DNA of 64,000 bases. Source: a virus. The stretch is from positions 128,001-192,000 of the IMG/VR virus record IMGVR_UViG_3300018080_000099. One strand, given 5' to 3'. Both the position numbers and the translations under genes were made by a program. Numbering within the stretch: position 1 is the stretch's first letter; every line of letters begins with the position of its first letter. The notes beneath the pieces are model-generated. The model saw nothing but the letters and a program-made list of their open reading frames with translations, did not search any database and was not told where the DNA came from. Positions 1 through 64,000 of this stretch are shown one piece after another.

Positions 1-91
1 CACCTTTATATGAAAAGAGATTTTTACTTTCTTCTCAGATGTACTTAGTTAGTTCCACCAAAATGTCAAAGAGCTATAATACAAAAAACGC

Positions 92-128
92 AATAAAAAA
101 GGTCGGACTCTTTTGTGAATCCGACCTT
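92..128 (-). terminator. Rho-independent terminator: perfect 9-bp stem AAGGTCGGA/TCCGACCTT with a T-run on the minus strand
   Basis: Inverted repeat at 99-107 and 120-128. On the minus strand it is followed by TTTTTTATTG (plus strand 91-100). Confidence 0.6.
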
Positions 129-318
129 AAAGTCCTTCTATTTCTCAGTCAGATTCACATGAGCCCCTGCTCCTGTCCTCTATCTTTATGTTCCATATTA
201 AACCAAGTATAGAGCACGGGCAGGACGCCAATACTAGGCGCGCACGGGCGCAAACTTGATGTTATGGATTGTAGAATTCTGACTGACATAATCTATTCCT
301 TAAAAATAGTTGTTTTCT

Positions 319-389
319 TGCAACGGCTGGGAGTTGAACCCAGTTACCCAAGGATATGAGCCTTGGTCGAATACCGACCCGCCCCCTGC
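319..389 (-). tRNA. tRNA-like element, anticodon CAU (Met/Ile2-like), with an imperfect acceptor stem
   Basis: On the minus strand: anticodon stem CAAGG/CCTTG with loop CTCATAT; T-arm CTGGG-TTCAACT-CCCAG; D-arm GTCG-GTATT-CGAC. The acceptor GCAGGGG/CCGTTGC has one G-G mismatch and the acceptor-to-D spacing is irregular. No encoded CCA. Confidence 0.4.
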
Positions 390-397
390 TGTGTTTG

Positions 398-463
398 AAA
401 AAATCTCAGGATGATTTTTGGTTTGCTAAGAAAGCAAATTTTTTAGTTTGCTGAACTCATCCT
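398..463 (-). terminator. Nested hairpin with a U-tract (attenuator or terminator) just downstream of the consensus promoter
   Basis: Minus strand: AGGATGA...(inner hairpin AGCAAA-N8-TTTGCT)...TCATCCT, followed by GAGATTTTTTC. Confidence 0.45.
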
Positions 464-481
464 TCTGATTTTATTTATATA

Positions 482-510
482 ATTATACCATCTTCCGGTA
501 CGAATGTCAA
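482..510 (-). promoter_or_regulatory. Consensus sigma70 promoter: TTGACA, 17-nt spacer, TATAAT
   Basis: Minus-strand reading: -35 TTGACA (plus 505-510), exactly 17 nt, -10 TATAAT (plus 482-487). Reads leftward towards the hairpin and the tRNA-like element. Confidence 0.65.
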
Positions 511-519
511 GAAAAAAGG

Positions 520-625
520 TGAATCGCAAGGTGCCAACCTCCCGTCACGCTTCTCTGCGCGCCCCGGACGCTACCCCGGAATTCTCGGTTCACCGGGTGA
601 GAACTGAAACATGTCAGTCCTCGAA
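520..625 (-). ncRNA. Candidate small structured RNA: a GC-rich island downstream of an early-type promoter
   Basis: Local GC well above genome background. CCGGGG direct repeats and complementary blocks UUCUC/GAGAA. Bounded by a promoter at 634-662 and a T-run near 515-520 (minus strand). No convincing ORF. Confidence 0.2.
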
Positions 626-633
626 TATAGATA

Positions 634-662
634 ATATAACATTTTCCCGCGGGTTTGTCAAC
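634..662 (-). promoter_or_regulatory. Early-type promoter of the conserved family (TTGACA-17-TGnTATATT)
   Basis: Minus strand: TTGACAaacccgcgggaaaatgTTATAT. Shares the -35 and the aaaaTGtTATAT extended -10 with the five other sites. Confidence 0.5.
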
Positions 663-763
663 CCCTTTTACGTCTTTTCTTTCTTTTTATTTTAAAAAGC
701 CCAAAAAGCTTGACTTCGTCGTCTGTGACTCTTATAATAGGTACCCGTACCTTAATCTTATCT

Positions 764-1105
764 TTAAGATTTCGGAGCTTTCGCATCGCCAATCTGTCGG
801 ATATAGCTTTCATCGCCATCGGCAATCTTACCAAGCACATCCTGTGCAATGTTAGCAGCTTTCTGCTTTCGAGTCTGAGGACCGATATAGATAATGTCAT
901 CCACTTCCAATCCGCCCTTCGTCTGAAGCATCATCGAAGGAATACTCGCCTCAAAAAGGATGTCAATTATTTCAGAGTTTGGTGTTCCTTTAGTAACAAC
1001 CCAAACATCTCCTACTTCATCCTCAATATTCTTACCAATTCCGAAGGGAAGGCCACTGGCTTCATTGAGTCTTTTTTCATCTACCCACTTTTTGAAGTTG
1101 TCCAT
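764..1105 (-). CDS. Hypothetical protein
   Basis: 113-aa ORF, co-directional with and tightly packed against its neighbours. Confidence 0.45.
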   Translation of the reverse strand: MDNFKKWVDEKRLNEASGLPFGIGKNIEDEVGDVWVVTKGTPNSEIIDILFEASIPSMMLQTKGGLEVDDIIYIGPQTRKQKAANIAQDVLGKIADGDESYIRQIGDAKAPKS

Positions 1106-1542
1106 TACTTCTTCTCCATCTTTTTATCAGCGAACTTTGCGAAGCTTTCTTCGACTTCCTCGGTCTCTTCCTCACCTTCGATTTCTTCTGGTGCTGGTTC
1201 TGATGGAACTTCGGCAGGCTCTTCGGACTGCTTGGCACCAATCTTCTCAGTAACAATCTCAATCACGATTTCCACAGGAACATTATCATCCTCACCTTCC
1301 TTGTATGTGGAAGTAGCAATGAATCTTGGGCCATTCTTCAGGATGCCCTTGTCATGTTCCTCAAGACCGATTTTCATGTTATTGAGAATCTGAGCCTTTT
1401 CATCTTCGCTTACGTCATATTCGGAGATGACGTACTCACGAAGGATGTCAATTATGTTCTTTGTCAAGCTTACTGAAACTTCCTTGGCTTCTTCAGTCAG
1501 GAGCTTGTTGTTGACAAATTTGGTGAATTCTCCGTTTCCCAT
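1105..1542 (-). CDS. Hypothetical protein with an acidic Glu/Pro-rich C-terminus
   Basis: 145-aa ORF. Its stop overlaps the start of the downstream gene. Confidence 0.5.
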   Translation of the reverse strand: MGNGEFTKFVNNKLLTEEAKEVSVSLTKNIIDILREYVISEYDVSEDEKAQILNNMKIGLEEHDKGILKNGPRFIATSTYKEGEDDNVPVEIVIEIVTEKIGAKQSEEPAEVPSEPAPEEIEGEEETEEVEESFAKFADKKMEKK

Positions 1543-1553
1543 TGGTTTACTCC

Positions 1554-2309
1554 TTATAGTATTTTAGATAGACACTGACTTTGTTCAGTACTTAGTCTTG
1601 TGAAAAGTCCTGTTTCTTCTTCTTTGTTATCAAGTACTTCACGAACAATGACTTCAGCAGATTTCTTAAGGTCATCCAATGTACCTTCGTTTTCAACGAC
1701 AAAATCCCAACGCTTCCATCCGTCTAGTGCCGTTTCTGAAGCGTGCTCTGCTATCTGTCTCTCAGTATTTATAGTTCTTTGAATCCTAATGGCTATAGTT
1801 TCATATCCATCATCGGCACATCCATCCACGATTCCATCTATCTCGTTAGGAAATCGGGTGTCTGTAACAAGAACTATGTCGGTATCTGTGGCAATGGCTC
1901 GGTTTCTCAACTGTTTAACCCACCAATCCTCGTCAACTCGCTTACGGAATATCTCAGTTCCATAGAGCTGAAGGATGTTCCGTGTGATGTCAGTCTTGTC
2001 CTCATACCAATTTTCATCCGAAATCCTAAGCTTATCAATGGCTTTCTCAATCGTTTCGATGGATGCCTGACTAAACATAGCATCTCTGTCATTGGTAAAA
2101 GTAAAGACGGCTGTTTTGATTTCTTCTGCAAGACTGTTTAATACGTTTTTGAGCTTGCTGAAGTCCTCTTTACAGCCGTCCTTAAGCGAGCGTGCAAACA
2201 AATCGTTAGTCACACGAAGTTCACGCACTTCGAAAGCTTCTCTGAGGTATGTTGCGAACTGATTTTTACCGCAGTTGATTTTCCCCGACAGGAGTATCAA
2301 TTTCTTCAT
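1554..2309 (-). CDS. Deoxynucleoside monophosphate kinase (T4 gp1-like)
   Basis: P-loop LSGKINCGKN near the N-terminus; a DTR-like motif (VTDTRFPNE) as in T4 dNMP kinase; length 251 aa (T4 gp1 is 241 aa). Confidence 0.55.
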   Translation of the reverse strand: MKKLILLSGKINCGKNQFATYLREAFEVRELRVTNDLFARSLKDGCKEDFSKLKNVLNSLAEEIKTAVFTFTNDRDAMFSQASIETIEKAIDKLRISDENWYEDKTDITRNILQLYGTEIFRKRVDEDWWVKQLRNRAIATDTDIVLVTDTRFPNEIDGIVDGCADDGYETIAIRIQRTINTERQIAEHASETALDGWKRWDFVVENEGTLDDLKKSAEVIVREVLDNKEEETGLFTRLSTEQSQCLSKIL

Positions 2310-2332
2310 AAACCCTCCTATTGTGCTTCATG

Positions 2333-2500
2333 TTAAGCACATTCATTCAATAGCTGAGGCGATACGTCAACGTAGTCAGAACCAAGATTTCCCTTTGTGA
2401 CGTTTTCCTGTGTCATCTTGACCTTCTGACAAGAACAGGTACCGTCCTTGGAAACAACTCCTCCGCAATGTACACACTTTACTTTCTTTTCAATGTTCAT
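2333..2500 (-). CDS. Small zinc-ribbon protein (55 aa, four Cys)
   Basis: ATG preceded by AAGGAG. Sequence MNIEKKVKCVHCGG...CSC. Not in the ORF track because it is under 60 aa. Confidence 0.3.
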   Translation of the reverse strand: MNIEKKVKCVHCGGVVSKDGTCSCQKVKMTQENVTKGNLGSDYVDVSPQLLNECA

Positions 2501-2517
2501 GATTTTTCTCCTTAATC

Positions 2518-3093
2518 TCAGAACTGAGACTCGTCATCGTTATTGCGTTTATGCTCATTCTCCCATTTCTCAATGAGATTGTCCATAATGTAGTCTTTTC
2601 TTTCCTTCAACTTACCGTCATACTTAAATGAACTGTCCGGATATCCGGTGTAATCAATAACGGTTCTTCCACACACTTGACACTTGAAAGGAATCTCTGG
2701 AACCTCATCAGGTGTCTTAAACATATATATGCCGAGTCCACACGGGCACTCAACTTCAAGGAAACAGTTCTCGAATCCTGTATTATCAGGATGCTTCTCC
2801 TCAACCATGTTGATTTTTTCTTCAACCATGTCCTTGTAGTATTTCTGTATTTCTTCGTCCGAACACTCAGATTCGCGCTTACCATTCTCTAGCACATCAT
2901 TGAATCTTGAGCTGTCTAAACAAAGGCTTATTCCTCGTAAGTCAACATCAATATCGCTATTCTCCAAAGCGTCCAACATCAAATCTTGTATCAGGTTCAA
3001 ACCCGAAATATACCCAACAAGGAAATCCTTATTTTTTACAACAATTGGCACCCACTGGGGATTACCTTTAAACTCAGGTGGCGTATAATGCAT
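2518..3093 (-). CDS. Hypothetical protein with a Cys cluster (CPCG...CQVCG)
   Basis: 191-aa ORF. Confidence 0.5.
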   Translation of the reverse strand: MHYTPPEFKGNPQWVPIVVKNKDFLVGYISGLNLIQDLMLDALENSDIDVDLRGISLCLDSSRFNDVLENGKRESECSDEEIQKYYKDMVEEKINMVEEKHPDNTGFENCFLEVECPCGLGIYMFKTPDEVPEIPFKCQVCGRTVIDYTGYPDSSFKYDGKLKERKDYIMDNLIEKWENEHKRNNDDESQF

Positions 3094-3118
3094 AGATACC
3101 TCCTTGGTACAAATGTAT

Positions 3119-3517
3119 TTATACGCCAGCTATCTGATTCTTACCATATTTGTGAAGCTCAAGTATCTCCTTAATTTGGTCTTCTTCAAGGACTTGTATA
3201 AATCTCTCCGCGTCCTTCAGTCCAACTTCGAAGTAATTGGCTATCACTTTCTTCTCAGTGAGAGTAAGGTCCTTCGCCTTTTTCAGGTATTTGAAATACT
3301 GCTTCCTCTTTGGAAGGAATGAGAAGTAATACCTGTAGTGGACACTCTTGGGAAGGTCATATCGGTTTGCCTCATTGACAACCGGCACGTAAACTTCGGA
3401 CATGCTTACAAACCGATTAATCATGTACGGCACATATCCCTTGCGGACTTCATCATTGTTGAAGTCCAAATCTTCTTTCTCGTTCGTCAACTTCTTTAAG
3501 TAATCAAACAGTTCCAT
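3119..3517 (-). CDS. Hypothetical protein
   Basis: 132-aa ORF. Confidence 0.45.
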   Translation of the reverse strand: MELFDYLKKLTNEKEDLDFNNDEVRKGYVPYMINRFVSMSEVYVPVVNEANRYDLPKSVHYRYYFSFLPKRKQYFKYLKKAKDLTLTEKKVIANYFEVGLKDAERFIQVLEEDQIKEILELHKYGKNQIAGV

Positions 3518-3998
3518 GTCGATTGCACCATTCTTCCCAAAAGGTTAAATCAGTATTATAATCGAATCCATCAATGTCAATCTTGTAGTTGTTGGACTCC
3601 GCATGATTCAAGAAAGGTATTGGCAGGATAACATCATGCTCATCCACATAGTGCTCAAGCATGTCGGGCCAAGCCCATATACCATCTGTCCTCTCACAAG
3701 AACCTAACATCTTCTCGCAAAGACGGCAACAGGAAAAGCCGCGATACCTGATAGCAACGGTGCCACTCTTCAGGTACTGACTAATCTTTTCCTTGTTATG
3801 CTTCTGCCAAAACTCTGGGTCAATGACTTGCTTGGGATGGATGTAGGGGTCTTGCTTTTCCTCTATCGGAGGGCAAGTGTCCAAGTAATTCTGAGCCGCG
3901 AGCACACCAAACTTCTCCTTGAAGTACTCGTACTTCTCTTGGCGAAACTCCTTCACCCATCCCTTTTCAGTCCAATATCCAATCAGTGTCAGCATCAC
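3504..3998 (-). CDS. Hypothetical protein
   Basis: 164-aa ORF, overlapping start/stop arrangement with its neighbours. Confidence 0.45.
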   Translation of the reverse strand: MMLTLIGYWTEKGWVKEFRQEKYEYFKEKFGVLAAQNYLDTCPPIEEKQDPYIHPKQVIDPEFWQKHNKEKISQYLKSGTVAIRYRGFSCCRLCEKMLGSCERTDGIWAWPDMLEHYVDEHDVILPIPFLNHAESNNYKIDIDGFDYNTDLTFWEEWCNRHGTV

Positions 3999-4324
3999 GA
4001 AATCTTGTCAACAATCTTATCAACGTCAAAGCTTTCTACGAACTCAGTTGCGAGTTCCTGTCCAGCATCGTACATCTGATTGATAATCTTGGCTTCGGTC
4101 TGTTCGCTGATACGTGGGATGTCCAGCTTGGCATTGAGCTTCTCGGTGAGCTTTTTCTGCCATTCATCACTTTCGATATATCCAAGAATCATTTTCTTCA
4201 GTCTCGGATAAATCATTTTGACTGCGAGTTTCTTAAGCCACTTCATAATTCCTCCATTGTTTCGATTTCGTTGAACCTGATAATGTAAATAGGCCCTTCG
4301 ATTTCTTCGTGACAGCGAACACAA
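3995..4324 (-). CDS. Hypothetical protein
   Basis: 109-aa ORF. Confidence 0.4.
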   Translation of the reverse strand: MCSLSRRNRRAYLHYQVQRNRNNGGIMKWLKKLAVKMIYPRLKKMILGYIESDEWQKKLTEKLNAKLDIPRISEQTEAKIINQMYDAGQELATEFVESFDVDKIVDKIS

Positions 4325-4566
4325 ACACGTTGGTCGCTTACTTTGGTTACAGACAAGACAGCAATTATCTTGCCGTCGATTTTCTCACTGAGTTCATTAA
4401 CGGTGCCTTGAACTCTCTTTAAAGCCATCATTTGGAGTTTGTCACCGACTGCTACAGCCCCGACTGGAGAGTCAACAGAAAATGCCAGCTTCGGCTTCAA
4501 CCCCATTGAAGCAATGGCTTCACATGCGGCATATCCTTTCCATTCAGTATCAGAATATTCGTACAT
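4243..4566 (-). CDS. Hypothetical protein
   Basis: 107-aa ORF. Confidence 0.35.
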   Translation of the reverse strand: MYEYSDTEWKGYAACEAIASMGLKPKLAFSVDSPVGAVAVGDKLQMMALKRVQGTVNELSEKIDGKIIAVLSVTKVSDQRVCVRCHEEIEGPIYIIRFNEIETMEEL

Positions 4567-4569
4567 ACA

Positions 4570-5085
4570 TCACCCCTTGACGATTAAGTATCTAAGTTGC
4601 TCTGTCCTCAGAACGCGACAGTCCACATGTACCCAAGACATCCCATCAAAGTCCTCTATACAGGTGATATACTGGAATGCCTTTTCATTTGGTTTATTTA
4701 TAATCTCTTTCCTAACATCCGAAGAATCCATCCCAGTGAGATAAAAGTCGATGGCTCTGCCATATGTATGTTGCGAATAAGGGGAATAGTCATCTGAATT
4801 AGGATTGCGGATTCCGGACCACTGCCTGCTTCCACCAAGATGCCAGTTGTTGATTGTCATTGGAAAGTTAAAGTATTCACGGATAGCATCAGCTGTCCAA
4901 AGCATTCTCCAATCCATCAATGAAATTGCCTTATCACCACGAGCATTGTAACTGTTCGAGTCAACAAACTCCTGAACCTTGAAGTTCCTTAGAATGTACT
5001 GATACATTCGAGAAGGAGTCTGTCCACAGTAATTCATGCTATATCTTTGCCTCAAACGGGTTATCAATTTTAATAAGCTCATCAC
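4570..5085 (-). CDS. Peptidase M15 family (VanY / L-alanyl-D-glutamate peptidase-like); possible cell-wall hydrolase
   Basis: SQHTYGRAIDFY together with WVHVD, the H-x6-D...H zinc-binding signature of M15 peptidases. Confidence 0.55.
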   Translation of the reverse strand: MMSLLKLITRLRQRYSMNYCGQTPSRMYQYILRNFKVQEFVDSNSYNARGDKAISLMDWRMLWTADAIREYFNFPMTINNWHLGGSRQWSGIRNPNSDDYSPYSQHTYGRAIDFYLTGMDSSDVRKEIINKPNEKAFQYITCIEDFDGMSWVHVDCRVLRTEQLRYLIVKG

Positions 5086-5560
5086 ATCCCTCTTCGGCTT
5101 CTGGGGCTTCGAAAGACTTCTTCATACCATTGATAACCATAGCCCACTTGCCCTTGTTATAGCCACGAGCATCCTTCATACGGTTCTCAAGGTTCTTCTC
5201 GCTTTCAGTAAACCACATGTACTTGATTTTGGTTTTGCCGTAGTCATCATTGATTAACCCGAAGCTGGATTCAAAATCTCTGACGACTTTTATGATTTCC
5301 CTACGTCTGTCCTTCTTGATATGAGTCTCGTCCACAATGACATCCAACCCGTACTCAAGAGCCTTTTCAATAGCAAGATTTGTGGCATTTTTAATGAAAG
5401 GTTCATACCTCATATCGAATGTGTATTCCCCACCTTTAATCATACTTCTGAAAGCATCACGATTGATGATAACAACATCTTTATTTTCTTTGGCGAATTT
5501 TGTAGAAAAAGTTGACTTACCACTACCAGGAAATCCAATATTGATATAAACAGTGCTCAT
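5039..5560 (-). CDS. P-loop kinase (polynucleotide-kinase-like kinase domain)
   Basis: IGFPGSGKSTF Walker A, closely resembling the T4 Pnk kinase domain GCPGSGKST; 173 aa. Confidence 0.5.
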   Translation of the reverse strand: MSTVYINIGFPGSGKSTFSTKFAKENKDVVIINRDAFRSMIKGGEYTFDMRYEPFIKNATNLAIEKALEYGLDVIVDETHIKKDRRREIIKVVRDFESSFGLINDDYGKTKIKYMWFTESEKNLENRMKDARGYNKGKWAMVINGMKKSFEAPEAEEGCDELIKIDNPFEAKI

Positions 5561-5563
5561 ATA

Positions 5564-5779
5564 TCAATCTCCTTTATTAATCTGTTGTGTAAAAAACTCA
5601 AAAATGGGATTAACCGCATTTGGAATAATAATTTTTAATTCTTTTGGCCACGGAACTTTACTTAAATATTTACCTTTACGAACAATCATGTTTTGTCCAT
5701 CACTACAAATAATTAAATCATTTGTTTTGATATTTTTAGACATTTGGTTGGTTAAATGACAATTCATTTTTTTGTTCAT
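5564..5779 (-). CDS. Small hypothetical protein (AT-rich cassette)
   Basis: 71-aa ORF with the conserved GGAGATTGGTATATG start context. Confidence 0.35.
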   Translation of the reverse strand: MNKKMNCHLTNQMSKNIKTNDLIICSDGQNMIVRKGKYLSKVPWPKELKIIIPNAVNPIFEFFTQQINKGD

Positions 5780-5967
5780 ATACCAATCTCCATATTTTCT
5801 AAACCTTCAATAATACCTTTACCAATAGTTTTACAAAATTCATCAAAAATGTCTTCACCAAGTGCTCTCGCATCACGAATAGATTCAACATTCATTTCAA
5901 CACCAAAATCAACAATAGGTGAAAAATCTTCAGTTTTTAGTTTTGGATTTTTAATTATTAAACTCAT
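5776..5967 (-). CDS. Small hypothetical protein (AT-rich cassette)
   Basis: 63-aa ORF with the conserved GGAGATTGATATATG start context. Confidence 0.35.
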   Translation of the reverse strand: MSLIIKNPKLKTEDFSPIVDFGVEMNVESIRDARALGEDIFDEFCKTIGKGIIEGLENMEIGI

Positions 5968-6749
5968 ATATCAATCTCCACTATTTCGTTGAGTTCTTGT
6001 TTCGGTTTGAATTGTCCTTCTTCATCGCCAACTTTGAAAGGCATCGTGTAGCCTTTGGCTTTCCACTTCTCAAAAAGCTTGTCTCTCGATGACTTCCACT
6101 CATCCTTGAACACACCCATACCAGTTGACTGATGATAGATGAGTATGTCGGCTACGGCAATTTTATATCCCTTGTCAAGGAACTGGAATCCGAAGTCGAT
6201 GTCATAGAAATCATTGTGCTCAAAAGTCTCAGTATCAAAAGAGATACCCTCTTTGAGGAATCTTCCCTTTGTCACCATGAAGCATCCGTCAATGGCAACA
6301 AGGTCGTCAAAGTATCCGATGGGGCCTTTGACAAGATGGAAACCTTCTCCCTGTCCACCACCATCCTTACCTTGAATCAGGTGGCCTCGCATCTTGTCAG
6401 GAGTCGTCATCCACCACCCACCCTTCTCGGTCAGCTCAGTCGCACCGGCAATTCCCACAAGTCCAACGTCTGTCTTTTCAGTAAAGAGAAGTTCAATCTT
6501 CTCCTTAAACAGGTTGTCCACCATTCCAATATCTTCGTGCATGAAAATGACAATATCATCGTCTGTCAAGTCAGCATTCATTGCGGCTTCAATACCGGCA
6601 TTATACTTCTTGAAAATACTCTCATTAGCTCCGGGGACTTTATCAAAAACTTGGAGGGCTTGAGTTCCAATCTTCTTGGTTGAAGGTTCAGCAAACATCT
6701 TATACTTAGCATCGTTATGCCGAGGGATTATGACTTTGATATTAGCCAT
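5964..6749 (-). CDS. Hypothetical protein, possible GT-A-like nucleotide-sugar transferase
   Basis: 261 aa. Acidic DDDIVIFMHED block reminiscent of a DxD region. No firm family assignment. Confidence 0.3.
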   Translation of the reverse strand: MANIKVIIPRHNDAKYKMFAEPSTKKIGTQALQVFDKVPGANESIFKKYNAGIEAAMNADLTDDDIVIFMHEDIGMVDNLFKEKIELLFTEKTDVGLVGIAGATELTEKGGWWMTTPDKMRGHLIQGKDGGGQGEGFHLVKGPIGYFDDLVAIDGCFMVTKGRFLKEGISFDTETFEHNDFYDIDFGFQFLDKGYKIAVADILIYHQSTGMGVFKDEWKSSRDKLFEKWKAKGYTMPFKVGDEEGQFKPKQELNEIVEIDI

Positions 6750-7476
6750 TCTTTTTCTCCTTAAGGTCTCTATACCACCATATATGCGGACTGGTGTATT
6801 CTACTTTACATCCTGTCTCGTACTCATCCGGCAAAGCATACTCATCACCATTCAGGTAGTCCTCAATTGCGTACACAGCTGGCGAGAACTTGTCAATGAA
6901 CTTCTTATCAGGAACAATCCAAAGACATCCTTGTTCCTCAATGATGCGGTCAATGAGAGCTGGTTCTTCGTGGTAGTAAATCGGTTTACCAATTGCTTTT
7001 TCCTTCCAGTCTCTCTCATTGAAGTTGAGAGCATGTCCCTGCAAAGTATAGAGAGTCTTTCTGGCTTGGATATAAGCATAGTCAATGTCTCGGTGGAACC
7101 CTTCAAAGAAAGGCTTACCATTTCTGGTTATAGCCCAGTTCCCACCTTCCTCAATACTCGACTCTCCCCACTTATGCTTAATGTTGTGGGTCTCGTATAT
7201 TTCAATTCCCCACAACACACCGGCATGAGCACCATTGTACTCAATCATGGTTTCGTATGAAGGTTCTTTACCAACAGGACAACACCAAAAGTTATTCTCT
7301 CCGTAGCGTCCACCTATGGAATGGTTGTAACCTTCAACCCTCCACACATCATACTTAATCCCACGGGCTTCAACGTCCCAGTTGAGCTTATACATGCTCA
7401 GCTTAGAGAAGTCCGTGTTTTCTTCAAACAGCTTTATCTCACAGCTCATAGAACACCAATTATTTCGAGTAAACAT
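6742..7476 (-). CDS. Hypothetical protein
   Basis: 244-aa ORF. Confidence 0.45.
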   Translation of the reverse strand: MFTRNNWCSMSCEIKLFEENTDFSKLSMYKLNWDVEARGIKYDVWRVEGYNHSIGGRYGENNFWCCPVGKEPSYETMIEYNGAHAGVLWGIEIYETHNIKHKWGESSIEEGGNWAITRNGKPFFEGFHRDIDYAYIQARKTLYTLQGHALNFNERDWKEKAIGKPIYYHEEPALIDRIIEEQGCLWIVPDKKFIDKFSPAVYAIEDYLNGDEYALPDEYETGCKVEYTSPHIWWYRDLKEKKNG

Positions 7477-8417
7477 GCTGTGAAGTTGATTTCCTTATCA
7501 ATGACAAAGGAGTTCCGATACATGTACTCAGCAATGACAAGAATCACCTGAGCCTGTTTGGATTTGTCAAGCATCGGCACAAGGTGGTCAAACATGTTGC
7601 GGTACATTTCATCGTGGTTGTAGTTTCTCTCAATGATGTACTTCCTCGCATCGGTGAGCTTCTTGTTCATCACCAAGTCATAAAACTCCGCATCCACCTT
7701 CTCAACATCGAAGATACCTGAATCAATGACACCGTTCTTCTTGGAGTACTGCTGAAGAAGGTTAATCATTCTCCTGATGTCAGGATAGAATGTGTCCACG
7801 ACTTTGATAATCGTGGCTGGCTTGAACTCGATTTGTTCCTGCTTCAGGATTCCACCGATTCTCTTTGTGATAAGAGGCTTCAGTTCCTTCTGAGATTTGG
7901 CATCTGTCATGTTGAAGTCGACTTGCTGACATCTTGACTTCAGTGGCTCGATAATCTTGGTAGCATAGTTACATGTCAGAACAAATCGACAGCTATCCTG
8001 AAACTCTTCCATGAAGGCTCTCATAGCCGCCTGCAGTGCAGGAGTTGAGCCATCGAACTCGTCAAGTATGCATATCTTTTTGCTTGCCGCGTTCTCTCCG
8101 CCCATCTCACCGTCAGAGCCGAATAGAGAGTAAGAGGTTGCGAATTTGGCAATCCTGTTTCTCAATGTGTCAATACCACTCTCGGATGACGTGTTGATGT
8201 AAATATAGTCGGCTCCTATGTCATGCACGAGTGCCTTGGCAACGGTAGTTTTTCCCACACCGGGACTGGAAGAATAGAAAAGGAGATGTGGAATCTCCTT
8301 CTCTTTCACCATATTGAGGAAGAACTGCTTGCTCTGGTCTGGGAGCAAAACTTGTGATATTGAAACAGGCCGATACTTTTCAACCCATAACGTGTAGCTC
8401 AATTGCTTTTTGCTCAT
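7446..8417 (-). CDS. Clamp loader ATPase subunit (T4 gp44 / RFC-like AAA+)
   Basis: Walker A SPGVGKTT, Walker B ILDEFD, and an SRC motif (LKSRCQ). 323 aa (T4 gp44 is 319 aa). Confidence 0.8.
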   Translation of the reverse strand: MSKKQLSYTLWVEKYRPVSISQVLLPDQSKQFFLNMVKEKEIPHLLFYSSSPGVGKTTVAKALVHDIGADYIYINTSSESGIDTLRNRIAKFATSYSLFGSDGEMGGENAASKKICILDEFDGSTPALQAAMRAFMEEFQDSCRFVLTCNYATKIIEPLKSRCQQVDFNMTDAKSQKELKPLITKRIGGILKQEQIEFKPATIIKVVDTFYPDIRRMINLLQQYSKKNGVIDSGIFDVEKVDAEFYDLVMNKKLTDARKYIIERNYNHDEMYRNMFDHLVPMLDKSKQAQVILVIAEYMYRNSFVIDKEINFTACLLEIIGVL

Positions 8418-9238
8418 TTCTTTTCCTTTTCAGCTTTCTTAAACATCTTTTCAAGTTTCTTACGGTTTTCCTTGAGGATTCTCTTGGTCTTCGTAATGGA
8501 AAGCTTCATCTCCCCGGCAGTCTTGCGAATTGACTTCAGGCCTACATACTGATTCAGAACCTTGTTGATGGTGGCAGTGGAAATCTTTTCTTCCTCTACC
8601 TTTTTTTCCGCCTTCTTCAGCATCCCTGATTTCTTCATTCGGCGGAACTCACGAGCAAGCGCCCGTGCCATCCTTCTTTTCATGGCTCTGTTTACACGAC
8701 CTTGCAGTCTTTGTGCATCATAGAAAGACTCACGCATTTTTTCGGTTTCGGACTTTCCGCGGAACAGGCAACGACATGGAATAGGCATCTTTGTCTGTGA
8801 GTCCATTCCTTCATAACCTCTTCCGTAGCACTTGTTACAGCTCGGCTTTGGGTCATGAATGTCGTGGTTGTTCTGCTTCGCAATAGCTTTGATTATCTCA
8901 AAAGGAGTTAGGTCCTCTTTGTTGATAACCTTACCCGAACCCGTGTCAACAAAAGCATCTGCGGCTTCTGGAACCTCATACTGACTGCCGGTAAGCAGTC
9001 CGCCAGACTCGTAGTCATCGTCAAAGGAGCCCGGCTTGAACATACCAGCTTCTTCAGGAAGTTCTTCATCCTTGGAATCTTCAACGATGCGGTCGACGAA
9101 TACATCCGCGGCAGCTGGGTCGGCTTCAAAAGCCTTATCGCCTTTCAGGAGTTTTTTGATTTCCTCTTTGTCTTTATCCTTGGTGAAATCGGACAGATTG
9201 ACCTGTTCATCATCACCATAGTTTTTTCTCTTAGCCAT
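8414..9238 (-). CDS. Hypothetical Lys-rich protein with a Cys4 cluster (possible clamp-loader accessory)
   Basis: 274 aa. CNKCYGRG...CRC. Sits between the clamp and clamp-loader genes. Confidence 0.35.
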   Translation of the reverse strand: MAKRKNYGDDEQVNLSDFTKDKDKEEIKKLLKGDKAFEADPAAADVFVDRIVEDSKDEELPEEAGMFKPGSFDDDYESGGLLTGSQYEVPEAADAFVDTGSGKVINKEDLTPFEIIKAIAKQNNHDIHDPKPSCNKCYGRGYEGMDSQTKMPIPCRCLFRGKSETEKMRESFYDAQRLQGRVNRAMKRRMARALAREFRRMKKSGMLKKAEKKVEEEKISTATINKVLNQYVGLKSIRKTAGEMKLSITKTKRILKENRKKLEKMFKKAEKEKK

Positions 9239-9336
9239 TTGTTCTCCTTATTGAATCGCACCCGAAAGTATCATACCAGCGAACACTGTTACGATGAATA
9301 AAGTCACCGTCAACAAAGCTAAAGCCTTGTTGGACA

Positions 9337-10041
9337 TTACGACTTAATCCTTCCGGTGTAAACGTCAAGCGTCATCTTTTCGTCCACCAATGAGATACGG
9401 ACGAAACCCTGCTTCTTTATCTCAATCTGATAGTCACGCTTCTGAGGGAACTGCTCGAATGTGTCAGAGAAGATAACGAAGTCTACTTCTTCGTCAGCAT
9501 TGTTGGACAGATTCTCAACCTCAAACTCCTTCTCGAAAGTATTGTCGTGAAGGTTGTTGAAAATCTTAATGGTAATCTTGTCACCCTTGCCGAATATCTG
9601 AGCCTTCTTGGGCTTGATAAGGTTTATCATTCTGATAAACTCATCGTGGTCGGATGCCTTAAACTTGAAGCGAATGTCCGGGTCGGTGAAGTTAATGGAC
9701 TTCGGACCGGGAGGAATTGCTTCAGGGTTGGACATAAGATAAACTGTTCTTGCACTCCCGTCTTTCATATTGACTTTCTTGTTGTCAATCGAAAGCTCAG
9801 GAGAGTTGACGAATGCCTTCAAATACTGATAGAACTCATTGTAGTTGTAGAAGGCAACTTGTTCATCCTTGAAATCGAAGTATTCCTTCGGTGCAGTGAG
9901 TTCATACGCAATGGTAGACTCAGAGTCGGCACGACGGACAACAACCTTCTTTTCCTCTTTATCCAACACAACAGCATTGTTGATGGAAGTCAAGTCTTTC
10001 AGGATGTCAAAAAGTTCTGCATTGTAATTAACTGTACCCAT
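9337..10041 (-). CDS. Sliding clamp (T4 gp45-like)
   Basis: 234 aa (T4 gp45 is 228 aa). Lies immediately upstream of the clamp loader in its transcription unit. Acidic, with a similar N-terminal pattern. Confidence 0.5.
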   Translation of the reverse strand: MGTVNYNAELFDILKDLTSINNAVVLDKEEKKVVVRRADSESTIAYELTAPKEYFDFKDEQVAFYNYNEFYQYLKAFVNSPELSIDNKKVNMKDGSARTVYLMSNPEAIPPGPKSINFTDPDIRFKFKASDHDEFIRMINLIKPKKAQIFGKGDKITIKIFNNLHDNTFEKEFEVENLSNNADEEVDFVIFSDTFEQFPQKRDYQIEIKKQGFVRISLVDEKMTLDVYTGRIKS

Positions 10042-10077
10042 GTCAAACTCCTTTGCTTAGGGTTGTTCTTTATTGTA

Positions 10078-10106
10078 AATATAACATCTTCTTAGGAAAC
10101 TGTCAA
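10078..10106 (-). promoter_or_regulatory. Conserved early promoter (TTGACA-17-TGtTATATT)
   Basis: Minus strand: TTGACAgtttcctaagaagatgtTATATT, about 30 nt upstream of the clamp gene start. Confidence 0.6.
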
Positions 10107-10116
10107 TATGCTAAGT

Positions 10117-10548
10117 TTATTTGATAGGCTTTTTGTGACCCATGTATATCCATTCGTTGTCCTCTGTATCAAAGACTTCAAGCTCATGCTCAACATCTCG
10201 GTTGATTGCCTTTTCAGAAGTGAACTTCTCTGGATACCTTCTTTGTAGTTTGCTAATGTTCCTTGTCATAATATCGTCCAGTGAGACTTCCATTACGTCA
10301 GCAGCGACACCGGCATACCACAACAAGTCACCAACTTCTTCCTGTGCATTCACCCAGTCCAACTCCTTGCCGTAGAACAAATGCTTTTTAAGCATGTCGG
10401 CAAGTTCTCCAGCTTCTGTGACTGCACCAAGAGCGGCATGGAGAAGTCGAAGGGTTTTGTCGTTCTTTAGTCTTTCAAGAACTTTGGTCAAGTCACAGGA
10501 CTCGGTTCTCAAAACATTTTCAACGTAGTTCTCCGAATTGATTCTCAT
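10117..10548 (-). CDS. MazG-like nucleoside triphosphate pyrophosphohydrolase
   Basis: EAGELADMLKK together with EEVGDLLWY, the EExGDLL MazG/HisE motif pair. Confidence 0.75.
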   Translation of the reverse strand: MRINSENYVENVLRTESCDLTKVLERLKNDKTLRLLHAALGAVTEAGELADMLKKHLFYGKELDWVNAQEEVGDLLWYAGVAADVMEVSLDDIMTRNISKLQRRYPEKFTSEKAINRDVEHELEVFDTEDNEWIYMGHKKPIK

Positions 10549-10898
10549 TAATTCTCCTTAGTATCGGAAAAAATGCTTTTATTATCTAACTCCTCACAAA
10601 TACCATATAGAGTTTTCCACAAAACCATAGTGTCCTCATCAATAGCCCACCTATCAGTCTTTATGGTAAAGTAGAATCCTCCACCACCGTCATGAAACTC
10701 AACTTCCATGTCTTGGGCTTCTTCGTTTGAACGTCCACAACAATCCTCGTCCTGTGTGAGGTCGAGTTTCATACCGCAAACGTAAACTCCTTTAGGCAGT
10801 TTCAGATTCATCAGATTCTTCCCTCTCAATTTGTTCAATAAGGATTTGCTTAACCTTCTGGTTGAAGGTGATGTCATCGGCATGTGCGAGTTCGGCAA
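10548..10898 (-). CDS. Hypothetical protein
   Basis: 116-aa ORF. Confidence 0.4.
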   Translation of the reverse strand: MPNSHMPMTSPSTRRLSKSLLNKLRGKNLMNLKLPKGVYVCGMKLDLTQDEDCCGRSNEEAQDMEVEFHDGGGGFYFTIKTDRWAIDEDTMVLWKTLYGICEELDNKSIFSDTKEN

Positions 10899-11091
10899 TC
10901 TTCATGAACACGTCATCCTTAATATCGACATCAATGTTCACACCGTCTTTGACTGTGAGCCATTCATCACGGACCCTTTCGATTTGCTCGATTGCGTTTT
11001 GAGCGTATGCGTTTAAGGAACCATCAATGGCTTCAACATTATCAATAGCCTGATTAAGTAATTCAATAGCTTCTTGCTTGGTCTTTATCAT
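10792..11091 (-). CDS. Hypothetical protein. True start is the internal ATG (MIKTKQ...), not 11184.
   Basis: The promoter at 11108-11138 and the RBS GGAGATTGATATG sit just upstream of the ATG at 11091. The longer track ORF would run through the promoter and overlap the RNR stop. Confidence 0.45.
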   Translation of the reverse strand: MIKTKQEAIELLNQAIDNVEAIDGSLNAYAQNAIEQIERVRDEWLTVKDGVNIDVDIKDDVFMKIAELAHADDITFNQKVKQILIEQIEREESDESETA

Positions 11092-11107
11092 ATCAATCTC
11101 CTTTGTA

Positions 11108-11138
11108 AAAAGATAACATTTTCTTAGGATATTGTCAA
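11108..11138 (-). promoter_or_regulatory. Conserved early promoter
   Basis: Minus strand: TTGACAatatcctaagaaaatgtTATCTT. Confidence 0.55.
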
Positions 11139-11159
11139 CGGAAAACCTGTAATAAGTTT

Positions 11160-13730
11160 TTAACCACAACCAGCATAACCACATTGCTTACAAACAAAAC
11201 AACCGGATTCCATGACAAGAGTTGAACCGCATTCGGGGCAATTCATCCCGACAATCTCCCGTCCATCATCAATCGTTGTACCAATGAATTTACGAACTGC
11301 TGTCAATAGAGATGAAACATTGTCACCATCAATTCCTGTAAGAGCCACCAAAATGTCCTCTCTCGGAATGTTGTGGCGTAAGCAAAGCGAAATCATTCTA
11401 GCTAGTCTGTTGTGAGGCATATCGCCCAAACACTTCTCCCAGTTATCGTCAATAATCTTGCCACGAATACCACAGCCACGAGCAAGATTGTCCAAAGAAC
11501 GACAAGCTCTGTTACATGCAATTGCTTCCTTCTTCGCATTGGTGTGAATCCACATGCAAACCGGATACTTCATGTTGCCATCGTCTGGAAGATAACTGAA
11601 ATGAATGTAGAACTTGGCTCCTTCACGCTTGATAGTCGTTGTCGGTCCATTGATGAATACTTCAGGAAGCTTGAGGTCTTCCTTGATAATCTTGCGTTCC
11701 TTTTCAGCTTCTTGGAGGTATTCAAGAACGGACTCCATAGAACCCTGACGATAAGTCGTGAAACCTACCAATCCTCGTTTCCATGCATCCATGTAAAGGT
11801 TCTTGAATTTGCTAAAAGGATATGTTTTAGGAATGTTACATGTCTTTGATACTGATTGGTTACAATACTTCTGAACTATCTGCTGGACATTGAGATGGTC
11901 CTCAATTTCAAGGCTGTTCGTAGTTACAATGAAGTCATCATTCTTCTTTTCAGGGAAATTGTCCAGAATCCACTGATAACCATAGTCACGAACGATGTTG
12001 ACTTTGCAGAGTCCGCGGTTGTGAGGTTCGTAGTAATACTTAATACCGTTGTATTCACCTTCCCAATATGTGAAGTCTTTCTGACTCTTTTCCTTCAGGA
12101 TTTCCTTCACATTGTTGGCATCCATTCCTTCAGGCCAGTCACAGATAACCTTACGTTCGTATTCAAGCTCAAAGACAGGCTCAATGCCGTTGGAAACATT
12201 GTCACAGATGACTGAGGAGTTTCCAAGTGGTGGATTGGTGGTTGTCTTAGCATTACGAGCACCGAACTTCATTATCATTTCTTTGGTGTCATCCCAAAGG
12301 ACACTAGACTTGAAGTACTTGGTGTTGGTGAATTCTTCTTTGTTGTAGAGTGGGAATACGCCTTTCTCCTTAGCGAGTTGTGCGGAAGTCTGCCATGTGA
12401 TGTTTTCCTTCTTCTCCACGAGTTCCTTGATAAAGCTCAGGGCCTTCTTGGAGTTGTAGGGTATACCTAGCATGATGAGTGCCGAACCAACTCCGTTCAA
12501 TCCCATACCGAACTGTCTATGCTGACGGACAGATTCTTCATAAGCTGGGAGAGGAAGTGATGTCAAGTCGTTCACGTTGTCCAGCATTCGGGCAAACACC
12601 TTAATGTCTTTCTCGTATTGCTCCCAGTTGAATGTCGGATTACCGTCAACGATTTCGACATACTGGGTAACATTGAGAGAGCCCAGAAGGCATACGGTTG
12701 TGGATTTAGGATTACCGGGAATTTCCCCACAAGGATTCGTGCAGTCACAATCACCAAGATACTGAACAGGATTGTTCTTCTTCATGTTGTCAAAGAACAG
12801 TACTCCCGGTTCACCACGGTTGTATGTGGACTTCATAATCAAGTCATAAAGAGCACGAGCCTTTATGCGTTTGTAAACCTTCCCCTTGAAGTGTAAGTCA
12901 TAAAGTTCGTTGGCATCCACAGCTTTCATGAACTTGTCATCTATGAGGACGCTCATATTGAACTTCGTAAGCTTTCCTGATTCCTGTTTGACACGAATGA
13001 ATTCCTCAATGTCTGGATGCCAGACTGGAAGAGCACCAAGCATGGCACCCTTACGAGTCTGCTTCTTGGTGATTCCTACGACTTCCTCGAACTCTTCTGG
13101 GGATAGATGGTTCTTGAGCAAGTCTGCATAACCGTCGTTGTCACCTTTTACGATACATTCAGAAACAGCATCCCATATCTCCATATATGAGACAACACCG
13201 GGATGCCTGATGCCGGTGCCTTTGATAATCGCTCCTCTTGGACGGATGAAGCCGAAGTTAATTCCATATCCACCTTCAGAAGCTAGAGTTTTTGCTTGCT
13301 CCAAAATGGTAAGGAAAATGTTGATAATGTCATCAGGGTTGTCGGTGGTTTTCATTTTCATTGAAACTGGCTTACCATTGAACTGACGATTGTATTTGAC
13401 TTCAGCATCGGAGACTGGTCCGTTGATGAAGCAGTTCATCATGGTAGCGCGTTTATATGATGTCCCGGCGTTTGAAGTAATTCTCCCACCCGTGGTACAT
13501 TTCAGTCCTTCAAAGCCTCCGTTACCATCTGATTTCATCAGTGTTTGGAAGAATTTTTGTTCCCATGCTTCGGGTTCTTTTTCTACTGATGCAAGCGCAC
13601 GAGCAACTCTTTGAAATGTTTCAACTGGTGTTTCTTCACCGAACTGGTACTTTCTTCCCCAGTTCTCATAAGCTAAAGCAGTTTTGAAAAAATTTCCATT
13701 CTCCATAAAGATTCCCTTCCTAAAAAGCAA
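11160..13730 (-). CDS. nrdJ: Ribonucleotide reductase, class II (adenosylcobalamin-type) with a C-terminal zinc-finger tail
   Basis: Active-site TNPCGEI motif (Cys-x-Glu, typical of class I/II); 856-aa single chain; C-terminal CPECGS...CFVCKQCGYAGCG Cys-rich tail as described for many class II RNRs. Confidence 0.65.
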   Translation of the reverse strand: MLFRKGIFMENGNFFKTALAYENWGRKYQFGEETPVETFQRVARALASVEKEPEAWEQKFFQTLMKSDGNGGFEGLKCTTGGRITSNAGTSYKRATMMNCFINGPVSDAEVKYNRQFNGKPVSMKMKTTDNPDDIINIFLTILEQAKTLASEGGYGINFGFIRPRGAIIKGTGIRHPGVVSYMEIWDAVSECIVKGDNDGYADLLKNHLSPEEFEEVVGITKKQTRKGAMLGALPVWHPDIEEFIRVKQESGKLTKFNMSVLIDDKFMKAVDANELYDLHFKGKVYKRIKARALYDLIMKSTYNRGEPGVLFFDNMKKNNPVQYLGDCDCTNPCGEIPGNPKSTTVCLLGSLNVTQYVEIVDGNPTFNWEQYEKDIKVFARMLDNVNDLTSLPLPAYEESVRQHRQFGMGLNGVGSALIMLGIPYNSKKALSFIKELVEKKENITWQTSAQLAKEKGVFPLYNKEEFTNTKYFKSSVLWDDTKEMIMKFGARNAKTTTNPPLGNSSVICDNVSNGIEPVFELEYERKVICDWPEGMDANNVKEILKEKSQKDFTYWEGEYNGIKYYYEPHNRGLCKVNIVRDYGYQWILDNFPEKKNDDFIVTTNSLEIEDHLNVQQIVQKYCNQSVSKTCNIPKTYPFSKFKNLYMDAWKRGLVGFTTYRQGSMESVLEYLQEAEKERKIIKEDLKLPEVFINGPTTTIKREGAKFYIHFSYLPDDGNMKYPVCMWIHTNAKKEAIACNRACRSLDNLARGCGIRGKIIDDNWEKCLGDMPHNRLARMISLCLRHNIPREDILVALTGIDGDNVSSLLTAVRKFIGTTIDDGREIVGMNCPECGSTLVMESGCFVCKQCGYAGCG

Positions 13731-14109
13731 CGGAACCGTCAGGTTCTATATGCCAGCCTTGGTCGAGGTAGTGCCACACACCCGGAAATGCCTGAGCGGT
13801 ATCAGGCAAAAGCTGACGCATTTTCTCTCTGCCGATTTCGTTAAAGCTGTGAATGACTACATGTGTGTTTTGTAAGTGCGGTTGTTCGACCATCCACTTT
13901 GCAAGTTGATAGCCGGTGTTAGGTTCTTCGGAGTCCACATAGATTCTACCGTCGAGGTCATGGTCGAGGAATGCTACATTCCATTCACCTTCGCGGAGGT
14001 AGGTCTTGGCTTCGTCCACGTTGGAGCAAACAACCACTTCGTGTCCTATCATATTCCTTCTGAACACACGGACACGAGTAGGGTCATCTTCAAGAATAAA
14101 AATTCTCAT
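13720..14109 (-). CDS. Stand-alone CheY-like receiver (REC) domain protein
   Basis: ILEDDP acidic pocket, FLDHDLDG with the phospho-acceptor Asp, and IHSF with the conserved Ser/Thr. 129 aa with no output domain. Confidence 0.6.
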   Translation of the reverse strand: MRIFILEDDPTRVRVFRRNMIGHEVVVCSNVDEAKTYLREGEWNVAFLDHDLDGRIYVDSEEPNTGYQLAKWMVEQPHLQNTHVVIHSFNEIGREKMRQLLPDTAQAFPGVWHYLDQGWHIEPDGSVAF

Positions 14110-14116
14110 AGTTGTC

Positions 14117-14566
14117 CTATTCGAATAAGTCTTTTTCAGTTACGATTTTCCAAGTGAGCCCGCGCTTGGCACAGAACTTCATTGCGCTTTGCCACTTGGA
14201 TTGATTAACCACATACATCTCAGTCTCGACCATATATCGCTTCAGTCGTTTCTGATTTCGGTTCTTAGGTTTTTGAGGCGGTTCAGTCTGCTTGGAAGGC
14301 TTGACTTCTGCCAAGTACTTCTTCACAGAACCATCCGGCTGTTTGATTTCAAGGTAGAAGTCCGGGTAATATCTTTGGACTTTATTTGTGACGGGATTAA
14401 AATACTTAATGTCAATCACTTCATATCCCCACTTAAGGACATTTACATTGTGGTCGCACCAGTAACAAAACCTACTTTCCCACGAACTACGAAACCGTGG
14501 GTTTTTATGACCCAAGTACTTATCCTTGTTTTCTACCTGATATTCGCCGTGATAGTATTTAAGCAT
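14117..14566 (-). CDS. Hypothetical protein
   Basis: 149-aa ORF. Confidence 0.45.
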   Translation of the reverse strand: MLKYYHGEYQVENKDKYLGHKNPRFRSSWESRFCYWCDHNVNVLKWGYEVIDIKYFNPVTNKVQRYYPDFYLEIKQPDGSVKKYLAEVKPSKQTEPPQKPKNRNQKRLKRYMVETEMYVVNQSKWQSAMKFCAKRGLTWKIVTEKDLFE

Positions 14567-14567
14567 T

Positions 14568-15503
14568 TTACCTCAGAGCCTTAATTGAGTCGGCGTAGTT
14601 CTGCCAGTCTGTCATCAACTTTTGGAGTCTGTGCTTAGAGAAAAATGCCATCAGTTTGCTACTATCAATGTCCTCAATTTCATAATTACCAAATGTATTT
14701 AGTATGTTCTTTGCCAATTCCGGAGGTATAAAATCGAAGTCTATGAGTTTTCTATTCCGGACATAATTCTCCTTAATTTCTTCATTACCCGGAGCGTCCA
14801 AATAGTCTTGTAATCCTGCCTTTAGAATCTTTTCGGCAGTGGCTGGACCACACATTTTCTTAACGGCAGGAATCCCGTCACCTTTATCCCCCGTGAGCAA
14901 CTTCACATCCAATTCCTTCTTTGGATTGACACATTGAACCATTTTGTTCTTAATCGGGTCAAACTGCTCAATGTTCGGATTTGTCAGGAGCTGATGTAAG
15001 TCCTTGTCGGTAGATACAATGATAACCTTATGGTCTTTGAACTTCTGCTTACACAGGATAGCAATGGTATCATCAGCTTCAGCCTTCGGTATCTCTAAGA
15101 CATAAACTTTACGGAAAGTATCGGCAATATCCTCTCTGAACTCATTGAACACAGGGAAGAACTTCTCGAAGTTCACAATTGCCTTATCCCGCGCACCTTT
15201 ACGGTTAGATTTGTAATCTGAATAGACTTCGTACCGCCAACTTCCCTTCACATCAAATGCAAGCACAACTCTCTCAGGATTGAACTTCTGAATAGTTTGA
15301 AAGAAGCTATTCATGAACAAATGACGCCAGAAATAGAACTGGTCGTTATCTTCAGGATTCATGAAAATGGCTGAAAACAGGGTTCTATAAGCCATGTTGT
15401 GTCCGTCAAAAATCAGAGTTACAGCTCTGTCCTGAGCCGCCTGCTTATCTTCCTCGGAGAAAAGGTCTAACAAACTATTTTTCTGCATGGTACTCCTCCT
15501 CAT
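14568..15503 (-). CDS. 5'-3' exonuclease / RNase H (FEN family, T4 rnh-like)
   Basis: LIFDGHNMAYR and EADDTIAIL motifs of the PIN/H3TH flap-endonuclease family. 311 aa (T4 RNase H is 305 aa). Confidence 0.8.
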   Translation of the reverse strand: MRRSTMQKNSLLDLFSEEDKQAAQDRAVTLIFDGHNMAYRTLFSAIFMNPEDNDQFYFWRHLFMNSFFQTIQKFNPERVVLAFDVKGSWRYEVYSDYKSNRKGARDKAIVNFEKFFPVFNEFREDIADTFRKVYVLEIPKAEADDTIAILCKQKFKDHKVIIVSTDKDLHQLLTNPNIEQFDPIKNKMVQCVNPKKELDVKLLTGDKGDGIPAVKKMCGPATAEKILKAGLQDYLDAPGNEEIKENYVRNRKLIDFDFIPPELAKNILNTFGNYEIEDIDSSKLMAFFSKHRLQKLMTDWQNYADSIKALR

Positions 15504-16059
15504 ATTGCTTCAAGGATTTTATTGGAAATTTGTATTTTTTCAGTTTTCTTGCTTTCAATGTGTACTTTGCTTCCTCGGCAACAAATGTTTGAGCAAACAA
15601 ACACTTCTTTGGACCGTAAGGAACAATTTTCTGGACGTATATTTTATGCTTCTGGAACATCCACTTCTGATTAATGGTGAACAGTCTTTGCATATTGTTC
15701 ATATCAAAAGAAGGTTTTACTTCGATTACAGACCGTTGACCGTTACAAATGAAGGGGGCTTTAAGCTTTGAACCGAAAGCGAGACTCTGATAAAATATCC
15801 CTGAAGCTTTTGCGTTCCAATACACTTCAAAGTCAGGTGTGTAGATATGTCCCTGTAGCAGTGTTGACCTCATCCACTTCTCTTTGGTTTTCAGTTGCTT
15901 CTTCCAGTCATATATTTCTGGAGCCGATAACTCGTATGAGTCCGGTTGATAGCTGAAAAGGTCAACGTATCCGTTGTCCTTCAGCTCGACAAGATACTGA
16001 TAGAAGCGAACTTCTTCTTCTGAATCAAACTCAATGTTGTTGTACAGTATCTGAGGCAT
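15475..16059 (-). CDS. Hypothetical protein
   Basis: 194-aa ORF. Confidence 0.45.
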   Translation of the reverse strand: MPQILYNNIEFDSEEEVRFYQYLVELKDNGYVDLFSYQPDSYELSAPEIYDWKKQLKTKEKWMRSTLLQGHIYTPDFEVYWNAKASGIFYQSLAFGSKLKAPFICNGQRSVIEVKPSFDMNNMQRLFTINQKWMFQKHKIYVQKIVPYGPKKCLFAQTFVAEEAKYTLKARKLKKYKFPIKSLKQYEEEYHAEK

Positions 16060-16264
16060 AACCTTCTTCCTTAAAATAAATTAGTCTAATCGGGTCGTAG
16101 AATGCGTCATTACAATCCCTCATTTTGACAGCATCCAAAAGCATTTCCTTGACTTTGGGAACTTCTACGTTGTGGAATCCGAAAGTAGTTGAGATTCCCC
16201 AAGGGTTCGTAAAGGTTCCTTCCCACTCGTCAATGCTGACATGCTTGATACTCCAATACATCAT
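16031..16264 (-). CDS. Small hypothetical protein
   Basis: 77-aa ORF. Confidence 0.3.
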   Translation of the reverse strand: MMYWSIKHVSIDEWEGTFTNPWGISTTFGFHNVEVPKVKEMLLDAVKMRDCNDAFYDPIRLIYFKEEGYASDTVQQH

Positions 16265-16731
16265 ACGTGCTTCAACCTTCGACTTGCAATGATATACTTA
16301 CGATAGATTCCACCGTCCTCATTCCATCCGTGCCGAGACCACTCCTTCACCATGTAACGAAGTACCCGTACAACGTCCTTCATCCCGAGCTTCTTAGATT
16401 TGTTGAGAGCCCATCGGTGTGCTGTGTATTCAGCTTGTGAGCCCCTATCCTTGTTGTTCTTGGCATGTCCAATCTCATGCATCATGACTGCCTTGAGCAC
16501 ATCGTCAGGATATGTATGGTTGAATGCCGAACGGTTGATAGCGAGTAGCATAATCTTCTGTCCCTCGTATTCAAGGGGAACACAGTTGGCTCCATGTTCT
16601 CCGATATTCTCTCTGAATTCCTTATCGCTAAAGTACCGAATACTAACCATCGTATCCGGCAGGAATTTCTCAATGAACTTTTCAAGCTGTGCTTTTTTCA
16701 TACCAACTCCTTTGTCAACTCTTTGTAGCAC
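16261..16731 (-). CDS. Small zinc metallopeptidase (HEIGH; ImmA/IrrE-like)
   Basis: MMHEIGHAKNN HExxH motif in a 156-aa protein. Confidence 0.45.
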   Translation of the reverse strand: MLQRVDKGVGMKKAQLEKFIEKFLPDTMVSIRYFSDKEFRENIGEHGANCVPLEYEGQKIMLLAINRSAFNHTYPDDVLKAVMMHEIGHAKNNKDRGSQAEYTAHRWALNKSKKLGMKDVVRVLRYMVKEWSRHGWNEDGGIYRKYIIASRRLKHV

Positions 16732-16886
16732 TCTTCTATCAATTGAATTTTGTCTTTGATAGACTTAACAGATGACATCGTTCCGTGGTATGTATCTGCT
16801 ATTTCAGCCTGTCTGATATTCTCTCTGGCTTCTGACAAAGCCGAACTAAGCAGGCCTTGAAGAAATGTAATTTGTTCCTTGGTCAT
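16698..16886 (-). CDS. Small hypothetical protein
   Basis: 62-aa ORF filling the gap between its neighbours. Confidence 0.3.
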   Translation of the reverse strand: MTKEQITFLQGLLSSALSEARENIRQAEIADTYHGTMSSVKSIKDKIQLIEECYKELTKELV

Positions 16887-17890
16887 ATGAAGTAAACCTT
16901 GTTGTAGATTGAGTTCGTAAAGAACGGTTTCAGTTCCTCAAATGTAAACTTGTCTCTATTCAAATGAATGATAGCTTCGTTCACATCCCACTTCTCCTTT
17001 TCAGGGAGACTATATTTCTTCATGAACCATTTCCAGCAAAAAACATGCTTGCCTTTCTCCAACAGTTCAATGACTTTTTTTCTCGTTTCTTCAGTCGTAT
17101 CAAAGTCAATCAGATAGTACTTATGCTTAAAATCGTCAAGCAGTTTATCTTCTAGTTTGACTCCTGTCATGGCGATTGAGTTCTCCACAAAGATGCTGTC
17201 AATCGGACCTTCCAGTATGACGACTGGTTTCTCTTTGTCAACGTGGAAGTAGTTGTAGATGCTATTATGGTTGCCTGCTCTTGACAGATATTTGAGTTCC
17301 ATATGTTCTAACAGGGCTCGGCCTTGATAGTAGTAAATCATTCCCTTATCATCGTAGAATGGAATGATGAGCCTGTTCTTGTACATTCCGTCAGTGGCAA
17401 CAAACCATTTGTGCCAAATTTGTTCGGGTATTCTTCTTCGCTTACAGAGCCCTATTGCTTTAGCGAACAGCGCAGTCTTGCCTTCCAGAATGTGAATGAA
17501 GTGCTGCGTATGCTTGCGTTCGTTGCTTTTTCTTTTGGGCTTCCTGATTGTCGGGTTCTTGACATTTTGTTCCTTCTTTTCCTTATCTCTTGCATTGAGT
17601 CTCATTACCTCGGAGATGTAGTCTTTGAAATGGAGAGGAAAGAATTCCTTCATCCACAGGGTTACAGGCTTGCTGTAGAAACAGTTGTGACAGTAGACTC
17701 TCCACGGTTCGTCTTTAGTCAGGATGTAACCACGTCTTTTGTATTTGGACTTCTTTGAGTCGCCACAGACATTGCATCGGAAGTTATACTGATTGTGTCC
17801 GGGAATATGTCCGGGGTCGATGTAGCCAAGAATCATTTTGATTTGACGTTCAAGAGCTACACCATTATTGATGACTTTTCGAAAGTCCAT
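16883..17890 (-). CDS. DNA primase (T4 gp61-like; zinc ribbon plus TOPRIM)
   Basis: N-terminal CNVCGD...CHNC zinc ribbon and a TOPRIM-like ILEGPIDS. 335 aa (T4 gp61 is 342 aa). Confidence 0.65.
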   Translation of the reverse strand: MDFRKVINNGVALERQIKMILGYIDPGHIPGHNQYNFRCNVCGDSKKSKYKRRGYILTKDEPWRVYCHNCFYSKPVTLWMKEFFPLHFKDYISEVMRLNARDKEKKEQNVKNPTIRKPKRKSNERKHTQHFIHILEGKTALFAKAIGLCKRRRIPEQIWHKWFVATDGMYKNRLIIPFYDDKGMIYYYQGRALLEHMELKYLSRAGNHNSIYNYFHVDKEKPVVILEGPIDSIFVENSIAMTGVKLEDKLLDDFKHKYYLIDFDTTEETRKKVIELLEKGKHVFCWKWFMKKYSLPEKEKWDVNEAIIHLNRDKFTFEELKPFFTNSIYNKVYFI

Positions 17891-17966
17891 CGCTTATCTC
17901 CAAAAAAGAGGGAGAGCCTGTTGACAGACTCCCCCTTCAAATAAACCAATCTGATAACCAACTTTC

Positions 17967-18851
17967 TTATTCGTCTGAGTTCTTCAAACTGTCGAAGAAG
18001 GTATCATCTTCACCGTCAAACACTGAATCTTCCGTGACTGCTTCAGGTTCCTTTGTGTCAGCTTTTGGTGCCGATGCCGGAGCATCTGCGGCTGGTGCCG
18101 ATGCCTGTGGTGCAGGAGCGGAAGGTGCGGTTGCTCCAACAACTCTTCTGAACTTGGATTCGAGTTCATCGTATGCCTTGAAGTTCTTCGGCTCTGTGAA
18201 TTCCTTCAAGCCGTAGAGGCTCTTGTGAATCTTTTCAATCTCTGCATCCGTACCGACTGATGAAGGAGACTCGAACTCACATGAATCGTAGTTCGGAAGG
18301 TTAAGGTTTCCGACCTTAATCTTCTTGATGATAAGGTCAAAGTCAGCACCATCGTAGTAATCGAAAACCATTACAGGTTCTTTGATGGCGTTTTCTTCGG
18401 GCTGAATCTTCTCCATAATCTTCTGATGAACCTTGAAACCGTATCTGAACAAGAAGACCTTGCCTTCGTTCTCAGGGTTTGCCGGGTCCTTCACGACGAG
18501 GATGTTGGAGTAGTAATTCTGCTTTCTCTTTCTGCTTCTGGCAGTGTCCGGGTCGGAATCCCAGATAGCAGAGTTGGCCTTACAGACAGGGCATTCCTTC
18601 TTCAGGGTTGTCGGACAATTCTCAATGTACCATCCACCAACACCACGAATTGAGTGGCTGTAGACGTTGACGAATGGGATGTCAGTGTCCGGACTCGGAA
18701 GGAATCTGATGACTGCCTGAGCCGTGCCGTTGTCGTTGAACTGAGGGTAGTAAATTCTTTCGTCCTTGAACGAATTCTTGTTGGACTTTTCTTGGTCCTT
18801 AATCTTGTTCATCGTGTTGCCCCAGTCAATCTTGAACTTCTTTTTCTGCAT
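17967..18851 (-). CDS. Single-stranded DNA-binding protein (T4 gp32 family)
   Basis: AQAVIRFLPS...WYIENC matches T4 gp32 QAVIRFLPS...WYIETC. Zinc-site Cys/His residues present. Acidic C-terminal tail. 294 aa. Confidence 0.85.
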   Translation of the reverse strand: MQKKKFKIDWGNTMNKIKDQEKSNKNSFKDERIYYPQFNDNGTAQAVIRFLPSPDTDIPFVNVYSHSIRGVGGWYIENCPTTLKKECPVCKANSAIWDSDPDTARSRKRKQNYYSNILVVKDPANPENEGKVFLFRYGFKVHQKIMEKIQPEENAIKEPVMVFDYYDGADFDLIIKKIKVGNLNLPNYDSCEFESPSSVGTDAEIEKIHKSLYGLKEFTEPKNFKAYDELESKFRRVVGATAPSAPAPQASAPAADAPASAPKADTKEPEAVTEDSVFDGEDDTFFDSLKNSDE

Positions 18852-19414
18852 TACTGCTTCCTCCTGTTTAGTATTGTTTTTATCTTCGTAACTACATGTA
18901 CGAATGACTTATAATCACTATTAAATATAACATTTTCCTTAGCATTTGTCAAGAGCTTTCCTAAATATTTTACGCAAAAAGCTAACGAAATTAAGCCTTT
19001 TTTTGTCAAGACAAACGCAATATTTGTACCATCTTCCTGCGCTTCAAAAAACTTGTCGGGGTTCTTGAATTTGAACTCCTTGTACACCGATGTCATCACT
19101 ACATGGTCAGCATCCAATTGCTTCTTCGTGAAGATTTGCTTGGTTGCCAAGACTGAGTCCAAATGAATCTTGCCAAGCACGCACTCTCCATCAATGGCAT
19201 ACTGACAAAGGATAGCGACGGCCAAATCTTCTTCGGTGTAGTAACTGTTCTCAATGTCATTGTAGAAGCGCTTACAATGATACTTGAGTCGGTTGTCGCC
19301 GTTCTCAAATTGCTTCTTGCCGACCTTGGAGAAGATGGACCTCTCCTTACCACTCCTCACATACTCGCCAATGTTTTTGACGATGGAGTACATCTGATAG
19401 ACTGAAGTATTCAT
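18851..19414 (-). CDS. Hypothetical protein (occupies the position of a helicase loader next to gp32)
   Basis: 187 aa. TAATG stop/start overlap with the gp32 gene. Confidence 0.4.
   Translation of the reverse strand: MNTSVYQMYSIVKNIGEYVRSGKERSIFSKVGKKQFENGDNRLKYHCKRFYNDIENSYYTEEDLAVAILCQYAIDGECVLGKIHLDSVLATKQIFTKKQLDADHVVMTSVYKEFKFKNPDKFFEAQEDGTNIAFVLTKKGLISLAFCVKYLGKLLTNAKENVIFNSDYKSFVHVVTKIKTILNRRKQ
18922..18952 (-). promoter_or_regulatory. Conserved early promoter upstream of gp32
   Basis: Minus strand: TTGACAaatgctaaggaaaatgtTATATT. Confidence 0.55.
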
Positions 19415-19818
19415 CCTAAAATCTCACCTAGATTGTTTTCGTCAATCTTGATTCGGAACTTGTTTGACAGCTCTCTTTTGAGAATGGATTTAGTCTCGTC
19501 ATCAAAGACTGACAGGATTCGTTTGAACTTGATAAATGACTCTTCCAAGTAGATAATGCAGTCAGTAATTGAGATGTGCGTTTCCTTCTTAATACTCCTC
19601 AAGGTATTGTTGAACCTGTACTGCTCTGTCGAACTCAACCTCTTTCCTTCAAAAATCTCTTTGAGTTCGTCATGTCCATATCCATGCTCTTCTAAGACGG
19701 AGAAGAACTCCGCCTTAGAAATTTCTTCCACGAGCACAGACTCATTAACCTTGTCAATTACCTTCTCTCTATCTACGGTTGTAATGTTATGCTTTGGCAC
19801 CCCTCTCTCCTTATTCAA
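19411..19818 (-). CDS. Hypothetical protein
   Basis: 135-aa ORF. Confidence 0.4.
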   Translation of the reverse strand: MNKERGVPKHNITTVDREKVIDKVNESVLVEEISKAEFFSVLEEHGYGHDELKEIFEGKRLSSTEQYRFNNTLRSIKKETHISITDCIIYLEESFIKFKRILSVFDDETKSILKRELSNKFRIKIDENNLGEILG

Positions 19819-21226
19819 ATTCTATTGTCTTTCCGAACTTATCCTTCCTATCCTTGTTCAGGACGTTTCGGGTTTCTTCAATTGCTTTATCGACAGCATT
19901 CTTGTCGCCGTTCGAACCCCCTCCAACTGTGCTGTTCTTTGAGAATGAAGCGGCAGTAGGCGCACCATTACCGTCCTCATCATCAGTAATCCTCATCTTG
20001 TCATAGTCCACATTCACCGGGAATCCGAACTTGTTAATTCCATATCGGTTCTTTAGCATAATCCACTGATACTTTCCTTGCTCCTTGAATTCCTTAGACT
20101 GCGTGACACCAATGATAACGTCAGCCGTTGCCGCGGTACCTATGGAGTCTGAAATGTCTGTCAAGTCAATCTCGGCATCACCGAATCCCTTACGGTTTGT
20201 CTGGACTGCTGATACGAAAGGAATAGCCATCTCGACAGCAAGAGCACGGATTTCCTCGGAGATTCTTTTGACTTCAAGATATGTGTTGTCCTGCTTGTTC
20301 TTGAAAATCGGGAGAAGTATACCAAGGTAGTCAACGTAGATAATGTCAGGCTTGAACTTCTTACGAACCTCAAGGTCCTTAACCAGATTCCGTATATGGT
20401 TAGCATTGATTGCTCTCGGTGGATATTCCTTAATGATGATTTTCTTCTGGGCTTCCTTCCGAATTTTTATGAACTTCTCATGGAACGTATTCTTTGGAAG
20501 TAGTCGAAGGTCATGAAGGTTCACGTCAAACAGATTCGACATCACTCTCTCGGAAATCTTGTCCTCAGACATTTCGCAAGTAATGTACAGCACGTTCTTA
20601 TTCCGCAACATGGAATCAACTGCTAATGAAGCCATGATGAGGGACTTACCCATGTTAGTCTCTGCCATGAATAGTGTCAGAGACTTCTCATGGAATCCAC
20701 CGTCAATGCATTTGTTCAAAGCTTGTATTGGACTTGGGATGTACTTGTCACGGTTATGCAAGTAGTTGTACAATCGGTCTTCTTCATCCATGAAGTCCAA
20801 CCCTACCTTCGTATCGAAGCTGAAGGCGATGGCTTCTCTAAGTTTATCAGGAGACTGTTTAAGTTCTTCCATCTTGTCGTTGTTGAGTGACATTGCCACA
20901 TCAACATTGACATTTGAGATGAGTTTCTTCCTGAAGAAATCTTCTATCTCTCCTTCGAGAAACTCGCTTTTGTATTCGGACACATCCATGTCCATAATTT
21001 CAAAAAGCTGATTGAACGCCTCTTCGTTTTTCATGTCCAGCTTCATCTCAGCGACGGAAGGAAACTTCTCAAATCGCTTGTTGAACTGTATGACATCTTT
21101 TATGATTTGGATGTTTTTGTGGTCATCGAAAATGTCAGGTACGAGAAAGGGCATGACCCTATCTCGCACCTTATCTTCGGTGAACATCAGCTTAATTAAA
21201 ATTTTCTCGAAAAATACAGGTTCCAT
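19811..21226 (-). CDS. Replicative DNA helicase, DnaB family (T4 gp41-like)
   Basis: Walker A AETNMGKSLI and a DnaB H4-like VQTNRKG. 471 aa (T4 gp41 is 475 aa). Confidence 0.8.
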   Translation of the reverse strand: MEPVFFEKILIKLMFTEDKVRDRVMPFLVPDIFDDHKNIQIIKDVIQFNKRFEKFPSVAEMKLDMKNEEAFNQLFEIMDMDVSEYKSEFLEGEIEDFFRKKLISNVNVDVAMSLNNDKMEELKQSPDKLREAIAFSFDTKVGLDFMDEEDRLYNYLHNRDKYIPSPIQALNKCIDGGFHEKSLTLFMAETNMGKSLIMASLAVDSMLRNKNVLYITCEMSEDKISERVMSNLFDVNLHDLRLLPKNTFHEKFIKIRKEAQKKIIIKEYPPRAINANHIRNLVKDLEVRKKFKPDIIYVDYLGILLPIFKNKQDNTYLEVKRISEEIRALAVEMAIPFVSAVQTNRKGFGDAEIDLTDISDSIGTAATADVIIGVTQSKEFKEQGKYQWIMLKNRYGINKFGFPVNVDYDKMRITDDEDGNGAPTAASFSKNSTVGGGSNGDKNAVDKAIEETRNVLNKDRKDKFGKTIEFE

Positions 21227-22323
21227 TACTTCTTTTTTCCAGCCTTCTTCGGAGCATTACCATTAAGTACTTCAAGAGCTTCTTCCTCGGTGGCAATGTC
21301 CAAAGGATTGCTAAATGTATATTTCTTTTCAAGATACTGCTTGAAATCAGTGTCGTTAAAAACTGGTAGCCAAAAGTCCGCCGTGTATATCTCGGTGTTC
21401 TTAACCGGCTTGTCATCCTTGATGTGGGTCCTTCCGCAATATCCTACCTTCGGCACATCAACGAATCCACCTTCCAAAGCATCATTCAAGATACCGTAGA
21501 AGATGTCCAGTCCACCATTCACCTTGATACGGAACTTAAGCTTTGACTTCTCCCTTGAGAATCTTGACTTGTAGGTTTCCGCGGTGATAAGATGTCCGAC
21601 AATCTCAGGATTGGAAGCGGACTTCTTCTCTTTGGCTCTGCTTCTTCCAAGCACAACACAGTCACTGTTGAATACAATCTTGCGTCCACCCGGTACTTGC
21701 ATGGTGTCACCCATTCCACCTACGTTATCGTAGACGTGGTTGACTACAAAGAAAGTACATTTGGTGTTCAGCATAATGTTGGCGAGGTTGTTCTTCTTTT
21801 TCGGAATGGTGAAATCGGCGGCGTCATTACCAACGAGTGCATTGCTCAGAGTCTTTGATGTCACCAAGGCACCCCAACTGTCAATGACAAAGAACACGTT
21901 TTTACGTTGCTCCTTTTCTACCTGTGTAGCAATAGTCATGATGATTCCCGATACATCCTCAATGCCGTTCTCCTGAAGAACAACGAGTTTGTCCGGGCTA
22001 ATGTCGATACCGATTGCCTGAGCAAACTGGAAGCTGAAGGCTCTTTCGGTGTCGATGATACAGACTTGCATTCCCCTCTTCTGAGCATTTTTAACCAGTC
22101 CATATGCAATGAAAGACTTACCAAGCATTGACGGTGCTGAAATCATTGACATTCTACCAATCGGGATTCCGCCGTCTACTCGGCCACTGTAAAGCAGATT
22201 CAGAGCAATGATGTTCGTTGAAAGGAACTCAGTTGGCTCGTCCTCTGTAAAAAGATACTCAGACAAGGCTGGACTATCTTTAGTAGCCTTATCCTTAATT
22301 ACTATGTCGTACAAACTCCTCAT
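21226..22323 (-). CDS. RecA-family recombinase (UvsX-like)
   Basis: Walker A SAPSMLGKSF, Walker-B-like VFFVIDSWGAL, and a RecA VVNH/INQ-like block. 365 aa. Confidence 0.65.
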   Translation of the reverse strand: MRSLYDIVIKDKATKDSPALSEYLFTEDEPTEFLSTNIIALNLLYSGRVDGGIPIGRMSMISAPSMLGKSFIAYGLVKNAQKRGMQVCIIDTERAFSFQFAQAIGIDISPDKLVVLQENGIEDVSGIIMTIATQVEKEQRKNVFFVIDSWGALVTSKTLSNALVGNDAADFTIPKKKNNLANIMLNTKCTFFVVNHVYDNVGGMGDTMQVPGGRKIVFNSDCVVLGRSRAKEKKSASNPEIVGHLITAETYKSRFSREKSKLKFRIKVNGGLDIFYGILNDALEGGFVDVPKVGYCGRTHIKDDKPVKNTEIYTADFWLPVFNDTDFKQYLEKKYTFSNPLDIATEEEALEVLNGNAPKKAGKKK

Positions 22324-22637
22324 TGTGCCTCCTTCTTAATGATTTCACCCATGAAATCATCATTTTCGTTCTCAAATGCTAAATAAGTGTCTATCTCTCT
22401 CATGATACAATTTGTAAAGTTAGCGTGTCCGTAACTTTTCTTTTCAATGAAGTATTTTTCAATTCCCTTACCAACCAGTTCCTCCAGTGTGCCGCGCTCA
22501 ATAACTACCTTAGACATGAGCCACCCCTTTGCTAAAATTGTATAAGTTCTTCCAGAGAGTTTTCTTCGAGCTGAATGTCGCCCCATTCCAGTACATCGAA
22601 GAAGCGTTGAATCGCGTTCTGAAACACCCTGTTCCAC
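22320..22637 (-). CDS. Small hypothetical protein
   Basis: 105-aa ORF between the recombinase and polymerase genes; the track ORF appears to overlap the polymerase 3' end. Confidence 0.3.
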   Translation of the reverse strand: MEQGVSERDSTLLRCTGMGRHSARRKLSGRTYTILAKGWLMSKVVIERGTLEELVGKGIEKYFIEKKSYGHANFTNCIMREIDTYLAFENENDDFMGEIIKKEAQ

Positions 22638-25129
22638 TGCGACTCAATATCAACATAGAATAGCTCATCAAATTCCTTCGGCCATTCATTGATAAACCCG
22701 ATGACGTTCTGATGTAGTTCATTCTTTGCTGGGGCTACATGCATGAACTTCATCTTAGTTCCATTGTTGACATGCATCAACGGCAGATTATGCTTGGCGA
22801 CAATGAAGTTGTAATTCATTGCGGCTCTGACATGTTTTGGTAGATTCTTGGGATAGTATATCTCGTTTGCTTTCAAGTATGTCTCAACTGGTTCTGCATA
22901 CTTCTGATAGTCCTTAATCCCTGTAGGTACTGCAATGTCTGATGGGTCTGCCTTTAGGAACTCGTCATGTGTCTTTCTCAGCTTTTCAAGAACCGGCTTC
23001 TTGTCGGCTCCCTTAACCTCAAATATTTTTTCAATAACGCTCATGATTCTATCACGGCTGAACTTCGGTGTGTCGGTACGCACAACCTCAATTCCCGTAA
23101 TCGAAATCTTAGGCTTTTCAATGTACAACTTATCTTCATTGGCAATGACTTCATCTGCATACTTCTTCTTTGCCAATATGAACTTCTGAGTAATAATCTT
23201 CTCCCTCTTGAAGTCAATCAACTGCGGAACACCGTATCTCTTAGCATAGATTGTCAGTATTTTGTCGAAGAACGGGTTGAAGAACCTGTCATTCAGCTTC
23301 TGAATCCATGTCATGAACTGCTCATTGCTCATGTCAGTTAAGCCCATGTTTTGCACAATCTCGTCAAGGCATACATAGTTGGAGTCCGTGTCCACAAGAA
23401 CTACTACATCATTCTTAAGTGGTTTCCATTCTCCATTAAAATCTGGAAATACCTTCGGAGCAATGTTATGCCAGTTGGACTTCATGTATGTGTTCAATGA
23501 GTCCGACAGATACTTAATCAAGTCCTGTCCACCAAGTGTAACGGCAATCGCATTGTTGACGTTAAAGAAGTTGAAGTATTCATTTCCAAGGACTCCGTAC
23601 ATTGAGTTGATAAGAATTTTTCTAATCAACTGCTGGGAGTCATAATACTCGGCTGTTTCACCTTCACTCTTTGCTTCTGCGACAAGTTCAGGTGGGTAAC
23701 TGTCAAGCGGTCTGCCTTTATTGATAGCATCCACGATGAAGCCTTTCTTCTTGAGCTTCTTACGTTCTTCGTAGATGTCACTGACAATCTCTGCAAGGAT
23801 TCCCTTCTTGTCCTTGCGATAGTAGATTCCACCTGTGTCAAACTTACCTTCAGCCGTGTCCCATGTCTTGTATTCAGAGAGCGGAGTCTTGAAGTATTCT
23901 TCCGGATTCTCAGGATTGAGGACAAGGGTTTCAGGTGAAATGTTGTACATCATAATCATGTGCGGATACATGGAAGCTACGTCAAAGGAAACGAGCCATT
24001 TAAAGAAGCCCGGCTTTGCCATAACGTATGCACCCGGAAACTTTCCTTCCTTTTTCACAGAAGGCCTATCGGGGAACACAATGTTTCTCTCATGCATGTA
24101 CTTCAACATATAGCCAGTGATGAGGGAGATGGATGAAAAGATTCTATCAAACGGGATTAATGCCTGATAACAGAAACTGATAGTCAGGGCAATATGCTTC
24201 TTCTTTTCTTCTATCTTCTTACACAACAGTACGTCTTGCACATTATACTCAACAAATCCGTTCCAATCCTTCTCCCATGCATCATTGACTGTTCCTTCTA
24301 AGTCTTTCTTACCTTCTTTAACTTCAAGTTCCCCGATGGCCTGAAGTGAATATCGTTCTCTATTTTCATAGACGAAGTTCTTGTATAAGTCAAGTCCATC
24401 CAAGATGGATATTCCTGCAATGTCGTAACCACCACCAGTGATGTGATAGCCACCTGTTCTCTTTTCCCGGTAGATGTTGAGCGGTGAAAGAGAATGTGTG
24501 ATGCCAAGAACATTACTGCGGTTGACAAGATAAGGAACGTCGAAGAATCTGATGTTCCATCCAGTCATGATGTCAACTTGCTTCTTACGGAAATGCTGAA
24601 TGAATCTCTCCAGCATTGTCTTTTCATCTGGACAGTAATGATAATTCTTTAGTAGTGGACTATTGCCGGTGTATGGTTTGGTTCCGAATGTATAGACTTC
24701 ATCATTCTTTGAGTAGTGAACCGAAATCAAGTTGACTGGATACTTGGCATGTTCAGGGCGAGGGAACTCATACTTAGATTCAACCTCGATGTCGATGGTA
24801 GCTATTTGGAATGTGTCTAGGTCAGGCTTGAGTTTCTTCCCCATGTATCTCTTTTGGAGGAACTTAATATCTTCACCGATGTCGGTTTCACAGGTAGGCA
24901 TTGCTTCTGCAACAGCTTTCATGTCTTTGCGAGTATCGCTTGTCATGAGGGCAACAGGTTTCCCGAAGATGTCGCGGTATTGGGATTGTCCTGTTTTATC
25001 TGGTGCGTAGTATTCGAACTTTGGATGGAAGTCTAGCTTTCTTCTCTTTCCATCTACGTTCTCTATACAGTACAAACGGTTTTTATAACCGTCGTAGAAT
25101 ATTCTGGTAAACATTGATTCTCCTATCAA
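22532..25129 (-). CDS. DNA polymerase, family B (T4 gp43-like)
   Basis: Motif C VLVDTDSNYV (DTDS) and motif B KILINSMYGVLG (KxxxNSxYG). 865 aa. Confidence 0.9.
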   Translation of the reverse strand: MIGESMFTRIFYDGYKNRLYCIENVDGKRRKLDFHPKFEYYAPDKTGQSQYRDIFGKPVALMTSDTRKDMKAVAEAMPTCETDIGEDIKFLQKRYMGKKLKPDLDTFQIATIDIEVESKYEFPRPEHAKYPVNLISVHYSKNDEVYTFGTKPYTGNSPLLKNYHYCPDEKTMLERFIQHFRKKQVDIMTGWNIRFFDVPYLVNRSNVLGITHSLSPLNIYREKRTGGYHITGGGYDIAGISILDGLDLYKNFVYENRERYSLQAIGELEVKEGKKDLEGTVNDAWEKDWNGFVEYNVQDVLLCKKIEEKKKHIALTISFCYQALIPFDRIFSSISLITGYMLKYMHERNIVFPDRPSVKKEGKFPGAYVMAKPGFFKWLVSFDVASMYPHMIMMYNISPETLVLNPENPEEYFKTPLSEYKTWDTAEGKFDTGGIYYRKDKKGILAEIVSDIYEERKKLKKKGFIVDAINKGRPLDSYPPELVAEAKSEGETAEYYDSQQLIRKILINSMYGVLGNEYFNFFNVNNAIAVTLGGQDLIKYLSDSLNTYMKSNWHNIAPKVFPDFNGEWKPLKNDVVVLVDTDSNYVCLDEIVQNMGLTDMSNEQFMTWIQKLNDRFFNPFFDKILTIYAKRYGVPQLIDFKREKIITQKFILAKKKYADEVIANEDKLYIEKPKISITGIEVVRTDTPKFSRDRIMSVIEKIFEVKGADKKPVLEKLRKTHDEFLKADPSDIAVPTGIKDYQKYAEPVETYLKANEIYYPKNLPKHVRAAMNYNFIVAKHNLPLMHVNNGTKMKFMHVAPAKNELHQNVIGFINEWPKEFDELFYVDIESQWNRVFQNAIQRFFDVLEWGDIQLEENSLEELIQF

Positions 25130-25314
25130 ATAATATGGGTGAGGAATTCCTGAACATCATTGTCGCCGTGCTCTATGAGGAATCCTAACATAAGATAACA
25201 TATTCTTGACAGGATGTAAAGAGCCAAATTGCAAAAAGCTGTCCAGCAGAGCATAAATGTTAGGAAAAACACAATGGGTTGTATCATTTGTCAACTTCCG
25301 TCTGTATTTTGTGG

Positions 25315-25566
25315 TTAACTTACGTCGCCGTTCTCTTTAATCTTCTCGTTCTCGTAGTGTGCTGTAAACCTTCTCCTGATTTCAGCGGCACACTCTTCCA
25401 GTTCCCCACAAAAGGCTTTGTAGTTTTTGTAGCCCGGTTGAACAGTTTTAAGACAGAACTTAAAGAGCACGTAGTTAAGCTTGCCGTCTGGTTGTACGCC
25501 TTGCTTAATCATTTCGTCTACTACTATATCCATTGGTGGTCTGTCAGCTTGTTTGATATAAGGCAT
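25315..25566 (-). CDS. Small hypothetical protein
   Basis: 83-aa ORF. Confidence 0.35.
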   Translation of the reverse strand: MPYIKQADRPPMDIVVDEMIKQGVQPDGKLNYVLFKFCLKTVQPGYKNYKAFCGELEECAAEIRRRFTAHYENEKIKENGDVS

Positions 25567-25766
25567 TATGCCTCCCTATGTTCGGTATGTGGGTAGTTGT
25601 ATAGAAGGTTTTGAGTGGCACCACACTTTTCGCATGTATGAGGATATTGAGGAGGATAACTAGTCAGTGTGATGCCTCTCCACTTCATCTTACCTACTTT
25701 ACATTCATCACAAATGTAATCAACTTTATATACTTTCACTTCAGTTTTTTGTTCCACTATTCCCAC
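25566..25766 (-). CDS. Small zinc-ribbon protein
   Basis: CDECK...CEKCG in 66 aa. Confidence 0.35.
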   Translation of the reverse strand: MGIVEQKTEVKVYKVDYICDECKVGKMKWRGITLTSYPPQYPHTCEKCGATQNLLYNYPHTEHREA

Positions 25767-26053
25767 TCCTTGGGTTCATCATCTTCGTCCGTCAACCCGT
25801 CAATAGCTTCTGGATGATGTTCAATGTACTCAGTACAGTCATTGAAAATCTGGTTAGCATACTTGTAGATTTCATCCTTTGTCATTTCTTCTTTTCCAGC
25901 AACCTGAAAAGCAATCATTACACAAGCCGCATTGATAGCCGTAGGAACGTCAAGGTTGTCATCATTTTCCATAAGTCTTTCGGCAACAAGATTGACATGT
26001 TTGAATAGCTCAGCTGGGTCTTTCAGTCTGATATGTTCTGCCATGAATTTCAT
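25757..26053 (-). CDS. Hypothetical acidic protein
   Basis: 98-aa ORF. Confidence 0.4.
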   Translation of the reverse strand: MKFMAEHIRLKDPAELFKHVNLVAERLMENDDNLDVPTAINAACVMIAFQVAGKEEMTKDEIYKYANQIFNDCTEYIEHHPEAIDGLTDEDDEPKEWE

Positions 26054-26054
26054 G

Positions 26055-26630
26055 TTATCTCCCTAGTATTTCAGATAGTGAGCTTTTTTGATTATTGATG
26101 ACTACACCACTCTTGACAATCTTCAGGTTTTTGACCCACGGTGATATGTAGTACATTCCGACAATGTAGTCAGCGTAACCTTCCTGTCGGTTCCCACGGA
26201 AGCTTCTTTTACCACGAGGTGGATTGGGTAGCCTTTTAACGTCCATTCTTTGACCGTACATAAGAATAGCAGTGCCATCTCTTGGAAAGAATCTGTCGAA
26301 GTATCCAATACCTGTTCGTTCTGCATACCAGTTCTCGATGTTTACCTGTTCGAGGTTAAACTCTAAGTAAGGGCCGTGGTCGCCAAAAACAATTCGTGTG
26401 TACCCCTTACACAACAGGTTGTCATGTTTCGTGAGGAAAGTTGTTTCGGAGTTGCCTTCTTCGGTGAGAGGTATTGCTTCCAAAAGTTCTTTTCTATCAC
26501 GAATCCTGTTCTCATAGATTGCTGTTGTTTCAAACAAGTTCCCACACCTTATCTGAGACTTCATACGACTGTTCGTACTCATTGTAATCTTCGTCCAAGA
26601 AGCTTTCATTTGGAATCGGAACTTCTTCAT
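26055..26630 (-). CDS. Hypothetical protein
   Basis: 191-aa ORF. Confidence 0.45.
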   Translation of the reverse strand: MKKFRFQMKASWTKITMSTNSRMKSQIRCGNLFETTAIYENRIRDRKELLEAIPLTEEGNSETTFLTKHDNLLCKGYTRIVFGDHGPYLEFNLEQVNIENWYAERTGIGYFDRFFPRDGTAILMYGQRMDVKRLPNPPRGKRSFRGNRQEGYADYIVGMYYISPWVKNLKIVKSGVVINNQKSSLSEILGR

Positions 26631-26774
26631 GCTTCTCTATGAGATTATCTTCAGGTACATCCAGTCTTTCAAACATGTACTCACTGCCGGGCTCTGCTCT
26701 GACAACGTATGGGTCATTCAGTAACCAGTTAGCGTAGTTAATGTAATCTCTATATTTCATACTGTTATGTCTAA

Positions 26775-26990
26775 TTATTCAACAGACAAAGCTTCTTTTT
26801 TTGTCTCTTTATTATTAAAAATAGCTTTAATCTGACCATCACCAGTTTCATTTTTTTCCATTCTATTGAGAAGCTTTTTAACTTCCTTAACCAAGAAATT
26901 TTTGTTTACTTGGTTTAATTTTGAATGGTAACTGTCAAGAGTTAATAAACAAGATGTTATAATCCCATAATCCATTTTATCAATTCTCAT
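26775..26990 (-). CDS. Small hypothetical protein (AT-rich)
   Basis: 71-aa ORF. Confidence 0.3.
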   Translation of the reverse strand: MRIDKMDYGIITSCLLTLDSYHSKLNQVNKNFLVKEVKKLLNRMEKNETGDGQIKAIFNNKETKKEALSVE

Positions 26991-26999
26991 AATTCCTCC

Positions 27000-27485
27000 T
27001 TAATATTGTGCGCTATGCCATGCCTTGTAGAACTCATTGATGATTTTGTGCTCAAGCAAATCATCTACACTCGGAACAATCCAACTCGCGAAGTATTCCA
27101 AGAACGGATGGAACTTGTATTGGTCTTCATCAGTAATCATGATGATTGGCTTGTGCATCTGCCAACCCCAAGCAAGTTCACATATGGTTCCAGTTAGCGG
27201 TCGGGTCTTTCCAAACCTGTCCATGTTGACAACAATCAAGTCACACTTCTCGACACATGTGTAATCCTTATGGACGATGGCATGTGGCGGAATCTGACCT
27301 TTCAATCCGTCCGGAGAAATTTCAGCAAAGTTTTCCCCATTGAGCGGGTCGAGCCAACAAATAGGATAGCGCTTATTCTGCCCTTTCCAGTTGTCATAAT
27401 GCTCGCGAATCCTGACTCTCCACTCCGTACATTCCTTAATAACCTGTCCCTGAATGTACCCGGCAAGATAAACTTTCATTGCCAT
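27000..27485 (-). CDS. Nucleoside 2-deoxyribosyltransferase-like protein
   Basis: N-terminal VYLAGYIQG and a distal PLTGTICELAWGW, the YLAG...GTxxExxxA pattern of this fold. Confidence 0.5.
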   Translation of the reverse strand: MAMKVYLAGYIQGQVIKECTEWRVRIREHYDNWKGQNKRYPICWLDPLNGENFAEISPDGLKGQIPPHAIVHKDYTCVEKCDLIVVNMDRFGKTRPLTGTICELAWGWQMHKPIIMITDEDQYKFHPFLEYFASWIVPSVDDLLEHKIINEFYKAWHSAQY

Positions 27486-27488
27486 AAC

Positions 27489-28379
27489 CTACTCCTTTCG
27501 TTTTGCCAATTTCTCAGCAATTTCGTCCTCAAGTACTTTTACCTTCATTTTGAAGTCATTGAGGTCGGTTGTAAAGAAGCCTGCTGACTCAGCATGGCCT
27601 CCGCCCCATCCATGAGTTTTAAGTATCTCACCGGCATTCAAACCTTCAATACGGTGACGGACTGAAACTCTTTCAGTCGATGGGTTACGAACAAAAATGA
27701 TATTGTAGCCTTCTTCATTCATCAGTCTATCACAAATCTCATTGATGAATTCTCTGGACTGTGCAATACACCCGTTGAGCTTATCAAACTCGAATGCTGT
27801 CAGATTATTGTAAATCTTCTCGAACTTGATTGCTCTTTCCTCAAGCCATGCTTCCTCTTCTTCGGTGAAAGTGGTGCGTCCGTCAAAGAACTTGTCACGG
27901 AACTTGTTTGGACGATAGAGATAGAACATGACATCATTCATCTGCTTACTTTTAGGGTCATTCAGAATCCACATGTCATAGTCGTTAGTCATCTCCACCA
28001 AATCCCTAAGATGGTCGAGTTTGATGTCGTACATTTTTTCCACAAACCTTAGAGTCAGTTTGGCTCCGCATATGCCGGGAATGACATAATGCATCTTGGA
28101 TGGGTCAGTGTACTCCTCTGCCGACTCGTGGTGGTCGAGTAGGATAATCTTGTCGGACAGATAGAGGTTCTGCTGTAAGTCAGGATGGATGTCTGTCAGG
28201 ATGACATAATCGTACTTATCGTATTCAAGTGACTCAAGGATAGAGTCGATTTTGTAGAACGAAGTGTTGAGAAACGTGATGTTGTCATACACATGTCCTA
28301 ATACGATTTGAGCAACTGTTCCATCCAAATCGTTATGGCTTATGCTAAAAATCTTAGCATCTAATGGGATTTTCTTCAT
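27489..28379 (-). CDS. DHH-family phosphoesterase (NrnA/RecJ-like)
   Basis: Motifs HNDLDGT, ILTDIHPD and LLDHHES (the DHH triad). 296 aa. Confidence 0.65.
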   Translation of the reverse strand: MKKIPLDAKIFSISHNDLDGTVAQIVLGHVYDNITFLNTSFYKIDSILESLEYDKYDYVILTDIHPDLQQNLYLSDKIILLDHHESAEEYTDPSKMHYVIPGICGAKLTLRFVEKMYDIKLDHLRDLVEMTNDYDMWILNDPKSKQMNDVMFYLYRPNKFRDKFFDGRTTFTEEEEAWLEERAIKFEKIYNNLTAFEFDKLNGCIAQSREFINEICDRLMNEEGYNIIFVRNPSTERVSVRHRIEGLNAGEILKTHGWGGGHAESAGFFTTDLNDFKMKVKVLEDEIAEKLAKRKE

Positions 28380-28753
28380 TATACTCTCTCTTGTGGCGAT
28401 ACTTTGTCAAGGAGTTCACCGATTGAACCGACAACAGGAATTCCTAGTTCTTTGGCGAGGGCAACTTCTCTGTCGGCACCGCTGGAGTCTCCGGGCAGTC
28501 TAAGCAGAACGTCAACTCGACGAACAATTTCGAAATCAATTTGCATCCATTCCTCTTCCCCTCTGGGGCGAGCCATCTGTAGGAAGTGACTCAGAAGTGG
28601 GGCAATCGGACAAAAACCTTTATCCATAAGAATATGGGCGGTATCAATCTGCCTTTTGACGTTTGTAGCTTGGTCTCCTTTAGCGTATGGCGACGCAATA
28701 TAAACAACAACCATGATAAACTCCTTTCCTTCAATTAGGTTTTCAATTGTCAA
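28379..28753 (-). CDS. Second nucleoside 2-deoxyribosyltransferase-like (DUF4406-type) protein
   Basis: VVYIASPYAKGD near the N-terminus, and PGDSSGADREVALAKELGIPV near the C-terminus. Confidence 0.45.
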   Translation of the reverse strand: MTIENLIEGKEFIMVVVYIASPYAKGDQATNVKRQIDTAHILMDKGFCPIAPLLSHFLQMARPRGEEEWMQIDFEIVRRVDVLLRLPGDSSGADREVALAKELGIPVVGSIGELLDKVSPQERV

Positions 28754-28755
28754 CC

Positions 28756-28787
28756 ATTAACATAACATCTTCTGTAGGAAATGTCAA
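28756..28787 (-). promoter_or_regulatory. Conserved early promoter
   Basis: Minus strand: TTGACAtttcctacagaagatgtTATGTT. Confidence 0.5.
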
Positions 28788-28796
28788 TAAGCAAAC

Positions 28797-29990
28797 TTAG
28801 ATTATGCTTGTTATCATCTTGACGTATTTCGGTGACTCAAGCCACCTTCCATCTCTGTCCATTGCCGCGTACTGGGCCTTAATAGTTTCATTGAACTTTT
28901 GAGGTTCCGTGTACTCGTCCACAATGTCCTGAATGTCTTGAACAGTACATTCATTTGTAACCTTGGCAATGTTGTTGTCATACGGACTTGGCTTACCATT
29001 TGTAAATGTTGTTCCGATACTTAACAAACCCAAAGAGCAGTACTCAATGTGTTTGATGTCGGACTTAGAATAGTTGAAATAGTTAGGTACCAATGGCGCA
29101 ATACCAATGTCAGGACGGAAATCCTTAATTGGCAAATGGTACTGATACGAGTTCACCCAGTTGATTGCTTTAAAGTTTTGTCTGCCTTTGATTGGCTCAA
29201 AAAACCACGGTAGCCCACCCATACAGCAGAACTCAATCTTGTTGTCTCTAACGCTTTTGATAACCCATTCACACCACGCATTCTCCCAGTCACCCCTAAG
29301 CTTTTTCTTTTGGTGATAGTGAGTCGGTGAACCTGTGTAGATGACACGAGGCTTTGTAATCTTTGCGTTAATCGGTCGCCTTCTATGCGGGCCCCAGAAG
29401 TATTGTGGCACGGCATTATACACGACTTTGATGTTAGATGTCACGCCTCTCTTTTTGATGTACTCTCCTAAGAACTCTGTTGACACACAAACCGTGTCCA
29501 TGAGGTTCATGATGTCAATGCATGATTGTCTGACTTCATCGGTGATGGTAGAACCACCGAAGTTATACTCAGGGATTGACTCTCCTTCGTCCGGTCCGTT
29601 CCAGATAAAGTCGTCAATGTCGTAAATCATTTTGTAGCCATACTTGGGCTGGTTCTCTTTGTACATTTGTACAGCTCGAACGTGGCCCGGAGCCATTGTT
29701 CTTTGGAAGAAAACACTTCGAGTTCTCAGCAACACGTCGTGCTGGAATATCATGATTGGTGAGAGCATGATATTGAAGCGTCCGGTCTTTCCGAAGATGG
29801 AGTTCAAGTATGTCATCGGGAACACGTTCCTGATGTGTCCACATCCTGTCGAGTCTGAAACATATGACAGGACAATATTCTTCTGAACCTTCATCATGTT
29901 GCCTTCTTGTGTTGCGACTTCAAAAGGCTTATTCGGGTTCATTAGATGCTGTCTAAATACCTCGTAGTTACTGGTAGGTATTTGCTTCAT
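28797..29990 (-). CDS. Hypothetical protein in the position T4 uses for alpha-glucosyltransferase; possible GT-B glycosyltransferase
   Basis: 397 aa (T4 a-gt is 400 aa). Lies next to the gp47/gp55/gp46 genes, as a-gt does in T4. Only weak motif similarity (GCG near the N-terminus). Confidence 0.25.
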   Translation of the reverse strand: MKQIPTSNYEVFRQHLMNPNKPFEVATQEGNMMKVQKNIVLSYVSDSTGCGHIRNVFPMTYLNSIFGKTGRFNIMLSPIMIFQHDVLLRTRSVFFQRTMAPGHVRAVQMYKENQPKYGYKMIYDIDDFIWNGPDEGESIPEYNFGGSTITDEVRQSCIDIMNLMDTVCVSTEFLGEYIKKRGVTSNIKVVYNAVPQYFWGPHRRRPINAKITKPRVIYTGSPTHYHQKKKLRGDWENAWCEWVIKSVRDNKIEFCCMGGLPWFFEPIKGRQNFKAINWVNSYQYHLPIKDFRPDIGIAPLVPNYFNYSKSDIKHIEYCSLGLLSIGTTFTNGKPSPYDNNIAKVTNECTVQDIQDIVDEYTEPQKFNETIKAQYAAMDRDGRWLESPKYVKMITSII

Positions 29991-31030
29991 AAAACATCTC
30001 CCTTAACCTCATTGTACAAATCTATAAGCGAATCATAGATTTCTTCTTTGTTGGTAATTTCCAATGTGTCAATAAACTCTCGCATCAAATCAGTCATAGA
30101 GCCGATGTCGTATGCATCGAGGTCCAAGTCTCCACCTAAGAGATTGCTGTTATCGACGAATATGTTTGGAGGAATGGCTGGGCCATACTCCTCAATTTTC
30201 TTGACGTATTTATCAATCTTGTTTTCGTTGTAACTCTCGTCAAAGTCAACATGCACATCCACAATGTTTCCCTGTACCGTGTTCTTTGAAAACTTCTCAG
30301 GGAACTTGAGTTTGATGTACTTCAGAGATGTTGTGTTGTTGACATATTCATATGACAAGTCATCGGTGTCGAGGATGATGAAGCCTCTATCTTCGTCTAT
30401 ATCGTTTCGAGTAAGCTGATACGGAGAGCCTACATAAACGATTTCGGCTCCGTGGAGTTCTTGTCGGTTACGAATGTGGAAGTGTCCGGTGAAAACCTTT
30501 TTACACTTCTGGAAGATTCTGCCGTTGATTCCATCGTCTGATGACTTCCATTTGTTGTATTGGAATCCTGTAATGTTGAAGTGACCCATGCATACGTCAG
30601 GGTTAGTCTTGTTGAACTCTCTGACGAACTTCATGGTGTCTACAATCCACGGCACAAGCACGAAGTTCTTTCCATCCATCTCTACCGATGTCATATCCTC
30701 AATGAGATGCACACCTTTGAAGTTGCTAAGTGGCTTCAAAGAATTGACACGGATAGAGCTGTTGAAATAACAATCGTGGTTGCCTACCAACAGGTAGATT
30801 TCGAAGTCCTTTAGATGCTTCTCAAAAAGATTGTGTACTTCATTCAGTACCTTAGTGTTCGTACTACTCCGGTTATCAAAGATGTCGCCAAGCATAAAGA
30901 TTTTCTTTATCTTGTGCTCTTTGAGATAAGGAGCGAACTGCTTTGATATAAACTTGGACTGACTTCGGAGAAAAACTTCTGAGTTTTTGCGCGCTCCGAA
31001 GTGCAAGTCACTGATGATTGCGACTTTCAA
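29987..31030 (-). CDS. Mre11/SbcD-like nuclease (T4 gp47)
   Basis: Calcineurin-fold motifs ISDLHFG, GDIFD, GNHD and GHFH. 347 aa. Confidence 0.85.
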   Translation of the reverse strand: MKVAIISDLHFGARKNSEVFLRSQSKFISKQFAPYLKEHKIKKIFMLGDIFDNRSSTNTKVLNEVHNLFEKHLKDFEIYLLVGNHDCYFNSSIRVNSLKPLSNFKGVHLIEDMTSVEMDGKNFVLVPWIVDTMKFVREFNKTNPDVCMGHFNITGFQYNKWKSSDDGINGRIFQKCKKVFTGHFHIRNRQELHGAEIVYVGSPYQLTRNDIDEDRGFIILDTDDLSYEYVNNTTSLKYIKLKFPEKFSKNTVQGNIVDVHVDFDESYNENKIDKYVKKIEEYGPAIPPNIFVDNSNLLGGDLDLDAYDIGSMTDLMREFIDTLEITNKEEIYDSLIDLYNEVKGDVL

Positions 31031-31041
31031 ATTACAGCTCC

Positions 31042-31407
31042 TTACAGGGTATTGTTCATAGTATCGGTATTGTCGATATACTCAATCGGAGTAAACATGT
31101 TATCACGCTTCGAGTAGTCATTGATGTTCTGCAAGAAAGCGTTTCTCGCAATCATCGTGAAGTACGCGAAGGGATTCTTTTTCGACAGGTCGAACTTGTC
31201 GATGTACCTACACATGTAGAACACTGCATCGGACACCATTTCGTCCTTGCGGTCCGGTGTGTAGTTGATAAAGTTGGCACGATTGAGTAGATTTCTCGCT
31301 ATGAGCAAGAAGCTTTTGCCTAACTCGTTAAACACTTTTCTGGACTTGGTTTCTTGGTATTCTTTTAGCTGATTATAGAATATTTTATTGTTTATGTATT
31401 CAGCCAT
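31042..31407 (-). CDS. Late-transcription sigma factor (T4 gp55 family)
   Basis: YTPDRKDEMVSDA...KKNPFAYFTMIARNAFLQNI aligns with T4 gp55 YTQSWKQEMIADG...[20 protein letters not shown]. Confidence 0.8.
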   Translation of the reverse strand: MAEYINNKIFYNQLKEYQETKSRKVFNELGKSFLLIARNLLNRANFINYTPDRKDEMVSDAVFYMCRYIDKFDLSKKNPFAYFTMIARNAFLQNINDYSKRDNMFTPIEYIDNTDTMNNTL

Positions 31408-33187
31408 CCATTACCTCCTTCATTTGATTAATCTCAGAGAAGCTGTTACCATTCTTTTGAACCTGAAGGCAACTGCTGAACTGAGATGAATAGTCCTGCT
31501 GTAGTCTATGCGAGATGATATAAACACACAAATCCTTATTGTCGTATGCCATCGTTTTCAAACTACCTACCAACTTCTCCAAACCGTTCTCGTCAATGGC
31601 GCTGTCCAGTAGTTCGTCAATGATGAGTAGGTTACAGTTCCAGTTGGAAATTGTTTTTGTAATACTAATAAACGACAGAAGGATGGACATGTCAATTCTC
31701 TTTTTCTCTCCCTCAGAATAAGAGTAGTACGAAATGTCATTCTTCAGGTTATCAAGGTTTGTGATTTTCTCGTTCATAAACTCATCGAACTGGATAATCG
31801 CTGGGAGTTCGAATAGCTTAATGTACTCATTGATTTTCGAATTCAGAATCGGTATCAGCTTCTTGAAAAAGTAAGCCTTGATTCCGGACTCCGAAAGTAT
31901 GCCTTGGATGACATCATTGTTCTTCAGCGTCTTTTTGATGCCTTCGGTTTCTTTCCAAAGCAATTTGTATTCATCTTTCCTCTCCTCAAACTCTTCTTGT
32001 ACTGAACCCAGATTAAATTCAATCTCGCGGTTCAGTATTTCATTTCTCCTTTCTTCTGCGACAGCCAACTCTCTGTCAATCATTTCCAGTTTGTCTTTTA
32101 AGGATTTCGAGCTAAACTGTAAAGTATTTAATTCTTTCAGTGCATCTTCTTGTTCTCTAATCTTATCTTCGGCTTCTTTTCTGTCAATCTGAAGGTCATC
32201 AATGATGCTTTTGTCCTTTTCAATCTCACCGGCGAGGCGGTCAATTTCGGACTCTTTGTGCTCGGGGGTTATCTCGGTTTGACATAGAGGGCATACCGTG
32301 TGCGATTCCAATGACTTTATCGTCTTGGTGGAAGATTTGATGTTATACTCTTTCCCGTTCTGGTATCTGATTATCTTATCCCTCGAAGCCTTCAGTTCTT
32401 TTAGAGTTGCTTCCTCAAATTCATTCAGCGTAATCTGCTTAGAAATGTCACTGATTTTCGCCTCAATGTCGATTTTATCGTTTAAATAAGCCTTTATTCT
32501 ATCGTCAATAGCACTGAGGTCGTTAGCTTTGTTGCTCTGGAAGTTGTTTTGTGCATCTGTCAACTCCAAGACTCTTTTTCTCAGAGATTTCAAATGCTGT
32601 TCCAGTAAAGCAACGCTTCTATCGTTTACCTCAGCCTTTGTGCGAATGTCAACATTTTTCTTTTTCAGAACCTTAAGCATCTGTCCAAAGACAACGATGT
32701 TGAAGATTTGCTCAATGATTTCTCGCTTCTCCCACAATCCCAAAGACAAGAATGGTCGATTGTAGTTTACTGCAAGCGAGATTACCTGTCTGAACATCGT
32801 GTGGTCGATTCCCACGATTTTGTCGAGTTCTTCTTGGTTGAGCCTCTTGGAAGATAGAAGCTCAAGTTCTTCACCGTTCTTTAGAATCTCCAGCTTGTCC
32901 GGTGTTAAGGTTCTTGTGACAACGAATTCGTCGTTGTTGTCTACCATGAACTCGCAAGTAACCTTAAGATTCCTCTTGTTTCTTCTGTTGAGCAATTCCT
33001 TAATCTTGATGCTTCGGTATGGTTTGCCGTAGAGACAGAACGAGAGAGCATCTAAGAGCGCGGACTTTCCACTACCATTTTTTCCTGAAATAAGGTTTAC
33101 ACCGTGTTTGAAATCTATGGTTGTAGGGCTTGCTCCGAATGACAAAATATTCTGAAATGTCAAGCGTTTGAACTTAACGACCATCAA
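31400..33187 (-). CDS. Rad50/SbcC-like ATPase (T4 gp46)
   Basis: Walker A GKNGSGKSALLDAL, zinc hook CPLCQ in the coiled-coil region, signature YSEGEKKR, Walker B LLIIDE. 595 aa. Confidence 0.9.
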   Translation of the reverse strand: MMVVKFKRLTFQNILSFGASPTTIDFKHGVNLISGKNGSGKSALLDALSFCLYGKPYRSIKIKELLNRRNKRNLKVTCEFMVDNNDEFVVTRTLTPDKLEILKNGEELELLSSKRLNQEELDKIVGIDHTMFRQVISLAVNYNRPFLSLGLWEKREIIEQIFNIVVFGQMLKVLKKKNVDIRTKAEVNDRSVALLEQHLKSLRKRVLELTDAQNNFQSNKANDLSAIDDRIKAYLNDKIDIEAKISDISKQITLNEFEEATLKELKASRDKIIRYQNGKEYNIKSSTKTIKSLESHTVCPLCQTEITPEHKESEIDRLAGEIEKDKSIIDDLQIDRKEAEDKIREQEDALKELNTLQFSSKSLKDKLEMIDRELAVAEERRNEILNREIEFNLGSVQEEFEERKDEYKLLWKETEGIKKTLKNNDVIQGILSESGIKAYFFKKLIPILNSKINEYIKLFELPAIIQFDEFMNEKITNLDNLKNDISYYSYSEGEKKRIDMSILLSFISITKTISNWNCNLLIIDELLDSAIDENGLEKLVGSLKTMAYDNKDLCVYIISHRLQQDYSSQFSSCLQVQKNGNSFSEINQMKEVMDG

Positions 33188-33221
33188 AATCTCCTGTTAG
33201 GGTTGTCTTGACATGTGATAA

Positions 33222-33250
33222 AAGATAACATCTTCTTAGGATTTTGTCAA
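33222..33250 (-). promoter_or_regulatory. Conserved early promoter upstream of gp46
   Basis: Minus strand: TTGACAaaatcctaagaagatgtTATCTT. Confidence 0.55.
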
Positions 33251-33431
33251 TACATTTTGCGATAAAAACCTAAAAGTCTACAACATGTTGTATTTAGGTT
33301 TTGTGAAAATCAATGAGTTACGTCTGCTTAGAAAAATGCTAATTCTTGAAATCGCTATATATATTAAAGAAGTATAATATAAATTAAGGAAGTTAAAAAG
33401 CTTTTAATATATTATAGGTACTCTAGGACCT

Positions 33432-33492
33432 GACCGGTCATGACCGGTCAATTCCTACAGGACCGGTCAGGGCCAATTCCTAACGGAATTGG
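33432..33492. repeat. Three copies of the palindromic octamer GACCGGTC plus a 9-bp perfect palindrome GCCAATTCC-TAAC-GGAATTGGC in the divergent intergenic region
   Basis: GACCGGTCA at 33432, 33442 and 33461. Palindrome at 33470-33492. Flanked by an extremely AT-rich tract at 33350-33420. Confidence 0.7.
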
Positions 33493-33535
33493 CTGGCGAT
33501 GCCATTACGTTAATTTTTAAGCAAAAGGAGTTTGT

Positions 33536-33946
33536 ATGACAAAGGACGAGTTCAAGAAATTGAAGCTGATGGTAGAGAAGAGCCTGAAAATTACCCACGA
33601 CAATGTGACAGACAAAACAATCTCACTTTCTACGCTGTACGCAAATCTGATTCAGGTTTACTCAAAAGAAGTGAAAATATTGAAAACTAAGTTTCACGAC
33701 AAAGAGAAAATCTATGGAGATTTGTACCATCACTACAAATTCAATTTCCAATTCCAGCTTGATACCAAAGCCGAGGTAGAAGCCTACATTAAAGCCGACA
33801 ATAAGTACTACACTGCCGCTCTCGAATATGTAGACCAAGAAATTGTCGTTAAGTTCATTGAGCAAACCCTTGACCATATAAATAATATTGGATTCAGGAT
33901 TAAGAATTACATTGACTTAAAGAAGATGGAAAAGGGATTAATGTAG
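33536..33946 (+). CDS. Hypothetical protein (first gene of the rightward arm)
   Basis: 136-aa ORF with AGGAG 8 nt upstream. Confidence 0.5.
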   Translation: MTKDEFKKLKLMVEKSLKITHDNVTDKTISLSTLYANLIQVYSKEVKILKTKFHDKEKIYGDLYHHYKFNFQFQLDTKAEVEAYIKADNKYYTAALEYVDQEIVVKFIEQTLDHINNIGFRIKNYIDLKKMEKGLM

Positions 33947-33955
33947 GAGAAAATC

Positions 33956-34204
33956 ATGGAAAGAAAAGACTACCTCAAAGGTGCTAATGCGTACCTCACA
34001 GAAGAAGAGTTTGACCCTCAAGAAGCTCGTCAGGCGGCGAAAGCCATATTGACAACGGCATTACTCGAAGCCGCTAGCACTCCCGACACAATCGCTGATA
34101 GAATAGGAGTGGACACCAAAAACGAATATTTCTATGCTAAAGTCATGGAGGACCTTCAGGACATAGCGGGGATGACAGTAAAAAATATTGACAGAATGCC
34201 GTAA
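33956..34204 (+). CDS. Hypothetical protein
   Basis: 82-aa ORF. Confidence 0.45.
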   Translation: MERKDYLKGANAYLTEEEFDPQEARQAAKAILTTALLEAASTPDTIADRIGVDTKNEYFYAKVMEDLQDIAGMTVKNIDRMP

Positions 34205-34217
34205 ATAAGGACTGCTT

Positions 34218-35585
34218 ATGAGCGATATTATCGCGCTTGAAAAATTGAATGAAGTCGATTTTCGAGTCAAAGGACTCACACAAGGCTCTGCGCTTGAACT
34301 CAAGGAACACCTTACATGCGTCATAGATAACTGGTGGTTCCATCCGAGAGCAAAGGCTGGCTGGCGTGGAGAGATTTCATACTTCAACTGGAACGAACAA
34401 ACAGTACCCATTGGACTTTTTCCTCAAATGGTGAAGTTCTGCAAGAAGTTTGGGTATAAGCTAAAGATAGATTTTGACAAAGAAGAACTCTTTAATGACA
34501 TCAGCGATGAGGACTTCGAGGAATTCTACAAGGCAATCTTCAGGGATTCGACATTTGAACCCCGCGATTATCAGGACGAGTCCATCAAAAGGGCTCTTAG
34601 AAAGAAGCGCGGAATTATAGAATCTCCTACAGGCTCAGGAAAATCGTTAGTAATCTATACGCTGATACGATTTTTGTTAGGAGTTTGTGAAGGAAAGATA
34701 CTCTTGATTGTGCCGAACATTAGTCTTGTAAACCAGATGTTCTCAGACTTCAAGGAGTACGGCTGGGAGCAGTGTGAAGGGTATTGCAATTTGGTGTTCG
34801 GTGGCTCACAGAAAAGGTGGCAGTTACCCATAACTATCTCCACTTGGCAGTCAATTTACAAGAAGTCTATTGACTTTTTTGCACAATATCAGGCTGTTAT
34901 CGTGGACGAAACCCACGGAGCTAAGGCATCTTCAATACAGAAGTGCCTGAAGAAGTGTATCAATGCTGAGTACCGAATTGGTACAACAGGCACAATGCCG
35001 GATAGTAGGCAGGACCAGTTCACCATTTATGGGTATCTGGGGCCGAAAATCTTCAGCTTGACAAGTGGGGAATTGATTGACAAGGGCATCTTGTCGAAGA
35101 TAAAGATTGCGAACTTGTTGGTTCATTATCCGAAGGAAACGGTTTGGAATTACTGGCATGATGCTGAGGGGCATTTGGTTGGCAACTCTTATCAAGAGGA
35201 GCTTGACCAAATCTATGGAAATCATAGCAGAAATGGGGTTTTTAACTTCGTTTTGGACAATATTGATGCTGAGCAGAACGTGCTGATTCTCTGTCACAAA
35301 ATCAGTCATTTGAAGGACATTCGTGAGTACTTAGAAAAGAACTTTGGTGACAGAACGATATATGAGATTTACGGTCGTACTAAGGGTGATGAAAGAGAAA
35401 GAATAAGAAAAAAATTAGATACTGGTGAAAGAAAAATATTTTTAACTGATAATTCTTATATTATTATTGAAAATAAAGAAAAAGTTTTATTAACAAACGG
35501 ACAGTATAAAGAAGGATTAAAAATTACTTTAAAAGATGATATTAGTGATGTTTGGATAAAATCTAAAAAAGTTTATAAAAATTAA
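34218..35585 (+). CDS. SF2 DExH helicase, N-terminal part (UvsW-like); the reading frame ends inside an AT-rich insertion
   Basis: Motif I SPTGSGKSLV, motif II VIVDETH, motif III GTTGTMPD. Motifs V and VI are missing from this ORF. GC drops sharply after about 35440. Confidence 0.7.
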   Translation: MSDIIALEKLNEVDFRVKGLTQGSALELKEHLTCVIDNWWFHPRAKAGWRGEISYFNWNEQTVPIGLFPQMVKFCKKFGYKLKIDFDKEELFNDISDEDFEEFYKAIFRDSTFEPRDYQDESIKRALRKKRGIIESPTGSGKSLVIYTLIRFLLGVCEGKILLIVPNISLVNQMFSDFKEYGWEQCEGYCNLVFGGSQKRWQLPITISTWQSIYKKSIDFFAQYQAVIVDETHGAKASSIQKCLKKCINAEYRIGTTGTMPDSRQDQFTIYGYLGPKIFSLTSGELIDKGILSKIKIANLLVHYPKETVWNYWHDAEGHLVGNSYQEELDQIYGNHSRNGVFNFVLDNIDAEQNVLILCHKISHLKDIREYLEKNFGDRTIYEIYGRTKGDERERIRKKLDTGERKIFLTDNSYIIIENKEKVLLTNGQYKEGLKITLKDDISDVWIKSKKVYKN

Positions 35586-35595
35586 TGTTTATTGG

Positions 35596-35603
35596 TATAA
35601 ATA
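35596..35603 (+). promoter_or_regulatory. T4-type late promoter TATAAATA
   Basis: Exact TATAAATA 28 nt upstream of the ATG at 35631. Confidence 0.5.
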
Positions 35604-35630
35604 TAATTAGAATATTAAATACAAGGATTT

Positions 35631-36041
35631 ATGATGAATTTTAACAATTATTTAATGGAATCAATTAATAAGTTAAATAAAATTATTGAAGATTTTAGAA
35701 AAACTCTTGAAAATGATTATGATTGGCAAGAAGATAAAATGTGTATGAAAGGCACGTGCCAATCTGTTACTAAAGAACTTGTAGATTTGTTAAACAAAAA
35801 TGGATATAATGCTAAAAGAGTTAACGGAAGATATATGAACATATCAGATGATTTTGAGCCTGATATGAGTCAATGGAGTGATGAAGATATAGAAGAATGG
35901 ACTCCTGATATGGGAATGAATCATTGGTGGGTTGAGATTGGTGATAAAATTGTTGATGTGACTGCTGACCAATTTCATCCAAAAGAAGAAGATGATTATA
36001 GAATTATTATTACTAATAAAAGCAATAGGGATTATGAATGA
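35631..36041 (+). CDS. Hypothetical protein encoded inside the insertion
   Basis: 136-aa ORF, AT-rich codon usage. Confidence 0.4.
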   Translation: MMNFNNYLMESINKLNKIIEDFRKTLENDYDWQEDKMCMKGTCQSVTKELVDLLNKNGYNAKRVNGRYMNISDDFEPDMSQWSDEDIEEWTPDMGMNHWWVEIGDKIVDVTADQFHPKEEDDYRIIITNKSNRDYE

Positions 36042-36904
36042 TTTTTAGTAAATTTATTAAATTATTAGGAGAACCTACTAATAGAAAATTACTTCTTCAA
36101 TATATTTCATTTTGTAAAAACAGTTGTACTAATATTGGAAATAAAATAGAAAAACATCATATTGTTCCTAAAAGTGTTTGTAGAGAATGGATTAAAGAAA
36201 GTTTCAATATTATTCCTATGGAGTATGAGAATCATATTAAAGCTCATAGAATGTTAGTAGAAATTTATCCAATTAGAAAGTTTTATAGACCGTTGAATTA
36301 TATGCTTAATTATAATAAACCCGATGAATATTCAAAAATGAAAAGTAAAGAAGTAATTGATTGGTGGGTGTCTTTTAGAAAAAGCGATGAATATTTATTG
36401 TGGATTGAAAGAAGAAGAAAAAGTACTAATAATTTTGAAAATTTTATAAAAGGTGGTATTAAAAGTTCTATAAAAAGAAATAAAAGTAAAAAGTATCGGG
36501 AGAAAATTTCTGAAAAATGTAAGGATTTTTGGAATGTTAAAAATAGAAAAGAACATTCTAAAAAAATAAAAGAAGCAATGACAAATGAAGTTAAAAATAA
36601 AATGTCAATAATTTCAGAAGAAAGATGGGCTAATAAAGATTTTAGAAATAAAATGAAGAATAAAATGAAAGATGTTAATAGTCAAGAAGAAAAAAGGAAA
36701 ATTAGTTCAGAAAAAAATAAAAAGCATTGGAAGAGTTTGGAATATAGAAAGAAAATGAAAGAAGCAAGAGAAAATGGAAAGCAAAGAGATGTCGTTGGTC
36801 AATCAAATAAAATGAAAGAAAAATGGAAAAATCCTGAATTTAGAAAAATGATGTTAGAAAAAAGAAGGAAATCATATGAAGCCAAAAAAAATAGAGGAAA
36901 TTAA
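36038..36904 (+). CDS. HNH homing endonuclease
   Basis: EKHHIVPKSV...YENHIKAHR HNH motif, and a Lys-rich C-terminal DNA-binding-like tail with repeated KNKMK. Confidence 0.65.
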   Translation: MIFSKFIKLLGEPTNRKLLLQYISFCKNSCTNIGNKIEKHHIVPKSVCREWIKESFNIIPMEYENHIKAHRMLVEIYPIRKFYRPLNYMLNYNKPDEYSKMKSKEVIDWWVSFRKSDEYLLWIERRRKSTNNFENFIKGGIKSSIKRNKSKKYREKISEKCKDFWNVKNRKEHSKKIKEAMTNEVKNKMSIISEERWANKDFRNKMKNKMKDVNSQEEKRKISSEKNKKHWKSLEYRKKMKEARENGKQRDVVGQSNKMKEKWKNPEFRKMMLEKRRKSYEAKKNRGN

Positions 36905-36948
36905 AAGTCCCGGCCAAATTTTGGTCGGGACTTATTAGTTAAGCCACC

Positions 36949-37266
36949 ATGAGTACAGGAATAAATATAAAAAGACTACATCATGTTATATTTGCCTCAA
37001 GTTACCGTTCAAAGATTAAGGTGCTTCAGAGTATAGGTAGAGGCCTGAGAACCCACAAGACTAAGGACTTGTTAATTGTGTGGGATATTGTTGATGACTT
37101 GAGTTTCATACACAAGTGGGGCGATAAGGATGTGCTTCACAAAAACCATGTGTTCAAGCACTGGTATCAGAGATTGCAATACTATAAAAAACAAGGCTTT
37201 AATTTTGTCACAAGAAAGATAAATACAACTGAATATTATACTCAGGAGGATTCGGAAAATGGCTAA
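36949..37266 (+). CDS. SF2 helicase C-terminal segment (motifs V and VI); candidate exon 2
   Basis: STGINIKRLHHVIF (motif V) and QSIGRGLR (motif VI). No RBS before its ATG. The in-frame sequence extends back to 36943. Confidence 0.6.
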   Translation: MSTGINIKRLHHVIFASSYRSKIKVLQSIGRGLRTHKTKDLLIVWDIVDDLSFIHKWGDKDVLHKNHVFKHWYQRLQYYKKQGFNFVTRKINTTEYYTQEDSENG

Positions 37267-37927
37267 GAAGCCCAAATACATTAAAAAGTACTTCACCAAA
37301 CACGGTAAGGAAACCGAGGATTTGGAGAAGGCCGAAAAGGTTGTTATCGAATTGCAAGGCAGCGAAGCCGCACAAGCTACCAAAGTTGCTAAAGCATTGA
37401 GTAGTGCTGCTACTGAAAAGAAAAAATTCGATAATGATGTTAAGAAGTACGGCGCTCAAGCAACTGAAATGATTGAAGCGGCAACGGATGTGGCTGACGA
37501 AGCTTTCACAAGAGTTCTTCAAATGTCGCAAATGGCATTGGCGCTTGATAAAAGTGCTCCAACTCCAAAGGCCCAGTTTGATAATGAGGGATTCATGAAG
37601 GCAGTTATAGAAGCATCGGGACTTGCTGAGGACGTAATTGAAGAACTTCGTGCGAAGTTCACTACTGAGGTTATGAAGAAAAGAAAGCCGAGCGTTAAAG
37701 CAGTACCTGTTGAATCGAATTTGGAAGAAAGCATCTGGGGTAAAATCACCGGCAATGTCATGAAAGTCTTGTCGGTACTTGGAAGAAGCTTTACAGACTC
37801 AGTGAAAAATTTCTTCAATGACACAGACCAGCTCATGGCTGATATGAGAAAACAGCTTGCGTCTTATCAGAAATACGAAAGCTACCAAAACTACGAAAAG
37901 TACTTGAAGGATGCAGGAGCATTTTAA
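37259..37927 (+). CDS. Hypothetical alpha-helical protein
   Basis: 222-aa ORF whose start overlaps the stop of the previous gene. Confidence 0.5.
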   Translation: MAKKPKYIKKYFTKHGKETEDLEKAEKVVIELQGSEAAQATKVAKALSSAATEKKKFDNDVKKYGAQATEMIEAATDVADEAFTRVLQMSQMALALDKSAPTPKAQFDNEGFMKAVIEASGLAEDVIEELRAKFTTEVMKKRKPSVKAVPVESNLEESIWGKITGNVMKVLSVLGRSFTDSVKNFFNDTDQLMADMRKQLASYQKYESYQNYEKYLKDAGAF

Positions 37928-38430
37928 TGGGATTTTTGAAGTGTCTCAAAGAAGGCTTGTACGATGAGGAAAGAGAGGATGTAGTCGAAGAGCCCCAAGA
38001 GTATGACTTCCAAGGACAGGTAGACATGTCCGCGGAACTAGGGAATGCAGACGAGTACCTTTACTCCAATTCCGAACCTATGACCTATTATGCTAACGGT
38101 AATGGGTTTGAGTTGACAGACAACGACCAACTGTACGAGATAATTAAGCTCGTACATGAGTTGACTGACAAGCATTTCTTTGTGAGAGACTTGACATGGA
38201 AAGCAAACATTAAACATAGATACGTCGAATTCATTTTCAAGCTAGGTGAAGGTGACGACGAAGCAGACAAATTTTTTCTCGATGGAGTTCACGCTTATCT
38301 TAACAGTGAAATCCTGAAAAACTTTGGACCACTGTACAATGTTTACAAGGAACCTTTTGTAGACAGTGTGGGGAAAAACTCAGCTAAGATAACCGTGAAA
38401 AAGAAAAGCGAGGAAGAAAAACATGTTTGA
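37927..38430 (+). CDS. Hypothetical acidic protein
   Basis: 167-aa ORF with ATG/TAA overlap. Confidence 0.5.
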   Translation: MGFLKCLKEGLYDEEREDVVEEPQEYDFQGQVDMSAELGNADEYLYSNSEPMTYYANGNGFELTDNDQLYEIIKLVHELTDKHFFVRDLTWKANIKHRYVEFIFKLGEGDDEADKFFLDGVHAYLNSEILKNFGPLYNVYKEPFVDSVGKNSAKITVKKKSEEEKHV

Positions 38431-39160
38431 CGCAGAAACGTGGGAAGTATTTTTTGACTTCATTGAGTCATTCGGCATGGACTGGTGGCAGGCTTTGATT
38501 TTCATTACTGTCATCTTATTCACATGGGCTGTAGGAAAGTTTTGGCGAAATGTACTTGCATGGATTGGCAAGAAGCTTGGCGGAGTATCTCCTGAGACAC
38601 TTCAGTATCGAATGTTCTGGGGCTTGGTTAGTGATGCCCTGAATATCAAGATGAAGAATGAACTCCGTAGGTCATTTAAGGAAAACGGATTCCATGAGAC
38701 AAGTGGAAACGATTTCTCAGCATACGTCAAGAATCAGAGCAAGGCTTTGATGTCGATGCTGAGAGACCATATCATAAACCTATATCCTCCGACAAACAAC
38801 AAACTGATTGTAAGTATGGAAGATGTATTGGATTATTTGGATAAGAAGGAGCCTGAGATAGAGGATTCCTTTTTTGAAATTTACATAGAAGCAAAGAGAC
38901 TCCGTAAGCATGAAATAGATAAGAAGGCAGACATTGAAACGAAGTTCGCGGAAGAAATCAATACCTTCGTGGAAAAGGACCATGACGACTGTAGTAGTTG
39001 TATGCTAATCCTTTTCGGCAAAAGAGAGATTGCTGAGAACAAGAAAGAGCAGATTAAAACGCTTAAAGCACAGATGAATTTTGTTGAACAGAAGTTTACG
39101 GAGATACAATCAGACTTACTCTCATTTTACAGTGAGAAGATAAACGACAAGAATAAATAA
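38423..39160 (+). CDS. Hypothetical membrane-associated protein
   Basis: Hydrophobic segment WWQALIFITVILFTWAVGKFW near the N-terminus. 245 aa. Confidence 0.5.
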   Translation: MFDAETWEVFFDFIESFGMDWWQALIFITVILFTWAVGKFWRNVLAWIGKKLGGVSPETLQYRMFWGLVSDALNIKMKNELRRSFKENGFHETSGNDFSAYVKNQSKALMSMLRDHIINLYPPTNNKLIVSMEDVLDYLDKKEPEIEDSFFEIYIEAKRLRKHEIDKKADIETKFAEEINTFVEKDHDDCSSCMLILFGKREIAENKKEQIKTLKAQMNFVEQKFTEIQSDLLSFYSEKINDKNK

Positions 39161-39170
39161 GGAGGATATA

Positions 39171-39500
39171 ATGGCCGAGGACATCAACAGAATCATAACC
39201 GATTTCGTGAATTACGACATTGAGAATGATTACTACCAAGAAGATGATAAGGATGAATTAGTTAGAGACTTCAAAAAGATTCTCTATCATGATGACCCGA
39301 CTGTTCGTCAGTGGCTCAAGGCAGTTTTCAATAGTTCTCAGATGCTTGCAGATGAGTATGATTTGATTGCTAAGGAAGGCGAGGCTGAAGAAGTTCCTGT
39401 GGAAGAGCCTGAGGGTGAAGTAGTAGAACCTGAGATTGAAGAGCCTGAGGAGAGGTTGAGGAACCTGAGGGAGCATTGGAAGAACCTGAAGGTGCCGTAG
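39171..39500 (+). CDS. Hypothetical acidic protein
   Basis: 109-aa ORF with AGGAGG upstream. Confidence 0.45.
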   Translation: MAEDINRIITDFVNYDIENDYYQEDDKDELVRDFKKILYHDDPTVRQWLKAVFNSSQMLADEYDLIAKEGEAEEVPVEEPEGEVVEPEIEEPEERLRNLREHWKNLKVP

Positions 39501-39634
39501 AGGAACCACCAATGGAAGAGCCTGAGGATGCCGAGGAAGAAGCTGAGGACGCCGAAGAAAAGAATGAATCAGCGATTAGAGAAGTATATATCAAAACCGC
39601 TGCTAATTTATTGTACGAATAAACGGAGGAACTT

Positions 39635-39961
39635 ATGGGTGGATTTTTAGACTATCTGGACAATTACGAAATCAAGTCTGAGAAACCAGTACCACCAAAA
39701 CCAAAGAAGGTGGTTAAGGAGTCGCAGAAGAAAGTCGTAAAGAAAGTGGCCAAGAAACAACCATTCAAAATACCGCCAAAGAAAGTCATTAAATACCCGG
39801 TGAAGGAGACTTATTCACATGCTGTTGATATTTTGGATGGACTACCGGACGAGCCGGTTGCTCCACCAATGGTTGAAGGACAGTCTGTACCAATAATGCC
39901 TCCGAAACCACAGGAGCCTGATTTGGACACCGTTGCCGGTCATGCTTCCGCACTTTTGTAA
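39635..39961 (+). CDS. Lys/Pro-rich basic protein (possible internal or DNA-binding virion protein)
   Basis: KPVPPKPKKVVKESQKKVVKKVAKK repeats. 108 aa. Confidence 0.45.
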   Translation: MGGFLDYLDNYEIKSEKPVPPKPKKVVKESQKKVVKKVAKKQPFKIPPKKVIKYPVKETYSHAVDILDGLPDEPVAPPMVEGQSVPIMPPKPQEPDLDTVAGHASALL

Positions 39962-39973
39962 GAAGGAGATAAC

Positions 39974-40396
39974 ATGCCTACAGTAACTACAAATCTTTAC
40001 AGACAGGAATCTGCCGGAGGAAATGTCAGCTTGAGTGGTGACAGTTTCAATGTCTCACTTATGGACAGTTATGTTTCTGCAACTGACACTTCCGCGTTGA
40101 AACATGTAAACTATTGGTCAGAAGTTTCTGCTAATGAGGTTAGTGGGGCAACATACTCTGCAATGGCGTTGTCAGCCGATACTCTTTCAGCCAACTCAAG
40201 TGATGTTGTGTATTGGGATGGTGTCAATCTAACGTGGACTGGTGTAACAGTTAGTCCGTATGGATTGGCAATCTATCGTCCATCGGACAACTTGGTAGTT
40301 GGTTTCGTGGAGTTTGACAATGCTCCAATTGTGGCAGTCAATGGGTCCATTACGATTAGCTGGAACCCTGCTGGCATTATGAACATATTTGGATAA
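39974..40396 (+). CDS. Hypothetical structural protein
   Basis: 140-aa ORF with AGGAG upstream. Confidence 0.5.
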   Translation: MPTVTTNLYRQESAGGNVSLSGDSFNVSLMDSYVSATDTSALKHVNYWSEVSANEVSGATYSAMALSADTLSANSSDVVYWDGVNLTWTGVTVSPYGLAIYRPSDNLVVGFVEFDNAPIVAVNGSITISWNPAGIMNIFG

Positions 40397-40406
40397 GGAG
40401 TAATCA

Positions 40407-40880
40407 ATGTCGAGAACGGGCGCTCAACTAAAAGCAAAGTGGGACGACGACCCTTTACTTCCTATGCGTTTGGCAAAAAAGAGTTATCCTATTAAGGATG
40501 ACTCTACTGTATATGAGCCAGTCTATGCTCAAATAAGAGTCTACTACAATAAGAACGGTAAAGCTGACATTCACCAAGAAAATTTTGAGGACACGACTAA
40601 AACATTATCAGCCGCAATTCCTCATTTTGATGACTTAAATTCAGTAAGAATCTTTTTGAGCTATGTTCCTAGTGTTAGCGCATTTTGGGATAATTTCAAT
40701 AAAGGTCCTCAGGACAGAGTTGAAATAAAAATGTTTGACATGTATGAAGATTATAGTTTATCAGAATTACAGGCTTTTGGGACTCTTAAAACTAAAAATA
40801 TTGGAGAGCTGACCCTTCAACAATTGCTTGATGCAATCGAGGGGAAGAAAGTTTCAGCAACCATAGAATCAATAAGGTAA
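40407..40880 (+). CDS. Hypothetical protein
   Basis: 157-aa ORF. Confidence 0.5.
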   Translation: MSRTGAQLKAKWDDDPLLPMRLAKKSYPIKDDSTVYEPVYAQIRVYYNKNGKADIHQENFEDTTKTLSAAIPHFDDLNSVRIFLSYVPSVSAFWDNFNKGPQDRVEIKMFDMYEDYSLSELQAFGTLKTKNIGELTLQQLLDAIEGKKVSATIESIR

Positions 40881-40884
40881 TTTA

Positions 40885-43800
40885 ATGGCAACCTTTACTG
40901 ATGCACAAAACGGTAACTGGGCAGATACCAATTCGTGGAATGAAGTAGGATTTCCGGTAGCCGGAGATGATGTAACCATTTCAGCCTACAACATTTCGTT
41001 ATCCGCAGACGAAGCTTGTGCTAGCCTTGACATTCAAGGTGGAAACTTCAACTTTGGTACCGGCGGATATACCATGACTGTATCCGGTGACTATACAGTC
41101 GCCAACAGTTCAGGTTTAATCACTCAAGGAGATGGAACACTTTTCTTATCGGGTGATGGAAACCTTTCTACGCCCCATCAAGATAACGGGCCTGATTTAA
41201 TAAAATGTGCTAATTCTGGTTATACCACAACTCTGGCATCCACTTCGGAAGTTAGAAGTATGCGTTGGTTGGGCGGAACATTTGGTGTTGGAAGTAGCCA
41301 GCATATAGCCGTTGGTCAACAAGCAGGCGATGAAGACCTTGTATTTTCGGCAGACCCCGGAACAACGGCTACTGTTGGTGGTGGTGGAGAAATATACTTC
41401 TCTACGCGTAACAGCGAAACTCGTAATATTGCCGGTTTTGATTTTAATGCGGCTATTGGTTTAAGCTTTTTTGGTGCTGGTGATTTTAACATTTCGGGAA
41501 CCATTTTTAGAACTACTGGTGGTATTTGGAATTGGATGAATCCGGGTTCGTGGAATTTGTTAGGTGGTGTTAATGTCGATTGTGAAGGTCTACAGAACAA
41601 TGACTGTACTTTAAATACTGGAACTGGCACGCACATCTTTAGAAGTGTTACTACATTCACATCCAACGCAACTTTCAATTTTAGCGCATCTAACTGGATA
41701 CTTACAGGCGAGTGGGACCCTGGTTCAACCACCACAGTCAATACCCAACAAGGTACAATAACTTTCAGTGGAGGTTCAGACCAAGATGTTACCTCTCACG
41801 GTGAAACTTTACCAGACATAATTGTTGATAAGTCCGGTGGAACAGTTGCACAGCAAGACGATTTTAACTGTGAGGACTTTTCAATCTCCGGTGGAACATG
41901 GGACACTAACGGTGGTTCCAACTATGATTTGGATGTTGATGGAGACTTTTTACTAGCTGGTGGAACCATTGATGTACAAAGCTCTGATGTGCTTCTTGCC
42001 CAAGGATTCCTTAAAACAGGCGGAACGCTTACAGAAGATTCAAGTAGATGGATATTTAATGGAAATACAGGAACACATACTATCGACTCGTCTTCCGGCA
42101 TTCTTCCTACATTTATCGTTAGTGGAACAGGTGGAACATGGAACTGGGGTGGTACTAATGGATTTGATGCCGTTACAGTAGAAGCTGGAACATTCTCGCT
42201 TAACAACAACAGTAAACAGGTATCATGGACTTCATTGACTGTTAATGGTGGTTTCTTCGATGCTACCAATGGTACGATAGAACCTTATGGTGGAATCACG
42301 ATTGCTGATGCCGCAAACATTGCTGACTTTGGAACATCCAAGATTGTATTCCCTCTTGGTCAGTCTGTATCTAACCCTAACTCAACAAACCCGTTTTACA
42401 ACATTGTGGTTGATGATGGTACAGTAACCATGAACAGTGTTCTTCGCTGTGATGGTGAGATTCAGATTGATGGTGGTACTCTTGATGTTCAATCTTACGA
42501 TGTATACTGTGACGACCTTGACATCAATGGTGGCACATTGGATTTGTCTGATGCCGCCGGCCCTACAGTTTATATTACCGGAGATATAGATGCTACTGGT
42601 AGTGGAACGATTTCGGAAGGAAGTTCAACATTTGATTTTTATGGCGACACCGACCAAAACATAACAAGTAATGGAATAGCTTTTAATGATGTTGTCGTTA
42701 CAAATGTAGACGGTACTATACGTTTTGTAGACGCGTCAACAATATCAGGAACATTTGCACCGGGTAATGGCTCATCTACTGTTACTGTTGGTTTTGAAGA
42801 ATCGCAGAATCACTATTGGGGAGCATATGATGATACGAATGCTTCGGGTGATAGTACGGTTGTTTTAGTAAGTAATTCTCCGACAACGCAGTGGAACCTG
42901 ACAATAGGTTCAAACCAGTCAGCATTCCATACAGATGTAACTGACAGTAATTTGACAGGTAACACTATTGATGCTACCGCGGCAGGAAACGTCGATGGTG
43001 GAAACAACAGCGTAAATTGGATTTTCGCAGACGAGTCGAGTTCAAGCGAATCAAGCTCAAGTGAATCGAGCCAGAGTTCGCCGTCCTCAGAGTCGAGTAG
43101 TAGTGAATCGAGTCAGAGTTCGCCATCTTCGGAGTCAAGTTCATCTGAATCAAGCCCTTCCTCAGAGTCGAGTCCTTCGTCTGAATCTAGTTCAAGTGAA
43201 TCTAGTCCTTCATCGGAGTCGAGTTCATCTGAATCGAGTCAGAGTTCGCCTTCAAGCGAATCGAGTAGCAGCGAATCAAGTCCTTCGTCAGAGTCTAGTT
43301 CCAGTGAGTCTAGTCAGTCAAGTCCTTCGTCAGAATCAAGCCAGAGTTCGCCTTCCAGTGAGTCGAGTTCTTCACAGTCTAGCCCATCTTCGGAATCCAG
43401 TTCAAGCGAATCTTCTCCGTCAAGTCCGTCGTCGGAATCAAGCTCAAGTCAGTCTAGTCCTTCGTCGGAATCGAGTAGCGAATCGAGTCAGAGTTCAGAA
43501 TCGTCCGTAAGCGAGTCGAGTCAGTCGTCTGAATCTAGCGAATCCAGTTCAAGCGAATCTTCTCCGTCAAGTCCGTCGTCGGAATCCAGCAGTTCTGAAT
43601 CGAGTCTATCTTCGGAATCGAGTGAGTCGAGTTCCAGCGAATCTTCTCCTTCGTCTGAAAGTAGTTCCTCGCAGTCATCGCAGTCATCTGAATCTAGTGA
43701 GTCAAGTTCCAGCGAATCAAGTCCGTCGTCTGAGTCAAGTCAGTCGTCACCAAGCTCAGAATCAAGCAGTAGTGAATCGAGTCAGAGTTCGCCGTCGTCT

Positions 43801-45516
43801 GAATCGAGTAGTAGCGAATCAAGTCAGTCGTCACCAAGCTCAGAATCAAGCAGTAGTGAGTCCAGCTCAAGTGAATCGAGTCAGAGTTCACCATCATCGG
43901 AATCAAGCAGTAGTGAATCGAGTCAGAGTTCGCCTTCATCAGAATCTTCAGTAAGTGAATCAAGTCCGTCATCGGAATCAAGCTCAAGTGAGTCGAGCCA
44001 GTCGTCTGAGTCTAGCGAATCAAGTTCTTCGGAGTCTAGTCCGTCGTCTGAATCATCAGTCAGCGAATCAAGCCAGTCAAGTGAATCGTCCGTGAGCGAG
44101 TCGAGCCAGTCGTCTGAGTCGAGTGAATCAAGTTCCAGCGAATCTTCTCCGTCAAGTCCGTCGTCTGAGTCCAGCAGTTCCGAATCAAGCCCATCGTCAG
44201 AGTCAAGCGAATCAAGTTCTTCTCAGTCGAGTCCTTCGTCAGAGTCAAGCGAATCAAGTTCTTCTCAGTCGAGTCCTTCGTCAGAGTCAAGCGAATCAAG
44301 TTCTTCGGAGTCGAGTCCGTCGTCTGAATCTTCGAGTTCCGAATCGAGTCAGTCATCGCAGTCTAGTGAGTCAAGCTCAAGCCAGAGTTCACAGTCATCG
44401 GAATCGTCTAGTTCTGAGTCGAGTCCTTCGTCTGAGTCGTCTGAATCAAGCTCAAGCCAGTCATCACCATCGTCTGAATCTTCGAGTTCTGAGTCGAGTC
44501 CTTCTTCCGAATCTTCAAGTTCGGAATCAAGTCCTTCTTCCCAGTCGAGCCAGTCCGATGAATCAAGCTCAAGCATTTCAAGCTCAAGTGAGTCGAGTCC
44601 ATCTTCGGAGTCAAGTTCTTCTGAATCGAGTCCTTCGTCTGAGTCGAGTGAGTCCTCGCCGTCGAGTGAGTCAAGCTCAAGTGAGTCGAGTCCGTCGTCG
44701 GAATCAAGCGAGTCGAGTTCTAGCGAATCGAGCCCTTCATCTCAGTCGAGCGAATCTAGTTCCTCACAGTCGAGTCCTTCGTCACAGTCAAGCGAATCTA
44801 GTTCCTCACAGTCAAGTGAAAGCTCGCCATCTTCGGAATCTAGCAGCAGTGAATCTAGCTCATCTGAGTCGAGTGTAAGCTCACCGTCATCTGAATCAAG
44901 CGAATCGAGTTCTTCACAGTCGAGTGAAAGTTCTCCTTCGTCACAGTCGAGTGAGTCTAGTTCTTCTCAGTCAAGTGAATCTTCTCCTTCAAGTGAGTCG
45001 AGTTCTTCTCAGTCAAGTCAGAGTTCACCGTCATCTGAATCAAGCTCAAGTGAAAGCTCTCCTTCATCGGAGTCAAGCTCAAGCCAATCATCGGAATCAA
45101 GTCAAAGCTCTCCTTCGTCAGAGTCGAGCAGTAGTGAATCGAGTCCTTCGTCTGAATCAAGCGTATCTTCTGAGTCAAGTGAATCGAGTTCATCTAGTAG
45201 TTCGGAATCAAGTCAAAGCTCTCCTTCATCTGAGAGTAGCTCTTCGGAATCGAGCCAGAGTTCACCATCGTCCGAATCTAGCTCATCTGAATCAAGTCAA
45301 AGCTCGCCTTCATCTGAGAGTAGTTCTTCTCAGTCAAGTCAGTCGAGTCCAAGCTCAGAGTCGGAATCGAGCCAGTCATCGCCGTCAAGCGAATCAAGCG
45401 AATCAAGCAGTTCTGAATCAAGTCCTTCGTCTGAATCCAGTGAATCTAGTGAGTCAAGCTCAAGTTCGGCTACAACTCCACCAATGTTTTATTACTACAG
45501 ACGAAGAAGGCTATAA
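40885..45516 (+). CDS. Giant virion-associated protein: N-terminal Gly/Thr/Asn-rich beta-helix/adhesin-like domain (about 710 aa) plus a C-terminal tail of about 820 aa of Ser-Glu-Ser-Pro-Gln low-complexity repeats
   Basis: 1543-aa continuous ORF. Repeated GGT/TGG beta-solenoid-like units in the N-terminal half. The C-terminal half is almost exclusively SESSSSESSPSSESSQSSPS. Ends YYYRRRRL. Confidence 0.7.
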   Translation: MATFTDAQNGNWADTNSWNEVGFPVAGDDVTISAYNISLSADEACASLDIQGGNFNFGTGGYTMTVSGDYTVANSSGLITQGDGTLFLSGDGNLSTPHQDNGPDLIKCANSGYTTTLASTSEVRSMRWLGGTFGVGSSQHIAVGQQAGDEDLVFSADPGTTATVGGGGEIYFSTRNSETRNIAGFDFNAAIGLSFFGAGDFNISGTIFRTTGGIWNWMNPGSWNLLGGVNVDCEGLQNNDCTLNTGTGTHIFRSVTTFTSNATFNFSASNWILTGEWDPGSTTTVNTQQGTITFSGGSDQDVTSHGETLPDIIVDKSGGTVAQQDDFNCEDFSISGGTWDTNGGSNYDLDVDGDFLLAGGTIDVQSSDVLLAQGFLKTGGTLTEDSSRWIFNGNTGTHTIDSSSGILPTFIVSGTGGTWNWGGTNGFDAVTVEAGTFSLNNNSKQVSWTSLTVNGGFFDATNGTIEPYGGITIADAANIADFGTSKIVFPLGQSVSNPNSTNPFYNIVVDDGTVTMNSVLRCDGEIQIDGGTLDVQSYDVYCDDLDINGGTLDLSDAAGPTVYITGDIDATGSGTISEGSSTFDFYGDTDQNITSNGIAFNDVVVTNVDGTIRFVDASTISGTFAPGNGSSTVTVGFEESQNHYWGAYDDTNASGDSTVVLVSNSPTTQWNLTIGSNQSAFHTDVTDSNLTGNTIDATAAGNVDGGNNSVNWIFADESSSSESSSSESSQSSPSSESSSSESSQSSPSSESSSSESSPSSESSPSSESSSSESSPSSESSSSESSQSSPSSESSSSESSPSSESSSSESSQSSPSSESSQSSPSSESSSSQSSPSSESSSSESSPSSPSSESSSSQSSPSSESSSESSQSSESSVSESSQSSESSESSSSESSPSSPSSESSSSESSLSSESSESSSSESSPSSESSSSQSSQSSESSESSSSESSPSSESSQSSPSSESSSSESSQSSPSSESSSSESSQSSPSSESSSSESSSSESSQSSPSSESSSSESSQSSPSSESSVSESSPSSESSSSESSQSSESSESSSSESSPSSESSVSESSQSSESSVSESSQSSESSESSSSESSPSSPSSESSSSESSPSSESSESSSSQSSPSSESSESSSSQSSPSSESSESSSSESSPSSESSSSESSQSSQSSESSSSQSSQSSESSSSESSPSSESSESSSSQSSPSSESSSSESSPSSESSSSESSPSSQSSQSDESSSSISSSSESSPSSESSSSESSPSSESSESSPSSESSSSESSPSSESSESSSSESSPSSQSSESSSSQSSPSSQSSESSSSQSSESSPSSESSSSESSSSESSVSSPSSESSESSSSQSSESSPSSQSSESSSSQSSESSPSSESSSSQSSQSSPSSESSSSESSPSSESSSSQSSESSQSSPSSESSSSESSPSSESSVSSESSESSSSSSSESSQSSPSSESSSSESSQSSPSSESSSSESSQSSPSSESSSSQSSQSSPSSESESSQSSPSSESSESSSSESSPSSESSESSESSSSSATTPPMFYYYRRRRL
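43024..45480 (+). repeat. Degenerate tandem repeat of about 42 nt encoding the Ser-rich tail
   Basis: Repeated tcgagttc(a/t)agcgaatc(a/g)agc... units throughout. Confidence 0.85.
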
Positions 45517-45520
45517 ATAT
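45513..45520 (+). promoter_or_regulatory. T4-type late promoter TATAAATA (overlaps the TAA stop of the giant ORF)
   Basis: Exact motif 33 nt upstream of the ATG at 45554. Confidence 0.45.
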
Positions 45521-45553
45521 AAGTGTAAACCAATTGTAACATGGGAGATATGA

Positions 45554-46105
45554 ATGAATTACTTTAGACAATCAACTTCAGCGACTTTCCGATTCGGGCC
45601 GTTTGTTAGCGAATCCGATGGATATACGCCGGTAACGAACTTAAGTATTTCGGCATCGGACGTTAGATTGTCCAAGGATGGTGGTTCCTTCGCAGCTAAA
45701 AGCGATTCCACTTCGGGCGTACATGATGAGTTTGGTTACTACAACATTACGATGAACGCCACGGATACTGCATCGGCAGGACCACTGAGAGCGGCAGTTG
45801 ATATGGCTGGTGCGCTTCCTGTATGGGAAGATTTTACAGTTCTTCCTGCAAATGTATACGATTCATTGGTAGCCGGAACGGACACCCTTGAGGCTGTAAT
45901 GGTTAGCGCTACAAGTGGTGGTACTTCGGCAATATTCGGAACGACTATTGATACCAAGACGTTTGAGGAAATCTTGGAAATCCTGCTGGCAATGGCCACG
46001 GGTAAGGTCAACAGAACCAACGAAGTATTCAAGTACTATAAGCAGGATAATACGACCGAGCTATATACGCTGACATCGACGACCACTGCACGAACGAGGT
46101 CATAA
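45554..46105 (+). CDS. Hypothetical structural protein
   Basis: 183-aa ORF. Confidence 0.5.
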   Translation: MNYFRQSTSATFRFGPFVSESDGYTPVTNLSISASDVRLSKDGGSFAAKSDSTSGVHDEFGYYNITMNATDTASAGPLRAAVDMAGALPVWEDFTVLPANVYDSLVAGTDTLEAVMVSATSGGTSAIFGTTIDTKTFEEILEILLAMATGKVNRTNEVFKYYKQDNTTELYTLTSTTTARTRS

Positions 46106-46951
46106 ATGGCTAACTGGGTAGGGGTATATAACGCCGGTTGGTTCGGAGAAGGCACGACCAATTCCGACCCATTATCGGTATTCCATCACGGATGGTTCGT
46201 GAGTATGGAGATTAGCGGGGTTTCACCCTCTGCTAGCGTCTATGATAGCGTCTATCTGAACTACCAGAATGTCCCGAACCAGTATATCACCAAATGTATC
46301 AATAGCAGCTATGGCGGTTCCGTAGGAAACTATAACAACGAAAGAGAACTGTTCGATGTTCTTGTCACTGAAGCTTACAACAAGCACGGTGTCTGCATGG
46401 ATTACTACGTCACATCGTATGATAAGGCGTATGATAAGATTTGGGGCGAGGACAACGATAGAAGATACGTCCGCAGATTCGAAGTCATGGCATTCTTCAC
46501 ACTTCCGAGAGAGGAAAGACTCTGGACTAAGTTCGGAATTGAAGGCCTTGACTCATTTAGTATGTACGTTTCCAAGAGGCACTTCTGGACGGCTTCACAA
46601 TACGATGCCGCTCAGACAACTCCAAATGCTTATAGTCCGTATATTCCTAAAGCAGGAGACTACATTTACTCTAAATACAACAAATATGTCTATGAGATTG
46701 TCGAAGTAAAAGACGAAATCATGATGAACTTGCTGTCCAAACAGCACGTTTGGGAATTCATGGTGAAGCCATTCAAGGACGAACATATCGAAACCACGAG
46801 TCTTACATCGGCATCACCAATGTCAGCTATCACGAATAAGGATAGCGACAAGTTTGATATTACCAGTGTTGTGGACGCTAAGAAGCCAGATGTTAACTAT
46901 CAACCGCCTCCAACTGAGGAAGGTCCAGACGACCCATTTGGCAATTGGTAA
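46106..46951 (+). CDS. Hypothetical structural protein
   Basis: 281-aa ORF with ATG/TAA overlap. Confidence 0.5.
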   Translation: MANWVGVYNAGWFGEGTTNSDPLSVFHHGWFVSMEISGVSPSASVYDSVYLNYQNVPNQYITKCINSSYGGSVGNYNNERELFDVLVTEAYNKHGVCMDYYVTSYDKAYDKIWGEDNDRRYVRRFEVMAFFTLPREERLWTKFGIEGLDSFSMYVSKRHFWTASQYDAAQTTPNAYSPYIPKAGDYIYSKYNKYVYEIVEVKDEIMMNLLSKQHVWEFMVKPFKDEHIETTSLTSASPMSAITNKDSDKFDITSVVDAKKPDVNYQPPPTEEGPDDPFGNW

Positions 46952-46965
46952 AATAAGGAGGAAAC

Positions 46966-47265
46966 ATGGCAGAAGGTTTTAAGGACTTCAGAAGCAATAA
47001 AGAAAAGCCAAGAGAGGACTTGACAAAGAACGCTGATTGTCAGGAAGCTATCAGGGAACATATTATGGAAAAGATGGGAGTCAGTAATAACGCTCTTGTT
47101 TCCTTGGTTGTTCACGCTACAAGAAACACACCTGTCAATGAAAATGATGTTAAGGAACTTGAGTTTTTCGGATATATTGCCGAAGGAACAATAACCACAA
47201 AGGGAAAAGCTTTTCTTGACGAAGAAGAAACTATCGACAGATTGAAGAAAATGATTGGGTATTAA
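46966..47265 (+). CDS. Hypothetical protein
   Basis: 99-aa ORF with AGGAGG upstream. Confidence 0.45.
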   Translation: MAEGFKDFRSNKEKPREDLTKNADCQEAIREHIMEKMGVSNNALVSLVVHATRNTPVNENDVKELEFFGYIAEGTITTKGKAFLDEEETIDRLKKMIGY

Positions 47266-48244
47266 GCCAATGGCACATATTGATGATGTTAGCAGGAAAG
47301 CTATTGAAGATTTTTTGAGGTCAAAAGATTCCCTTATTGGGAATCTTTTGTCGTTAGATGAAAAATCAGCTATCATGGACCAGCTCTATCCACGTCCAGA
47401 TAGTCCGGCTCCTGTTACGTCTGCAATTCAGGTCGTTAGAGAAGAGGTTGACGTTGAAGAAATCCTTAGTCGAATCCTTATGAACGAGGATATAGTTGCC
47501 CGGTTCAAAGGAGATAAGGGTGACAAAGGCGACAAGGGAGATGACGGAGAAAGCGTCATTGGCGAACAGGGGCCTCCGGGTAAGGACGGTAAAGCTGGAA
47601 AGAGAGGTCCGAGAGGAACCAAAGGTAAAGATGCTGACGTTGAAGAAATTCTAAGAAGGCTTCAAGACGATATTGAGTTCATTCAAAGAGTTCGTGGGTC
47701 TGGTCCAGCTTGGTTAGTTGGCGGCGGAGGCGGAGGAGAGAACAACTCCATTTCTGATGTGGGTGGTGGAACCGGACTTTACTACGGCAAACATGGCTCA
47801 GAACTACAACTCAAATCTCTTTCAGGAGATAACATCACGATTGAGGATGGCGGAGACACTGTTAACTTCTCAGGCGTCAAGTCAGTTTGTATTACTCCAT
47901 TTGAATCTATTTCAGCTGTTCAAATCGAAACAGGAACGATTGCATTCGCTGTTCCTTCTGAAATCAATAACTATGACTTAACCGCAGCTGTAGCTACTGT
48001 TCATGATGCTGGAACCGGCACAGGTTCTATTGATGTTCAGATAAGACGTAGAAGAAACGGCTCCGATGTTGATATGCTAACATCCCCAATAACTCTATCA
48101 GTTGGTGAATTCTTTGCCACTGACGGAGTCATAAATACAGGTAATAATACCGTTCAAACAGGAGACCAAATCTTCATAGATGTGGATTCAGTGACAACAA
48201 CTCCTCCGAACGGATTAGCTGTAACACTGACATTTAGAAAGTAA
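47255..48244 (+). CDS. Fibre-like protein with a short collagen-like Gly-X-Y segment and a GGGGENNSI module shared with the ORF at 57923
   Basis: GDKGDKGDKGDDGE...GPPGKDGKAGKRGPRGTKGKD (about 14 GXY triplets) flanked by DVEEIL..R repeats, then GGGGGENNSISDVGGGTGLYY. Confidence 0.55.
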   Translation: MGIKPMAHIDDVSRKAIEDFLRSKDSLIGNLLSLDEKSAIMDQLYPRPDSPAPVTSAIQVVREEVDVEEILSRILMNEDIVARFKGDKGDKGDKGDDGESVIGEQGPPGKDGKAGKRGPRGTKGKDADVEEILRRLQDDIEFIQRVRGSGPAWLVGGGGGGENNSISDVGGGTGLYYGKHGSELQLKSLSGDNITIEDGGDTVNFSGVKSVCITPFESISAVQIETGTIAFAVPSEINNYDLTAAVATVHDAGTGTGSIDVQIRRRRNGSDVDMLTSPITLSVGEFFATDGVINTGNNTVQTGDQIFIDVDSVTTTPPNGLAVTLTFRK

Positions 48245-48268
48245 CTCAACTGACATTGAGGACATGAT

Positions 48269-48601
48269 ATGATAATTGTCAATCATTTATCAGAGTGGTT
48301 GTACAGTACTGATTGCTATGGCAACCGACTGGTACAGGACTGGGAAATCCCTTTCATCTTTGAGCGTCTAAACGAAATAGAATTAGAAGATTTAGTTATC
48401 GTTGAAGGAAACTTAGAAACCGACCAACCCAACTCTATCCTTGTTGACATCACCACACACATTTCAGGCACATTTCAACCGGGCAAAGATGTGATAATAT
48501 CCTTGGCCCATTTTATAAGACCGTGCCCTTGTGGATGTCACGAACTCCAGTGCGAATGTTATGTAGCTGACTGTGAGTGTTGTTCAGGAGAATGTACATA
48601 A
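48269..48601 (+). CDS. Cys-rich small protein
   Basis: CPCGCHELQCECYVADCECCSGEC at the C-terminus. 110 aa. Confidence 0.4.
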   Translation: MIIVNHLSEWLYSTDCYGNRLVQDWEIPFIFERLNEIELEDLVIVEGNLETDQPNSILVDITTHISGTFQPGKDVIISLAHFIRPCPCGCHELQCECYVADCECCSGECT

Positions 48602-51313
48602 ATGGCTGTAGGAGATGTATGTAAATATCGGGTTTCGACACATGCGTTACCAACTTCAGAAGATGTTTGGGAAGGTGTCGCCTTTGGTACAACTGTAGGA
48701 ACACCAGCCACCATCTATTCGATGAGCGCCAACAACATCGACATTCAGATAAACGAAACTGGATGGTATCTCGCTACATATCGTGTTAGAACTGAAGGTG
48801 AAGCTAATAACCGAAACATTCTAAGATGTAAAGCTGTATATGATAGAACTGATATTGAAGGTGCTATCGGAACTCGTTATTATCGAAACGATGCCAATGA
48901 TGAAGTTTGTCCAACCGCTCACTGCTTATTTGAAGTAACCGCAACAGGTAACTTCTTTAGAGTTGAAGCATTGGTTCGTGGAGAAGATTCGACACCAACA
49001 GATGATGCTACAACTGATAGTGAAGTTCAGTTGGTTCGACTTACAGATGAAACAGCCGCGTCCTATGCAAACTATACTGATGGTTCAGATACAGGAAGTT
49101 ATGGTACGACTACTTGGGATGGATTATCGTGGGATACTGTTGAAGATGAAACCGACACATCCGTCATCGAATTAAGCGCAGACGGAGAGACGGTTGAATT
49201 AAAAGAGATTGCAAGGTATCTTGTTTCGTACAATGTGACCTTCCAACATACAAACCGTTCCGCTAGAATTGGTCGAGCAACTCTTAATGGTGTCGAACTT
49301 CCAAACTCAAATAGTCAGCTATATCTTAGAGATACTGATGTTGACTTTAACTCCTTGAATGCTCTTTTCATTGTTGATGTTAGTGCTGCTAATTCTACAC
49401 TGAAAATAGAGGCACAGGTCGGTGATAACTCAAGTGGAGGGTCAAGAGTAGTAAATGCAAGCAGACTTGGTGTCATGCGATTGCCTGATACGGCTGAGGT
49501 TGTTATTGGTAGGGATGATACTGGTGGGCAGGAAATGGGTGGGGCTGGTAATGTTACCCTAATCAACTCATGTAGAACTACGCCCACAATTGACGCCGCA
49601 TCTTTTACAAGGAATGATAATACTACAATCGAAGTCGAGAAAGATGGTAACTATCTATTCATGCTTAATGGTAGATTGAATAGAGGGACTTCAACAGGTA
49701 CAAGATGTCAGATTCTTTCTCGATGGACATTGAATAATGTAGACCAACAGGTTCTTTCTACGTGCTACATTCGAGGTCTTCAGTCATCTCTTTACACATA
49801 CGATGGTGGATATGGTGCTTCATTTATAGCCAACCTTTCAGCTAATGACCAAATTGAGTTTGAGTCATTTGAGCAGGGTGATAACGGATTAGCACAGACA
49901 GTTGGTGGTAGTATTGGTATGGCGGCTTTGAACCTTGATACTTTGTTAGGTGAGGAATCAAGCTCCGAGTCAAGCTCACAATCGCAAGATATTTCATCAG
50001 AATCTTCTGAGTCTAGTTCATCTCAGTCAAGTCCTTCGTCAGAATCCAGCAGTAGTGAATCGAGCCAATCTTCTCCGTCAAGTCCTTCGTCTGAGAGTTC
50101 ATCTTCTCAGTCAAGTCCTTCTTCGGAATCGAGTTCCTCAGAGTCCAGTGTTTCGTCACCGAGTTCTGAGTCGTCAAGCTCACCGTCAAGTCCTTCGTCT
50201 GAATCGTCATCGTCTGAATCGAGTCAGTCTAGCCCATCTTCGGAGTCTAGTTCAAGCGAGAGTTCGGAGTCGAGTCCTTCGTCTGAGTCCAGCAGTTCGG
50301 AATCAAGCCCATCATCCGAAAGCAGTTCTTCTCAGTCAAGCCCATCTTCTGAGTCAAGTTCTAGCCAGTCCAGTCCTTCGTCCGAGTCGTCCGAATCGAG
50401 TCCTTCATCCGAAAGTAGTTCTTCTCAGTCAAGTCCTTCTTCCGAATCAAGCCCTTCTTCGGAATCGAGTTCTAGCCAATCTTCGCCGTCATCGGAATCG
50501 AGTTCTAGCCAGTCTAGTCCTTCATCGGAGAGCAGTTCTTCTCAGTCAAGTCCTTCGTCTGAATCCTCGGAATCGTCAAGCTCACAATCAAGCCCATCGT
50601 CCGAGTCGAGCAGTAGCGAAAGTTCTCCTTCGTCTGAGTCGTCTGAATCAAGCTCAAGTCAGTCTAGTCCTTCGTCCGAATCAAGTTCATCGGAATCGAG
50701 CCTGTCAAGTCCTTCATCTGAGAGTAGTTCTTCTCAGTCAAGTCCTTCGTCAGAATCTAGTTCCAGTGAATCGAGTGTTTCTTCTCCTTCTTCGGAATCG
50801 AGTAGTAGTGAAAGCTCTCCTTCGTCCGAATCTAGCGAATCAAGCTCAAGTGAATCGAGCCCATCTTCGGTATCGTCCGAATCAAGCTCAAGCGAATCTA
50901 GTCCTTCATCGGAATCTTCGAGTTCGGAATCAAGCTTGTCATCACCGTCAAGCCAGAGTGAAGAAAGTGAATCGTCTGAATCAAGTTCTAGCCAGTCATC
51001 TCCTTCGTCTGAATCAAGCTCATCCGAATCAAGCCAGTCGTCGCTTTCATCTGAATCAAGTTCCAGCGAAAGTTCGGAATCAAGCCCGTCGTCACCATCG
51101 TCAGAATCAAGTAGTAGCGAATCAAGTCCTTCGTCTGAATCCAGTTCAAGTGAATCAAGCCCATCTTCGGCATCGAGTGCTTCGTCAGAATCAAGTTCAT
51201 CATCGGTATCAAGCGCTTCTTCGGAATCTAGCTCATCCGAATCTAGTTCATCCGAGGGGCCACAACCCATAGTTGGTAGGAGACTAAATAACCGTATAAT
51301 GATGTTGTCGTAA
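48602..51313 (+). CDS. Second large virion-associated protein: N-terminal folded domain of about 445 aa plus a C-terminal Ser-Glu-Ser repeat tail of about 440 aa
   Basis: 903-aa ORF. The tail composition is identical in style to that of 40885-45516. Confidence 0.7.
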   Translation: MAVGDVCKYRVSTHALPTSEDVWEGVAFGTTVGTPATIYSMSANNIDIQINETGWYLATYRVRTEGEANNRNILRCKAVYDRTDIEGAIGTRYYRNDANDEVCPTAHCLFEVTATGNFFRVEALVRGEDSTPTDDATTDSEVQLVRLTDETAASYANYTDGSDTGSYGTTTWDGLSWDTVEDETDTSVIELSADGETVELKEIARYLVSYNVTFQHTNRSARIGRATLNGVELPNSNSQLYLRDTDVDFNSLNALFIVDVSAANSTLKIEAQVGDNSSGGSRVVNASRLGVMRLPDTAEVVIGRDDTGGQEMGGAGNVTLINSCRTTPTIDAASFTRNDNTTIEVEKDGNYLFMLNGRLNRGTSTGTRCQILSRWTLNNVDQQVLSTCYIRGLQSSLYTYDGGYGASFIANLSANDQIEFESFEQGDNGLAQTVGGSIGMAALNLDTLLGEESSSESSSQSQDISSESSESSSSQSSPSSESSSSESSQSSPSSPSSESSSSQSSPSSESSSSESSVSSPSSESSSSPSSPSSESSSSESSQSSPSSESSSSESSESSPSSESSSSESSPSSESSSSQSSPSSESSSSQSSPSSESSESSPSSESSSSQSSPSSESSPSSESSSSQSSPSSESSSSQSSPSSESSSSQSSPSSESSESSSSQSSPSSESSSSESSPSSESSESSSSQSSPSSESSSSESSLSSPSSESSSSQSSPSSESSSSESSVSSPSSESSSSESSPSSESSESSSSESSPSSVSSESSSSESSPSSESSSSESSLSSPSSQSEESESSESSSSQSSPSSESSSSESSQSSLSSESSSSESSESSPSSPSSESSSSESSPSSESSSSESSPSSASSASSESSSSSVSSASSESSSSESSSSEGPQPIVGRRLNNRIMMLS
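49946..51250 (+). repeat. Ser-rich-tail coding repeat (paralogous to 43024-45480)
   Basis: Same degenerate 42-nt unit. Confidence 0.85.
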
Positions 51314-51330
51314 CAATTAAAGGAGTTTAT

Positions 51331-53025
51331 ATGAGCGTTGAATTGACTTTTAGTACATGTGACAGAATACCAATCCCATTCGAGAACCACTACAAAAACT
51401 CTTCATGTTTCTTGGTGCTTTCCGGCCCGTCATTGAACAATCACGACCTGACAAAGATTCAGCAACCGGGTATTACCACATTTGGCGTAAACAATTCTCC
51501 GAAAGCATTTAGGCCCAACATGTGGATTTGTGTGGACCACCCTTCAAGGTTCATGATTAGCATATGGAAAGACCCGAACATTACTAAGTTCGTGCCGTTC
51601 TTTAAAGCCAAATCTAACCTCTTTGATAACTTCAACTGGCAGAACACCGACAGAAGGGTTATGGATTCTCCGAATGTTGTGTACTACCATCGGAACGAAC
51701 AGTTCAATCCCGACACATTCTTGACTGAAAAGACTGTCAACTGGGGAAACCACAAGAAGTATGGTGGTGGCCGAAGTGTTATGATGGCGGCACTGAAGAT
51801 TTGCTATCTGCTGGGATTCAAAAACGTGTTCCTGCTTGGATGTGACTTCAAGATGGAGAAGGATAAGCAAAACTACTCATGGGAACAAAACCGAAGTGTC
51901 GGTTCCGTGAGAGGAAACAACAGCACATATAATAAAATGATTGATAGATACACGAAGCTTCAACCGATTTTTGAGGAGAAGGACTTCCATGTGTACAACT
52001 GCAATCCCGACTCTCAGCTTCAAGTCTTTCCGTACATGTCCTATGACGATGCCGTGGCAACTGCATTGAAAGAGTTCCCTGATGTGAAAACAGAAAGAGC
52101 TGAAGGAATGTATGACAGATTTGATGCTGAAGAAAAGAGGAAAAAGGATAAAAAGAAAATGAAGCAAATTGAGAAAATCAAGAAGTCCGAGAAACCGATT
52201 GAAGGCTCTTGTGGAGTCATCTATTACAATGTGGGTAAGGGAGCCTTGGTAAGACTTGCGGTATCTCTTGCAACTTGTGTGAATCACTACCCTAAAGACA
52301 AGATAACAATTCTGGCAGACTATGAAGGCTACAATGAATGTAAGAAGATTGCAAAACACTTCGGAGTCAACTTGAAAATCATTGAACTGGAAAAGCTTGA
52401 CAAGAAGGAAGTCCTTCTCAATAAGTGTTTGGCACACACATACACACCTTATGACAATACGATATTCATAGATTCTGATACCATTGTACTGGGAAGCTTT
52501 GATGAACTACATGATGAAGCTGAAAAGCATGAATTCGTAACTACACAGTTCTCAGACTGGCTAACCACAAGGGGAGTCATTAAGAAAAGAATCAAGGAGT
52601 GGAAGCCTATCTTCCCAGATATGATTGGTGAAGCTCTCAAGGAGAGGCCATCAGTCAATGTGGGTGTCTTTGCATTTCGTAGGGATAGTGAATTTATGAA
52701 GGTGTGGTTTGATTATGCTAAGCATGGAACTCACATGTTCATTCCTGATGAACAATGCTGTCATTTGCTTATACCAAAGTTCAAGAACAGTATCGTATCA
52801 CACGACTACAACTCAAGTTGTAAGTATGACGAAATAACCGATTCCACCAAGATTCTTCACTTCCACGGAAGGAAGCACTGTCGAGTGGACGAAGATGGAA
52901 CATACAAATTCAATAGCGACAAATGGTATGCTGAGTTTGACAAGATTAGAGAGTTGGACTTTGTTAAGGACAATATCCAACACGATAGACAACTGAGAAA
53001 GCATTTACCGATGAGGGACAAATGA
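51331..53025 (+). CDS. Two-domain putative glycosyltransferase: N-terminal Maf/CstII-like (GxGPSL...GCDF) domain and C-terminal GT8/GT-A-like DxD domain
   Basis: LVLSGPSL and LLGCDFKM motifs in the N-terminal half. YNVGKGALVRLAVSLATCVNHY followed by IDSDTIV (DxD) in the C-terminal half. 564 aa. Confidence 0.5.
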   Translation: MSVELTFSTCDRIPIPFENHYKNSSCFLVLSGPSLNNHDLTKIQQPGITTFGVNNSPKAFRPNMWICVDHPSRFMISIWKDPNITKFVPFFKAKSNLFDNFNWQNTDRRVMDSPNVVYYHRNEQFNPDTFLTEKTVNWGNHKKYGGGRSVMMAALKICYLLGFKNVFLLGCDFKMEKDKQNYSWEQNRSVGSVRGNNSTYNKMIDRYTKLQPIFEEKDFHVYNCNPDSQLQVFPYMSYDDAVATALKEFPDVKTERAEGMYDRFDAEEKRKKDKKKMKQIEKIKKSEKPIEGSCGVIYYNVGKGALVRLAVSLATCVNHYPKDKITILADYEGYNECKKIAKHFGVNLKIIELEKLDKKEVLLNKCLAHTYTPYDNTIFIDSDTIVLGSFDELHDEAEKHEFVTTQFSDWLTTRGVIKKRIKEWKPIFPDMIGEALKERPSVNVGVFAFRRDSEFMKVWFDYAKHGTHMFIPDEQCCHLLIPKFKNSIVSHDYNSSCKYDEITDSTKILHFHGRKHCRVDEDGTYKFNSDKWYAEFDKIRELDFVKDNIQHDRQLRKHLPMRDK

Positions 53026-54410
53026 GAGATTTTACAATCGTAACAGCCTGCACGCCGGACTATCTGACGAAGCTTCAATGGAGTTTGCCGTCATGGAATA
53101 CGAAGCCTCAGTTCAGGGGTAAGAAGATGATTCTATTCCACCACGGCTTTGACAACCTGAAAAATCTCAGGTTTGTCAAGAAGCATTTCGATGTCAAGTT
53201 TGTGCATTGGGATATGCCAGAGTACGCCAATGTGAGAGAGTTAATGCTCTCGTCATTCATTCTGGGTTCGGCTAGGTATGTCAAAACCAAATACTTTGTG
53301 AAGATAGATGCCGACACCTATTTCACGAATCCAGACGATGTGTTTGGTAGGAGAGATTTCAGGTACGATGTCGTGTCTCATAAATGGAGATATACGAAGC
53401 CGGGCCATTGGATAAACGACTTGGACAAATACTACTTGGACAAAGATACAGGTAAGTATGGAAGATTGTACCACGAGCCAAGAATACAAAGTATATGTTG
53501 CCTACACAAGACAGAGTTTGTTAGGAGACTAGCTGAAAGATTTGGTGAGAGACTTCCTGTGCCGAGTCACGACACGGTTCTATGGTACTTTGCTGATAGA
53601 ATGCCGGACAGGAGTTGGAAGGGTAGGAACCTGAGAAAGCGAGGAGTCGGTCATGCATCTCAATGGAAAACCATTCGGGAAGGTGTTTGTGCTACCGGCG
53701 ATGCCAACAACGCATTCCTTAGAGATAGTTTGATGAATAACATTCAACTGGAAGTGACTTCATTCTGCCAGTTGGGATGTTTCAACTGTGATAGGAACTG
53801 TGGCATTTACAAGGATGCTACATATATCCCATTGGAGGATATTCAGAAGTTTGTGGACGATTCTATCCGGTTCAATAAGAAGTGGAGTCGTATAGATATT
53901 ATTGGAGGCGAGCCGACATACTATCCGTACTATCAGCAGATGTTTGAAGTGATTAAACAGTATAAAGATTTTTACCCAAAGTGTCGAGTCAGATTCAGCA
54001 CGAATGGTTTGGGTAAGTTTGTCAATGAGAGATTGAAGGAGATTCCGGCATGGGTTCATGTTAGAAACTCCAACAAGTCAAGTCGGAAGCAGGCATTCAC
54101 TTCATACAATTCGGCACCAGTTGACAACGGGGAAACCGAAATAAAGGCTTGCTCGATTCCGTGGAGATGTGGAATGGCTTTGACACAACACGGATACTTT
54201 ATCTGTGGTGCCGGTGCTTCCCTTGCCAAGGTGTTTCAGTTTGATATTGGTATCAAGAACTTTGAGGAAGTGGAGCCGGGCAGACTACTGAATCAGATTC
54301 CAATTCTGTGTAAGTACTGTGGACACAGCAACTGCAAGAGTAAGCATATAACGGAAGTTGAAGAAATCAGTGAGAGCTGGCAAAAAGCATTGGATAAAAG
54401 GGAAAAGTAA
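53022..54410 (+). CDS. Fusion protein: glycogenin-like GT8 glycosyltransferase N-terminal domain plus a radical-SAM domain with a SPASM/twitch-like C-terminal Cys cluster
   Basis: FTIVTACTPDYL together with KIDADTYF (the GT8 A-VT...DY and DxD motifs). Then CQLGCFNC (CxxxCxxC) and IDIIGGEPTYY (the GGEP SAM motif). Then C-terminal CSIPWRCG...CKYCGHSNC. Confidence 0.6.
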   Translation: MRDFTIVTACTPDYLTKLQWSLPSWNTKPQFRGKKMILFHHGFDNLKNLRFVKKHFDVKFVHWDMPEYANVRELMLSSFILGSARYVKTKYFVKIDADTYFTNPDDVFGRRDFRYDVVSHKWRYTKPGHWINDLDKYYLDKDTGKYGRLYHEPRIQSICCLHKTEFVRRLAERFGERLPVPSHDTVLWYFADRMPDRSWKGRNLRKRGVGHASQWKTIREGVCATGDANNAFLRDSLMNNIQLEVTSFCQLGCFNCDRNCGIYKDATYIPLEDIQKFVDDSIRFNKKWSRIDIIGGEPTYYPYYQQMFEVIKQYKDFYPKCRVRFSTNGLGKFVNERLKEIPAWVHVRNSNKSSRKQAFTSYNSAPVDNGETEIKACSIPWRCGMALTQHGYFICGAGASLAKVFQFDIGIKNFEEVEPGRLLNQIPILCKYCGHSNCKSKHITEVEEISESWQKALDKREK

Positions 54411-55348
54411 TGGGAGCTTTTTATAAGACGTTTAATGAAAAGATACGAGAGGTTTGGAAGCTAGCAACCCAACTGGACAAACCAGTACGAGAGAACCTTA
54501 CATGGACTGTTGGTATTATCAATGGTAGATGTGACTTTGAGGATTTACAGGCACATGGAGCCGCCCTCATGGCAAGCATCATCATTAAGGAGAAAGTAGT
54601 TCCCAAAATCATTTGTGTCTGGGACACCCCGACTGATACTAACACCAGTAAGTGGGACCTTGAGGAAAGACAACGAATCTATCCTTTGTATCTTTTAAGA
54701 CTGTTTGACGAATTTGATGAAAGCTTTTTGGAGAAACCAAAGATATTCAGCTGCAATCGGCTGAGTAACCAATATGTTTCGTTACACAGGGCCGGTTGGT
54801 CAGTCAATCCAATTCCATCAGGATTGACGCTTGGTTATAGGGCTAAGTATCTTGGTTTGAATTATGTCAGGACGACGCACGCTATCATGTCAGATATTGA
54901 TACTATATGCACGGATGAGTGCTGTGATTATGTTCAGGAAAACATTGATAGAAACCCAGAGACCTTTTGTTTAACGAATTACTACGATAATGAGAATGTG
55001 AGTGTAGGGCTTGTAGCATTCAACATGCGAAAGTACAGAGAAGTCTATTTACCACTGTGGCATGAGATGTATTGGAAGTTACCGAAAGCCGATGCTAAGT
55101 TCATTCAAGCTATTCGGAAAGAATATCTTGAATGTCAGGATGAGCTTGATATACAATTGATGGACAAGAACGTTGTCAACACTGAAAAATACTACCACAA
55201 TATTCCAAGGAAGAATCACTGGGTAGATGATAAGTCAAAACACTACCATGCTTGGAAAGGTGAGATGGAGCAAAACACCGAAGAGTTCAATAGCTTCTAT
55301 AACGACATACTGGACAATCTAATAAAGGATGCAAAAACAAATGATTGA
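54410..55348 (+). CDS. Hypothetical protein within the glycosylation cluster
   Basis: 312-aa ORF with ATG/TAA overlap on both sides. No motif recognised. Confidence 0.45.
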   Translation: MGAFYKTFNEKIREVWKLATQLDKPVRENLTWTVGIINGRCDFEDLQAHGAALMASIIIKEKVVPKIICVWDTPTDTNTSKWDLEERQRIYPLYLLRLFDEFDESFLEKPKIFSCNRLSNQYVSLHRAGWSVNPIPSGLTLGYRAKYLGLNYVRTTHAIMSDIDTICTDECCDYVQENIDRNPETFCLTNYYDNENVSVGLVAFNMRKYREVYLPLWHEMYWKLPKADAKFIQAIRKEYLECQDELDIQLMDKNVVNTEKYYHNIPRKNHWVDDKSKHYHAWKGEMEQNTEEFNSFYNDILDNLIKDAKTND

Positions 55349-56081
55349 AATGTGTGTAGTGTGTTACAACTTTCAGAGAAGATGGACAATGCAGTTAGCT
55401 TCTTTGGCTCAGCAAATAGAACCACCGGACTTCATAATCAATGTTGCTTATGTCAAGGACAACGGCAACCCGGATGTAGAAACGGTTGTGAATTTCTATG
55501 AGCAAAAGGGACTAAAGTTCAAGTTGACTCCATATGAGCATATGGGTAAAGGTAGAGGGCTCATCAGGAATCGACAGGTTCAAAAATCTTCGGAAGATTG
55601 GTTACTGTTTATGGACTGTGATTTGATTTACCACCCTACGTTTTTTCAAGGGATAGCAAAGCATATGAACCCGGACTGTCAAAACGTAATCGGAGTGCCG
55701 AATATTGCTTATACAAGGGTTGAGAATGTGAATCCATTTTTTGACAATTTTGAATCTATGTATGTTGAATCAGCTTATGATGTAGCGAAATCATTTGGGA
55801 TAACAAGAACGCATGGTCAGAAAAGGAAGGGAGCCAATGGAGGCTTCCAATTGGTTAGGAGAGAAATGGTGATGGAGAAGTGCAAAGGTAGATATGTAAA
55901 TCCCAAACGAACAGGTGATAAGCAGATGGGCCACATGGGAACCAGAAGCGATATTAAGTTCAGACAAGCTATTGATGGAGGGGCATACAGGTCGAAAATG
56001 ATTAATACACTACCAGTACAAATTCACCTTGAACATTGGCGAAAGATAGATGAACAATTTAACATCGAGGCACAACGATGA
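55329..56081 (+). CDS. Family 2 (GT-A) glycosyltransferase
   Basis: GKGRGLIRNRQVQKSSEDWLLFMDCDL, the GT2 signature (ARNxG...FLDxDD pattern). Confidence 0.65.
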   Translation: MQKQMIEMCVVCYNFQRRWTMQLASLAQQIEPPDFIINVAYVKDNGNPDVETVVNFYEQKGLKFKLTPYEHMGKGRGLIRNRQVQKSSEDWLLFMDCDLIYHPTFFQGIAKHMNPDCQNVIGVPNIAYTRVENVNPFFDNFESMYVESAYDVAKSFGITRTHGQKRKGANGGFQLVRREMVMEKCKGRYVNPKRTGDKQMGHMGTRSDIKFRQAIDGGAYRSKMINTLPVQIHLEHWRKIDEQFNIEAQR

Positions 56082-56746
56082 AGCTACATTCAAATACGAG
56101 AAGGGTTTTGTTTGAGGAACTAAAGCAAGAATGTTATGGCCTGAAAATGATTTCTCAGGACAGCATTCCAAATATGATTGACATTGGAGCTAATGTTGGA
56201 ATGTTATCAATCATGGCAAGATTGCTTCATCCTCATATGAATATATTTGCTTTTGAGCCCCACGAAGAAACGTTTAAGGATTTGAAAGAGAATGTTGACA
56301 ATCTGAGAATCAAAACATACAGGTATGCTTTTGGAAATGGCGACGTGTTCTACTTGACAAAAGAGAGAAAGATGGACTTGTGTAATAGTTTTAGTACTGA
56401 AAAGAACATTATTAATAAGACACAAGAAATCCAAAGTCTCGACCTTGAGCAAATTTTCAAGATGGTTAGTGTTGAACCAGAGGACACATTCCTCAAAATA
56501 GATTGTGAGGGAGCTGAAACGTTTATGGTGGATTGCCCGAAGTCAATTGAGTTACTGAAAAGAACAAAGCTTGTTGCAATGGAAGCTCATGAAAAGGACG
56601 CTGTGATTAAGCTAAAACCCTTCATAGAATGGTTTATGAAAACGATGTGGGGAACACATACAGTAATCATTGACAAGCAAACCAGTGTTGTGGCGAAGTT
56701 ATTAGCCGTTGAAAAATCTTATTACAGGAGCCAGTTATCCATATGA
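56078..56746 (+). CDS. FkbM-family SAM-dependent methyltransferase
   Basis: MIDIGANVGMLS...NIFAFEP, the FkbM domain signature. Confidence 0.7.
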   Translation: MKLHSNTRRVLFEELKQECYGLKMISQDSIPNMIDIGANVGMLSIMARLLHPHMNIFAFEPHEETFKDLKENVDNLRIKTYRYAFGNGDVFYLTKERKMDLCNSFSTEKNIINKTQEIQSLDLEQIFKMVSVEPEDTFLKIDCEGAETFMVDCPKSIELLKRTKLVAMEAHEKDAVIKLKPFIEWFMKTMWGTHTVIIDKQTSVVAKLLAVEKSYYRSQLSI

Positions 56747-57297
56747 TTTGGCACAAACAATTTCCGAAACTTATACAACACATAGCGAAGGGCATGAGTG
56801 TAAGCAATGGCTTAAACAACTACTTGGAGCTGGGTGTGTTTCGGGGTAGGACTTTTAATAGAGTTGCCCCATATGCCAAGAATGCCTATGCCGTTGATAT
56901 GAAGAAGGTTTTCTACAAATATATCGCCCACAACGAGAACCTCGTGTGGTACAGATGTACCACGGACGAGTTCTTTGAACAGTTGGACGAGAATACGATG
57001 TTTGATTTAGTATTCATAGACGCTAACCATTCCCGTGAGAATAGCATGAGGGACTTTAAGAACTCTTTTAAGCACTTAAATGGGAATGGAATAATCTTAT
57101 TGCATGACACTTATCCACCGGACGAATCTCAGATTACTGATGGAATCAATGGATGTGGCACAGCATATCAAACGGCTTTAGAAATTAAGCAGGAATGGGG
57201 AGAAGTCTGTGAAATAACGACACTTCCGTTCTGGTTTGGGATTTCAATAGTGAGGAAAATTTCAAATAATGTTCAGCTATATTGGAAAGGAGAGTAA
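56743..57297 (+). CDS. Class I SAM-dependent O-methyltransferase (TylF/MycF-like)
   Basis: YLELGVFRGRT (motif I) and DLVFIDANHS (DxDH). Confidence 0.65.
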   Translation: MIWHKQFPKLIQHIAKGMSVSNGLNNYLELGVFRGRTFNRVAPYAKNAYAVDMKKVFYKYIAHNENLVWYRCTTDEFFEQLDENTMFDLVFIDANHSRENSMRDFKNSFKHLNGNGIILLHDTYPPDESQITDGINGCGTAYQTALEIKQEWGEVCEITTLPFWFGISIVRKISNNVQLYWKGE

Positions 57298-57653
57298 TCA
57301 TGATTAAGCAATCCAAGATTTGGGGTGAAACAAGTAAATTCTTTTCAAAGAATAATGTGGAGATACATAGACTAAATATAACTGAGGGAGGCTATTGTAG
57401 CGAACACTACCACAACTTTAAGTACAACATGTTCTTAGTTGAGAGTGGTGAGATTGAAGTGACAATCTATCGTGATAATGGTATCAAGGAAACGACAGTT
57501 TTGAAGGATTGTGACCAGACTACAGTTCCCCCGAATTTCATTCATCGCTTCAAAGCCAATAAGGATTCAGTAGTCTATGAAATATATTGGGTTGCCCTTG
57601 AAGGTGAAGATATTGAGAGGCGTACTGTTGGAGGGACAACAGTAATAGAATGA
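57282..57653 (+). CDS. Cupin-fold protein (sugar epimerase/isomerase-like, RmlC/FdtA type)
   Basis: SEHYHNFKYNMFLVESGEIEV cupin motif. 123 aa. Confidence 0.45.
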   Translation: MERRVIMIKQSKIWGETSKFFSKNNVEIHRLNITEGGYCSEHYHNFKYNMFLVESGEIEVTIYRDNGIKETTVLKDCDQTTVPPNFIHRFKANKDSVVYEIYWVALEGEDIERRTVGGTTVIE

Positions 57654-57659
57654 AACACT

Positions 57660-57667
57660 TATAAATA
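57660..57667 (+). promoter_or_regulatory. T4-type late promoter TATAAATA
   Basis: Exact motif 35 nt upstream of the ATG at 57703, with AGGAGG in between. Confidence 0.5.
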
Positions 57668-57702
57668 TATAAGTAAGCTGCAAATTATTTCAGGAGGATA
57701 AC

Positions 57703-57909
57703 ATGCCAATCGTAGTAGGAACGCTTAATATTCCGGGCGAAGATGACCAGACTACAGTCTCAGCTGTAGACATTGATGCCAACGGACAGACTGTACTGAT
57801 TACTTATGTTGATAGTAGTGGAAATCTTAAAGTCAAGGGTACGAGTATTACACAGAACGTAGACGGAAGTCTACCAGTTCCAATGTCAGGTTGTTCTATA
57901 ACACCTTAA
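57703..57909 (+). CDS. Small hypothetical protein
   Basis: 68-aa ORF with RBS AGGAGG. Confidence 0.45.
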   Translation: MPIVVGTLNIPGEDDQTTVSAVDIDANGQTVLITYVDSSGNLKVKGTSITQNVDGSLPVPMSGCSITP

Positions 57910-57922
57910 CGGAAATTGATAA

Positions 57923-59011
57923 ATGAACCTTGAAGATTTCAAAAGAGAAAAAGAAATCCAAGAAGGTCTTCAGGAAATTTTTAGCGATAATACAAAGCCA
58001 GAACAAATTGACGAAAGTAAAAAGGTTAAGATTTCCAAAGAGGGCTTAAAGGAATTCCTCAAAAAGGACGAAAAACCTGTTGTCGAAGAGCCAGTTGAGG
58101 AGCCGGTTGAGGAACACATTCACGAACCTGTGCCAGAGCCGGAACCAAATCCAGTATCGGATTTGGAAGATAATCCCGAGGATGAAGTTTGGGATGAGCC
58201 TGTCGAGGAAGAAGTTGCTAAAACTCCTAACATGATGGATAGGCTTCTTGAAAAGGAAGAAGCTCCTGAGGGACCACAGACAGTTCAGACGAGCATGGCT
58301 CAGTACCTCGCGTATGGAGGCGGTGGAGAGAACAACTCCATTGTCAACTTAGGTGAAGGGACAACTATCTATAAGGATAAGATTGGGCCAGACCTTCGTA
58401 TTAAAACGCTTTCCGCCACAGGCAGTGCTTCACTTTCCGAAGTCGGAGATGTAATTGTTATTAATGCCACCGATGTAAGTGGTACTGACTCTTGGAGAGG
58501 AGTTTCGGCGGACTACTATACCAAGTCTGAAACATATTCACAGACTGAAGTTGATGCTCTTATATCAGGTGTCAGTGCTGACTCTGATTCATGGCCTTCA
58601 GTATCCGCAGACTATTACAATAAGACAGATACAGATAGCTTGTTAGCTACAAAGGCGGACATTTCTGCCGTTTCAGCAGACGCAGATTCATGGCCTTCAG
58701 TATCAGCCGACTATTACAATAAGACGGAAGTTGATGCATTAGTTTCGGGTGCAAATGTTATAAGTCAAACAGTTTCATACTCAGCAACATCCGCAGACGA
58801 TGTTATTCTTTGTAGTGCTTCAAATGTAAGTCTTTTACCAGCAAATGAAGTAGAAAATAGAACTATCAGTGTAAAGAATAGAAGCAATACAACGCAGTGT
58901 ACAGTTGATGTGCAAGGTGGCGGAACGATAGATAAAGTCACAAGTCAAGTAATATTGGCTTTAGACAACTTACAGGTTGTTTCAGATGGGACGGAATACT
59001 GGATAATTTAA
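57923..59011 (+). CDS. Fibre protein with a Pro/Glu-rich N-terminus, the shared GGGGENNSI module and three internal tandem repeats
   Basis: AYGGGGENNSIVNLGEG is paralogous to 47255-48244. Repeats (D)SWPSVSADYYNKT(D/E) occur three times. Confidence 0.55.
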   Translation: MNLEDFKREKEIQEGLQEIFSDNTKPEQIDESKKVKISKEGLKEFLKKDEKPVVEEPVEEPVEEHIHEPVPEPEPNPVSDLEDNPEDEVWDEPVEEEVAKTPNMMDRLLEKEEAPEGPQTVQTSMAQYLAYGGGGENNSIVNLGEGTTIYKDKIGPDLRIKTLSATGSASLSEVGDVIVINATDVSGTDSWRGVSADYYTKSETYSQTEVDALISGVSADSDSWPSVSADYYNKTDTDSLLATKADISAVSADADSWPSVSADYYNKTEVDALVSGANVISQTVSYSATSADDVILCSASNVSLLPANEVENRTISVKNRSNTTQCTVDVQGGGTIDKVTSQVILALDNLQVVSDGTEYWII

Positions 59012-59023
59012 GGAGAAACATAA

Positions 59024-60241
59024 ATGAGTTTTCTTGATAGAACAAAAAGAATACCAAAGTTTACAGGCACAATCTATTATGTTGAGCCTGATGGTGATGA
59101 TAGTAATGACGGATTATCTCCTGAGGCAGATTTGCAGACAATTGGCGCAGCTATTGCTAAATTAAGTTCTGGTGATGCTATTGTAGTCGGAGCAGGAAAC
59201 TATACAGAAAATAATTTGAATTTGAATGTCAACGCTTGTGAAATGTGGTTTGAAATTGGTGCTCAAATATCTCCAACGTCTGGTACTGCTCTTACTATTT
59301 CTGGTAACTTTTGCAGAGTAACTTGTCGTGAAGGTGCTTTGAAAGTCAACCCTGCCAACGGTGAGGCTGGTGTTGTTGTTACTGGTAATTTCTGCTATCT
59401 TGACGAAATAAGAGTAGCTTGTAATTCAGTAGGAACTTTTGGTTATGATTTTCAAGGGGATGGTGCTGATGCAAGAAGATGTAGATGTGCTTCTCCAACT
59501 TCAGCGGCATTTAGAATACAAGGCGACACTTGTAAGCTTGAGGACTGTTGTACAGGTGGAGAAGTTGCTAATAATTCTATTGGATTTTGGATTACAACAT
59601 CTGCTGATAAACCAAGGTTAAAATATTGTGGTTCACAGGGCCATGCGGCTGGTGGTTTTATAGTTGATGCTGGAGTAACAAATGGTGCATTGAACTGGAT
59701 TTACACAGGCGAAGGCGATGGTAAATGGAGAGATGATACTCGTGCTTGTGTTTGGGGTGAATTGGATTATGACGATGAACACTTTACAACAATTACACTA
59801 GATGGTTCTACAACATACAATCTTTTTAAGTTTACAGGCGCAGTAAGACTTTCAGATATTTATGGGAATGTTATTAGTGCAATAGATAATACGAGTAGCA
59901 GTATTCATTTAGAATTGTATTCTACTAGTGGTACTGCTGATATAACAGATGCACCCGGACTACAGATTCAAGCAGACCCATCTGGAACTTTATACATGCG
60001 AAATGAGCCGTCTGACCAGGCTTTAAATAAAGCTGAAACAGATTCAGGGCCAGCATTTACAGAGGCAGACCCCGGAAGTTTCTTTAATCCATCAGACAAG
60101 ACATCAGTTGATTGTGTAGCAGACACTAATGCAGATACTTATGTCAGGTTAGTTTTAAGTGATGCTGTTACTGGTGGCCAGATGCGTTGGCATTGTCATT
60201 GGATGCCTTTGTCTAATGATGGATTTTTAGAAGATGTATAA
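59024..60241 (+). CDS. Right-handed beta-helix (pectin-lyase fold) tailspike/depolymerase-like protein
   Basis: Repeated GNFC/NxxG coils: ISGNFCRVTCREGALKV, VVTGNFCYLDEI, FRIQGDTCKLEDC. Confidence 0.5.
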   Translation: MSFLDRTKRIPKFTGTIYYVEPDGDDSNDGLSPEADLQTIGAAIAKLSSGDAIVVGAGNYTENNLNLNVNACEMWFEIGAQISPTSGTALTISGNFCRVTCREGALKVNPANGEAGVVVTGNFCYLDEIRVACNSVGTFGYDFQGDGADARRCRCASPTSAAFRIQGDTCKLEDCCTGGEVANNSIGFWITTSADKPRLKYCGSQGHAAGGFIVDAGVTNGALNWIYTGEGDGKWRDDTRACVWGELDYDDEHFTTITLDGSTTYNLFKFTGAVRLSDIYGNVISAIDNTSSSIHLELYSTSGTADITDAPGLQIQADPSGTLYMRNEPSDQALNKAETDSGPAFTEADPGSFFNPSDKTSVDCVADTNADTYVRLVLSDAVTGGQMRWHCHWMPLSNDGFLEDV

Positions 60242-60249
60242 ATGATTAG

Positions 60250-60257
60250 CATAAATA
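60250..60257 (+). promoter_or_regulatory. Near-consensus late promoter CATAAATA
   Basis: 18 nt upstream of the ATG at 60275, with AGAGGAG in between. Confidence 0.3.
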
Positions 60258-60274
60258 AGTAAGAGGAGTATGAT

Positions 60275-60550
60275 ATGCCAGAACTTAACAAAGAACTTCT
60301 GTATGAGAAAATTGCTACAATCAGTGAAGCGAAAGGAAAGCTGATAACTGAGAAGGAGCAGTTGGTTAAGGAGAACGAGGAATTCAAGAAGAAGATTGAC
60401 GAGCTTGAACAGCAAGTCAAGGCTCTTCAGGCCGGTGTCTCTATGGAGTCAATGGTCAAACTCGTTGATGAATTGAAGCAAAAGTTGGTAGAAGAAATCA
60501 ACGCTCAGAAGGAAGATAAAGAAGATGTCGAAAGCGGAACACAAGAGTAA
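60275..60550 (+). CDS. Coiled-coil small protein
   Basis: 91-aa ORF. Confidence 0.45.
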   Translation: MPELNKELLYEKIATISEAKGKLITEKEQLVKENEEFKKKIDELEQQVKALQAGVSMESMVKLVDELKQKLVEEINAQKEDKEDVESGTQE

Positions 60551-60947
60551 TGTAGACACGATTCTGTCTTACATCCTTGTGAAGAAATTGGTAACTCCAA
60601 TCATTCGCTCGGATGCTTATAGATTGAAGTTAGTCAACCAAGCAGGCAAGGTTGTTAGGGAACCCGTGACCGAACCGGAACGTGCCGCCTTGACACTCTT
60701 GGATAGAATTGTCTTTAAGCTAAAGAGACTGTTGGGCGGAAAGCTATTGAACCTCAACAACTTTCTTTACCTTCAGACAATCAACAACGACTTCTACAAC
60801 AAGTTAGTTGTTCGTGGAACTGTTCGTCAAAGGGCAGAGATACGAAGGATTGCCAAGGATGTACGAAGTATCAAAGAGAAGTATAACTTGGAGAATGATG
60901 AAGTCGTCTACTCTCTAATCACAGAAGAACTAGAGAAGGAATTTTAA
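60525..60947 (+). CDS. Hypothetical protein
   Basis: 140-aa ORF. Confidence 0.45.
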   Translation: MSKAEHKSNVDTILSYILVKKLVTPIIRSDAYRLKLVNQAGKVVREPVTEPERAALTLLDRIVFKLKRLLGGKLLNLNNFLYLQTINNDFYNKLVVRGTVRQRAEIRRIAKDVRSIKEKYNLENDEVVYSLITEELEKEF

Positions 60948-60948
60948 G

Positions 60949-61275
60949 ATGCCAAAGAAAGCAGAAATAGAAGCAAAGTATGCTGATGAAGAAGCAAGAC
61001 TTCGTGAGAAATTTGCAATGGACCTTGCTCGACTAAAGCAGAGAAAAGCTCGCGACCTTGAAAGAGTCGAAGAAGAAGTTGAAACCGAGGAAGCTCAAGC
61101 CGCTATTACTACCACGTCAGTTGGTAATGCCGCCTCAGCTGGTGGACAAGCCAACTATGCTCCTCACATGGGAACCTTCTCCCGTAGAGGATTCAAGAAG
61201 GCTCCTTCTAAGCATAAGAAGAAGGAACGCAAAAAGGCGAGAACGTGGCAAGAGCATTACTTTGAAGAAAAATAA
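60949..61275 (+). CDS. Hypothetical protein with a basic C-terminus
   Basis: 108-aa ORF. Confidence 0.45.
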   Translation: MPKKAEIEAKYADEEARLREKFAMDLARLKQRKARDLERVEEEVETEEAQAAITTTSVGNAASAGGQANYAPHMGTFSRRGFKKAPSKHKKKERKKARTWQEHYFEEK

Positions 61276-61284
61276 GGAGCTAAC

Positions 61285-63120
61285 ATGGCCGTAGATTTCA
61301 GTAAGTTTTTCTTGTTTAACCCATTCGCCAAATACTTCAGGCAATCGCGTCCTGAAGAAGAGGCAAGGGAACAGGAAGAAATTCAGAACAGTCAGGGTAT
61401 TTCCCAAGAGGAAATTGACCTTGCTAACTTCATAAACTACGACTATCTGTCTACGCCGGGATATACGATGACTTACATCGGCATCCAGTTCGAACAGTAC
61501 TTCGCAAGTAAGGCTGGACGAATCCTCAAGTACAGACAGATGGCGCGCTATCCAATCATCAATGATGGAATTAATCAGATTTGTGATGAAGCCATTGTTG
61601 ACAATGCTGACGGTGGCGTTCTGGACCTTGAAATCAACGAGGAAATCCCAGAACACATCGAAGCTGAAATTCGTAAGATTTGGAACTATCTCACAGTGAC
61701 CGTTTTCAGGTTCAACGAAAGAGGATGGGAACTATTCAGGAAGTGGCTTGTAGAAGCAGAACTCTATGTTGAAATGGTTCTGAATGATAAGGGAGATGAC
61801 ATCATTGGTATTAAGGTTCTCCCTGCACATACCATGACTCCAGTCTATGACGAAAACAAGATTAAAGCCTTCATGCAAGTTGGAACGAATATGCCTGATG
61901 AGGATATTCGTAGAGTCTATCCAGACAATGCCAATCGTGGAAACGTATCATACGCACACACTCAGAACTTCTCTCAGGGGATGGCTAACAATGTCATTTT
62001 CGATAAGGACCAAGTTGCCTATTCCAACTTCGGAGACTTTGGTGACAGCCTTCTTGACGTAAGAGGGTATTTGGACCCAGCAATCCGTTCATACAACCAG
62101 CTCAAGAACATGGAAGATGCTTTGGTTGTTTACAGATTGGTTCGTGCTCCACAGAGAAGAGTCTGGAACATTTACACTGCAAGAATGCCGAAGGGTAAAG
62201 CTGATGAATATGTCAGACAGTTAGCCTTCAGATATAAAAAGAAAGTCATCTATGACCCAGAGACTGGTGCCATGAACTCGGCTCAGAACGTACAGGGTTT
62301 GACAGAGGACTTTTGGTTCACTCGTGACATCAACGGTAACGGTACAACGGTAGACACCATCGGTGGAGACTCCAACTTTGGTGAGATGGATGACATTAAG
62401 TACTTCCAAGAAAACCTGTACAAGACAATGAACCTTCCTAAGACTCGTTGGGATGACGTTGCCGCTGACAACCAGTACACAACTGGTAAGTCCGGTGAAA
62501 TTGCCAGAGAAGAAATCAAGTTCTCTCGTATGGTAGAGAGAATGCAGAGAAGATTCAAGTATGTAATCCTTGACCCATTCATGACATTGCTTAGACTTCG
62601 TGGCATAGATGAAAGATATGTTGACTACAACATGTACAACATCAATTTCACTAAGTCCAACCTGTTCAAGGAATACAAGGAACTCGAACTGCTTGAAGCC
62701 AGAATCGCCATCCTTGGTTCCGTTAGTGAATTCATTTACGATGCTGAGGAAAATCCAACGGGATTCTTTGCTAAGGAGTTTGCACTACGAAGATTCTTCT
62801 TGATTAGTGATGAGGATTATAACTGGAACAAGGAGCTTTTGGAGAAGCAACAGCAAGCCGCGGCACCGGAGGAAGGTGAAGGTGAGGAAGCTGGTGGTGG
62901 CGGCTTCGGAGGCGGCGGAGCCGAAGAAGCTGGAGGTTTTGGTGGTGAGGAAGCTGGTGGTGGTGAGGAAGCCGCCCCGGCGGAAACGCCTGAGTCTATT
63001 AACTTTAAGATAGACCAAATAGACACATCCATCCTTAAGGAGTGGAACCAGTTAGATGAGTCTATCAAGGACAGATATAGAGATAAGTCTCTAAGGAACA
63101 AACATAAAAAGCGAAAATAA
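61285..63120 (+). CDS. Portal protein candidate (gp20 position)
   Basis: 611 aa. Lies immediately upstream of a small protein and the prohead protease, in T4 20-67/68-21 order. Gly/Glu-rich C-terminal tail. Confidence 0.5.
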   Translation: MAVDFSKFFLFNPFAKYFRQSRPEEEAREQEEIQNSQGISQEEIDLANFINYDYLSTPGYTMTYIGIQFEQYFASKAGRILKYRQMARYPIINDGINQICDEAIVDNADGGVLDLEINEEIPEHIEAEIRKIWNYLTVTVFRFNERGWELFRKWLVEAELYVEMVLNDKGDDIIGIKVLPAHTMTPVYDENKIKAFMQVGTNMPDEDIRRVYPDNANRGNVSYAHTQNFSQGMANNVIFDKDQVAYSNFGDFGDSLLDVRGYLDPAIRSYNQLKNMEDALVVYRLVRAPQRRVWNIYTARMPKGKADEYVRQLAFRYKKKVIYDPETGAMNSAQNVQGLTEDFWFTRDINGNGTTVDTIGGDSNFGEMDDIKYFQENLYKTMNLPKTRWDDVAADNQYTTGKSGEIAREEIKFSRMVERMQRRFKYVILDPFMTLLRLRGIDERYVDYNMYNINFTKSNLFKEYKELELLEARIAILGSVSEFIYDAEENPTGFFAKEFALRRFFLISDEDYNWNKELLEKQQQAAAPEEGEGEEAGGGGFGGGGAEEAGGFGGEEAGGGEEAAPAETPESINFKIDQIDTSILKEWNQLDESIKDRYRDKSLRNKHKKRK

Positions 63121-63130
63121 GTATTTCAAT

Positions 63131-63138
63131 TATAAATA
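63131..63138 (+). promoter_or_regulatory. T4-type late promoter TATAAATA
   Basis: Exact motif 42 nt upstream of the ATG at 63180. Confidence 0.5.
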
Positions 63139-63179
63139 CCTATGTAGCTATAAGCTAACAATGAATAAGGGAGGTTTTT

Positions 63180-63368
63180 ATGAATTCAGTTGTTAAGAGA
63201 GTACTAAACGGAGATTGGGCAAGCCTTCAGACCGATGTAGAGAAGATGGCGGCTGACAAAGTTCAGGCCAAGGTTGATGCTAAGAAGGTCGAGGTTCTTG
63301 CAAAAATCAACGACATTAGTGCTGACAAGCAAAAGGAATTAATAGCTGTTTCTAGCGAAGGGGAATAA
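63180..63368 (+). CDS. Small prohead-core-like protein
   Basis: 62-aa ORF between the portal candidate and the protease. Confidence 0.4.
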   Translation: MNSVVKRVLNGDWASLQTDVEKMAADKVQAKVDAKKVEVLAKINDISADKQKELIAVSSEGE

Positions 63369-63371
63369 GAG

Positions 63372-64000
63372 ATGAAACTATTAACCGAATTTGTTTCTTT
63401 CGATAAGCTGGAAGTTCTTACGGAAGAGGAAGAAGGAAAGAAAGTTTTCAGATTGAGAGGCCCTTTTTTGGAAGCTGAAATCGAGAACAAGAATGGAAGG
63501 GTTTATTCCAAGGACATTCTGGTTCGCGAAGTTGATGATTTTGTAAAGAACAAAATCAAGATGAATCGCTCAATGGGCGAGCTTGACCATCCTGAGAATC
63601 CGCAAATCAACCTAGAAAGAGTATCACACATTATCGAGAACCTTGAGATGAAGGATAACGTTGGTTATGGTTCAGCTCGTATTATTGATACTCCGATGGG
63701 TAAGATTGCTAAGACTCTTGTGGATGAGGGTGTTATTGTCGGTATGTCAACTCGTGGAGTTGGCTCACTTGACGGTAAGACGGTTAAGGAGGACTACAAA
63801 TTGATTACTGTTGATATAGTTGCTGACCCTTCGGCACCTAATTGCTTCGTAGAGGGTGTCTTGGAGAACAAGGAATTTATCATTGACGGCGATGAAATTG
63901 TCGAAGTCGCGGTAAGAAATTTGCAGAAAAAGGTCGAAAAGAAGTACGACCCTAAGTCAATGTCTAATCATGTGTTAAGTTACATGTTGGACTTCGTAAA
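63372..64000 (+). CDS. Prohead core protease (T4 gp21-like), partial; runs past the window end
   Basis: N-terminal LTEEEEGKKVFRLRGPFLEAEI...GELDHPE pattern like T4 gp21. Its position follows the portal/small-core genes. Confidence 0.55.
   Translation, partial: MKLLTEFVSFDKLEVLTEEEEGKKVFRLRGPFLEAEIENKNGRVYSKDILVREVDDFVKNKIKMNRSMGELDHPENPQINLERVSHIIENLEMKDNVGYGSARIIDTPMGKIAKTLVDEGVIVGMSTRGVGSLDGKTVKEDYKLITVDIVADPSAPNCFVEGVLENKEFIIDGDEIVEVAVRNLQKKVEKKYDPKSMSNHVLSYMLDFV

What the first reader, a model, noticed from the sequence alone, without database searches (positions are those of the whole stretch)
34218..37266. UvsW-like SF2 helicase gene split by a 1.5 kb AT-rich insertion carrying an HNH homing endonuclease and its own late promoter
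Helicase motifs I-IV lie in the ORF at 34218-35585 and motifs V-VI in the ORF at 36949-37266. Between them sit a 25%-GC island with a TATAAATA late promoter, a 136-aa ORF, an HNH endonuclease ORF and a strong hairpin (36905-36932) followed by a G just before the in-frame resumption (36944) with no RBS. This is the pattern of a T4-type group I intron with an internal homing endonuclease gene (cf. td, nrdB, nrdD). Alternatively a free-standing HEG has split the gene into two polypeptides. Either is a mobile-element event in an essential late gene.
Basis: partly seen in the sequence, partly recalled or inferred. Interest (0 to 1): 0.65.

Follow-up and report, generated by a model that had tools for sequence, protein, structure and literature searches.

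The report
Homing-endonuclease cassette splitting helicase, with coding gap
A selfish homing-endonuclease cassette, not an intron, has cut this phage's UvsW repair helicase gene in two; it adds conserved tails to both halves, and a hairpin plus a 7-base stop-containing gap suggests ribosomes must skip bases to make the second half.

Summary
uvsW is split into 34218-35585 (motifs I-IV) and 36943-37266 (motifs V-VI) by a 16-30% GC island that carries a TATAAATA box, an orphan 136-aa ORF, an intact HNH endonuclease gene and a strong hairpin.

The group I intron reading is not supported. Rfam finds nothing. Only about 45 and 39 non-coding bases flank the ORFs. Relatives that lost the endonuclease keep the split.

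The island is a free-standing homing-endonuclease cassette built like the T4 mobA element in topoisomerase genes 39/60. It has these parts:
- About 50 conserved extra residues end the upstream half (C-terminal extension, CTE); 97 cluster representatives carry them, and every one with a Pfam hit is UvsW.
- A micro-ORF (36876-36938, MKPKKIEEIKSPGQILVGTY) has its own Shine-Dalgarno site. Its last six residues copy the host sequence.
- A covarying hairpin follows, then TAGTTAA, then the helicase frame resumes at +1.

All 11 distinct metagenomic variants show a +1 offset, with gaps of 1, 4 or 7 nt. Three lineages have no usable start codon for a strongly selected C fragment. In-frame versions also exist, for example in Dickeya phage LIMEstone1.

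I infer a programmed short bypass or frameshift. Termination followed by reinitiation at AUG 36949 is the rival for this window. This is a new variant of a known kind.

The parts
34218..35426 (+). Host part of the uvsW N-terminal fragment (UvsW_N domain, helicase motifs I-IV, first half of RecA-like domain 2). It ends about ...ERERIRKKLDTG.
   Evidence: Pfam UvsW_N, ResIII, DEAD and Helicase_C 349-409. PHROG DNA helicase. 66% identity to unsplit homologues P0005/P0009 up to this point.
35427..35585 (+). C-terminal extension (CTE) supplied by the cassette: ERKIFLTDNSYIIIENKEKVLLTNGQYKEGLKITLKDDISDVWIKSKKVYKN*. It is in frame with the N fragment and is 16% GC. It opens with a strand-like copy of the host 'IILGT'. 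The left boundary is uncertain by about +/-25 nt.
   Evidence: Conserved at protein level in split homologues of 42-66% identity. The profile finds 97 cluster representatives, nearly all at the extreme C-terminus, and every one with a Pfam hit is UvsW-type. Nucleotide identity to L013 is 80% here against 65% in the helicase core. AF2 predicts beta strands at pLDDT 58-68.
35596..35603 (+). T4-type late-promoter-like box TATAAATA, 27 nt upstream of the 136-aa ORF.
   Evidence: Exact match. The motif occurs 9 times in the window against 2.0 expected, and 0 of 100 shuffles reached 9. Function is inferred.
35631..36041 (+). 136-aa passenger ORF. It is nearly an orphan, with a weak papain/transglutaminase-like Cys...His...Asp pattern. 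It is absent from all related cassettes examined.
   Evidence: ORF list. Sub-threshold Pfam hits to YunG, Tox-PLDMTX and Transglut_core. Only one homologue, 36% identical, in 5.8 billion proteins. Related cassettes L005, L008, L027 and LIMEstone1 lack it.
36038..36904 (+). Intact free-standing HNH homing endonuclease gene (288 aa). It has an N-terminal EKHHIVPK...N...H..AH motif and C-terminal W-x-(D/N)-P-E-(F/Y)-R repeats.
   Evidence: PHROG 12434 HNH endonuclease at 2.6e-9 and PHROG 655 homing endonuclease at 7.7e-9. 26% identity over 90% of its length to the T-even free-standing endonuclease between genes 47 and 46. The HNH region is similar to MobA proteins. 69% identity to the endonuclease at the same place in L008. 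Decayed or deleted in L013, L016, L004, L006 and L007.
36864..36869 (+). Shine-Dalgarno-like GAAGGA, 6 nt upstream of the micro-ORF start.
   Evidence: Read from the sequence. AAGGA or GGAG lies upstream of the micro-ORF start in seven of the nine types shown; L005 and L013 have none there.
36876..36938 (+). N-terminal extension (NTE) micro-ORF MKPKKIEEIKSPGQILVGTY*. It comprises 14 cassette-specific residues (36876-36917), then ILVGTY (36918-35), a cassette-borne copy of the host residues that precede motif V, then the stop TAG. It overlaps the HNH ORF out of frame by 29 nt.
   Evidence: Conserved in every related locus, with synonymous changes. 99% nucleotide identity to L013 against 65-71% in flanking helicase DNA. 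In in-frame relatives the same NTE runs straight into motif V: LIMEstone1 ORF122, P0234, P0258, P0261, P0276 and P0284.
36899..36941 (+). RNA hairpin (core stem 36907-36915 / 36923-36931). In its extended form the 3' arm covers the last sense codon UAU and the stop UAG.
   Evidence: Folds at -25 kcal/mol, z = -4.1. On the 8-sequence alignment 96.6% of cells pair, 4 of 11 pairs change on both sides, and 0 of 500 shuffles reach the score. A hairpin in the same position, with a different stem sequence, is present in all 10 types.
36936..36942 (+). 7-nt coding gap TAGTTAA between Tyr codon TAT (36933-35) and Ala codon GCC (36943). It holds a stop in frame 0 (TAG) and a stop in frame +1 (TAA).
   Evidence: Read from the sequence. 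Unsplit homologues read ...GTY/F-ATMSTG... without interruption. Relatives have gaps of 7, 4 or 1 nt at the same codon boundary.
36943..37266 (+). uvsW C-terminal fragment (ATMSTGINIKRLHH..., motifs V-VI and the C-terminal domain). The first AUG is at 36949 and has no Shine-Dalgarno sequence.
   Evidence: Pfam Helicase_C end and PHROG helicase. 41-43% identity to the cyanophage UvsW C-terminus. Purifying selection with dN/dS 0.07-0.14.

Best explanation
The 35427-36942 island is a free-standing HNH homing-endonuclease cassette of the 'genes-in-pieces' kind. It inserted into uvsW between helicase motifs IV and V.

Like the T4 mobA element in topoisomerase genes 39/60, it repairs the damage it causes in three ways:
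- It adds an in-frame ~50-residue C-terminal extension (CTE) to the upstream half.
- It gives the downstream half a new ribosome-binding site and a short N-terminal extension (NTE).
- It re-encodes the host residues it displaced (ILVGTY).

The two helicase halves are made as separate polypeptides and probably reassemble with help from the CTE and NTE. This step is inferred.

The downstream half is not a plain ORF. Translation starts at the micro-ORF (36876). It runs through a conserved hairpin to UAU-UAG. To continue into motif V it must skip the 7 nt TAGTTAA, a short forward hop from UAU to the near-cognate UAA. The hairpin, refolding behind the ribosome, is the likely driver. The product would be a 127-aa C fragment, MKPKKIEEIKSPGQILVGTY-ATMSTG...

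By analogy with the T4 gene 60 gap, the 7-nt insert probably also destroys the endonuclease's own target site and so protects the carrier genome. This too is inferred.

The 136-aa ORF, with its late-promoter-like box, is an extra passenger.
For: **Not an intron, and the split is stable.**
- Rfam finds nothing.
- Relatives without the endonuclease keep the CTE, NTE, hairpin and gap, with only 78-144 nt between the halves.

**Cassette architecture matches the mobA element as described in bioRxiv 10.1101/2022.08.31.505936.**
- That element has an HNH gene of ~270-290 aa, a ~44-aa CTE, an NTE with a homologous region, out-of-frame overlaps, a stop after the take-off codon, a stem-loop, and endonuclease decay with retention of the tails.
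- The T4 gp39 CTE (...TIIVNENDEVQINGKW...) resembles ours; hhalign P = 2.8e-4.
- The T4 NTE begins MKFVKID; ours begins MKPKKIE.

**Horizontal mobility.**
- Against L013, the NTE-hairpin-gap is 99% identical and the CTE 80%, while the helicase DNA is 65-71% identical.
- The CTE is 16% GC in a 42% GC host gene.

**Recoding.**
- Motif V is in the +1 frame relative to the micro-ORF in all 11 distinct metagenomic types, with gaps of 1, 4 or 7 nt at the same codon boundary.
- Joining across the gap restores the native sequence exactly.
- The L004/L009/L012 type comes from three assemblies. Its first ATG/GTG/TTG is at codon 88 of 97. The L027 and L048 types also lack usable starts.
- These C fragments are nonetheless under strong purifying selection, dN/dS 0.07-0.14.
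- In-frame relatives encode exactly the predicted fused product.
- The hairpin covaries and always abuts the last pre-gap codon.
- In seven of the nine types shown the micro-ORF start is preceded by AAGGA or GGAG, while the C-fragment AUG has no Shine-Dalgarno sequence.
Against: - No transcript or protein data exist. Bypass is inferred from comparative sequence alone.
- In this window an AUG lies 10 nt after the stop (36949). ATG at that codon occurs in 7 of 8 W/L004-L016-type alleles but in only about 2 of 6 unsplit homologues. That fits selection for reinitiation.
- The codon before the gap and the triplet before the resume codon are only near-matches (UAU/UAA; UAU/UGA in L008). This differs from the matched pairs of gene 60.
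- The hairpin lies 5' of the take-off codon rather than starting at it.
- Homology of the CTE to the mobA CTE is weak: hhalign probability is 41%, and the CTE profile search returned only UvsW proteins.
- Similarity of the endonuclease to MobA is confined to the HNH motif.
- AF2 confidence for the CTE/NTE is low, 58-73.
- No near-identical uninterrupted allele was found, so the left boundary and the target site are approximate.
Confidence: 0.62

Rival explanations
1. The cassette is the same, but there is no recoding in this window. The micro-ORF is a translated leader. Its job is to open the hairpin and deliver ribosomes to the SD-less AUG at 36949 by termination-reinitiation. UvsW is then made as three pieces: the N fragment with CTE, a 20-aa peptide, and a 105-aa C fragment starting MSTGINI. 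The CTE's own 'KIFL' strand replaces the missing beta strand.
For: The AUG lies 10 nt after the UAG, and stops close both frame 0 and frame +1 inside the gap. ATG at this codon is enriched among split alleles (7 of 8) relative to unsplit homologues. Gene callers annotate such C fragments from this Met (P0218-P0221). The CTE begins with a copy of the host strand.
Against: It cannot explain the L004/L009/L012, L027 and L048 types. They lack a start codon, yet their C fragments are under purifying selection. The ILVGTY copy keeps helicase-like, lineage-specific residues (ILVGTY, ILLGTY, VIVATY, ILIGSL, IIIASFGTF), which a mere leader would not need. In-frame relatives make NTE-copy-C as one protein.
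Confidence: 0.25
2. A group I intron with an internal homing-endonuclease gene, as in T4 td, nrdB and nrdD. The island is spliced out of the mRNA to give one continuous helicase.
For: The gene is interrupted in a conserved catalytic region by an endonuclease gene. There is a strong hairpin near the 3' end and a G close to the resumption point. The equivalent insertion in Dickeya phage LIMEstone1 was annotated as a putative intron (PMC3296691).
Against: No Intron_gpI hit at the gathering threshold or at E<=10. Only about 45 and 39 nt of the island are non-coding. Both ends of the island are protein-coding, with amino-acid-level conservation. Endonuclease-less relatives retain a 78-144 nt spacer that holds the micro-ORF, which is far too small for a ribozyme. 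LIMEstone1 encodes the C half as an ordinary in-frame ORF with the same NTE.
Confidence: 0.02
3. The CTE and NTE are a degenerate or atypical split intein ('fractured gene'). The two halves are ligated post-translationally.
For: The CTE has a Hint-like beta-hairpin pattern (V-x-L-x-N-G-x-x-K-x-A-K-D-I-x-x-D-D-I). The same gene in relatives L008 and L009 carries a genuine split or contiguous intein at motif II, with an endonuclease between the intein halves in L008.
Against: No Hint or intein Pfam hit on the CTE or NTE. CTE plus NTE total about 60-65 residues, too small for a Hint fold. The first CTE residue varies (T/D/N/H/F), so there is no nucleophile. There is no His-Asn before the C extein. 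The NTE is separated from the C extein by a frameshift.
Confidence: 0.03
4. Decay: the C-terminal fragment is a dead remnant, and the frameshift is a pseudogenising mutation or an assembly error.
For: There is a frame-disrupting gap with stops. The window comes from a metagenomic assembly.
Against: The same gap is found in independent assemblies: L004/L009/L012, L013/L014, L008/L010, L007/L011, L027-29 and L048/50/52/119. The C-fragment ORF is intact in all of them, with dN/dS 0.07-0.14. The offset is always +1 and always at the same codon boundary.
Confidence: 0.03

Closest known systems
T4 mobA element: genes 39 / mobA / 60 with the 50-nt translational bypass (Bonocora et al. 2011, from my own knowledge; Manning & Atkins, bioRxiv 10.1101/2022.08.31.505936)
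   Same: An HNH endonuclease gene of ~270-290 aa sits inside an essential-type DNA-metabolism gene. A ~45-aa in-frame CTE ends the upstream half. The NTE consists of unique residues plus a cassette-borne copy of the displaced host residues. The endonuclease ORF overlaps the NTE out of frame. A stop codon follows the last pre-gap codon, with a conserved stem-loop at the site. The endonuclease decays or is replaced (GIY-YIG in L048) while the tails and gap persist. Variants without a gap exist. The CTE and NTE sequence patterns resemble each other.
   Different: The host gene is uvsW, whereas the preprint states that mobA elements are exclusively in Topo2L. The gap is 1, 4 or 7 nt rather than 20-50 nt. 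There is no internal SD and no AU-rich tract. The hairpin lies upstream of, and over, the take-off codon rather than starting at it. Take-off and landing triplets are only near-cognate. The NTE is 20 aa rather than about 45. Endonuclease similarity to MobA is limited to the HNH motif. Bypass here is untested.
mobE insertion in nrdA of Aeromonas phage Aeh1 ('genes in pieces' ribonucleotide reductase; Friedrich et al. 2007, from my own knowledge; summarised)
   Same: A free-standing HNH endonuclease splits an enzyme gene into two ORFs. Their products, each with added C- and N-terminal tails, reassemble into an active enzyme.
   Different: The host gene differs. No coding gap or frameshift is described there. 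Reassembly of the UvsW halves is only inferred here.
I-LimI in uvsW of Dickeya phage LIMEstone1 and other Limestonevirus (Adriaenssens et al. 2012, PMC3296691)
   Same: Same host gene and same site. It has a homologous CTE (...EKVLLSNGETKVAMFVTEEDDVDDNWIK...), an HNH gene with the same repeat architecture, and the same NTE (MKPTKINKAEDI + TVLATY).
   Different: In LIMEstone1 the NTE, host copy and C fragment form one in-frame ORF with no gap. The authors called it a putative intron and did not describe the CTE, the NTE or any recoding. The window's version has the 7-nt stop-containing gap and an extra 136-aa ORF.
Fractured genes: split inteins with a free-standing endonuclease between the halves (Dassa et al. 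2009, from my own knowledge)
   Same: A gene is broken by an endonuclease ORF, and both halves carry added terminal sequences. A true example sits at motif II of uvsW in relative L008.
   Different: The CTE and NTE here lack every catalytic intein block and are too short. No protein splicing is expected.
Short tRNA hops and 'shifty stops' in E. coli, and the prfB +1 frameshift (Weiss et al. 1987 and Craigen & Caskey 1986, from my own knowledge)
   Same: Forward movement of peptidyl-tRNA at a codon followed by a stop. The 4-nt variants read UAU-UGA-C and UAU-UAA-C. The 1-nt variant sits on a U5 run.
   Different: In the window a simple +1 shift runs into UAA, so 7 nt must be skipped. There is no SD 3 nt upstream as in prfB. 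Known laboratory hops are inefficient (~1%).

Membership tests
Group I intron (Rfam RF00028; T4 td/nrdB/nrdD type) | Conserved catalytic core P3-P9 detectable by covariance model | tested here: not met
   Rfam 15 returned 0 hits at gathering thresholds across the whole window. No Intron_gpI hit at E<=10 in 35300-37050.
Group I intron (Rfam RF00028; T4 td/nrdB/nrdD type) | Enough non-coding structured RNA (>=~200 nt) around the endonuclease ORF | tested here: not met
   Only 35586-35630 and 36905-36942 are outside long ORFs. The latter lies within the conserved micro-ORF.
Group I intron (Rfam RF00028; T4 td/nrdB/nrdD type) | Loss of the endonuclease leaves an intron, or precise loss restores an uninterrupted gene | tested here: not met
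   Endonuclease-less relatives keep two ORFs with CTE, NTE, hairpin and gap, separated by 78-144 nt.
Group I intron (Rfam RF00028; T4 td/nrdB/nrdD type) | Self-splicing with guanosine; spliced mRNA | not testable with these tools
   Requires RT-PCR or an in vitro splicing assay.
Free-standing Mob-type HNH homing-endonuclease cassette that splits a gene (mobA-39/60, mobE-nrdA) | HNH endonuclease ORF between two halves of one host gene | tested here: met
   PHROG HNH and homing-endonuclease hits. T-even endonuclease homologues. The flanking ORFs are the two halves of UvsW.
Free-standing Mob-type HNH homing-endonuclease cassette that splits a gene (mobA-39/60, mobE-nrdA) | Cassette-encoded, conserved C-terminal extension on the upstream half and N-terminal extension on the downstream half | tested here: met
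   CTE. NTE.
Free-standing Mob-type HNH homing-endonuclease cassette that splits a gene (mobA-39/60, mobE-nrdA) | Cassette carries its own diverged copy of the displaced host sequence (homR) | tested here: met
   ILVGTY in the micro-ORF corresponds to IILGTY/F in unsplit homologues. The CTE also opens with a KIFLT copy.
Free-standing Mob-type HNH homing-endonuclease cassette that splits a gene (mobA-39/60, mobE-nrdA) | Horizontal mobility: the cassette is more similar between genomes than the flanking host gene; presence/absence polymorphism | tested here: met
   Cassette parts are 99% and 80% identical against 65-71% for flanks. The GC contrast is 16% against 42%. Unsplit homologues of 66% identity exist. 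No near-identical empty site was found.
Free-standing Mob-type HNH homing-endonuclease cassette that splits a gene (mobA-39/60, mobE-nrdA) | Endonuclease cleaves the cassette-less allele and drives homing | not testable with these tools
   Needs cleavage assays or co-infection crosses.
mobA element sensu Manning & Atkins (Topo2L-specific, 50-nt bypass) | Inserted in the topoisomerase II large-subunit gene | tested here: not met
   The host is the UvsW helicase.
mobA element sensu Manning & Atkins (Topo2L-specific, 50-nt bypass) | Endonuclease orthologous to MobA; CTE and NTE homologous to those of gp39 and gp60 | tested here: inconclusive
   HNH-motif-only similarity, E about 5e-6 against 5 MobA sequences. 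CTE profile-profile P = 2.8e-4, probability 41%. The HMMER profile search did not retrieve gp39.
mobA element sensu Manning & Atkins (Topo2L-specific, 50-nt bypass) | Coding gap with matched take-off and landing codons, a stop after take-off, a take-off stem-loop and an internal mini-SD | tested here: inconclusive
   The stop after the last codon and a conserved stem-loop are present. The gap is only 7 nt. The landing triplet UAA is near-cognate to UAU, while L027 has the CUU/CUG pair. There is no internal SD.
Programmed translational bypass / +1 recoding (any type) | The downstream ORF lacks an independent start and is under selection, and the joined product equals the native protein | tested here: met
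   Met in relatives L004/L009/L012, L027 and L048. In the window itself an AUG exists, so the inference is by homology. The junction restores GTY-ATMSTG.
Programmed translational bypass / +1 recoding (any type) | Direct detection of the trans-frame protein | not testable with these tools
   Needs mass spectrometry or reporter assays.
Intein / split intein | Hint fold with blocks A, B, F and G; N-terminal Cys/Ser; C-terminal His-Asn followed by Cys/Ser/Thr | tested here: not met
   No Hint or intein Pfam hit on the window proteins. The first CTE residue varies and there is no HN. True inteins at another site in L008 and L009 do give the motifs and hits.

The most novel reading that the evidence does not exclude
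The uvsW cassette defines a second, independent family of endonuclease-borne coding gaps. Ribosomes that begin at a 20-codon cassette-encoded leader are driven by a refolding upstream hairpin to hop 7 nt over stop codons in both frames. In sister lineages the hop is 4 nt or 1 nt. They land on a near-cognate triplet and complete the helicase's motif V-VI fragment. If so, gene-60-type bypassing is not a one-off. It would be a recurrent way for homing-endonuclease cassettes to hide their target site inside conserved coding sequence. The natural series of 0/1/4/7-nt gaps would offer a minimal system for dissecting take-off and landing.
Probability: 0.5. Interest if true: 0.85.

Novelty: new variant of a known kind. 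Interest (0 to 1): 0.72.

Why it matters
Translational bypassing in T4 gene 60 has been a textbook singularity for more than 35 years. The most recent survey states that the bypass cassette 'remains unique' and that mobA elements occur only in the topoisomerase gene.

This window belongs to a widespread family. The CTE alone has 97 cluster representatives, and every one that could be typed by Pfam is a UvsW helicase. In this family a related kind of cassette sits in a different gene, uvsW, and carries much shorter gaps of 1, 4 or 7 nt behind a covarying hairpin. Natural in-frame controls are available, including in a cultured phage, Dickeya phage LIMEstone1.

If the hop is real, it supplies:
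- a minimal and evolutionarily replicated system for studying take-off, landing and the role of mRNA refolding behind the ribosome;
- support for the idea that endonuclease cassettes routinely carry repair kits (terminal extensions plus a host-sequence copy) and target-site camouflage.

There are practical consequences too. Annotators now call such insertions introns, or call the C fragment from an internal Met. Both are probably wrong.

Tried and rejected
- **Group I intron.** Rfam gathering and permissive scans were negative. The only weak hits were terminator-like hairpin matches to rli38.
- **Intrinsic terminator.** The consensus scan does not call the hairpin a terminator. It lies inside a conserved translated ORF.
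- **Split intein.** No Hint hits, no catalytic residues, and the CTE plus NTE are too short.
- **Simple +1 frameshift in the window.** The +1 frame hits TAA at once.
- **Stop-codon reassignment.** Relatives use TAG, TGA or TAA at the same spot, and read-through would stay in the wrong frame.
- **Assembly error or pseudogene.** Rejected by recurrence in independent assemblies and by dN/dS.
- **Closely related annotated phage.** Megablast of the region against 50,697 phage records found nothing. Distant blastn of the NTE region gave one irrelevant 42-nt hit.
- **The search for related loci with the CTE alignment.** It failed because no 7-10 column stretch was conserved enough.
- **DNA-pattern scans.** They found only 2 viral loci and 3 metagenome loci, which duplicated the L008, L009/L004 and L007 types.
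- **CTE as a module shared with other host genes.** The profile search returned only UvsW-type helicases among the proteins that could be typed. It did not return gp39. The link to the mobA CTE therefore rests on a weak profile-profile match.
- **AF2 of the concatenated halves.** The helicase core was confident, but the CTE/NTE scored only pLDDT 58-73, so no structural claim about docking is made.
- **P0041 locus.** No DNA was available.

Full report
**1. What is in the window**

The window is a stretch of a novel T4-like phage; P0001, the N-terminal uvsW ORF product, is on record on a 264-kb contig.
- Its UvsW is only 31-35% identical to any UvsW in 50,697 phage records. Megablast of the region finds nothing.
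- Neighbouring ORFs translate to gp46-like SbcC and UvsY-like proteins.
- The ORF at 34218-35585 (455 aa) carries UvsW_N, ResIII/DEAD and the first part of Helicase_C. The ORF at 36949-37266 carries the end of Helicase_C.
- PHROG helicase profiles stop at residue ~408-417 of the first ORF and resume at residue 2-3 of the second.
- Between the two ORFs GC drops from 0.42 to 0.165-0.31.

The island holds four features:
- TATAAATA at 35596-35603. The motif is enriched in the window, 9 copies against 2 expected.
- A 136-aa ORF that is almost an orphan.
- A 288-aa HNH homing-endonuclease ORF.
- A hairpin of -25 kcal/mol, z = -4.1.

**2. It is not an intron**

- Rfam gives no hit at gathering thresholds in the whole window. 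No group I intron hit appears even at E<=10 across 35300-37050.
- Only about 45 nt and 39 nt of the island lie outside long ORFs.
- The decisive evidence comes from relatives. A search with the N-terminal ORF found unsplit homologues of 66% identity. They read ...IILGT(Y/F)ATMSTGINIKRLHH... straight through.
- The same search found a set of split homologues (P0002, P0003, P0015, P0041, P0045, P0047, P0081, P0118). Their last ~50 residues align with the AT-rich tail of the window's ORF at the amino-acid level: V-x-L-x-N-G-x-x-K-x-A-K-D-I-T-x-x-D-D-I-S-D-x-W-I-K.
- The tail is therefore a selected protein domain, not read-through into an intron.
- In L004, L006 and L007 the endonuclease is gone. 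Only 78-144 nt separate the two halves, yet the split, the tail and everything described below remain. L013 and L016 hold decaying endonuclease remnants.

**3. A hidden micro-ORF, a host-sequence copy and a coding gap**

Immediately upstream of the C fragment, in another frame, every locus has a short ORF with its own Shine-Dalgarno sequence.
- In the window it is 36876-36938 and encodes MKPKKIEEIKSPGQILVGTY*.
- Its start overlaps the end of the HNH ORF out of frame by 29 nt.
- Its last residues (ILVGTY; elsewhere ILLGTY, VIVATY, ILIGSL, IIIASFGTF) are the host residues that precede motif V in unsplit proteins.
- After the Tyr codon come TAG-TTAA (36936-36942). The helicase frame then resumes with GCC ACC ATG AGT = ATMS.
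- Removing exactly these 7 nt restores the native ...GTYATMSTG...

Across all loci gathered there are 11 distinct metagenomic sequence types. In every one, motif V lies in the +1 frame relative to the micro-ORF. The gaps are as follows.

| Gap | Sequence | Loci |
|---|---|---|
| 7 nt | TAGTTAA, TAGCTAA, TAGCTGA | W group |
| 7 nt | TTGACTG, between CUU and CUG | L027 |
| 4 nt | TAAC | L005 |
| 4 nt | TGAC | L007 |
| 1 nt | on a U5 run | L048, L050 |

The same sequences recur in independent assemblies, so they are not errors.

**4. The C fragment is expressed, and in some lineages only recoding can do it**

- C fragments are under strong purifying selection. Non-synonymous differences are 0.14-0.32, against saturated synonymous differences of 0.67-0.93. 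Where computable, dN/dS is 0.07-0.14.
- In the L004/L009/L012 type, motif V reads ATLSTG (ACG TTA AGT). The first ATG/GTG/TTG of the frame is codon 88 of 97.
- L027 has only a GTG inside motif V. L048 has none downstream of the resume codon.
- For these lineages the only route into the C fragment is from the micro-ORF across the gap.
- In-frame (gap 0) versions also exist. They encode exactly the predicted fused product. Dickeya phage LIMEstone1 ORF122 reads MKPTKINKAEDITVLATYGTFSTG... The metagenomic proteins P0234, P0258, P0261, P0276 and P0284 are similar.

**5. The hairpin**

- The hairpin lies within the micro-ORF. Its 3' arm encodes the host-sequence copy. In extended form it covers the last sense codon and the stop.
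- On the 8-sequence alignment 96.6% of cells pair and 4 of 11 pairs change on both sides. None of 500 shuffles reaches the observed covariation, and sliding the partner destroys pairing.
- More divergent types have entirely different stem sequences: L007 GUCCUAAGAA, L027 GUGACUCGAU, and L048 a GGAGG-rich arm. The position is the same in each.
- The terminator scan does not call the hairpin a terminator.

**6. What it is**

The architecture matches, part for part, the mobA element of T4 genes 39/60 as dissected by Manning & Atkins (bioRxiv 10.1101/2022.08.31.505936). That element has:
- an HNH gene of 269-279 aa;
- a ~44-aa in-frame C-terminal extension (CTE) on the upstream ORF;
- an N-terminal extension (NTE) made of unique residues plus a 'homR' copy of the deleted host sequence;
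- out-of-frame overlaps with the endonuclease ORF;
- a coding gap that begins with a stop codon next to a conserved stem-loop;
- frequent decay or replacement of the endonuclease, with retention of the tails and gap;
- clades that lack the gap.

Points of resemblance here:
- The GIY-YIG replacement is mirrored in L048.
- The T4 gp39 CTE (...GDTIIVNENDEVQINGKWITVGEL...) resembles the UvsW CTE (...YIIIENKEKVLLTNGQYKEGLKI...). Profile-profile P is 2.8e-4, but probability is only 41%.
- The NTEs begin alike: MKFVKID in T4 and MKPKKIE here.

Limits of the resemblance:
- The endonuclease shares only the HNH motif region with MobA proteins. Its best T-even relative is the free-standing endonuclease between genes 47 and 46.
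- A profile of the UvsW CTE found 97 cluster representatives at E<=1e-3 among 1.84 billion. Nearly all matches lie at the extreme C-terminus. Every one that could be typed is a UvsW-type helicase fragment, and gp39 is not among them.

I therefore call this 'works like, and is probably distantly related to, the mobA element'. I do not call it a member.

**7. Mobility**

- Against L013 (66% protein identity) the helicase core is 65% identical at the DNA level and the C fragment 71%. The CTE is 80% identical and the NTE-hairpin-gap 99%.
- The CTE is 16% GC in a 42% GC gene.
- The cassette has therefore moved between diverged phages recently.
- The 136-aa ORF, with its late-promoter-like box, is an addition unique to this window.

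**8. Mechanism, and how sure I am**

Shown:
- The gene is split by a free-standing HNH cassette.
- The CTE, NTE and host-sequence copy are conserved.
- A covarying hairpin is present.
- The offset is +1, with a gap at a fixed codon boundary.
- C fragments are under selection even without start codons.
- In-frame counterparts exist.

Inferred:
- (a) The two halves reassemble with the help of the CTE and NTE. The analogy is gp39/gp60 and Aeh1 NrdA. AF2 of the concatenated halves gives a confident helicase core, but pLDDT is only 58-73 for an all-beta CTE/NTE.
- (b) Ribosomes cross the gap. In the window a plain +1 shift meets TAA, so a 7-nt hop from UAU to the near-cognate UAA is required. L027 offers a matched CUU to CUG pair. 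L048 is a classic slip on U5.
- (c) The refolding upstream hairpin drives forward movement. The gene 60 literature proposes this for its 5' stem-loop (titles and abstracts).
- (d) The gap camouflages the endonuclease's target. This is by analogy.

The main rival for this particular window is termination-reinitiation at AUG 36949. It is favoured by the enrichment of ATG at that codon among split alleles. It is disfavoured by the start-less lineages, the conserved host-sequence copy and the in-frame relatives.

My confidences:
- About 0.9 that this is a free-standing cassette of this architecture and not an intron.
- About 0.6 that recoding across the gap is the normal route in this window.

**9. 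Prior knowledge and novelty**

- A split uvsW with an HNH gene was noted in Dickeya phage LIMEstone1 in 2012. It was labelled a putative intron, I-LimI (PMC3296691). My reading of that locus shows the same CTE and NTE with an ordinary in-frame C ORF, so the intron label is doubtful.
- The concept of CTE and NTE tails is published for mobA and mobE. The preprint states that mobA elements are exclusive to Topo2L and that the bypass cassette is unique.
- I found no paper that describes the uvsW cassette's tails, its host-sequence copy or its 1/4/7-nt gaps.
- No cultured phage in the collection carries the gap-bearing form.
- This is therefore a new variant of a known kind. The recoding component would be of real interest if confirmed.

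Noticed in passing
L009 7307-9136; L008 7533-10246: The same uvsW gene in relatives is also invaded at helicase motif II (DE|C...SN|CHG). L009 has a contiguous ~150-aa mini-intein there. L008 has a split intein with a 318-aa endonuclease-like ORF between the intein halves (a 'fractured gene'). In L008 UvsW is therefore encoded in three or four pieces. Other database hits (P0004, P0087, P0094, P0117, P0133, P0199) show Hint domains at this site.
   Followed up: partly
P0203 (260 aa), residues 207-252: A cyanophage-like UvsW N fragment ends with a CTE-like tail (RVTLYLENNTKITLAGSENIRMINKSMKQVSDLTEGDDIDEQWLK) at a second site, around residue 205, well upstream of motif V. The tail module may therefore be used at more than one insertion site in uvsW.
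   Followed up: no
L048 4425-5110 (also L050, L052, L119): In a cyanophage-like clade the HNH gene is replaced by a GIY-YIG endonuclease, while the CTE and NTE are kept. The gap is a single extra U in ACC-UUU-U-UCU. This parallels the endonuclease swaps reported for mobA elements.
   Followed up: partly
window 35631-36041: The 136-aa passenger ORF has a Cys...His...Asp arrangement (GTCQS...HWWVE...DVTAD) and sub-threshold hits to papain/transglutaminase-like families. It has only one homologue (P0217, 36% identity) among 5.8 billion proteins. It has its own TATAAATA box.
   Followed up: partly
L122 (Dickeya phage LIMEstone1, NC_019925.1 87109-89703): The published 'intron' I-LimI in uvsW looks like the same free-standing cassette. 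ORF124 ends in a CTE, the HNH ORF overlaps it by 23 nt, and ORF122 begins MKPTKINKAEDI and runs in frame into motif V. A long hairpin (GAAGAUAUCACGGUGCU...AGCACCGGGAUAUCUU) encloses the junction there.
   Followed up: partly
window 472, 1766, 3116, 4695 (- strand); 33877, 35596, 45512, 57660, 63131 (+ strand): TATAAATA occurs 9 times against 2 expected. The copies at 472-4702 are all on the - strand and those from 33877 on are all on the + strand, so this phage probably uses T4-type late promoters.
   Followed up: no
window 5451-6000 and 26701-27050: Two smaller AT-rich patches (GC 0.26-0.28) overlap short hypothetical ORFs on the - strand. They could be other recently acquired DNA.
   Followed up: no
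L005 1123-1926: A GIY-YIG/NUMOD3 endonuclease gene sits next to the gp47-like (Metallophos) gene in a relative. This is another free-standing endonuclease in the same neighbourhood, near where T-even phages carry the HNH gene most similar to the window's.
   Followed up: no
window 37259-37266: The uvsW C fragment's last codons overlap the start (ATG 37259) of the next ORF (222 aa) by 8 nt, which suggests translational coupling downstream.
   Followed up: no

Follow-up and report, generated by a model that had tools for sequence, protein, structure and literature searches.

In the Clf and Sdr proteins of staphylococci, a stalk of SD repeats joins the binding domain to a C-terminal anchor, and its glycosylation by SdgA and SdgB guards against proteolysis. 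The BclA-type hairs of the Bacillus exosporium and the collagen-like fibrils of giant viruses have glycosylated stalks in the form of trimeric collagen helices, three chains serving each head. In T4, fibritin (wac) is a trimeric coiled-coil collar whisker with an N-terminal attachment and a C-terminal foldon. Freeman et al. reportedly found in 2023 that phage-encoded glycosyltransferases of mycobacteriophages modify virion proteins extensively (cited in PMC12582341). Capsid and tail-tube subunits are reportedly modified near their C-termini, and no giant Ser-rich stalks are known to be involved. The serine-rich repeat proteins (SRRPs) of Gram-positive bacteria (Fap1, GspB, PsrP, SraP) are O-glycosylated in the cytoplasm by dedicated and linked glycosyltransferases (PMC6973325, PMC7948813). 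Polyserine linkers, which are flexible serine spacers between folded modules, are found in secreted carbohydrate-active enzymes of Saccharophagus, Teredinibacter and Cellvibrio (PMC2386152, PMC2699552).

Here, we analysed a stretch of 64,000 nucleotides of viral DNA (the window) which, judged by its genes, is from an uncultivated and distant T4-like phage and which encodes a protein, P1, with a tract of Ser, Glu, Pro and Gln between an N-terminal head and a short C-terminal peptide (Table 1). P1 shares with the SRRPs a very long Ser-rich region (812 aa, 71% Ser) that would carry a ligand-binding region and end in a C-terminal anchor, its glycosylation being suggested by gene linkage. It differs from them by the absence of an accessory-Sec signal peptide, of LPXTG and of linked secA2/secY2/asp or GtfA/B genes, by a repeat of the E-S(2-4)/P-SS/Q-SS type instead of dipeptides, and by its context, that of a phage particle built in the cytoplasm with DUF115-like, GT8-like and GT2 proteins as linked enzymes. 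As in the Clf/Sdr proteins, a repeat of serine and an acidic residue would serve as a stalk ahead of a C-terminal anchor; however, the latter have SD dipeptides over up to about 300 aa and a covalent cell-wall anchor, whereas P1-type tracts consist of Glu-Ser(n) with Pro/Gln, span 434-1500 aa and would be held by a non-covalent peptide anchor. A 28-aa linker of the polyserine kind occurs in P0065, a homologue of the second tract protein of the window, P2. The P1 tract is at least 10 times longer than this linker, the sole one of its kind examined, and is set apart from polyserine linkers by its regular acidic and proline punctuation and by a linked glycosyltransferase island. Unlike autotransporters, P1 has neither a C-terminal beta-barrel domain nor a signal peptide. 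The mycobacteriophages with virion glycosylation, and their hosts, are unrelated to the window phage, and in the literature on serine-rich, polyserine and low-complexity phage proteins we found no such stalk described for phages.

Table 1. Features of the window around P1 and P2 (positions are those of the window; L-numbers are related phage contigs)
Feature	Position	Strand	Remarks
phrog_644-family gene, 140 aa	39974..40396	+	First of conserved four-gene appendage module; E 2.4e-9
Small module gene, 157 aa	40407..40880	+	Product starts MSRTGAQLKAKW; directly upstream of P1
P1	40885..45516	+	1543 aa, ATG start; 155 kDa, pI 4.05
P1 head	40885..43032	+	Predicted beta-solenoid, aa 1-716; ends in family motif DGGNNSVNWIF
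P1 stalk (putative)	43033..45468	+	aa 717-1528; 812-aa Ser/Glu/Pro/Gln tract
P1 C-terminal peptide ATTPPMFYYYRRRRL	45469..45513	+	Type A, Y-x-Y-RRRR-(L/V/I); proposed docking peptide
TATAAATA	45512..45519	+	T4 late-promoter consensus; overlaps P1 stop, 35 nt upstream of next gene
183-aa protein	45554..46105	+	N-terminal ~120 aa: conserved partner of type-A beta-helix proteins; candidate dock/adaptor
gp14-like neck protein	46106..46951	+	Pfam T4_neck-protein 27.3 bits (cut-off 25); PHROG 'head closure Hc2' E 7e-13
Collagen-like fibre protein, 329 aa	47255..48244	+	Pfam Collagen E 7e-6, 26.1 bits (below cut-off, 27.2)
Cys-rich protein, 110 aa	48269..48601	+	Always precedes P2-family gene
P2	48602..51313	+	903 aa; second tract protein of the window
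Lead enzyme, 564 aa, pI 8.7	51331..53025	+	N-terminal DUF115/MptE-like (Maf/GT42-like) and C-terminal GT8-like domains (both weak assignments)
Unknown N-domain + radical SAM	53022..54410	+	Pfam Radical_SAM 31.2 bits (cut-off 29.5); kept in L002, L006, L009, L013
312-aa island gene	54410..55348	+	No family match; 63-65% identical homologues in L006, L009
GT2 glycosyltransferase	55329..56081	+	Pfam Glycos_transf_2 36.4 bits (cut-off 23.3)
Two methyltransferases	56078..57297	+	FkbM family; Methyltransf_24 (family matches)
WbuC-family cupin	57282..57653	+	Sugar-pathway type; Pfam Cupin_2; NCBIfam cupin_WbuC E 2.6e-6

The P1 gene starts 4 nt past the stop of the preceding gene, with a ribosome-binding site (AAGG) 8 nt 5' of the start. 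Sequence analysis of the protein, whose N-terminus is MATFTDAQNGNWADTNSW, revealed neither a signal peptide nor a transmembrane segment, the 19-residue hydropathy peaking at 1.12 at residue 190. The initial annotation had described a C-terminal region of about 820 aa of pure Ser/Glu/Pro/Gln, which agrees with our finding of an 812-aa tract with 99% of these residues (S 71.1%, E 15.6%, P 6.7%, Q 5.5%), just nine others and a net charge of about -128. It had also described one repeat unit running on in a single open frame. The frame is indeed open, with no stop within the tract against 4-128 in the other five frames, but no single 20-mer is uniformly repeated. The tract is made of 235 X-S(n) tokens (ESS 71, PSS 54, ESSSS 52, QSS 44), with units of 11 aa (ESSSS-ESS-PSS) and 14 aa (ESSSS-ESS-QSS-PSS) that agree with the periods of 33, 42 and 75 nt given by Tandem Repeats Finder, and a degenerate DNA pattern for PSSESSSSESS[PQ]SS has 29 matches in the window vs 0 in 100 shuffles. 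Frame +2 has just four stops because of the composition, and overlapping ORFs within the tract (e.g. 43061..43510 and 44123..44878) were dismissed as a side effect of the repeat.

At the DNA level, the repeats of the P1 tract are degenerate (57-96% matches in Tandem Repeats Finder), with all six Ser codons used, which makes an assembly artefact unlikely. The sole near-perfect stretch, 131 nt at 44194..44324, contains three 42-nt copies at 96% identity and the only exact repeats of at least 60 nt in this tract; outside it, no array exceeds 88% identity, and exact repeats extend to 26 nt at most inside the P2 tract and to 34 nt between the two tracts. Furthermore, identical peptide units share about 69-72% DNA identity, compared with 55-58% expected for random synonymous codons, which suggests that the repeats are old and kept by selection, not slippage. 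The description of the tract as a hotspot of recombination and assembly error was thus overstated, near-perfect copies being confined to one 131-nt stretch; moreover, the same architecture recurs in independent assemblies. Database searches with these sequences gave little: no megablast match of the window from 36.0 to 48.5 kb among GenBank phages, no record in an exact-sequence look-up of P1, and no match in IMG/VR to back-translated patterns from the P1 head. None of 8000 candidates scored with the tract as a protein query, the composition correction of HMMER being the probable cause, and none of 231 pattern matches to the last 148 aa was confirmed by tblastn, probably owing to low-complexity filtering.

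The P1 head was modelled by AlphaFold2 (pLDDT 88.3, pTM 0.76) as all-beta, with short strands throughout, in line with the initial annotation of an adhesin-like beta-solenoid. Autotransporter/adhesin beta-helices come on top of the Foldseek search of the PDB, although none is significant (best E 0.79; the passengers VacA, TibA, EspC and Hap among the top neighbours at E about 1; the K2-2 tailspike at E 8.5), and since no PDB match reaches E<=0.001, no specific structural family can be named. A Pfam scan revealed no beta-helix or lyase family, while the matches in BFVD are proteins of uncultured phages (E down to 5e-9). By phmmer, 63 relatives of the head were found, the best of which (P0003, 734 aa) is 43% identical over aa 1-715 (E 1e-129); some are parts of giant bacterial surface proteins (P0026, P0031, P0039). 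P1 has both the N-terminal motif (MA.F.D..NGNW...N.W....P..GDDV) and the C-terminal module (DV.DSNL.G..ID......D.GNNS.NW.F) of this family.

None of the 33 relatives read, out of 63, has a Ser tract. Those that reach the end of the P1 head carry a short C-terminal peptide directly after NNSxNWxF and end 10-25 aa past this motif, with the termini ...YNYRRRRV in P0003, ...DTYRRRRI in P0010 and ...YYHSRRRK in P0007. P1 has a peptide of the same type, ATTPPMFYYYRRRRL, immediately before the stop, moved away from the body by the 812-aa insertion; its C-terminus has no LPXTG and no membrane-spanning segment. The ending YYYRRRRL, regarded at first as an odd aromatic and basic tail, is therefore the C-terminal peptide of the family, and the insertion of the tract between the body and this peptide points to a stalk instead of a tail.

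P1 belongs to a module in which a phrog_644-family gene, a small gene, the beta-helix gene and a gene with a matching N-domain follow one another. The same order is found in L036 and L121 and, as far as the contigs reach, in L037 and L034. In L036, the counterpart of the first gene (136 aa, phrog_644 E 1e-28) is likewise separated from the beta-helix gene by one gene. In L036, L037 and L121, the beta-helix gene is preceded by one for an 'MSKTGAELKA..' protein of 84-85 aa, to which the N-terminus of the small gene product bears a weak resemblance (blastp E 0.007 with that of L036); in L034, this position is occupied by an 84-aa gene with little evident similarity. The N-domain of the 183-aa protein, for which neither the PDB nor PHROGs gave a match, is 49-50% identical to the N-termini of the products encoded directly downstream of P0010 (L036) and P0003 (L034). 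The type of C-terminal peptide tracks the type of downstream N-domain in 3/3, 2/2 and 1/1 cases (six loci, not phylogenetically independent), and the partner's own C-domain is swapped independently of its N-domain type. The module, which lies within structural regions in other types of phage, comes after the capsid gene in L036, L037, L118 and L121 and after baseplate genes in L034, and in at least seven phage contigs other than the window, beta-helix homologues are encoded within a module for the head or the baseplate; since the position of the appendage module varies among phages, synteny does not fix the attachment site. The TATAAATA motif has nine copies in the window vs about 2 expected, all on the gene-bearing strand of their half (- up to about 33 kb, + beyond), and was not found directly upstream of P1.

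P1 is flanked by virion genes of a T4-like phage, in a closely spaced run of genes on the same strand in which the neck gene comes second after it. The T4-like context is given by a portal (Portal_T4, E 7e-98; with no more than about 30% identity to that of any phage in GenBank), by the neck protein, which scores above the family cut-off, and by replication genes (UvsW, gp43-like polymerase, gp41-like helicase, UvsX, gp46/47-like, clamp loader). A further glycosyltransferase is encoded in the replication module. A host assignment from bacterial homologues was rejected, these being of the PVC group with 54-69% GC vs about 42% for the phage. Like fibritin, P1 is encoded just upstream of neck genes, and its product would be an accessory neck fibre; in contrast to fibritin, P1 is without a coiled coil, is probably a monomer and would be fixed to the particle at its C-terminus, and neither Pfam nor PHROGs gave a match of P1 to the fibritin family, the modelled part being all-beta.

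The second tract protein, P2, consists of a predicted single-chain TNF/C1q-like head (aa 1-450), a 434-aa S/E/P/Q tract (nt 49952..51253) and another conserved C-terminal peptide, EGPQPIVGRRLNNRIMMLS, referred to as type B. The head matches Pfam BclA_C below the cut-off (31 bits vs 38, E 2.5e-7), its model (pLDDT 63.5, pTM 0.75) is closest in the PDB to engineered single-chain TNF/C1q trimers (E 6e-16), and BclA/ExsF structures are also matched. P2 thus resembles BclA hairs by its TNF/C1q-like head, repetitive stalk (glycosylated in BclA hairs) and short anchoring segment, and the gene for a collagen-like protein between P1 and P2 recalls the fibrils of BclA and giant viruses. However, P1 and P2 differ from BclA by a head that is a monomeric solenoid or a single-chain pseudo-trimer and by a stalk of one disordered chain; the single-chain nature of both predicted heads fits a single-chain stalk and not a trimeric shaft. 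The collagen-like protein also matches many PHROG tail-fibre families, and its aa 190-329 share 65% identity with the product of the gene that immediately precedes the L006 tract gene. Homologues of the Cys-rich protein (49-52% identical) are encoded directly upstream of P2 homologues in L004 and L005. Among P2 homologues, P0064 (60% identity) has no tract, its head leading directly to a short end, and P0065 has merely the 28-aa polySer linker, between two domains. A pattern scan of IMG/VR for the type B peptide gave just two contigs, both already found.

Tracts of 0.3-1.5 kaa are borne by other heads in related phage contigs, and equivalent tracts with conserved ends occur in at least five independent contigs. 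In L002, the end of a beta-helix is followed by a tract of about 1466 aa, (E-S4-5)n, and the C-terminus ...KNRIMMLS, and in L006 a Laminin_G_3 head (E 2e-12) by a tract of about 1450 aa and the C-terminus ...NNRVMMLN; L009 and L012 have ends of P2 orthologues. The C-terminal peptides are conserved among these contigs, while the unit and length of the tract vary; one tract protein of L009 (8085..9221) has no C-terminal peptide. In L013, an N-terminal domain and a Ser/Gln/Glu tract of about 500 aa are in frame, as one ORF, with a gp14-like neck protein that is 67% identical to that of the window over aa 50-281. This fusion puts the tract on a neck protein, as fibritin is at the collar, and together with the position of P1 near the neck gene it suggests the polarity and the location of the proposed appendage.

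About 6 kb downstream of P1 lies an island of sugar-transferase genes, and this proximity suggests a possible sugar coat that would make the stalk a mucin-like tether. The lead enzyme scores below the cut-off with PF01973 (28.9 bits vs 34.6, E 1e-6), a family matched by all 10 of its homologues scanned (E<=0.01, best 4e-7), and matches the PHROG 'alpha-2,3-sialyltransferase' at E 1e-9. For its N-domain, the only PDB sequence match is a CMP-Neu5Ac sialyltransferase (E 0.036, over an LLGcDF motif), and a solved Maf structure was retrieved by neither the full-length nor the N-domain profile. Its C-domain also remains below the cut-off of GT8 PF01501 (16.8 bits vs 24.3; GT8/glycogenin E 0.02-0.005), the glycogenin matches (E 0.02-0.03) spanning the invariant D381-S382-D383. 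DUF115- and GT8-like folds are thus weakly indicated by sequence. Scans of the submitted ORFs from 34.2 to 63.1 kb, which left out short ones such as 46966..47265, identified DUF115-like, GT8-like, GT2, methyltransferase, cupin and radical SAM families and no component of the Sec system (Pfam, PHROG, NCBIfam); in the window, neither a nucleotide-sugar pathway nor pse/leg/neu genes could be recognised. The island enzymes are basic and without transmembrane segments, and the tract substrates proposed for them are acidic.

The conserved island lies at most about 10 kb from a tract gene in all six loci with usable flanks (window, L002, L006, L009, L012, L013). In bacteria, a Ser-rich gene starts 42-1043 nt downstream of the gene for a distant homologue of the lead-enzyme N-domain, on the same strand, in 67 of 80 loci, and just three such tracts occur elsewhere in 1.32 Mb. 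The 67 loci are largely those of one expanded Phycisphaerales family and hence represent few independent events. The initial proposal that the tract is an O-glycosylation substrate gains circumstantial support from the adjacent island and its recurrence, the glycosylation itself being deduced from this linkage.

Direct analysis gave the ORF, its composition, the predicted fold of the head, the insertion architecture, the recurrence in related phages and the link to the island, from which we infer virion presence, an attachment site, glycosylation and a function for the head. On balance, we favour P1 as a head-stalk-anchor fibre of the virion with a stalk that is probably O-glycosylated. The head would be a monomeric beta-solenoid, probably ligand-binding, and the stalk an acidic and intrinsically disordered chain of about 200-290 nm if extended, inserted between the head and the conserved YYYRRRRL peptide. 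This peptide would dock P1 on the particle in the neck region, most likely via the N-domain of the 183-aa protein. The stalk would most likely be O-glycosylated in the cytoplasm by the soluble island enzymes, and its glycans would stiffen and protect it as in mucins, SRR adhesins and Staphylococcus SD-repeat proteins, and would allow the head to explore a large volume around the particle.

The same arrangement could also carry an unmodified tract, a charged and flexible tether amounting to an enlarged polyserine linker, with glycosyltransferases that act on host envelope glycans, another virion protein or DNA. Indeed, the island could act on the host surface or DNA instead; short polyserine linkers such as that of P0065 exist in this family with no obvious need for glycans, a Glu every 3-7 residues and the strong negative charge already favour an expanded chain, the lead enzyme is assigned to its families only weakly, and another glycosyltransferase exists in the replication module. 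We nevertheless hold this reading to be rather unlikely in view of the constant proximity of tract gene and island in the six loci and the Ser-rich gene that follows the lead-enzyme homologue in most of the bacterial loci, and because a bare disordered chain of 800-1500 aa would presumably be highly exposed to proteases. Another modification of the tract is much less probable still: it would then be a substrate or scaffold for phosphorylation or for the chemistry of the radical SAM enzyme conserved in the island, for example in metal or mineral binding. Dentin phosphophoryn has phosphorylated DSS repeats, and the S-x-E / ESS periodicity of the P1 tract resembles acidic phospho-acceptor repeats; however, no kinase was recognised in the P1 neighbourhood, and the recognisable island enzymes are glycosyltransferases, methyltransferases and a sugar-type cupin.

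That P1 acts outside the virion, within the cell or after its release (for example as a sink or decoy for host enzymes, a matrix-binding factor at lysis or a cell-surface conversion factor), is improbable. Such a role would be in keeping with a head that resembles bacterial surface adhesins and has relatives in giant surface proteins, and with the lack of TATAAATA directly upstream of the gene, but not with the absence of a signal peptide or transmembrane segment, the close spacing among flanking virion genes, the homologues in head or baseplate modules of other phages or the L013 fusion to the neck protein. Least probable, and only barely credible, is the view that the tract arose by misassembly or belongs to a pseudogene in decay. 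Assemblers are known to have difficulty with low-complexity repeats, and in the near-perfect 131-nt stretch there could be one or two 14-aa units too many or too few; against this, the frame stays open for 2.4 kb and closes with a conserved peptide, repeats outside this stretch are divergent in DNA, as expected of old and selected ones, and tracts with conserved ends recur in independent contigs.

Beyond P1, we tentatively propose, as a possibility that we rate below the reading of P1 itself, that a clade of distant T4-like phages builds mucin-like tentacles. These would be single-chain Ser/Glu stalks of 0.4-1.5 kaa (hundreds of nm), O-glycosylated by a phage DUF115/GT8 pathway, with interchangeable lectin-like heads (beta-helix, ConA-like, single-chain TNF-like) and plugged in by a C-terminal-peptide code or by fusion to the neck protein, and the same pair of enzyme and Ser-rich protein would operate in Planctomycetota. 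If true, both this class of appendage and this system of protein glycosylation would be new, and the linkage of the lead enzyme with genes for Ser-rich proteins seen in Planctomycetota points to a bacterial system of this kind, as yet uncharacterised. O-glycosylation of virion proteins, so far reported for a few mycobacteriophages, would extend to T4-like phages on a much larger scale. The proposed pairing of C-terminal peptide and partner N-domain would be a portable docking code for the display of cargo on phages. Finally, phage fibres are usually rigid trimeric shafts, and the stalk, if true, would be a flexible tether several times longer than the particle, probably sugar-coated and with a lectin-like head, so that a disordered single chain would represent a different physical route to finding the host.

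The Ser/Glu/Pro/Gln tract that follows the beta-solenoid head of P1, a 1543-aa protein encoded in the window, is real and is composed of 71.1% Ser, 15.6% Glu, 6.7% Pro and 5.5% Gln with only nine other residues, and the protein ends directly after it with ATTPPMFYYYRRRRL. An AAGG ribosome-binding site precedes the P1 gene, whose start lies 4 nt past the stop of the gene before it. Since the tokens of the tract (ESS, ESSSS, PSS and QSS) are grouped as 11-aa and 14-aa units, Tandem Repeats Finder reports periods of 33, 42 and 75 nt, and a degenerate pattern for one unit gives 29 matches in the window versus none in 100 shuffles. The initial annotation had regarded the underlying 42-nt repeats as hotspots of assembly error. 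This is overstated, since a sole stretch is near-perfect, in which three 42-nt copies are 96% alike and to which exact repeats of at least 60 nt are confined. The longest exact repeats measure 26 nt within the tract of P2, a second tract protein, and 34 nt between the P1 and P2 tracts. Misassembly could have added or removed one or two units but could not have produced the tract itself. Furthermore, all six Ser codons are in use, one codon family is retained at some positions, and the DNA identity of identical peptide units averages only 69-72% (versus 55-58% under random synonymous choice); the repeats thus arose long ago by tandem duplication and have been maintained as protein sequence, rather than by fresh slippage. 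With a charge of about -128, the tract would measure ~290 nm fully extended and ~200 nm at mucin-like spacing, and its radius of gyration as a bare random coil would be only ~11 nm.

The AlphaFold2 model of P1 residues 1-718 (pLDDT 88.3, pTM 0.76), with short strands throughout, confidently predicts a beta-solenoid head. This model has no significant neighbour in the PDB (best E 0.79, the neighbours being autotransporter/adhesin beta-helices), and its significant matches among predicted viral structures, with E values as low as 5e-9, come from uncultured tailed phages and are uncharacterised. An exhaustive phmmer search retrieved 63 relatives of the head, and those aligning to its end stop 10-25 residues past a shared DGGNNSxNWxF motif. 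The peptides that follow this motif are of several types: ...YNYRRRRV (P0003), ...DTYRRRRI (P0010) and ...YYHSRRRK (P0007), RGV repeats (P0009, P0013 and P0014), GQL or GYN repeats (P0005, P0016 and P0024) and SPSIEVGT (P0006 and P0012). A Ser tract is absent from all 33 relatives read for this comparison. The P1 tract is thus an insertion, with the conserved body before it and the conserved C-terminal peptide after it. The YYYRRRRL end, at first deemed odd, turns out to be a family feature with matching ends in P0003 and P0010.

P2 follows the same insertion logic: P0064, a homologue with 60% identity, passes from the head directly to a short end with no tract, and in P0065 only a 28-residue polySer linker precedes another domain. 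The P2 head matches Pfam BclA_C with an E value of 2.5e-7 (31 bits, under the cut-off of 38). Its model, of moderate quality (pLDDT 63.5, pTM 0.75), consists of three tandem jelly-rolls; in the PDB it is closest to engineered single-chain TNF/C1q trimers (4zch with E 6e-16, 5kca and 5hzf), which suggests a natural single-chain pseudo-trimer. The heads of P1 and P2 would both be single-chain folding units, in line with a stalk made of one chain and not with a trimeric shaft. A gene encoding a Cys-rich protein of ~110 aa (ending ...PCPCGCHELQCECYVADCECCSGECT) always lies directly upstream of the P2-family gene, with or without a tract, and its product could be a chaperone or a partner.

Coordinates of the features discussed (window unless another locus is named)
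Feature	Locus	Position	Strand	Remark
tRNA-Met (CAT)		319..389	-	single
Further glycosyltransferase		28797..29990	-	
TATAAATA sites (examples)		33877, 35596, 45512, 57660, 63131		
Low-GC island		35000..37000		
HNH/homing endonuclease gene		36038..36904		
P1 ORF		40885..45516	+	1543 aa
P1 tract		43033..45468	+	residues 717-1528, 812 aa
Near-perfect 42-nt copies		44194..44324		within P1 tract
P2		48602..51313	+	903 aa, end EGPQPIVGRRLNNRIMMLS
P2 head as modelled		48602..49951		
P2 tract		49952..51253		434 aa, same vocabulary as P1
Cys-rich protein gene		48269..48601		
Cys-rich protein gene	L004	6962..7318		
Cys-rich protein gene	L005	3834..4256		
Four-gene module		39974..46105		
Four-gene module	L036	7315..11808		
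Four-gene module	L121	2065..8119		
Four-gene module	L034	9734..14265		
Two tracts compared	L009	2..892 and 8085..9221		
Tract-neck fusion ORF	L013	17043..20255		
Enzyme/Ser-rich example	L048	9929..12258		

Giant Ser tracts are more general than first noted, since besides P2 they occur in five related phage loci (L002, L006, L009, L012 and L013) found by a search with the glycosyltransferase gene downstream of P2. In L002, the end of a beta-helix protein and an extra domain are followed by ~1466 aa of (E-S4-5)n and then ...VVVTLKNRIMMLS, while in L006 a Laminin_G_3 head (E 2e-12) precedes ~1450 aa of (E-S5-7)n and then ...SLNNRVMMLN. The P2 orthologues of L009 and L012 end in ...EGPQPSIGKKLNNRVMVLS and ...EGPQPITGRGLNNRIMMLS, respectively, and a second L009 gene joins an N-domain of ~100 aa to a tract with no end peptide. 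L013, syntenic with the window over the replication genes and the early plus-strand genes, has a single ORF that fuses a 345-aa N-terminal domain made of three ~115-aa repeats, a ~500-aa S/Q/E tract and a gp14-like neck protein, the latter being 67% identical to residues 50-281 of the gp14-like protein of the window. The same neck fusion is found at the end of L038, a 35% GC phage contig of L013 type that was binned as a Methanosarcinales MAG and is probably mis-binned. The 7-mer similarity of tracts within a genome (0.54 for P1 and P2, 0.49 for the two L009 tracts) exceeds that of orthologous tracts from different genomes (0.21-0.25), which suggests either concerted evolution or some constraint that the tracts of one genome have in common, for instance the specificity of its modifying enzymes.

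The window belongs to a distant T4-like phage. Its minus strand carries, up to 33 kb, a T4-type replication module (polymerase, helicase, primase, UvsX, gp46/47-like, clamp loader and NrdA), and its plus strand encodes UvsW, the P1 region, the gp14-like neck protein, a collagen-like fibre protein and a portal (Portal_T4, E 7e-98) only ~30% identical at best to those of GenBank phages; a nucleotide search with the 36.0-48.5 kb region matched none of these phages. The T4 late-promoter consensus TATAAATA occurs in 9 copies in the window versus ~2 expected, all on the gene-bearing strand of their half (minus up to ~33 kb, plus beyond), and one copy overlaps the P1 stop codon. The low-GC island 3' of the UvsW gene (25-31% versus ~42%), which holds the homing endonuclease gene, is probably a mobile insertion. 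The gene of another glycosyltransferase (PHROG 7162, E 2e-20) adjoins the gp46/47-like genes, the position at which T4 carries its DNA alpha-glucosyltransferase gene, and its product may modify DNA and not protein.

Otherwise unrelated phage types share a module of four genes, in order a phrog_644 gene, a small gene, the beta-helix gene and one encoding a conserved N-domain, at differing positions in their structural regions. In the window this module adjoins the neck gene; in L034 (an E217-like myovirus) it follows the baseplate genes, and in L036, L037, L118 and L121 (lambda-type head, contractile tail) it lies between the capsid gene and the head-tail joining genes. The product of the small gene has 157 aa in the window versus 84-85 aa in relatives and starts with M-S-K/R-T-G in the window, L036, L037 and L121. 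Y.YRRRR peptides pair with a downstream N-domain of the type encoded at 45554 in the window (3/3 loci, 49-51% identity), GQL and GYN peptides with a second type (2/2 loci, 57% identity) and the RGV peptide with a third (1/1 locus), while the C-terminal domains of the downstream proteins are swapped independently of this pairing. We hypothesize that the C-terminal peptide of the beta-helix protein and the downstream N-domain form a docking pair, a proposal kept as such because the loci are few and related; the candidate docking peptide of P1 would be ATTPPMFYYYRRRRL, with the 45554 N-domain as putative partner. For this phage, attachment of P1 at the neck region is favoured by where its gene lies and by the fusion in L013. 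P1, P2 and the enzymes encoded 3' of P2 all lack signal peptides and transmembrane segments. P1 would be displayed on the virion surface, docked near the neck via its C-terminal peptide and the 45554-type N-domain, as a long, thin and flexible filament tipped by a knob of ~70 kDa.

Directly 3' of P2, a conserved island encodes a 564-aa lead enzyme, a radical SAM protein, a GT2 glycosyltransferase, two methyltransferases and a WbuC-type cupin. The lead enzyme combines an N-terminal DUF115/MptE-like domain with a C-terminal GT8-like domain. Its N-domain matches PF01973 (E 1e-6, below the curated cut-off), a family that 10/10 homologues also match, as well as the PHROG 'alpha-2,3-sialyltransferase' (E 1e-9), and in the PDB its sequence matched a CMP-Neu5Ac sialyltransferase alone (E 0.036). 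The Maf flagellin glycosyltransferases have a PF01973 domain. Pseudaminic acid is the sugar that Maf enzymes attach to flagellin (PMC7874193). A tract gene lies within ~10 kb of the island in the window and in every close relative with usable flank (L002, L006, L009, L012 and L013), and in the sequence available the island enzymes were not seen beside the tract-less head homologues L001, L004 and L005. From this gene linkage we infer that the P1 and P2 tracts would be O-glycosylated by the island enzymes.

Homologues of the lead-enzyme N-domain (38-48% identity) were found in 80 bacterial loci, mostly of Phycisphaerales, and several copies per genome occur in Phycisphaerales/Planctomycetota MAGs (L039-L117). 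A Ser-rich gene lies 42-1043 nt downstream on the same strand in 67 of these 80 loci (median 288 nt), and only three such tracts occur elsewhere in 1.32 Mb. In L048, the one example examined, it encodes an S/G/T-rich protein of ~400 aa with a weak Hint domain, and a methyltransferase gene lies upstream of the enzyme gene. In a context entirely unlike that of the phage, this linkage provides independent support for the above reading of the island; the 67 loci largely form one expanded family and therefore represent few independent events. The bacterial pair looks like an uncharacterised enzyme-substrate cassette.

The architecture of P1 resembles in its working Gram-positive serine-rich-repeat adhesins (PMC6973325, PMC7948813), staphylococcal SD-repeat proteins, BclA-type hairs and polyserine linkers (PMC2386152, PMC2699552), but departs from each of these families in a defining feature, whether signal peptide, LPXTG, accessory Sec system, collagen helix or length. 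Virion glycosylation in phages has a known case in mycobacteriophages, as cited in PMC12582341 (its ref. 80), and none of the literature searched describes a phage protein with a Ser-rich stalk. P1 is best seen as a phage fibre that has acquired a Ser-rich stalk of the glycoprotein type; it would be glycosylated, carried on the virion and attached through a putative docking code.
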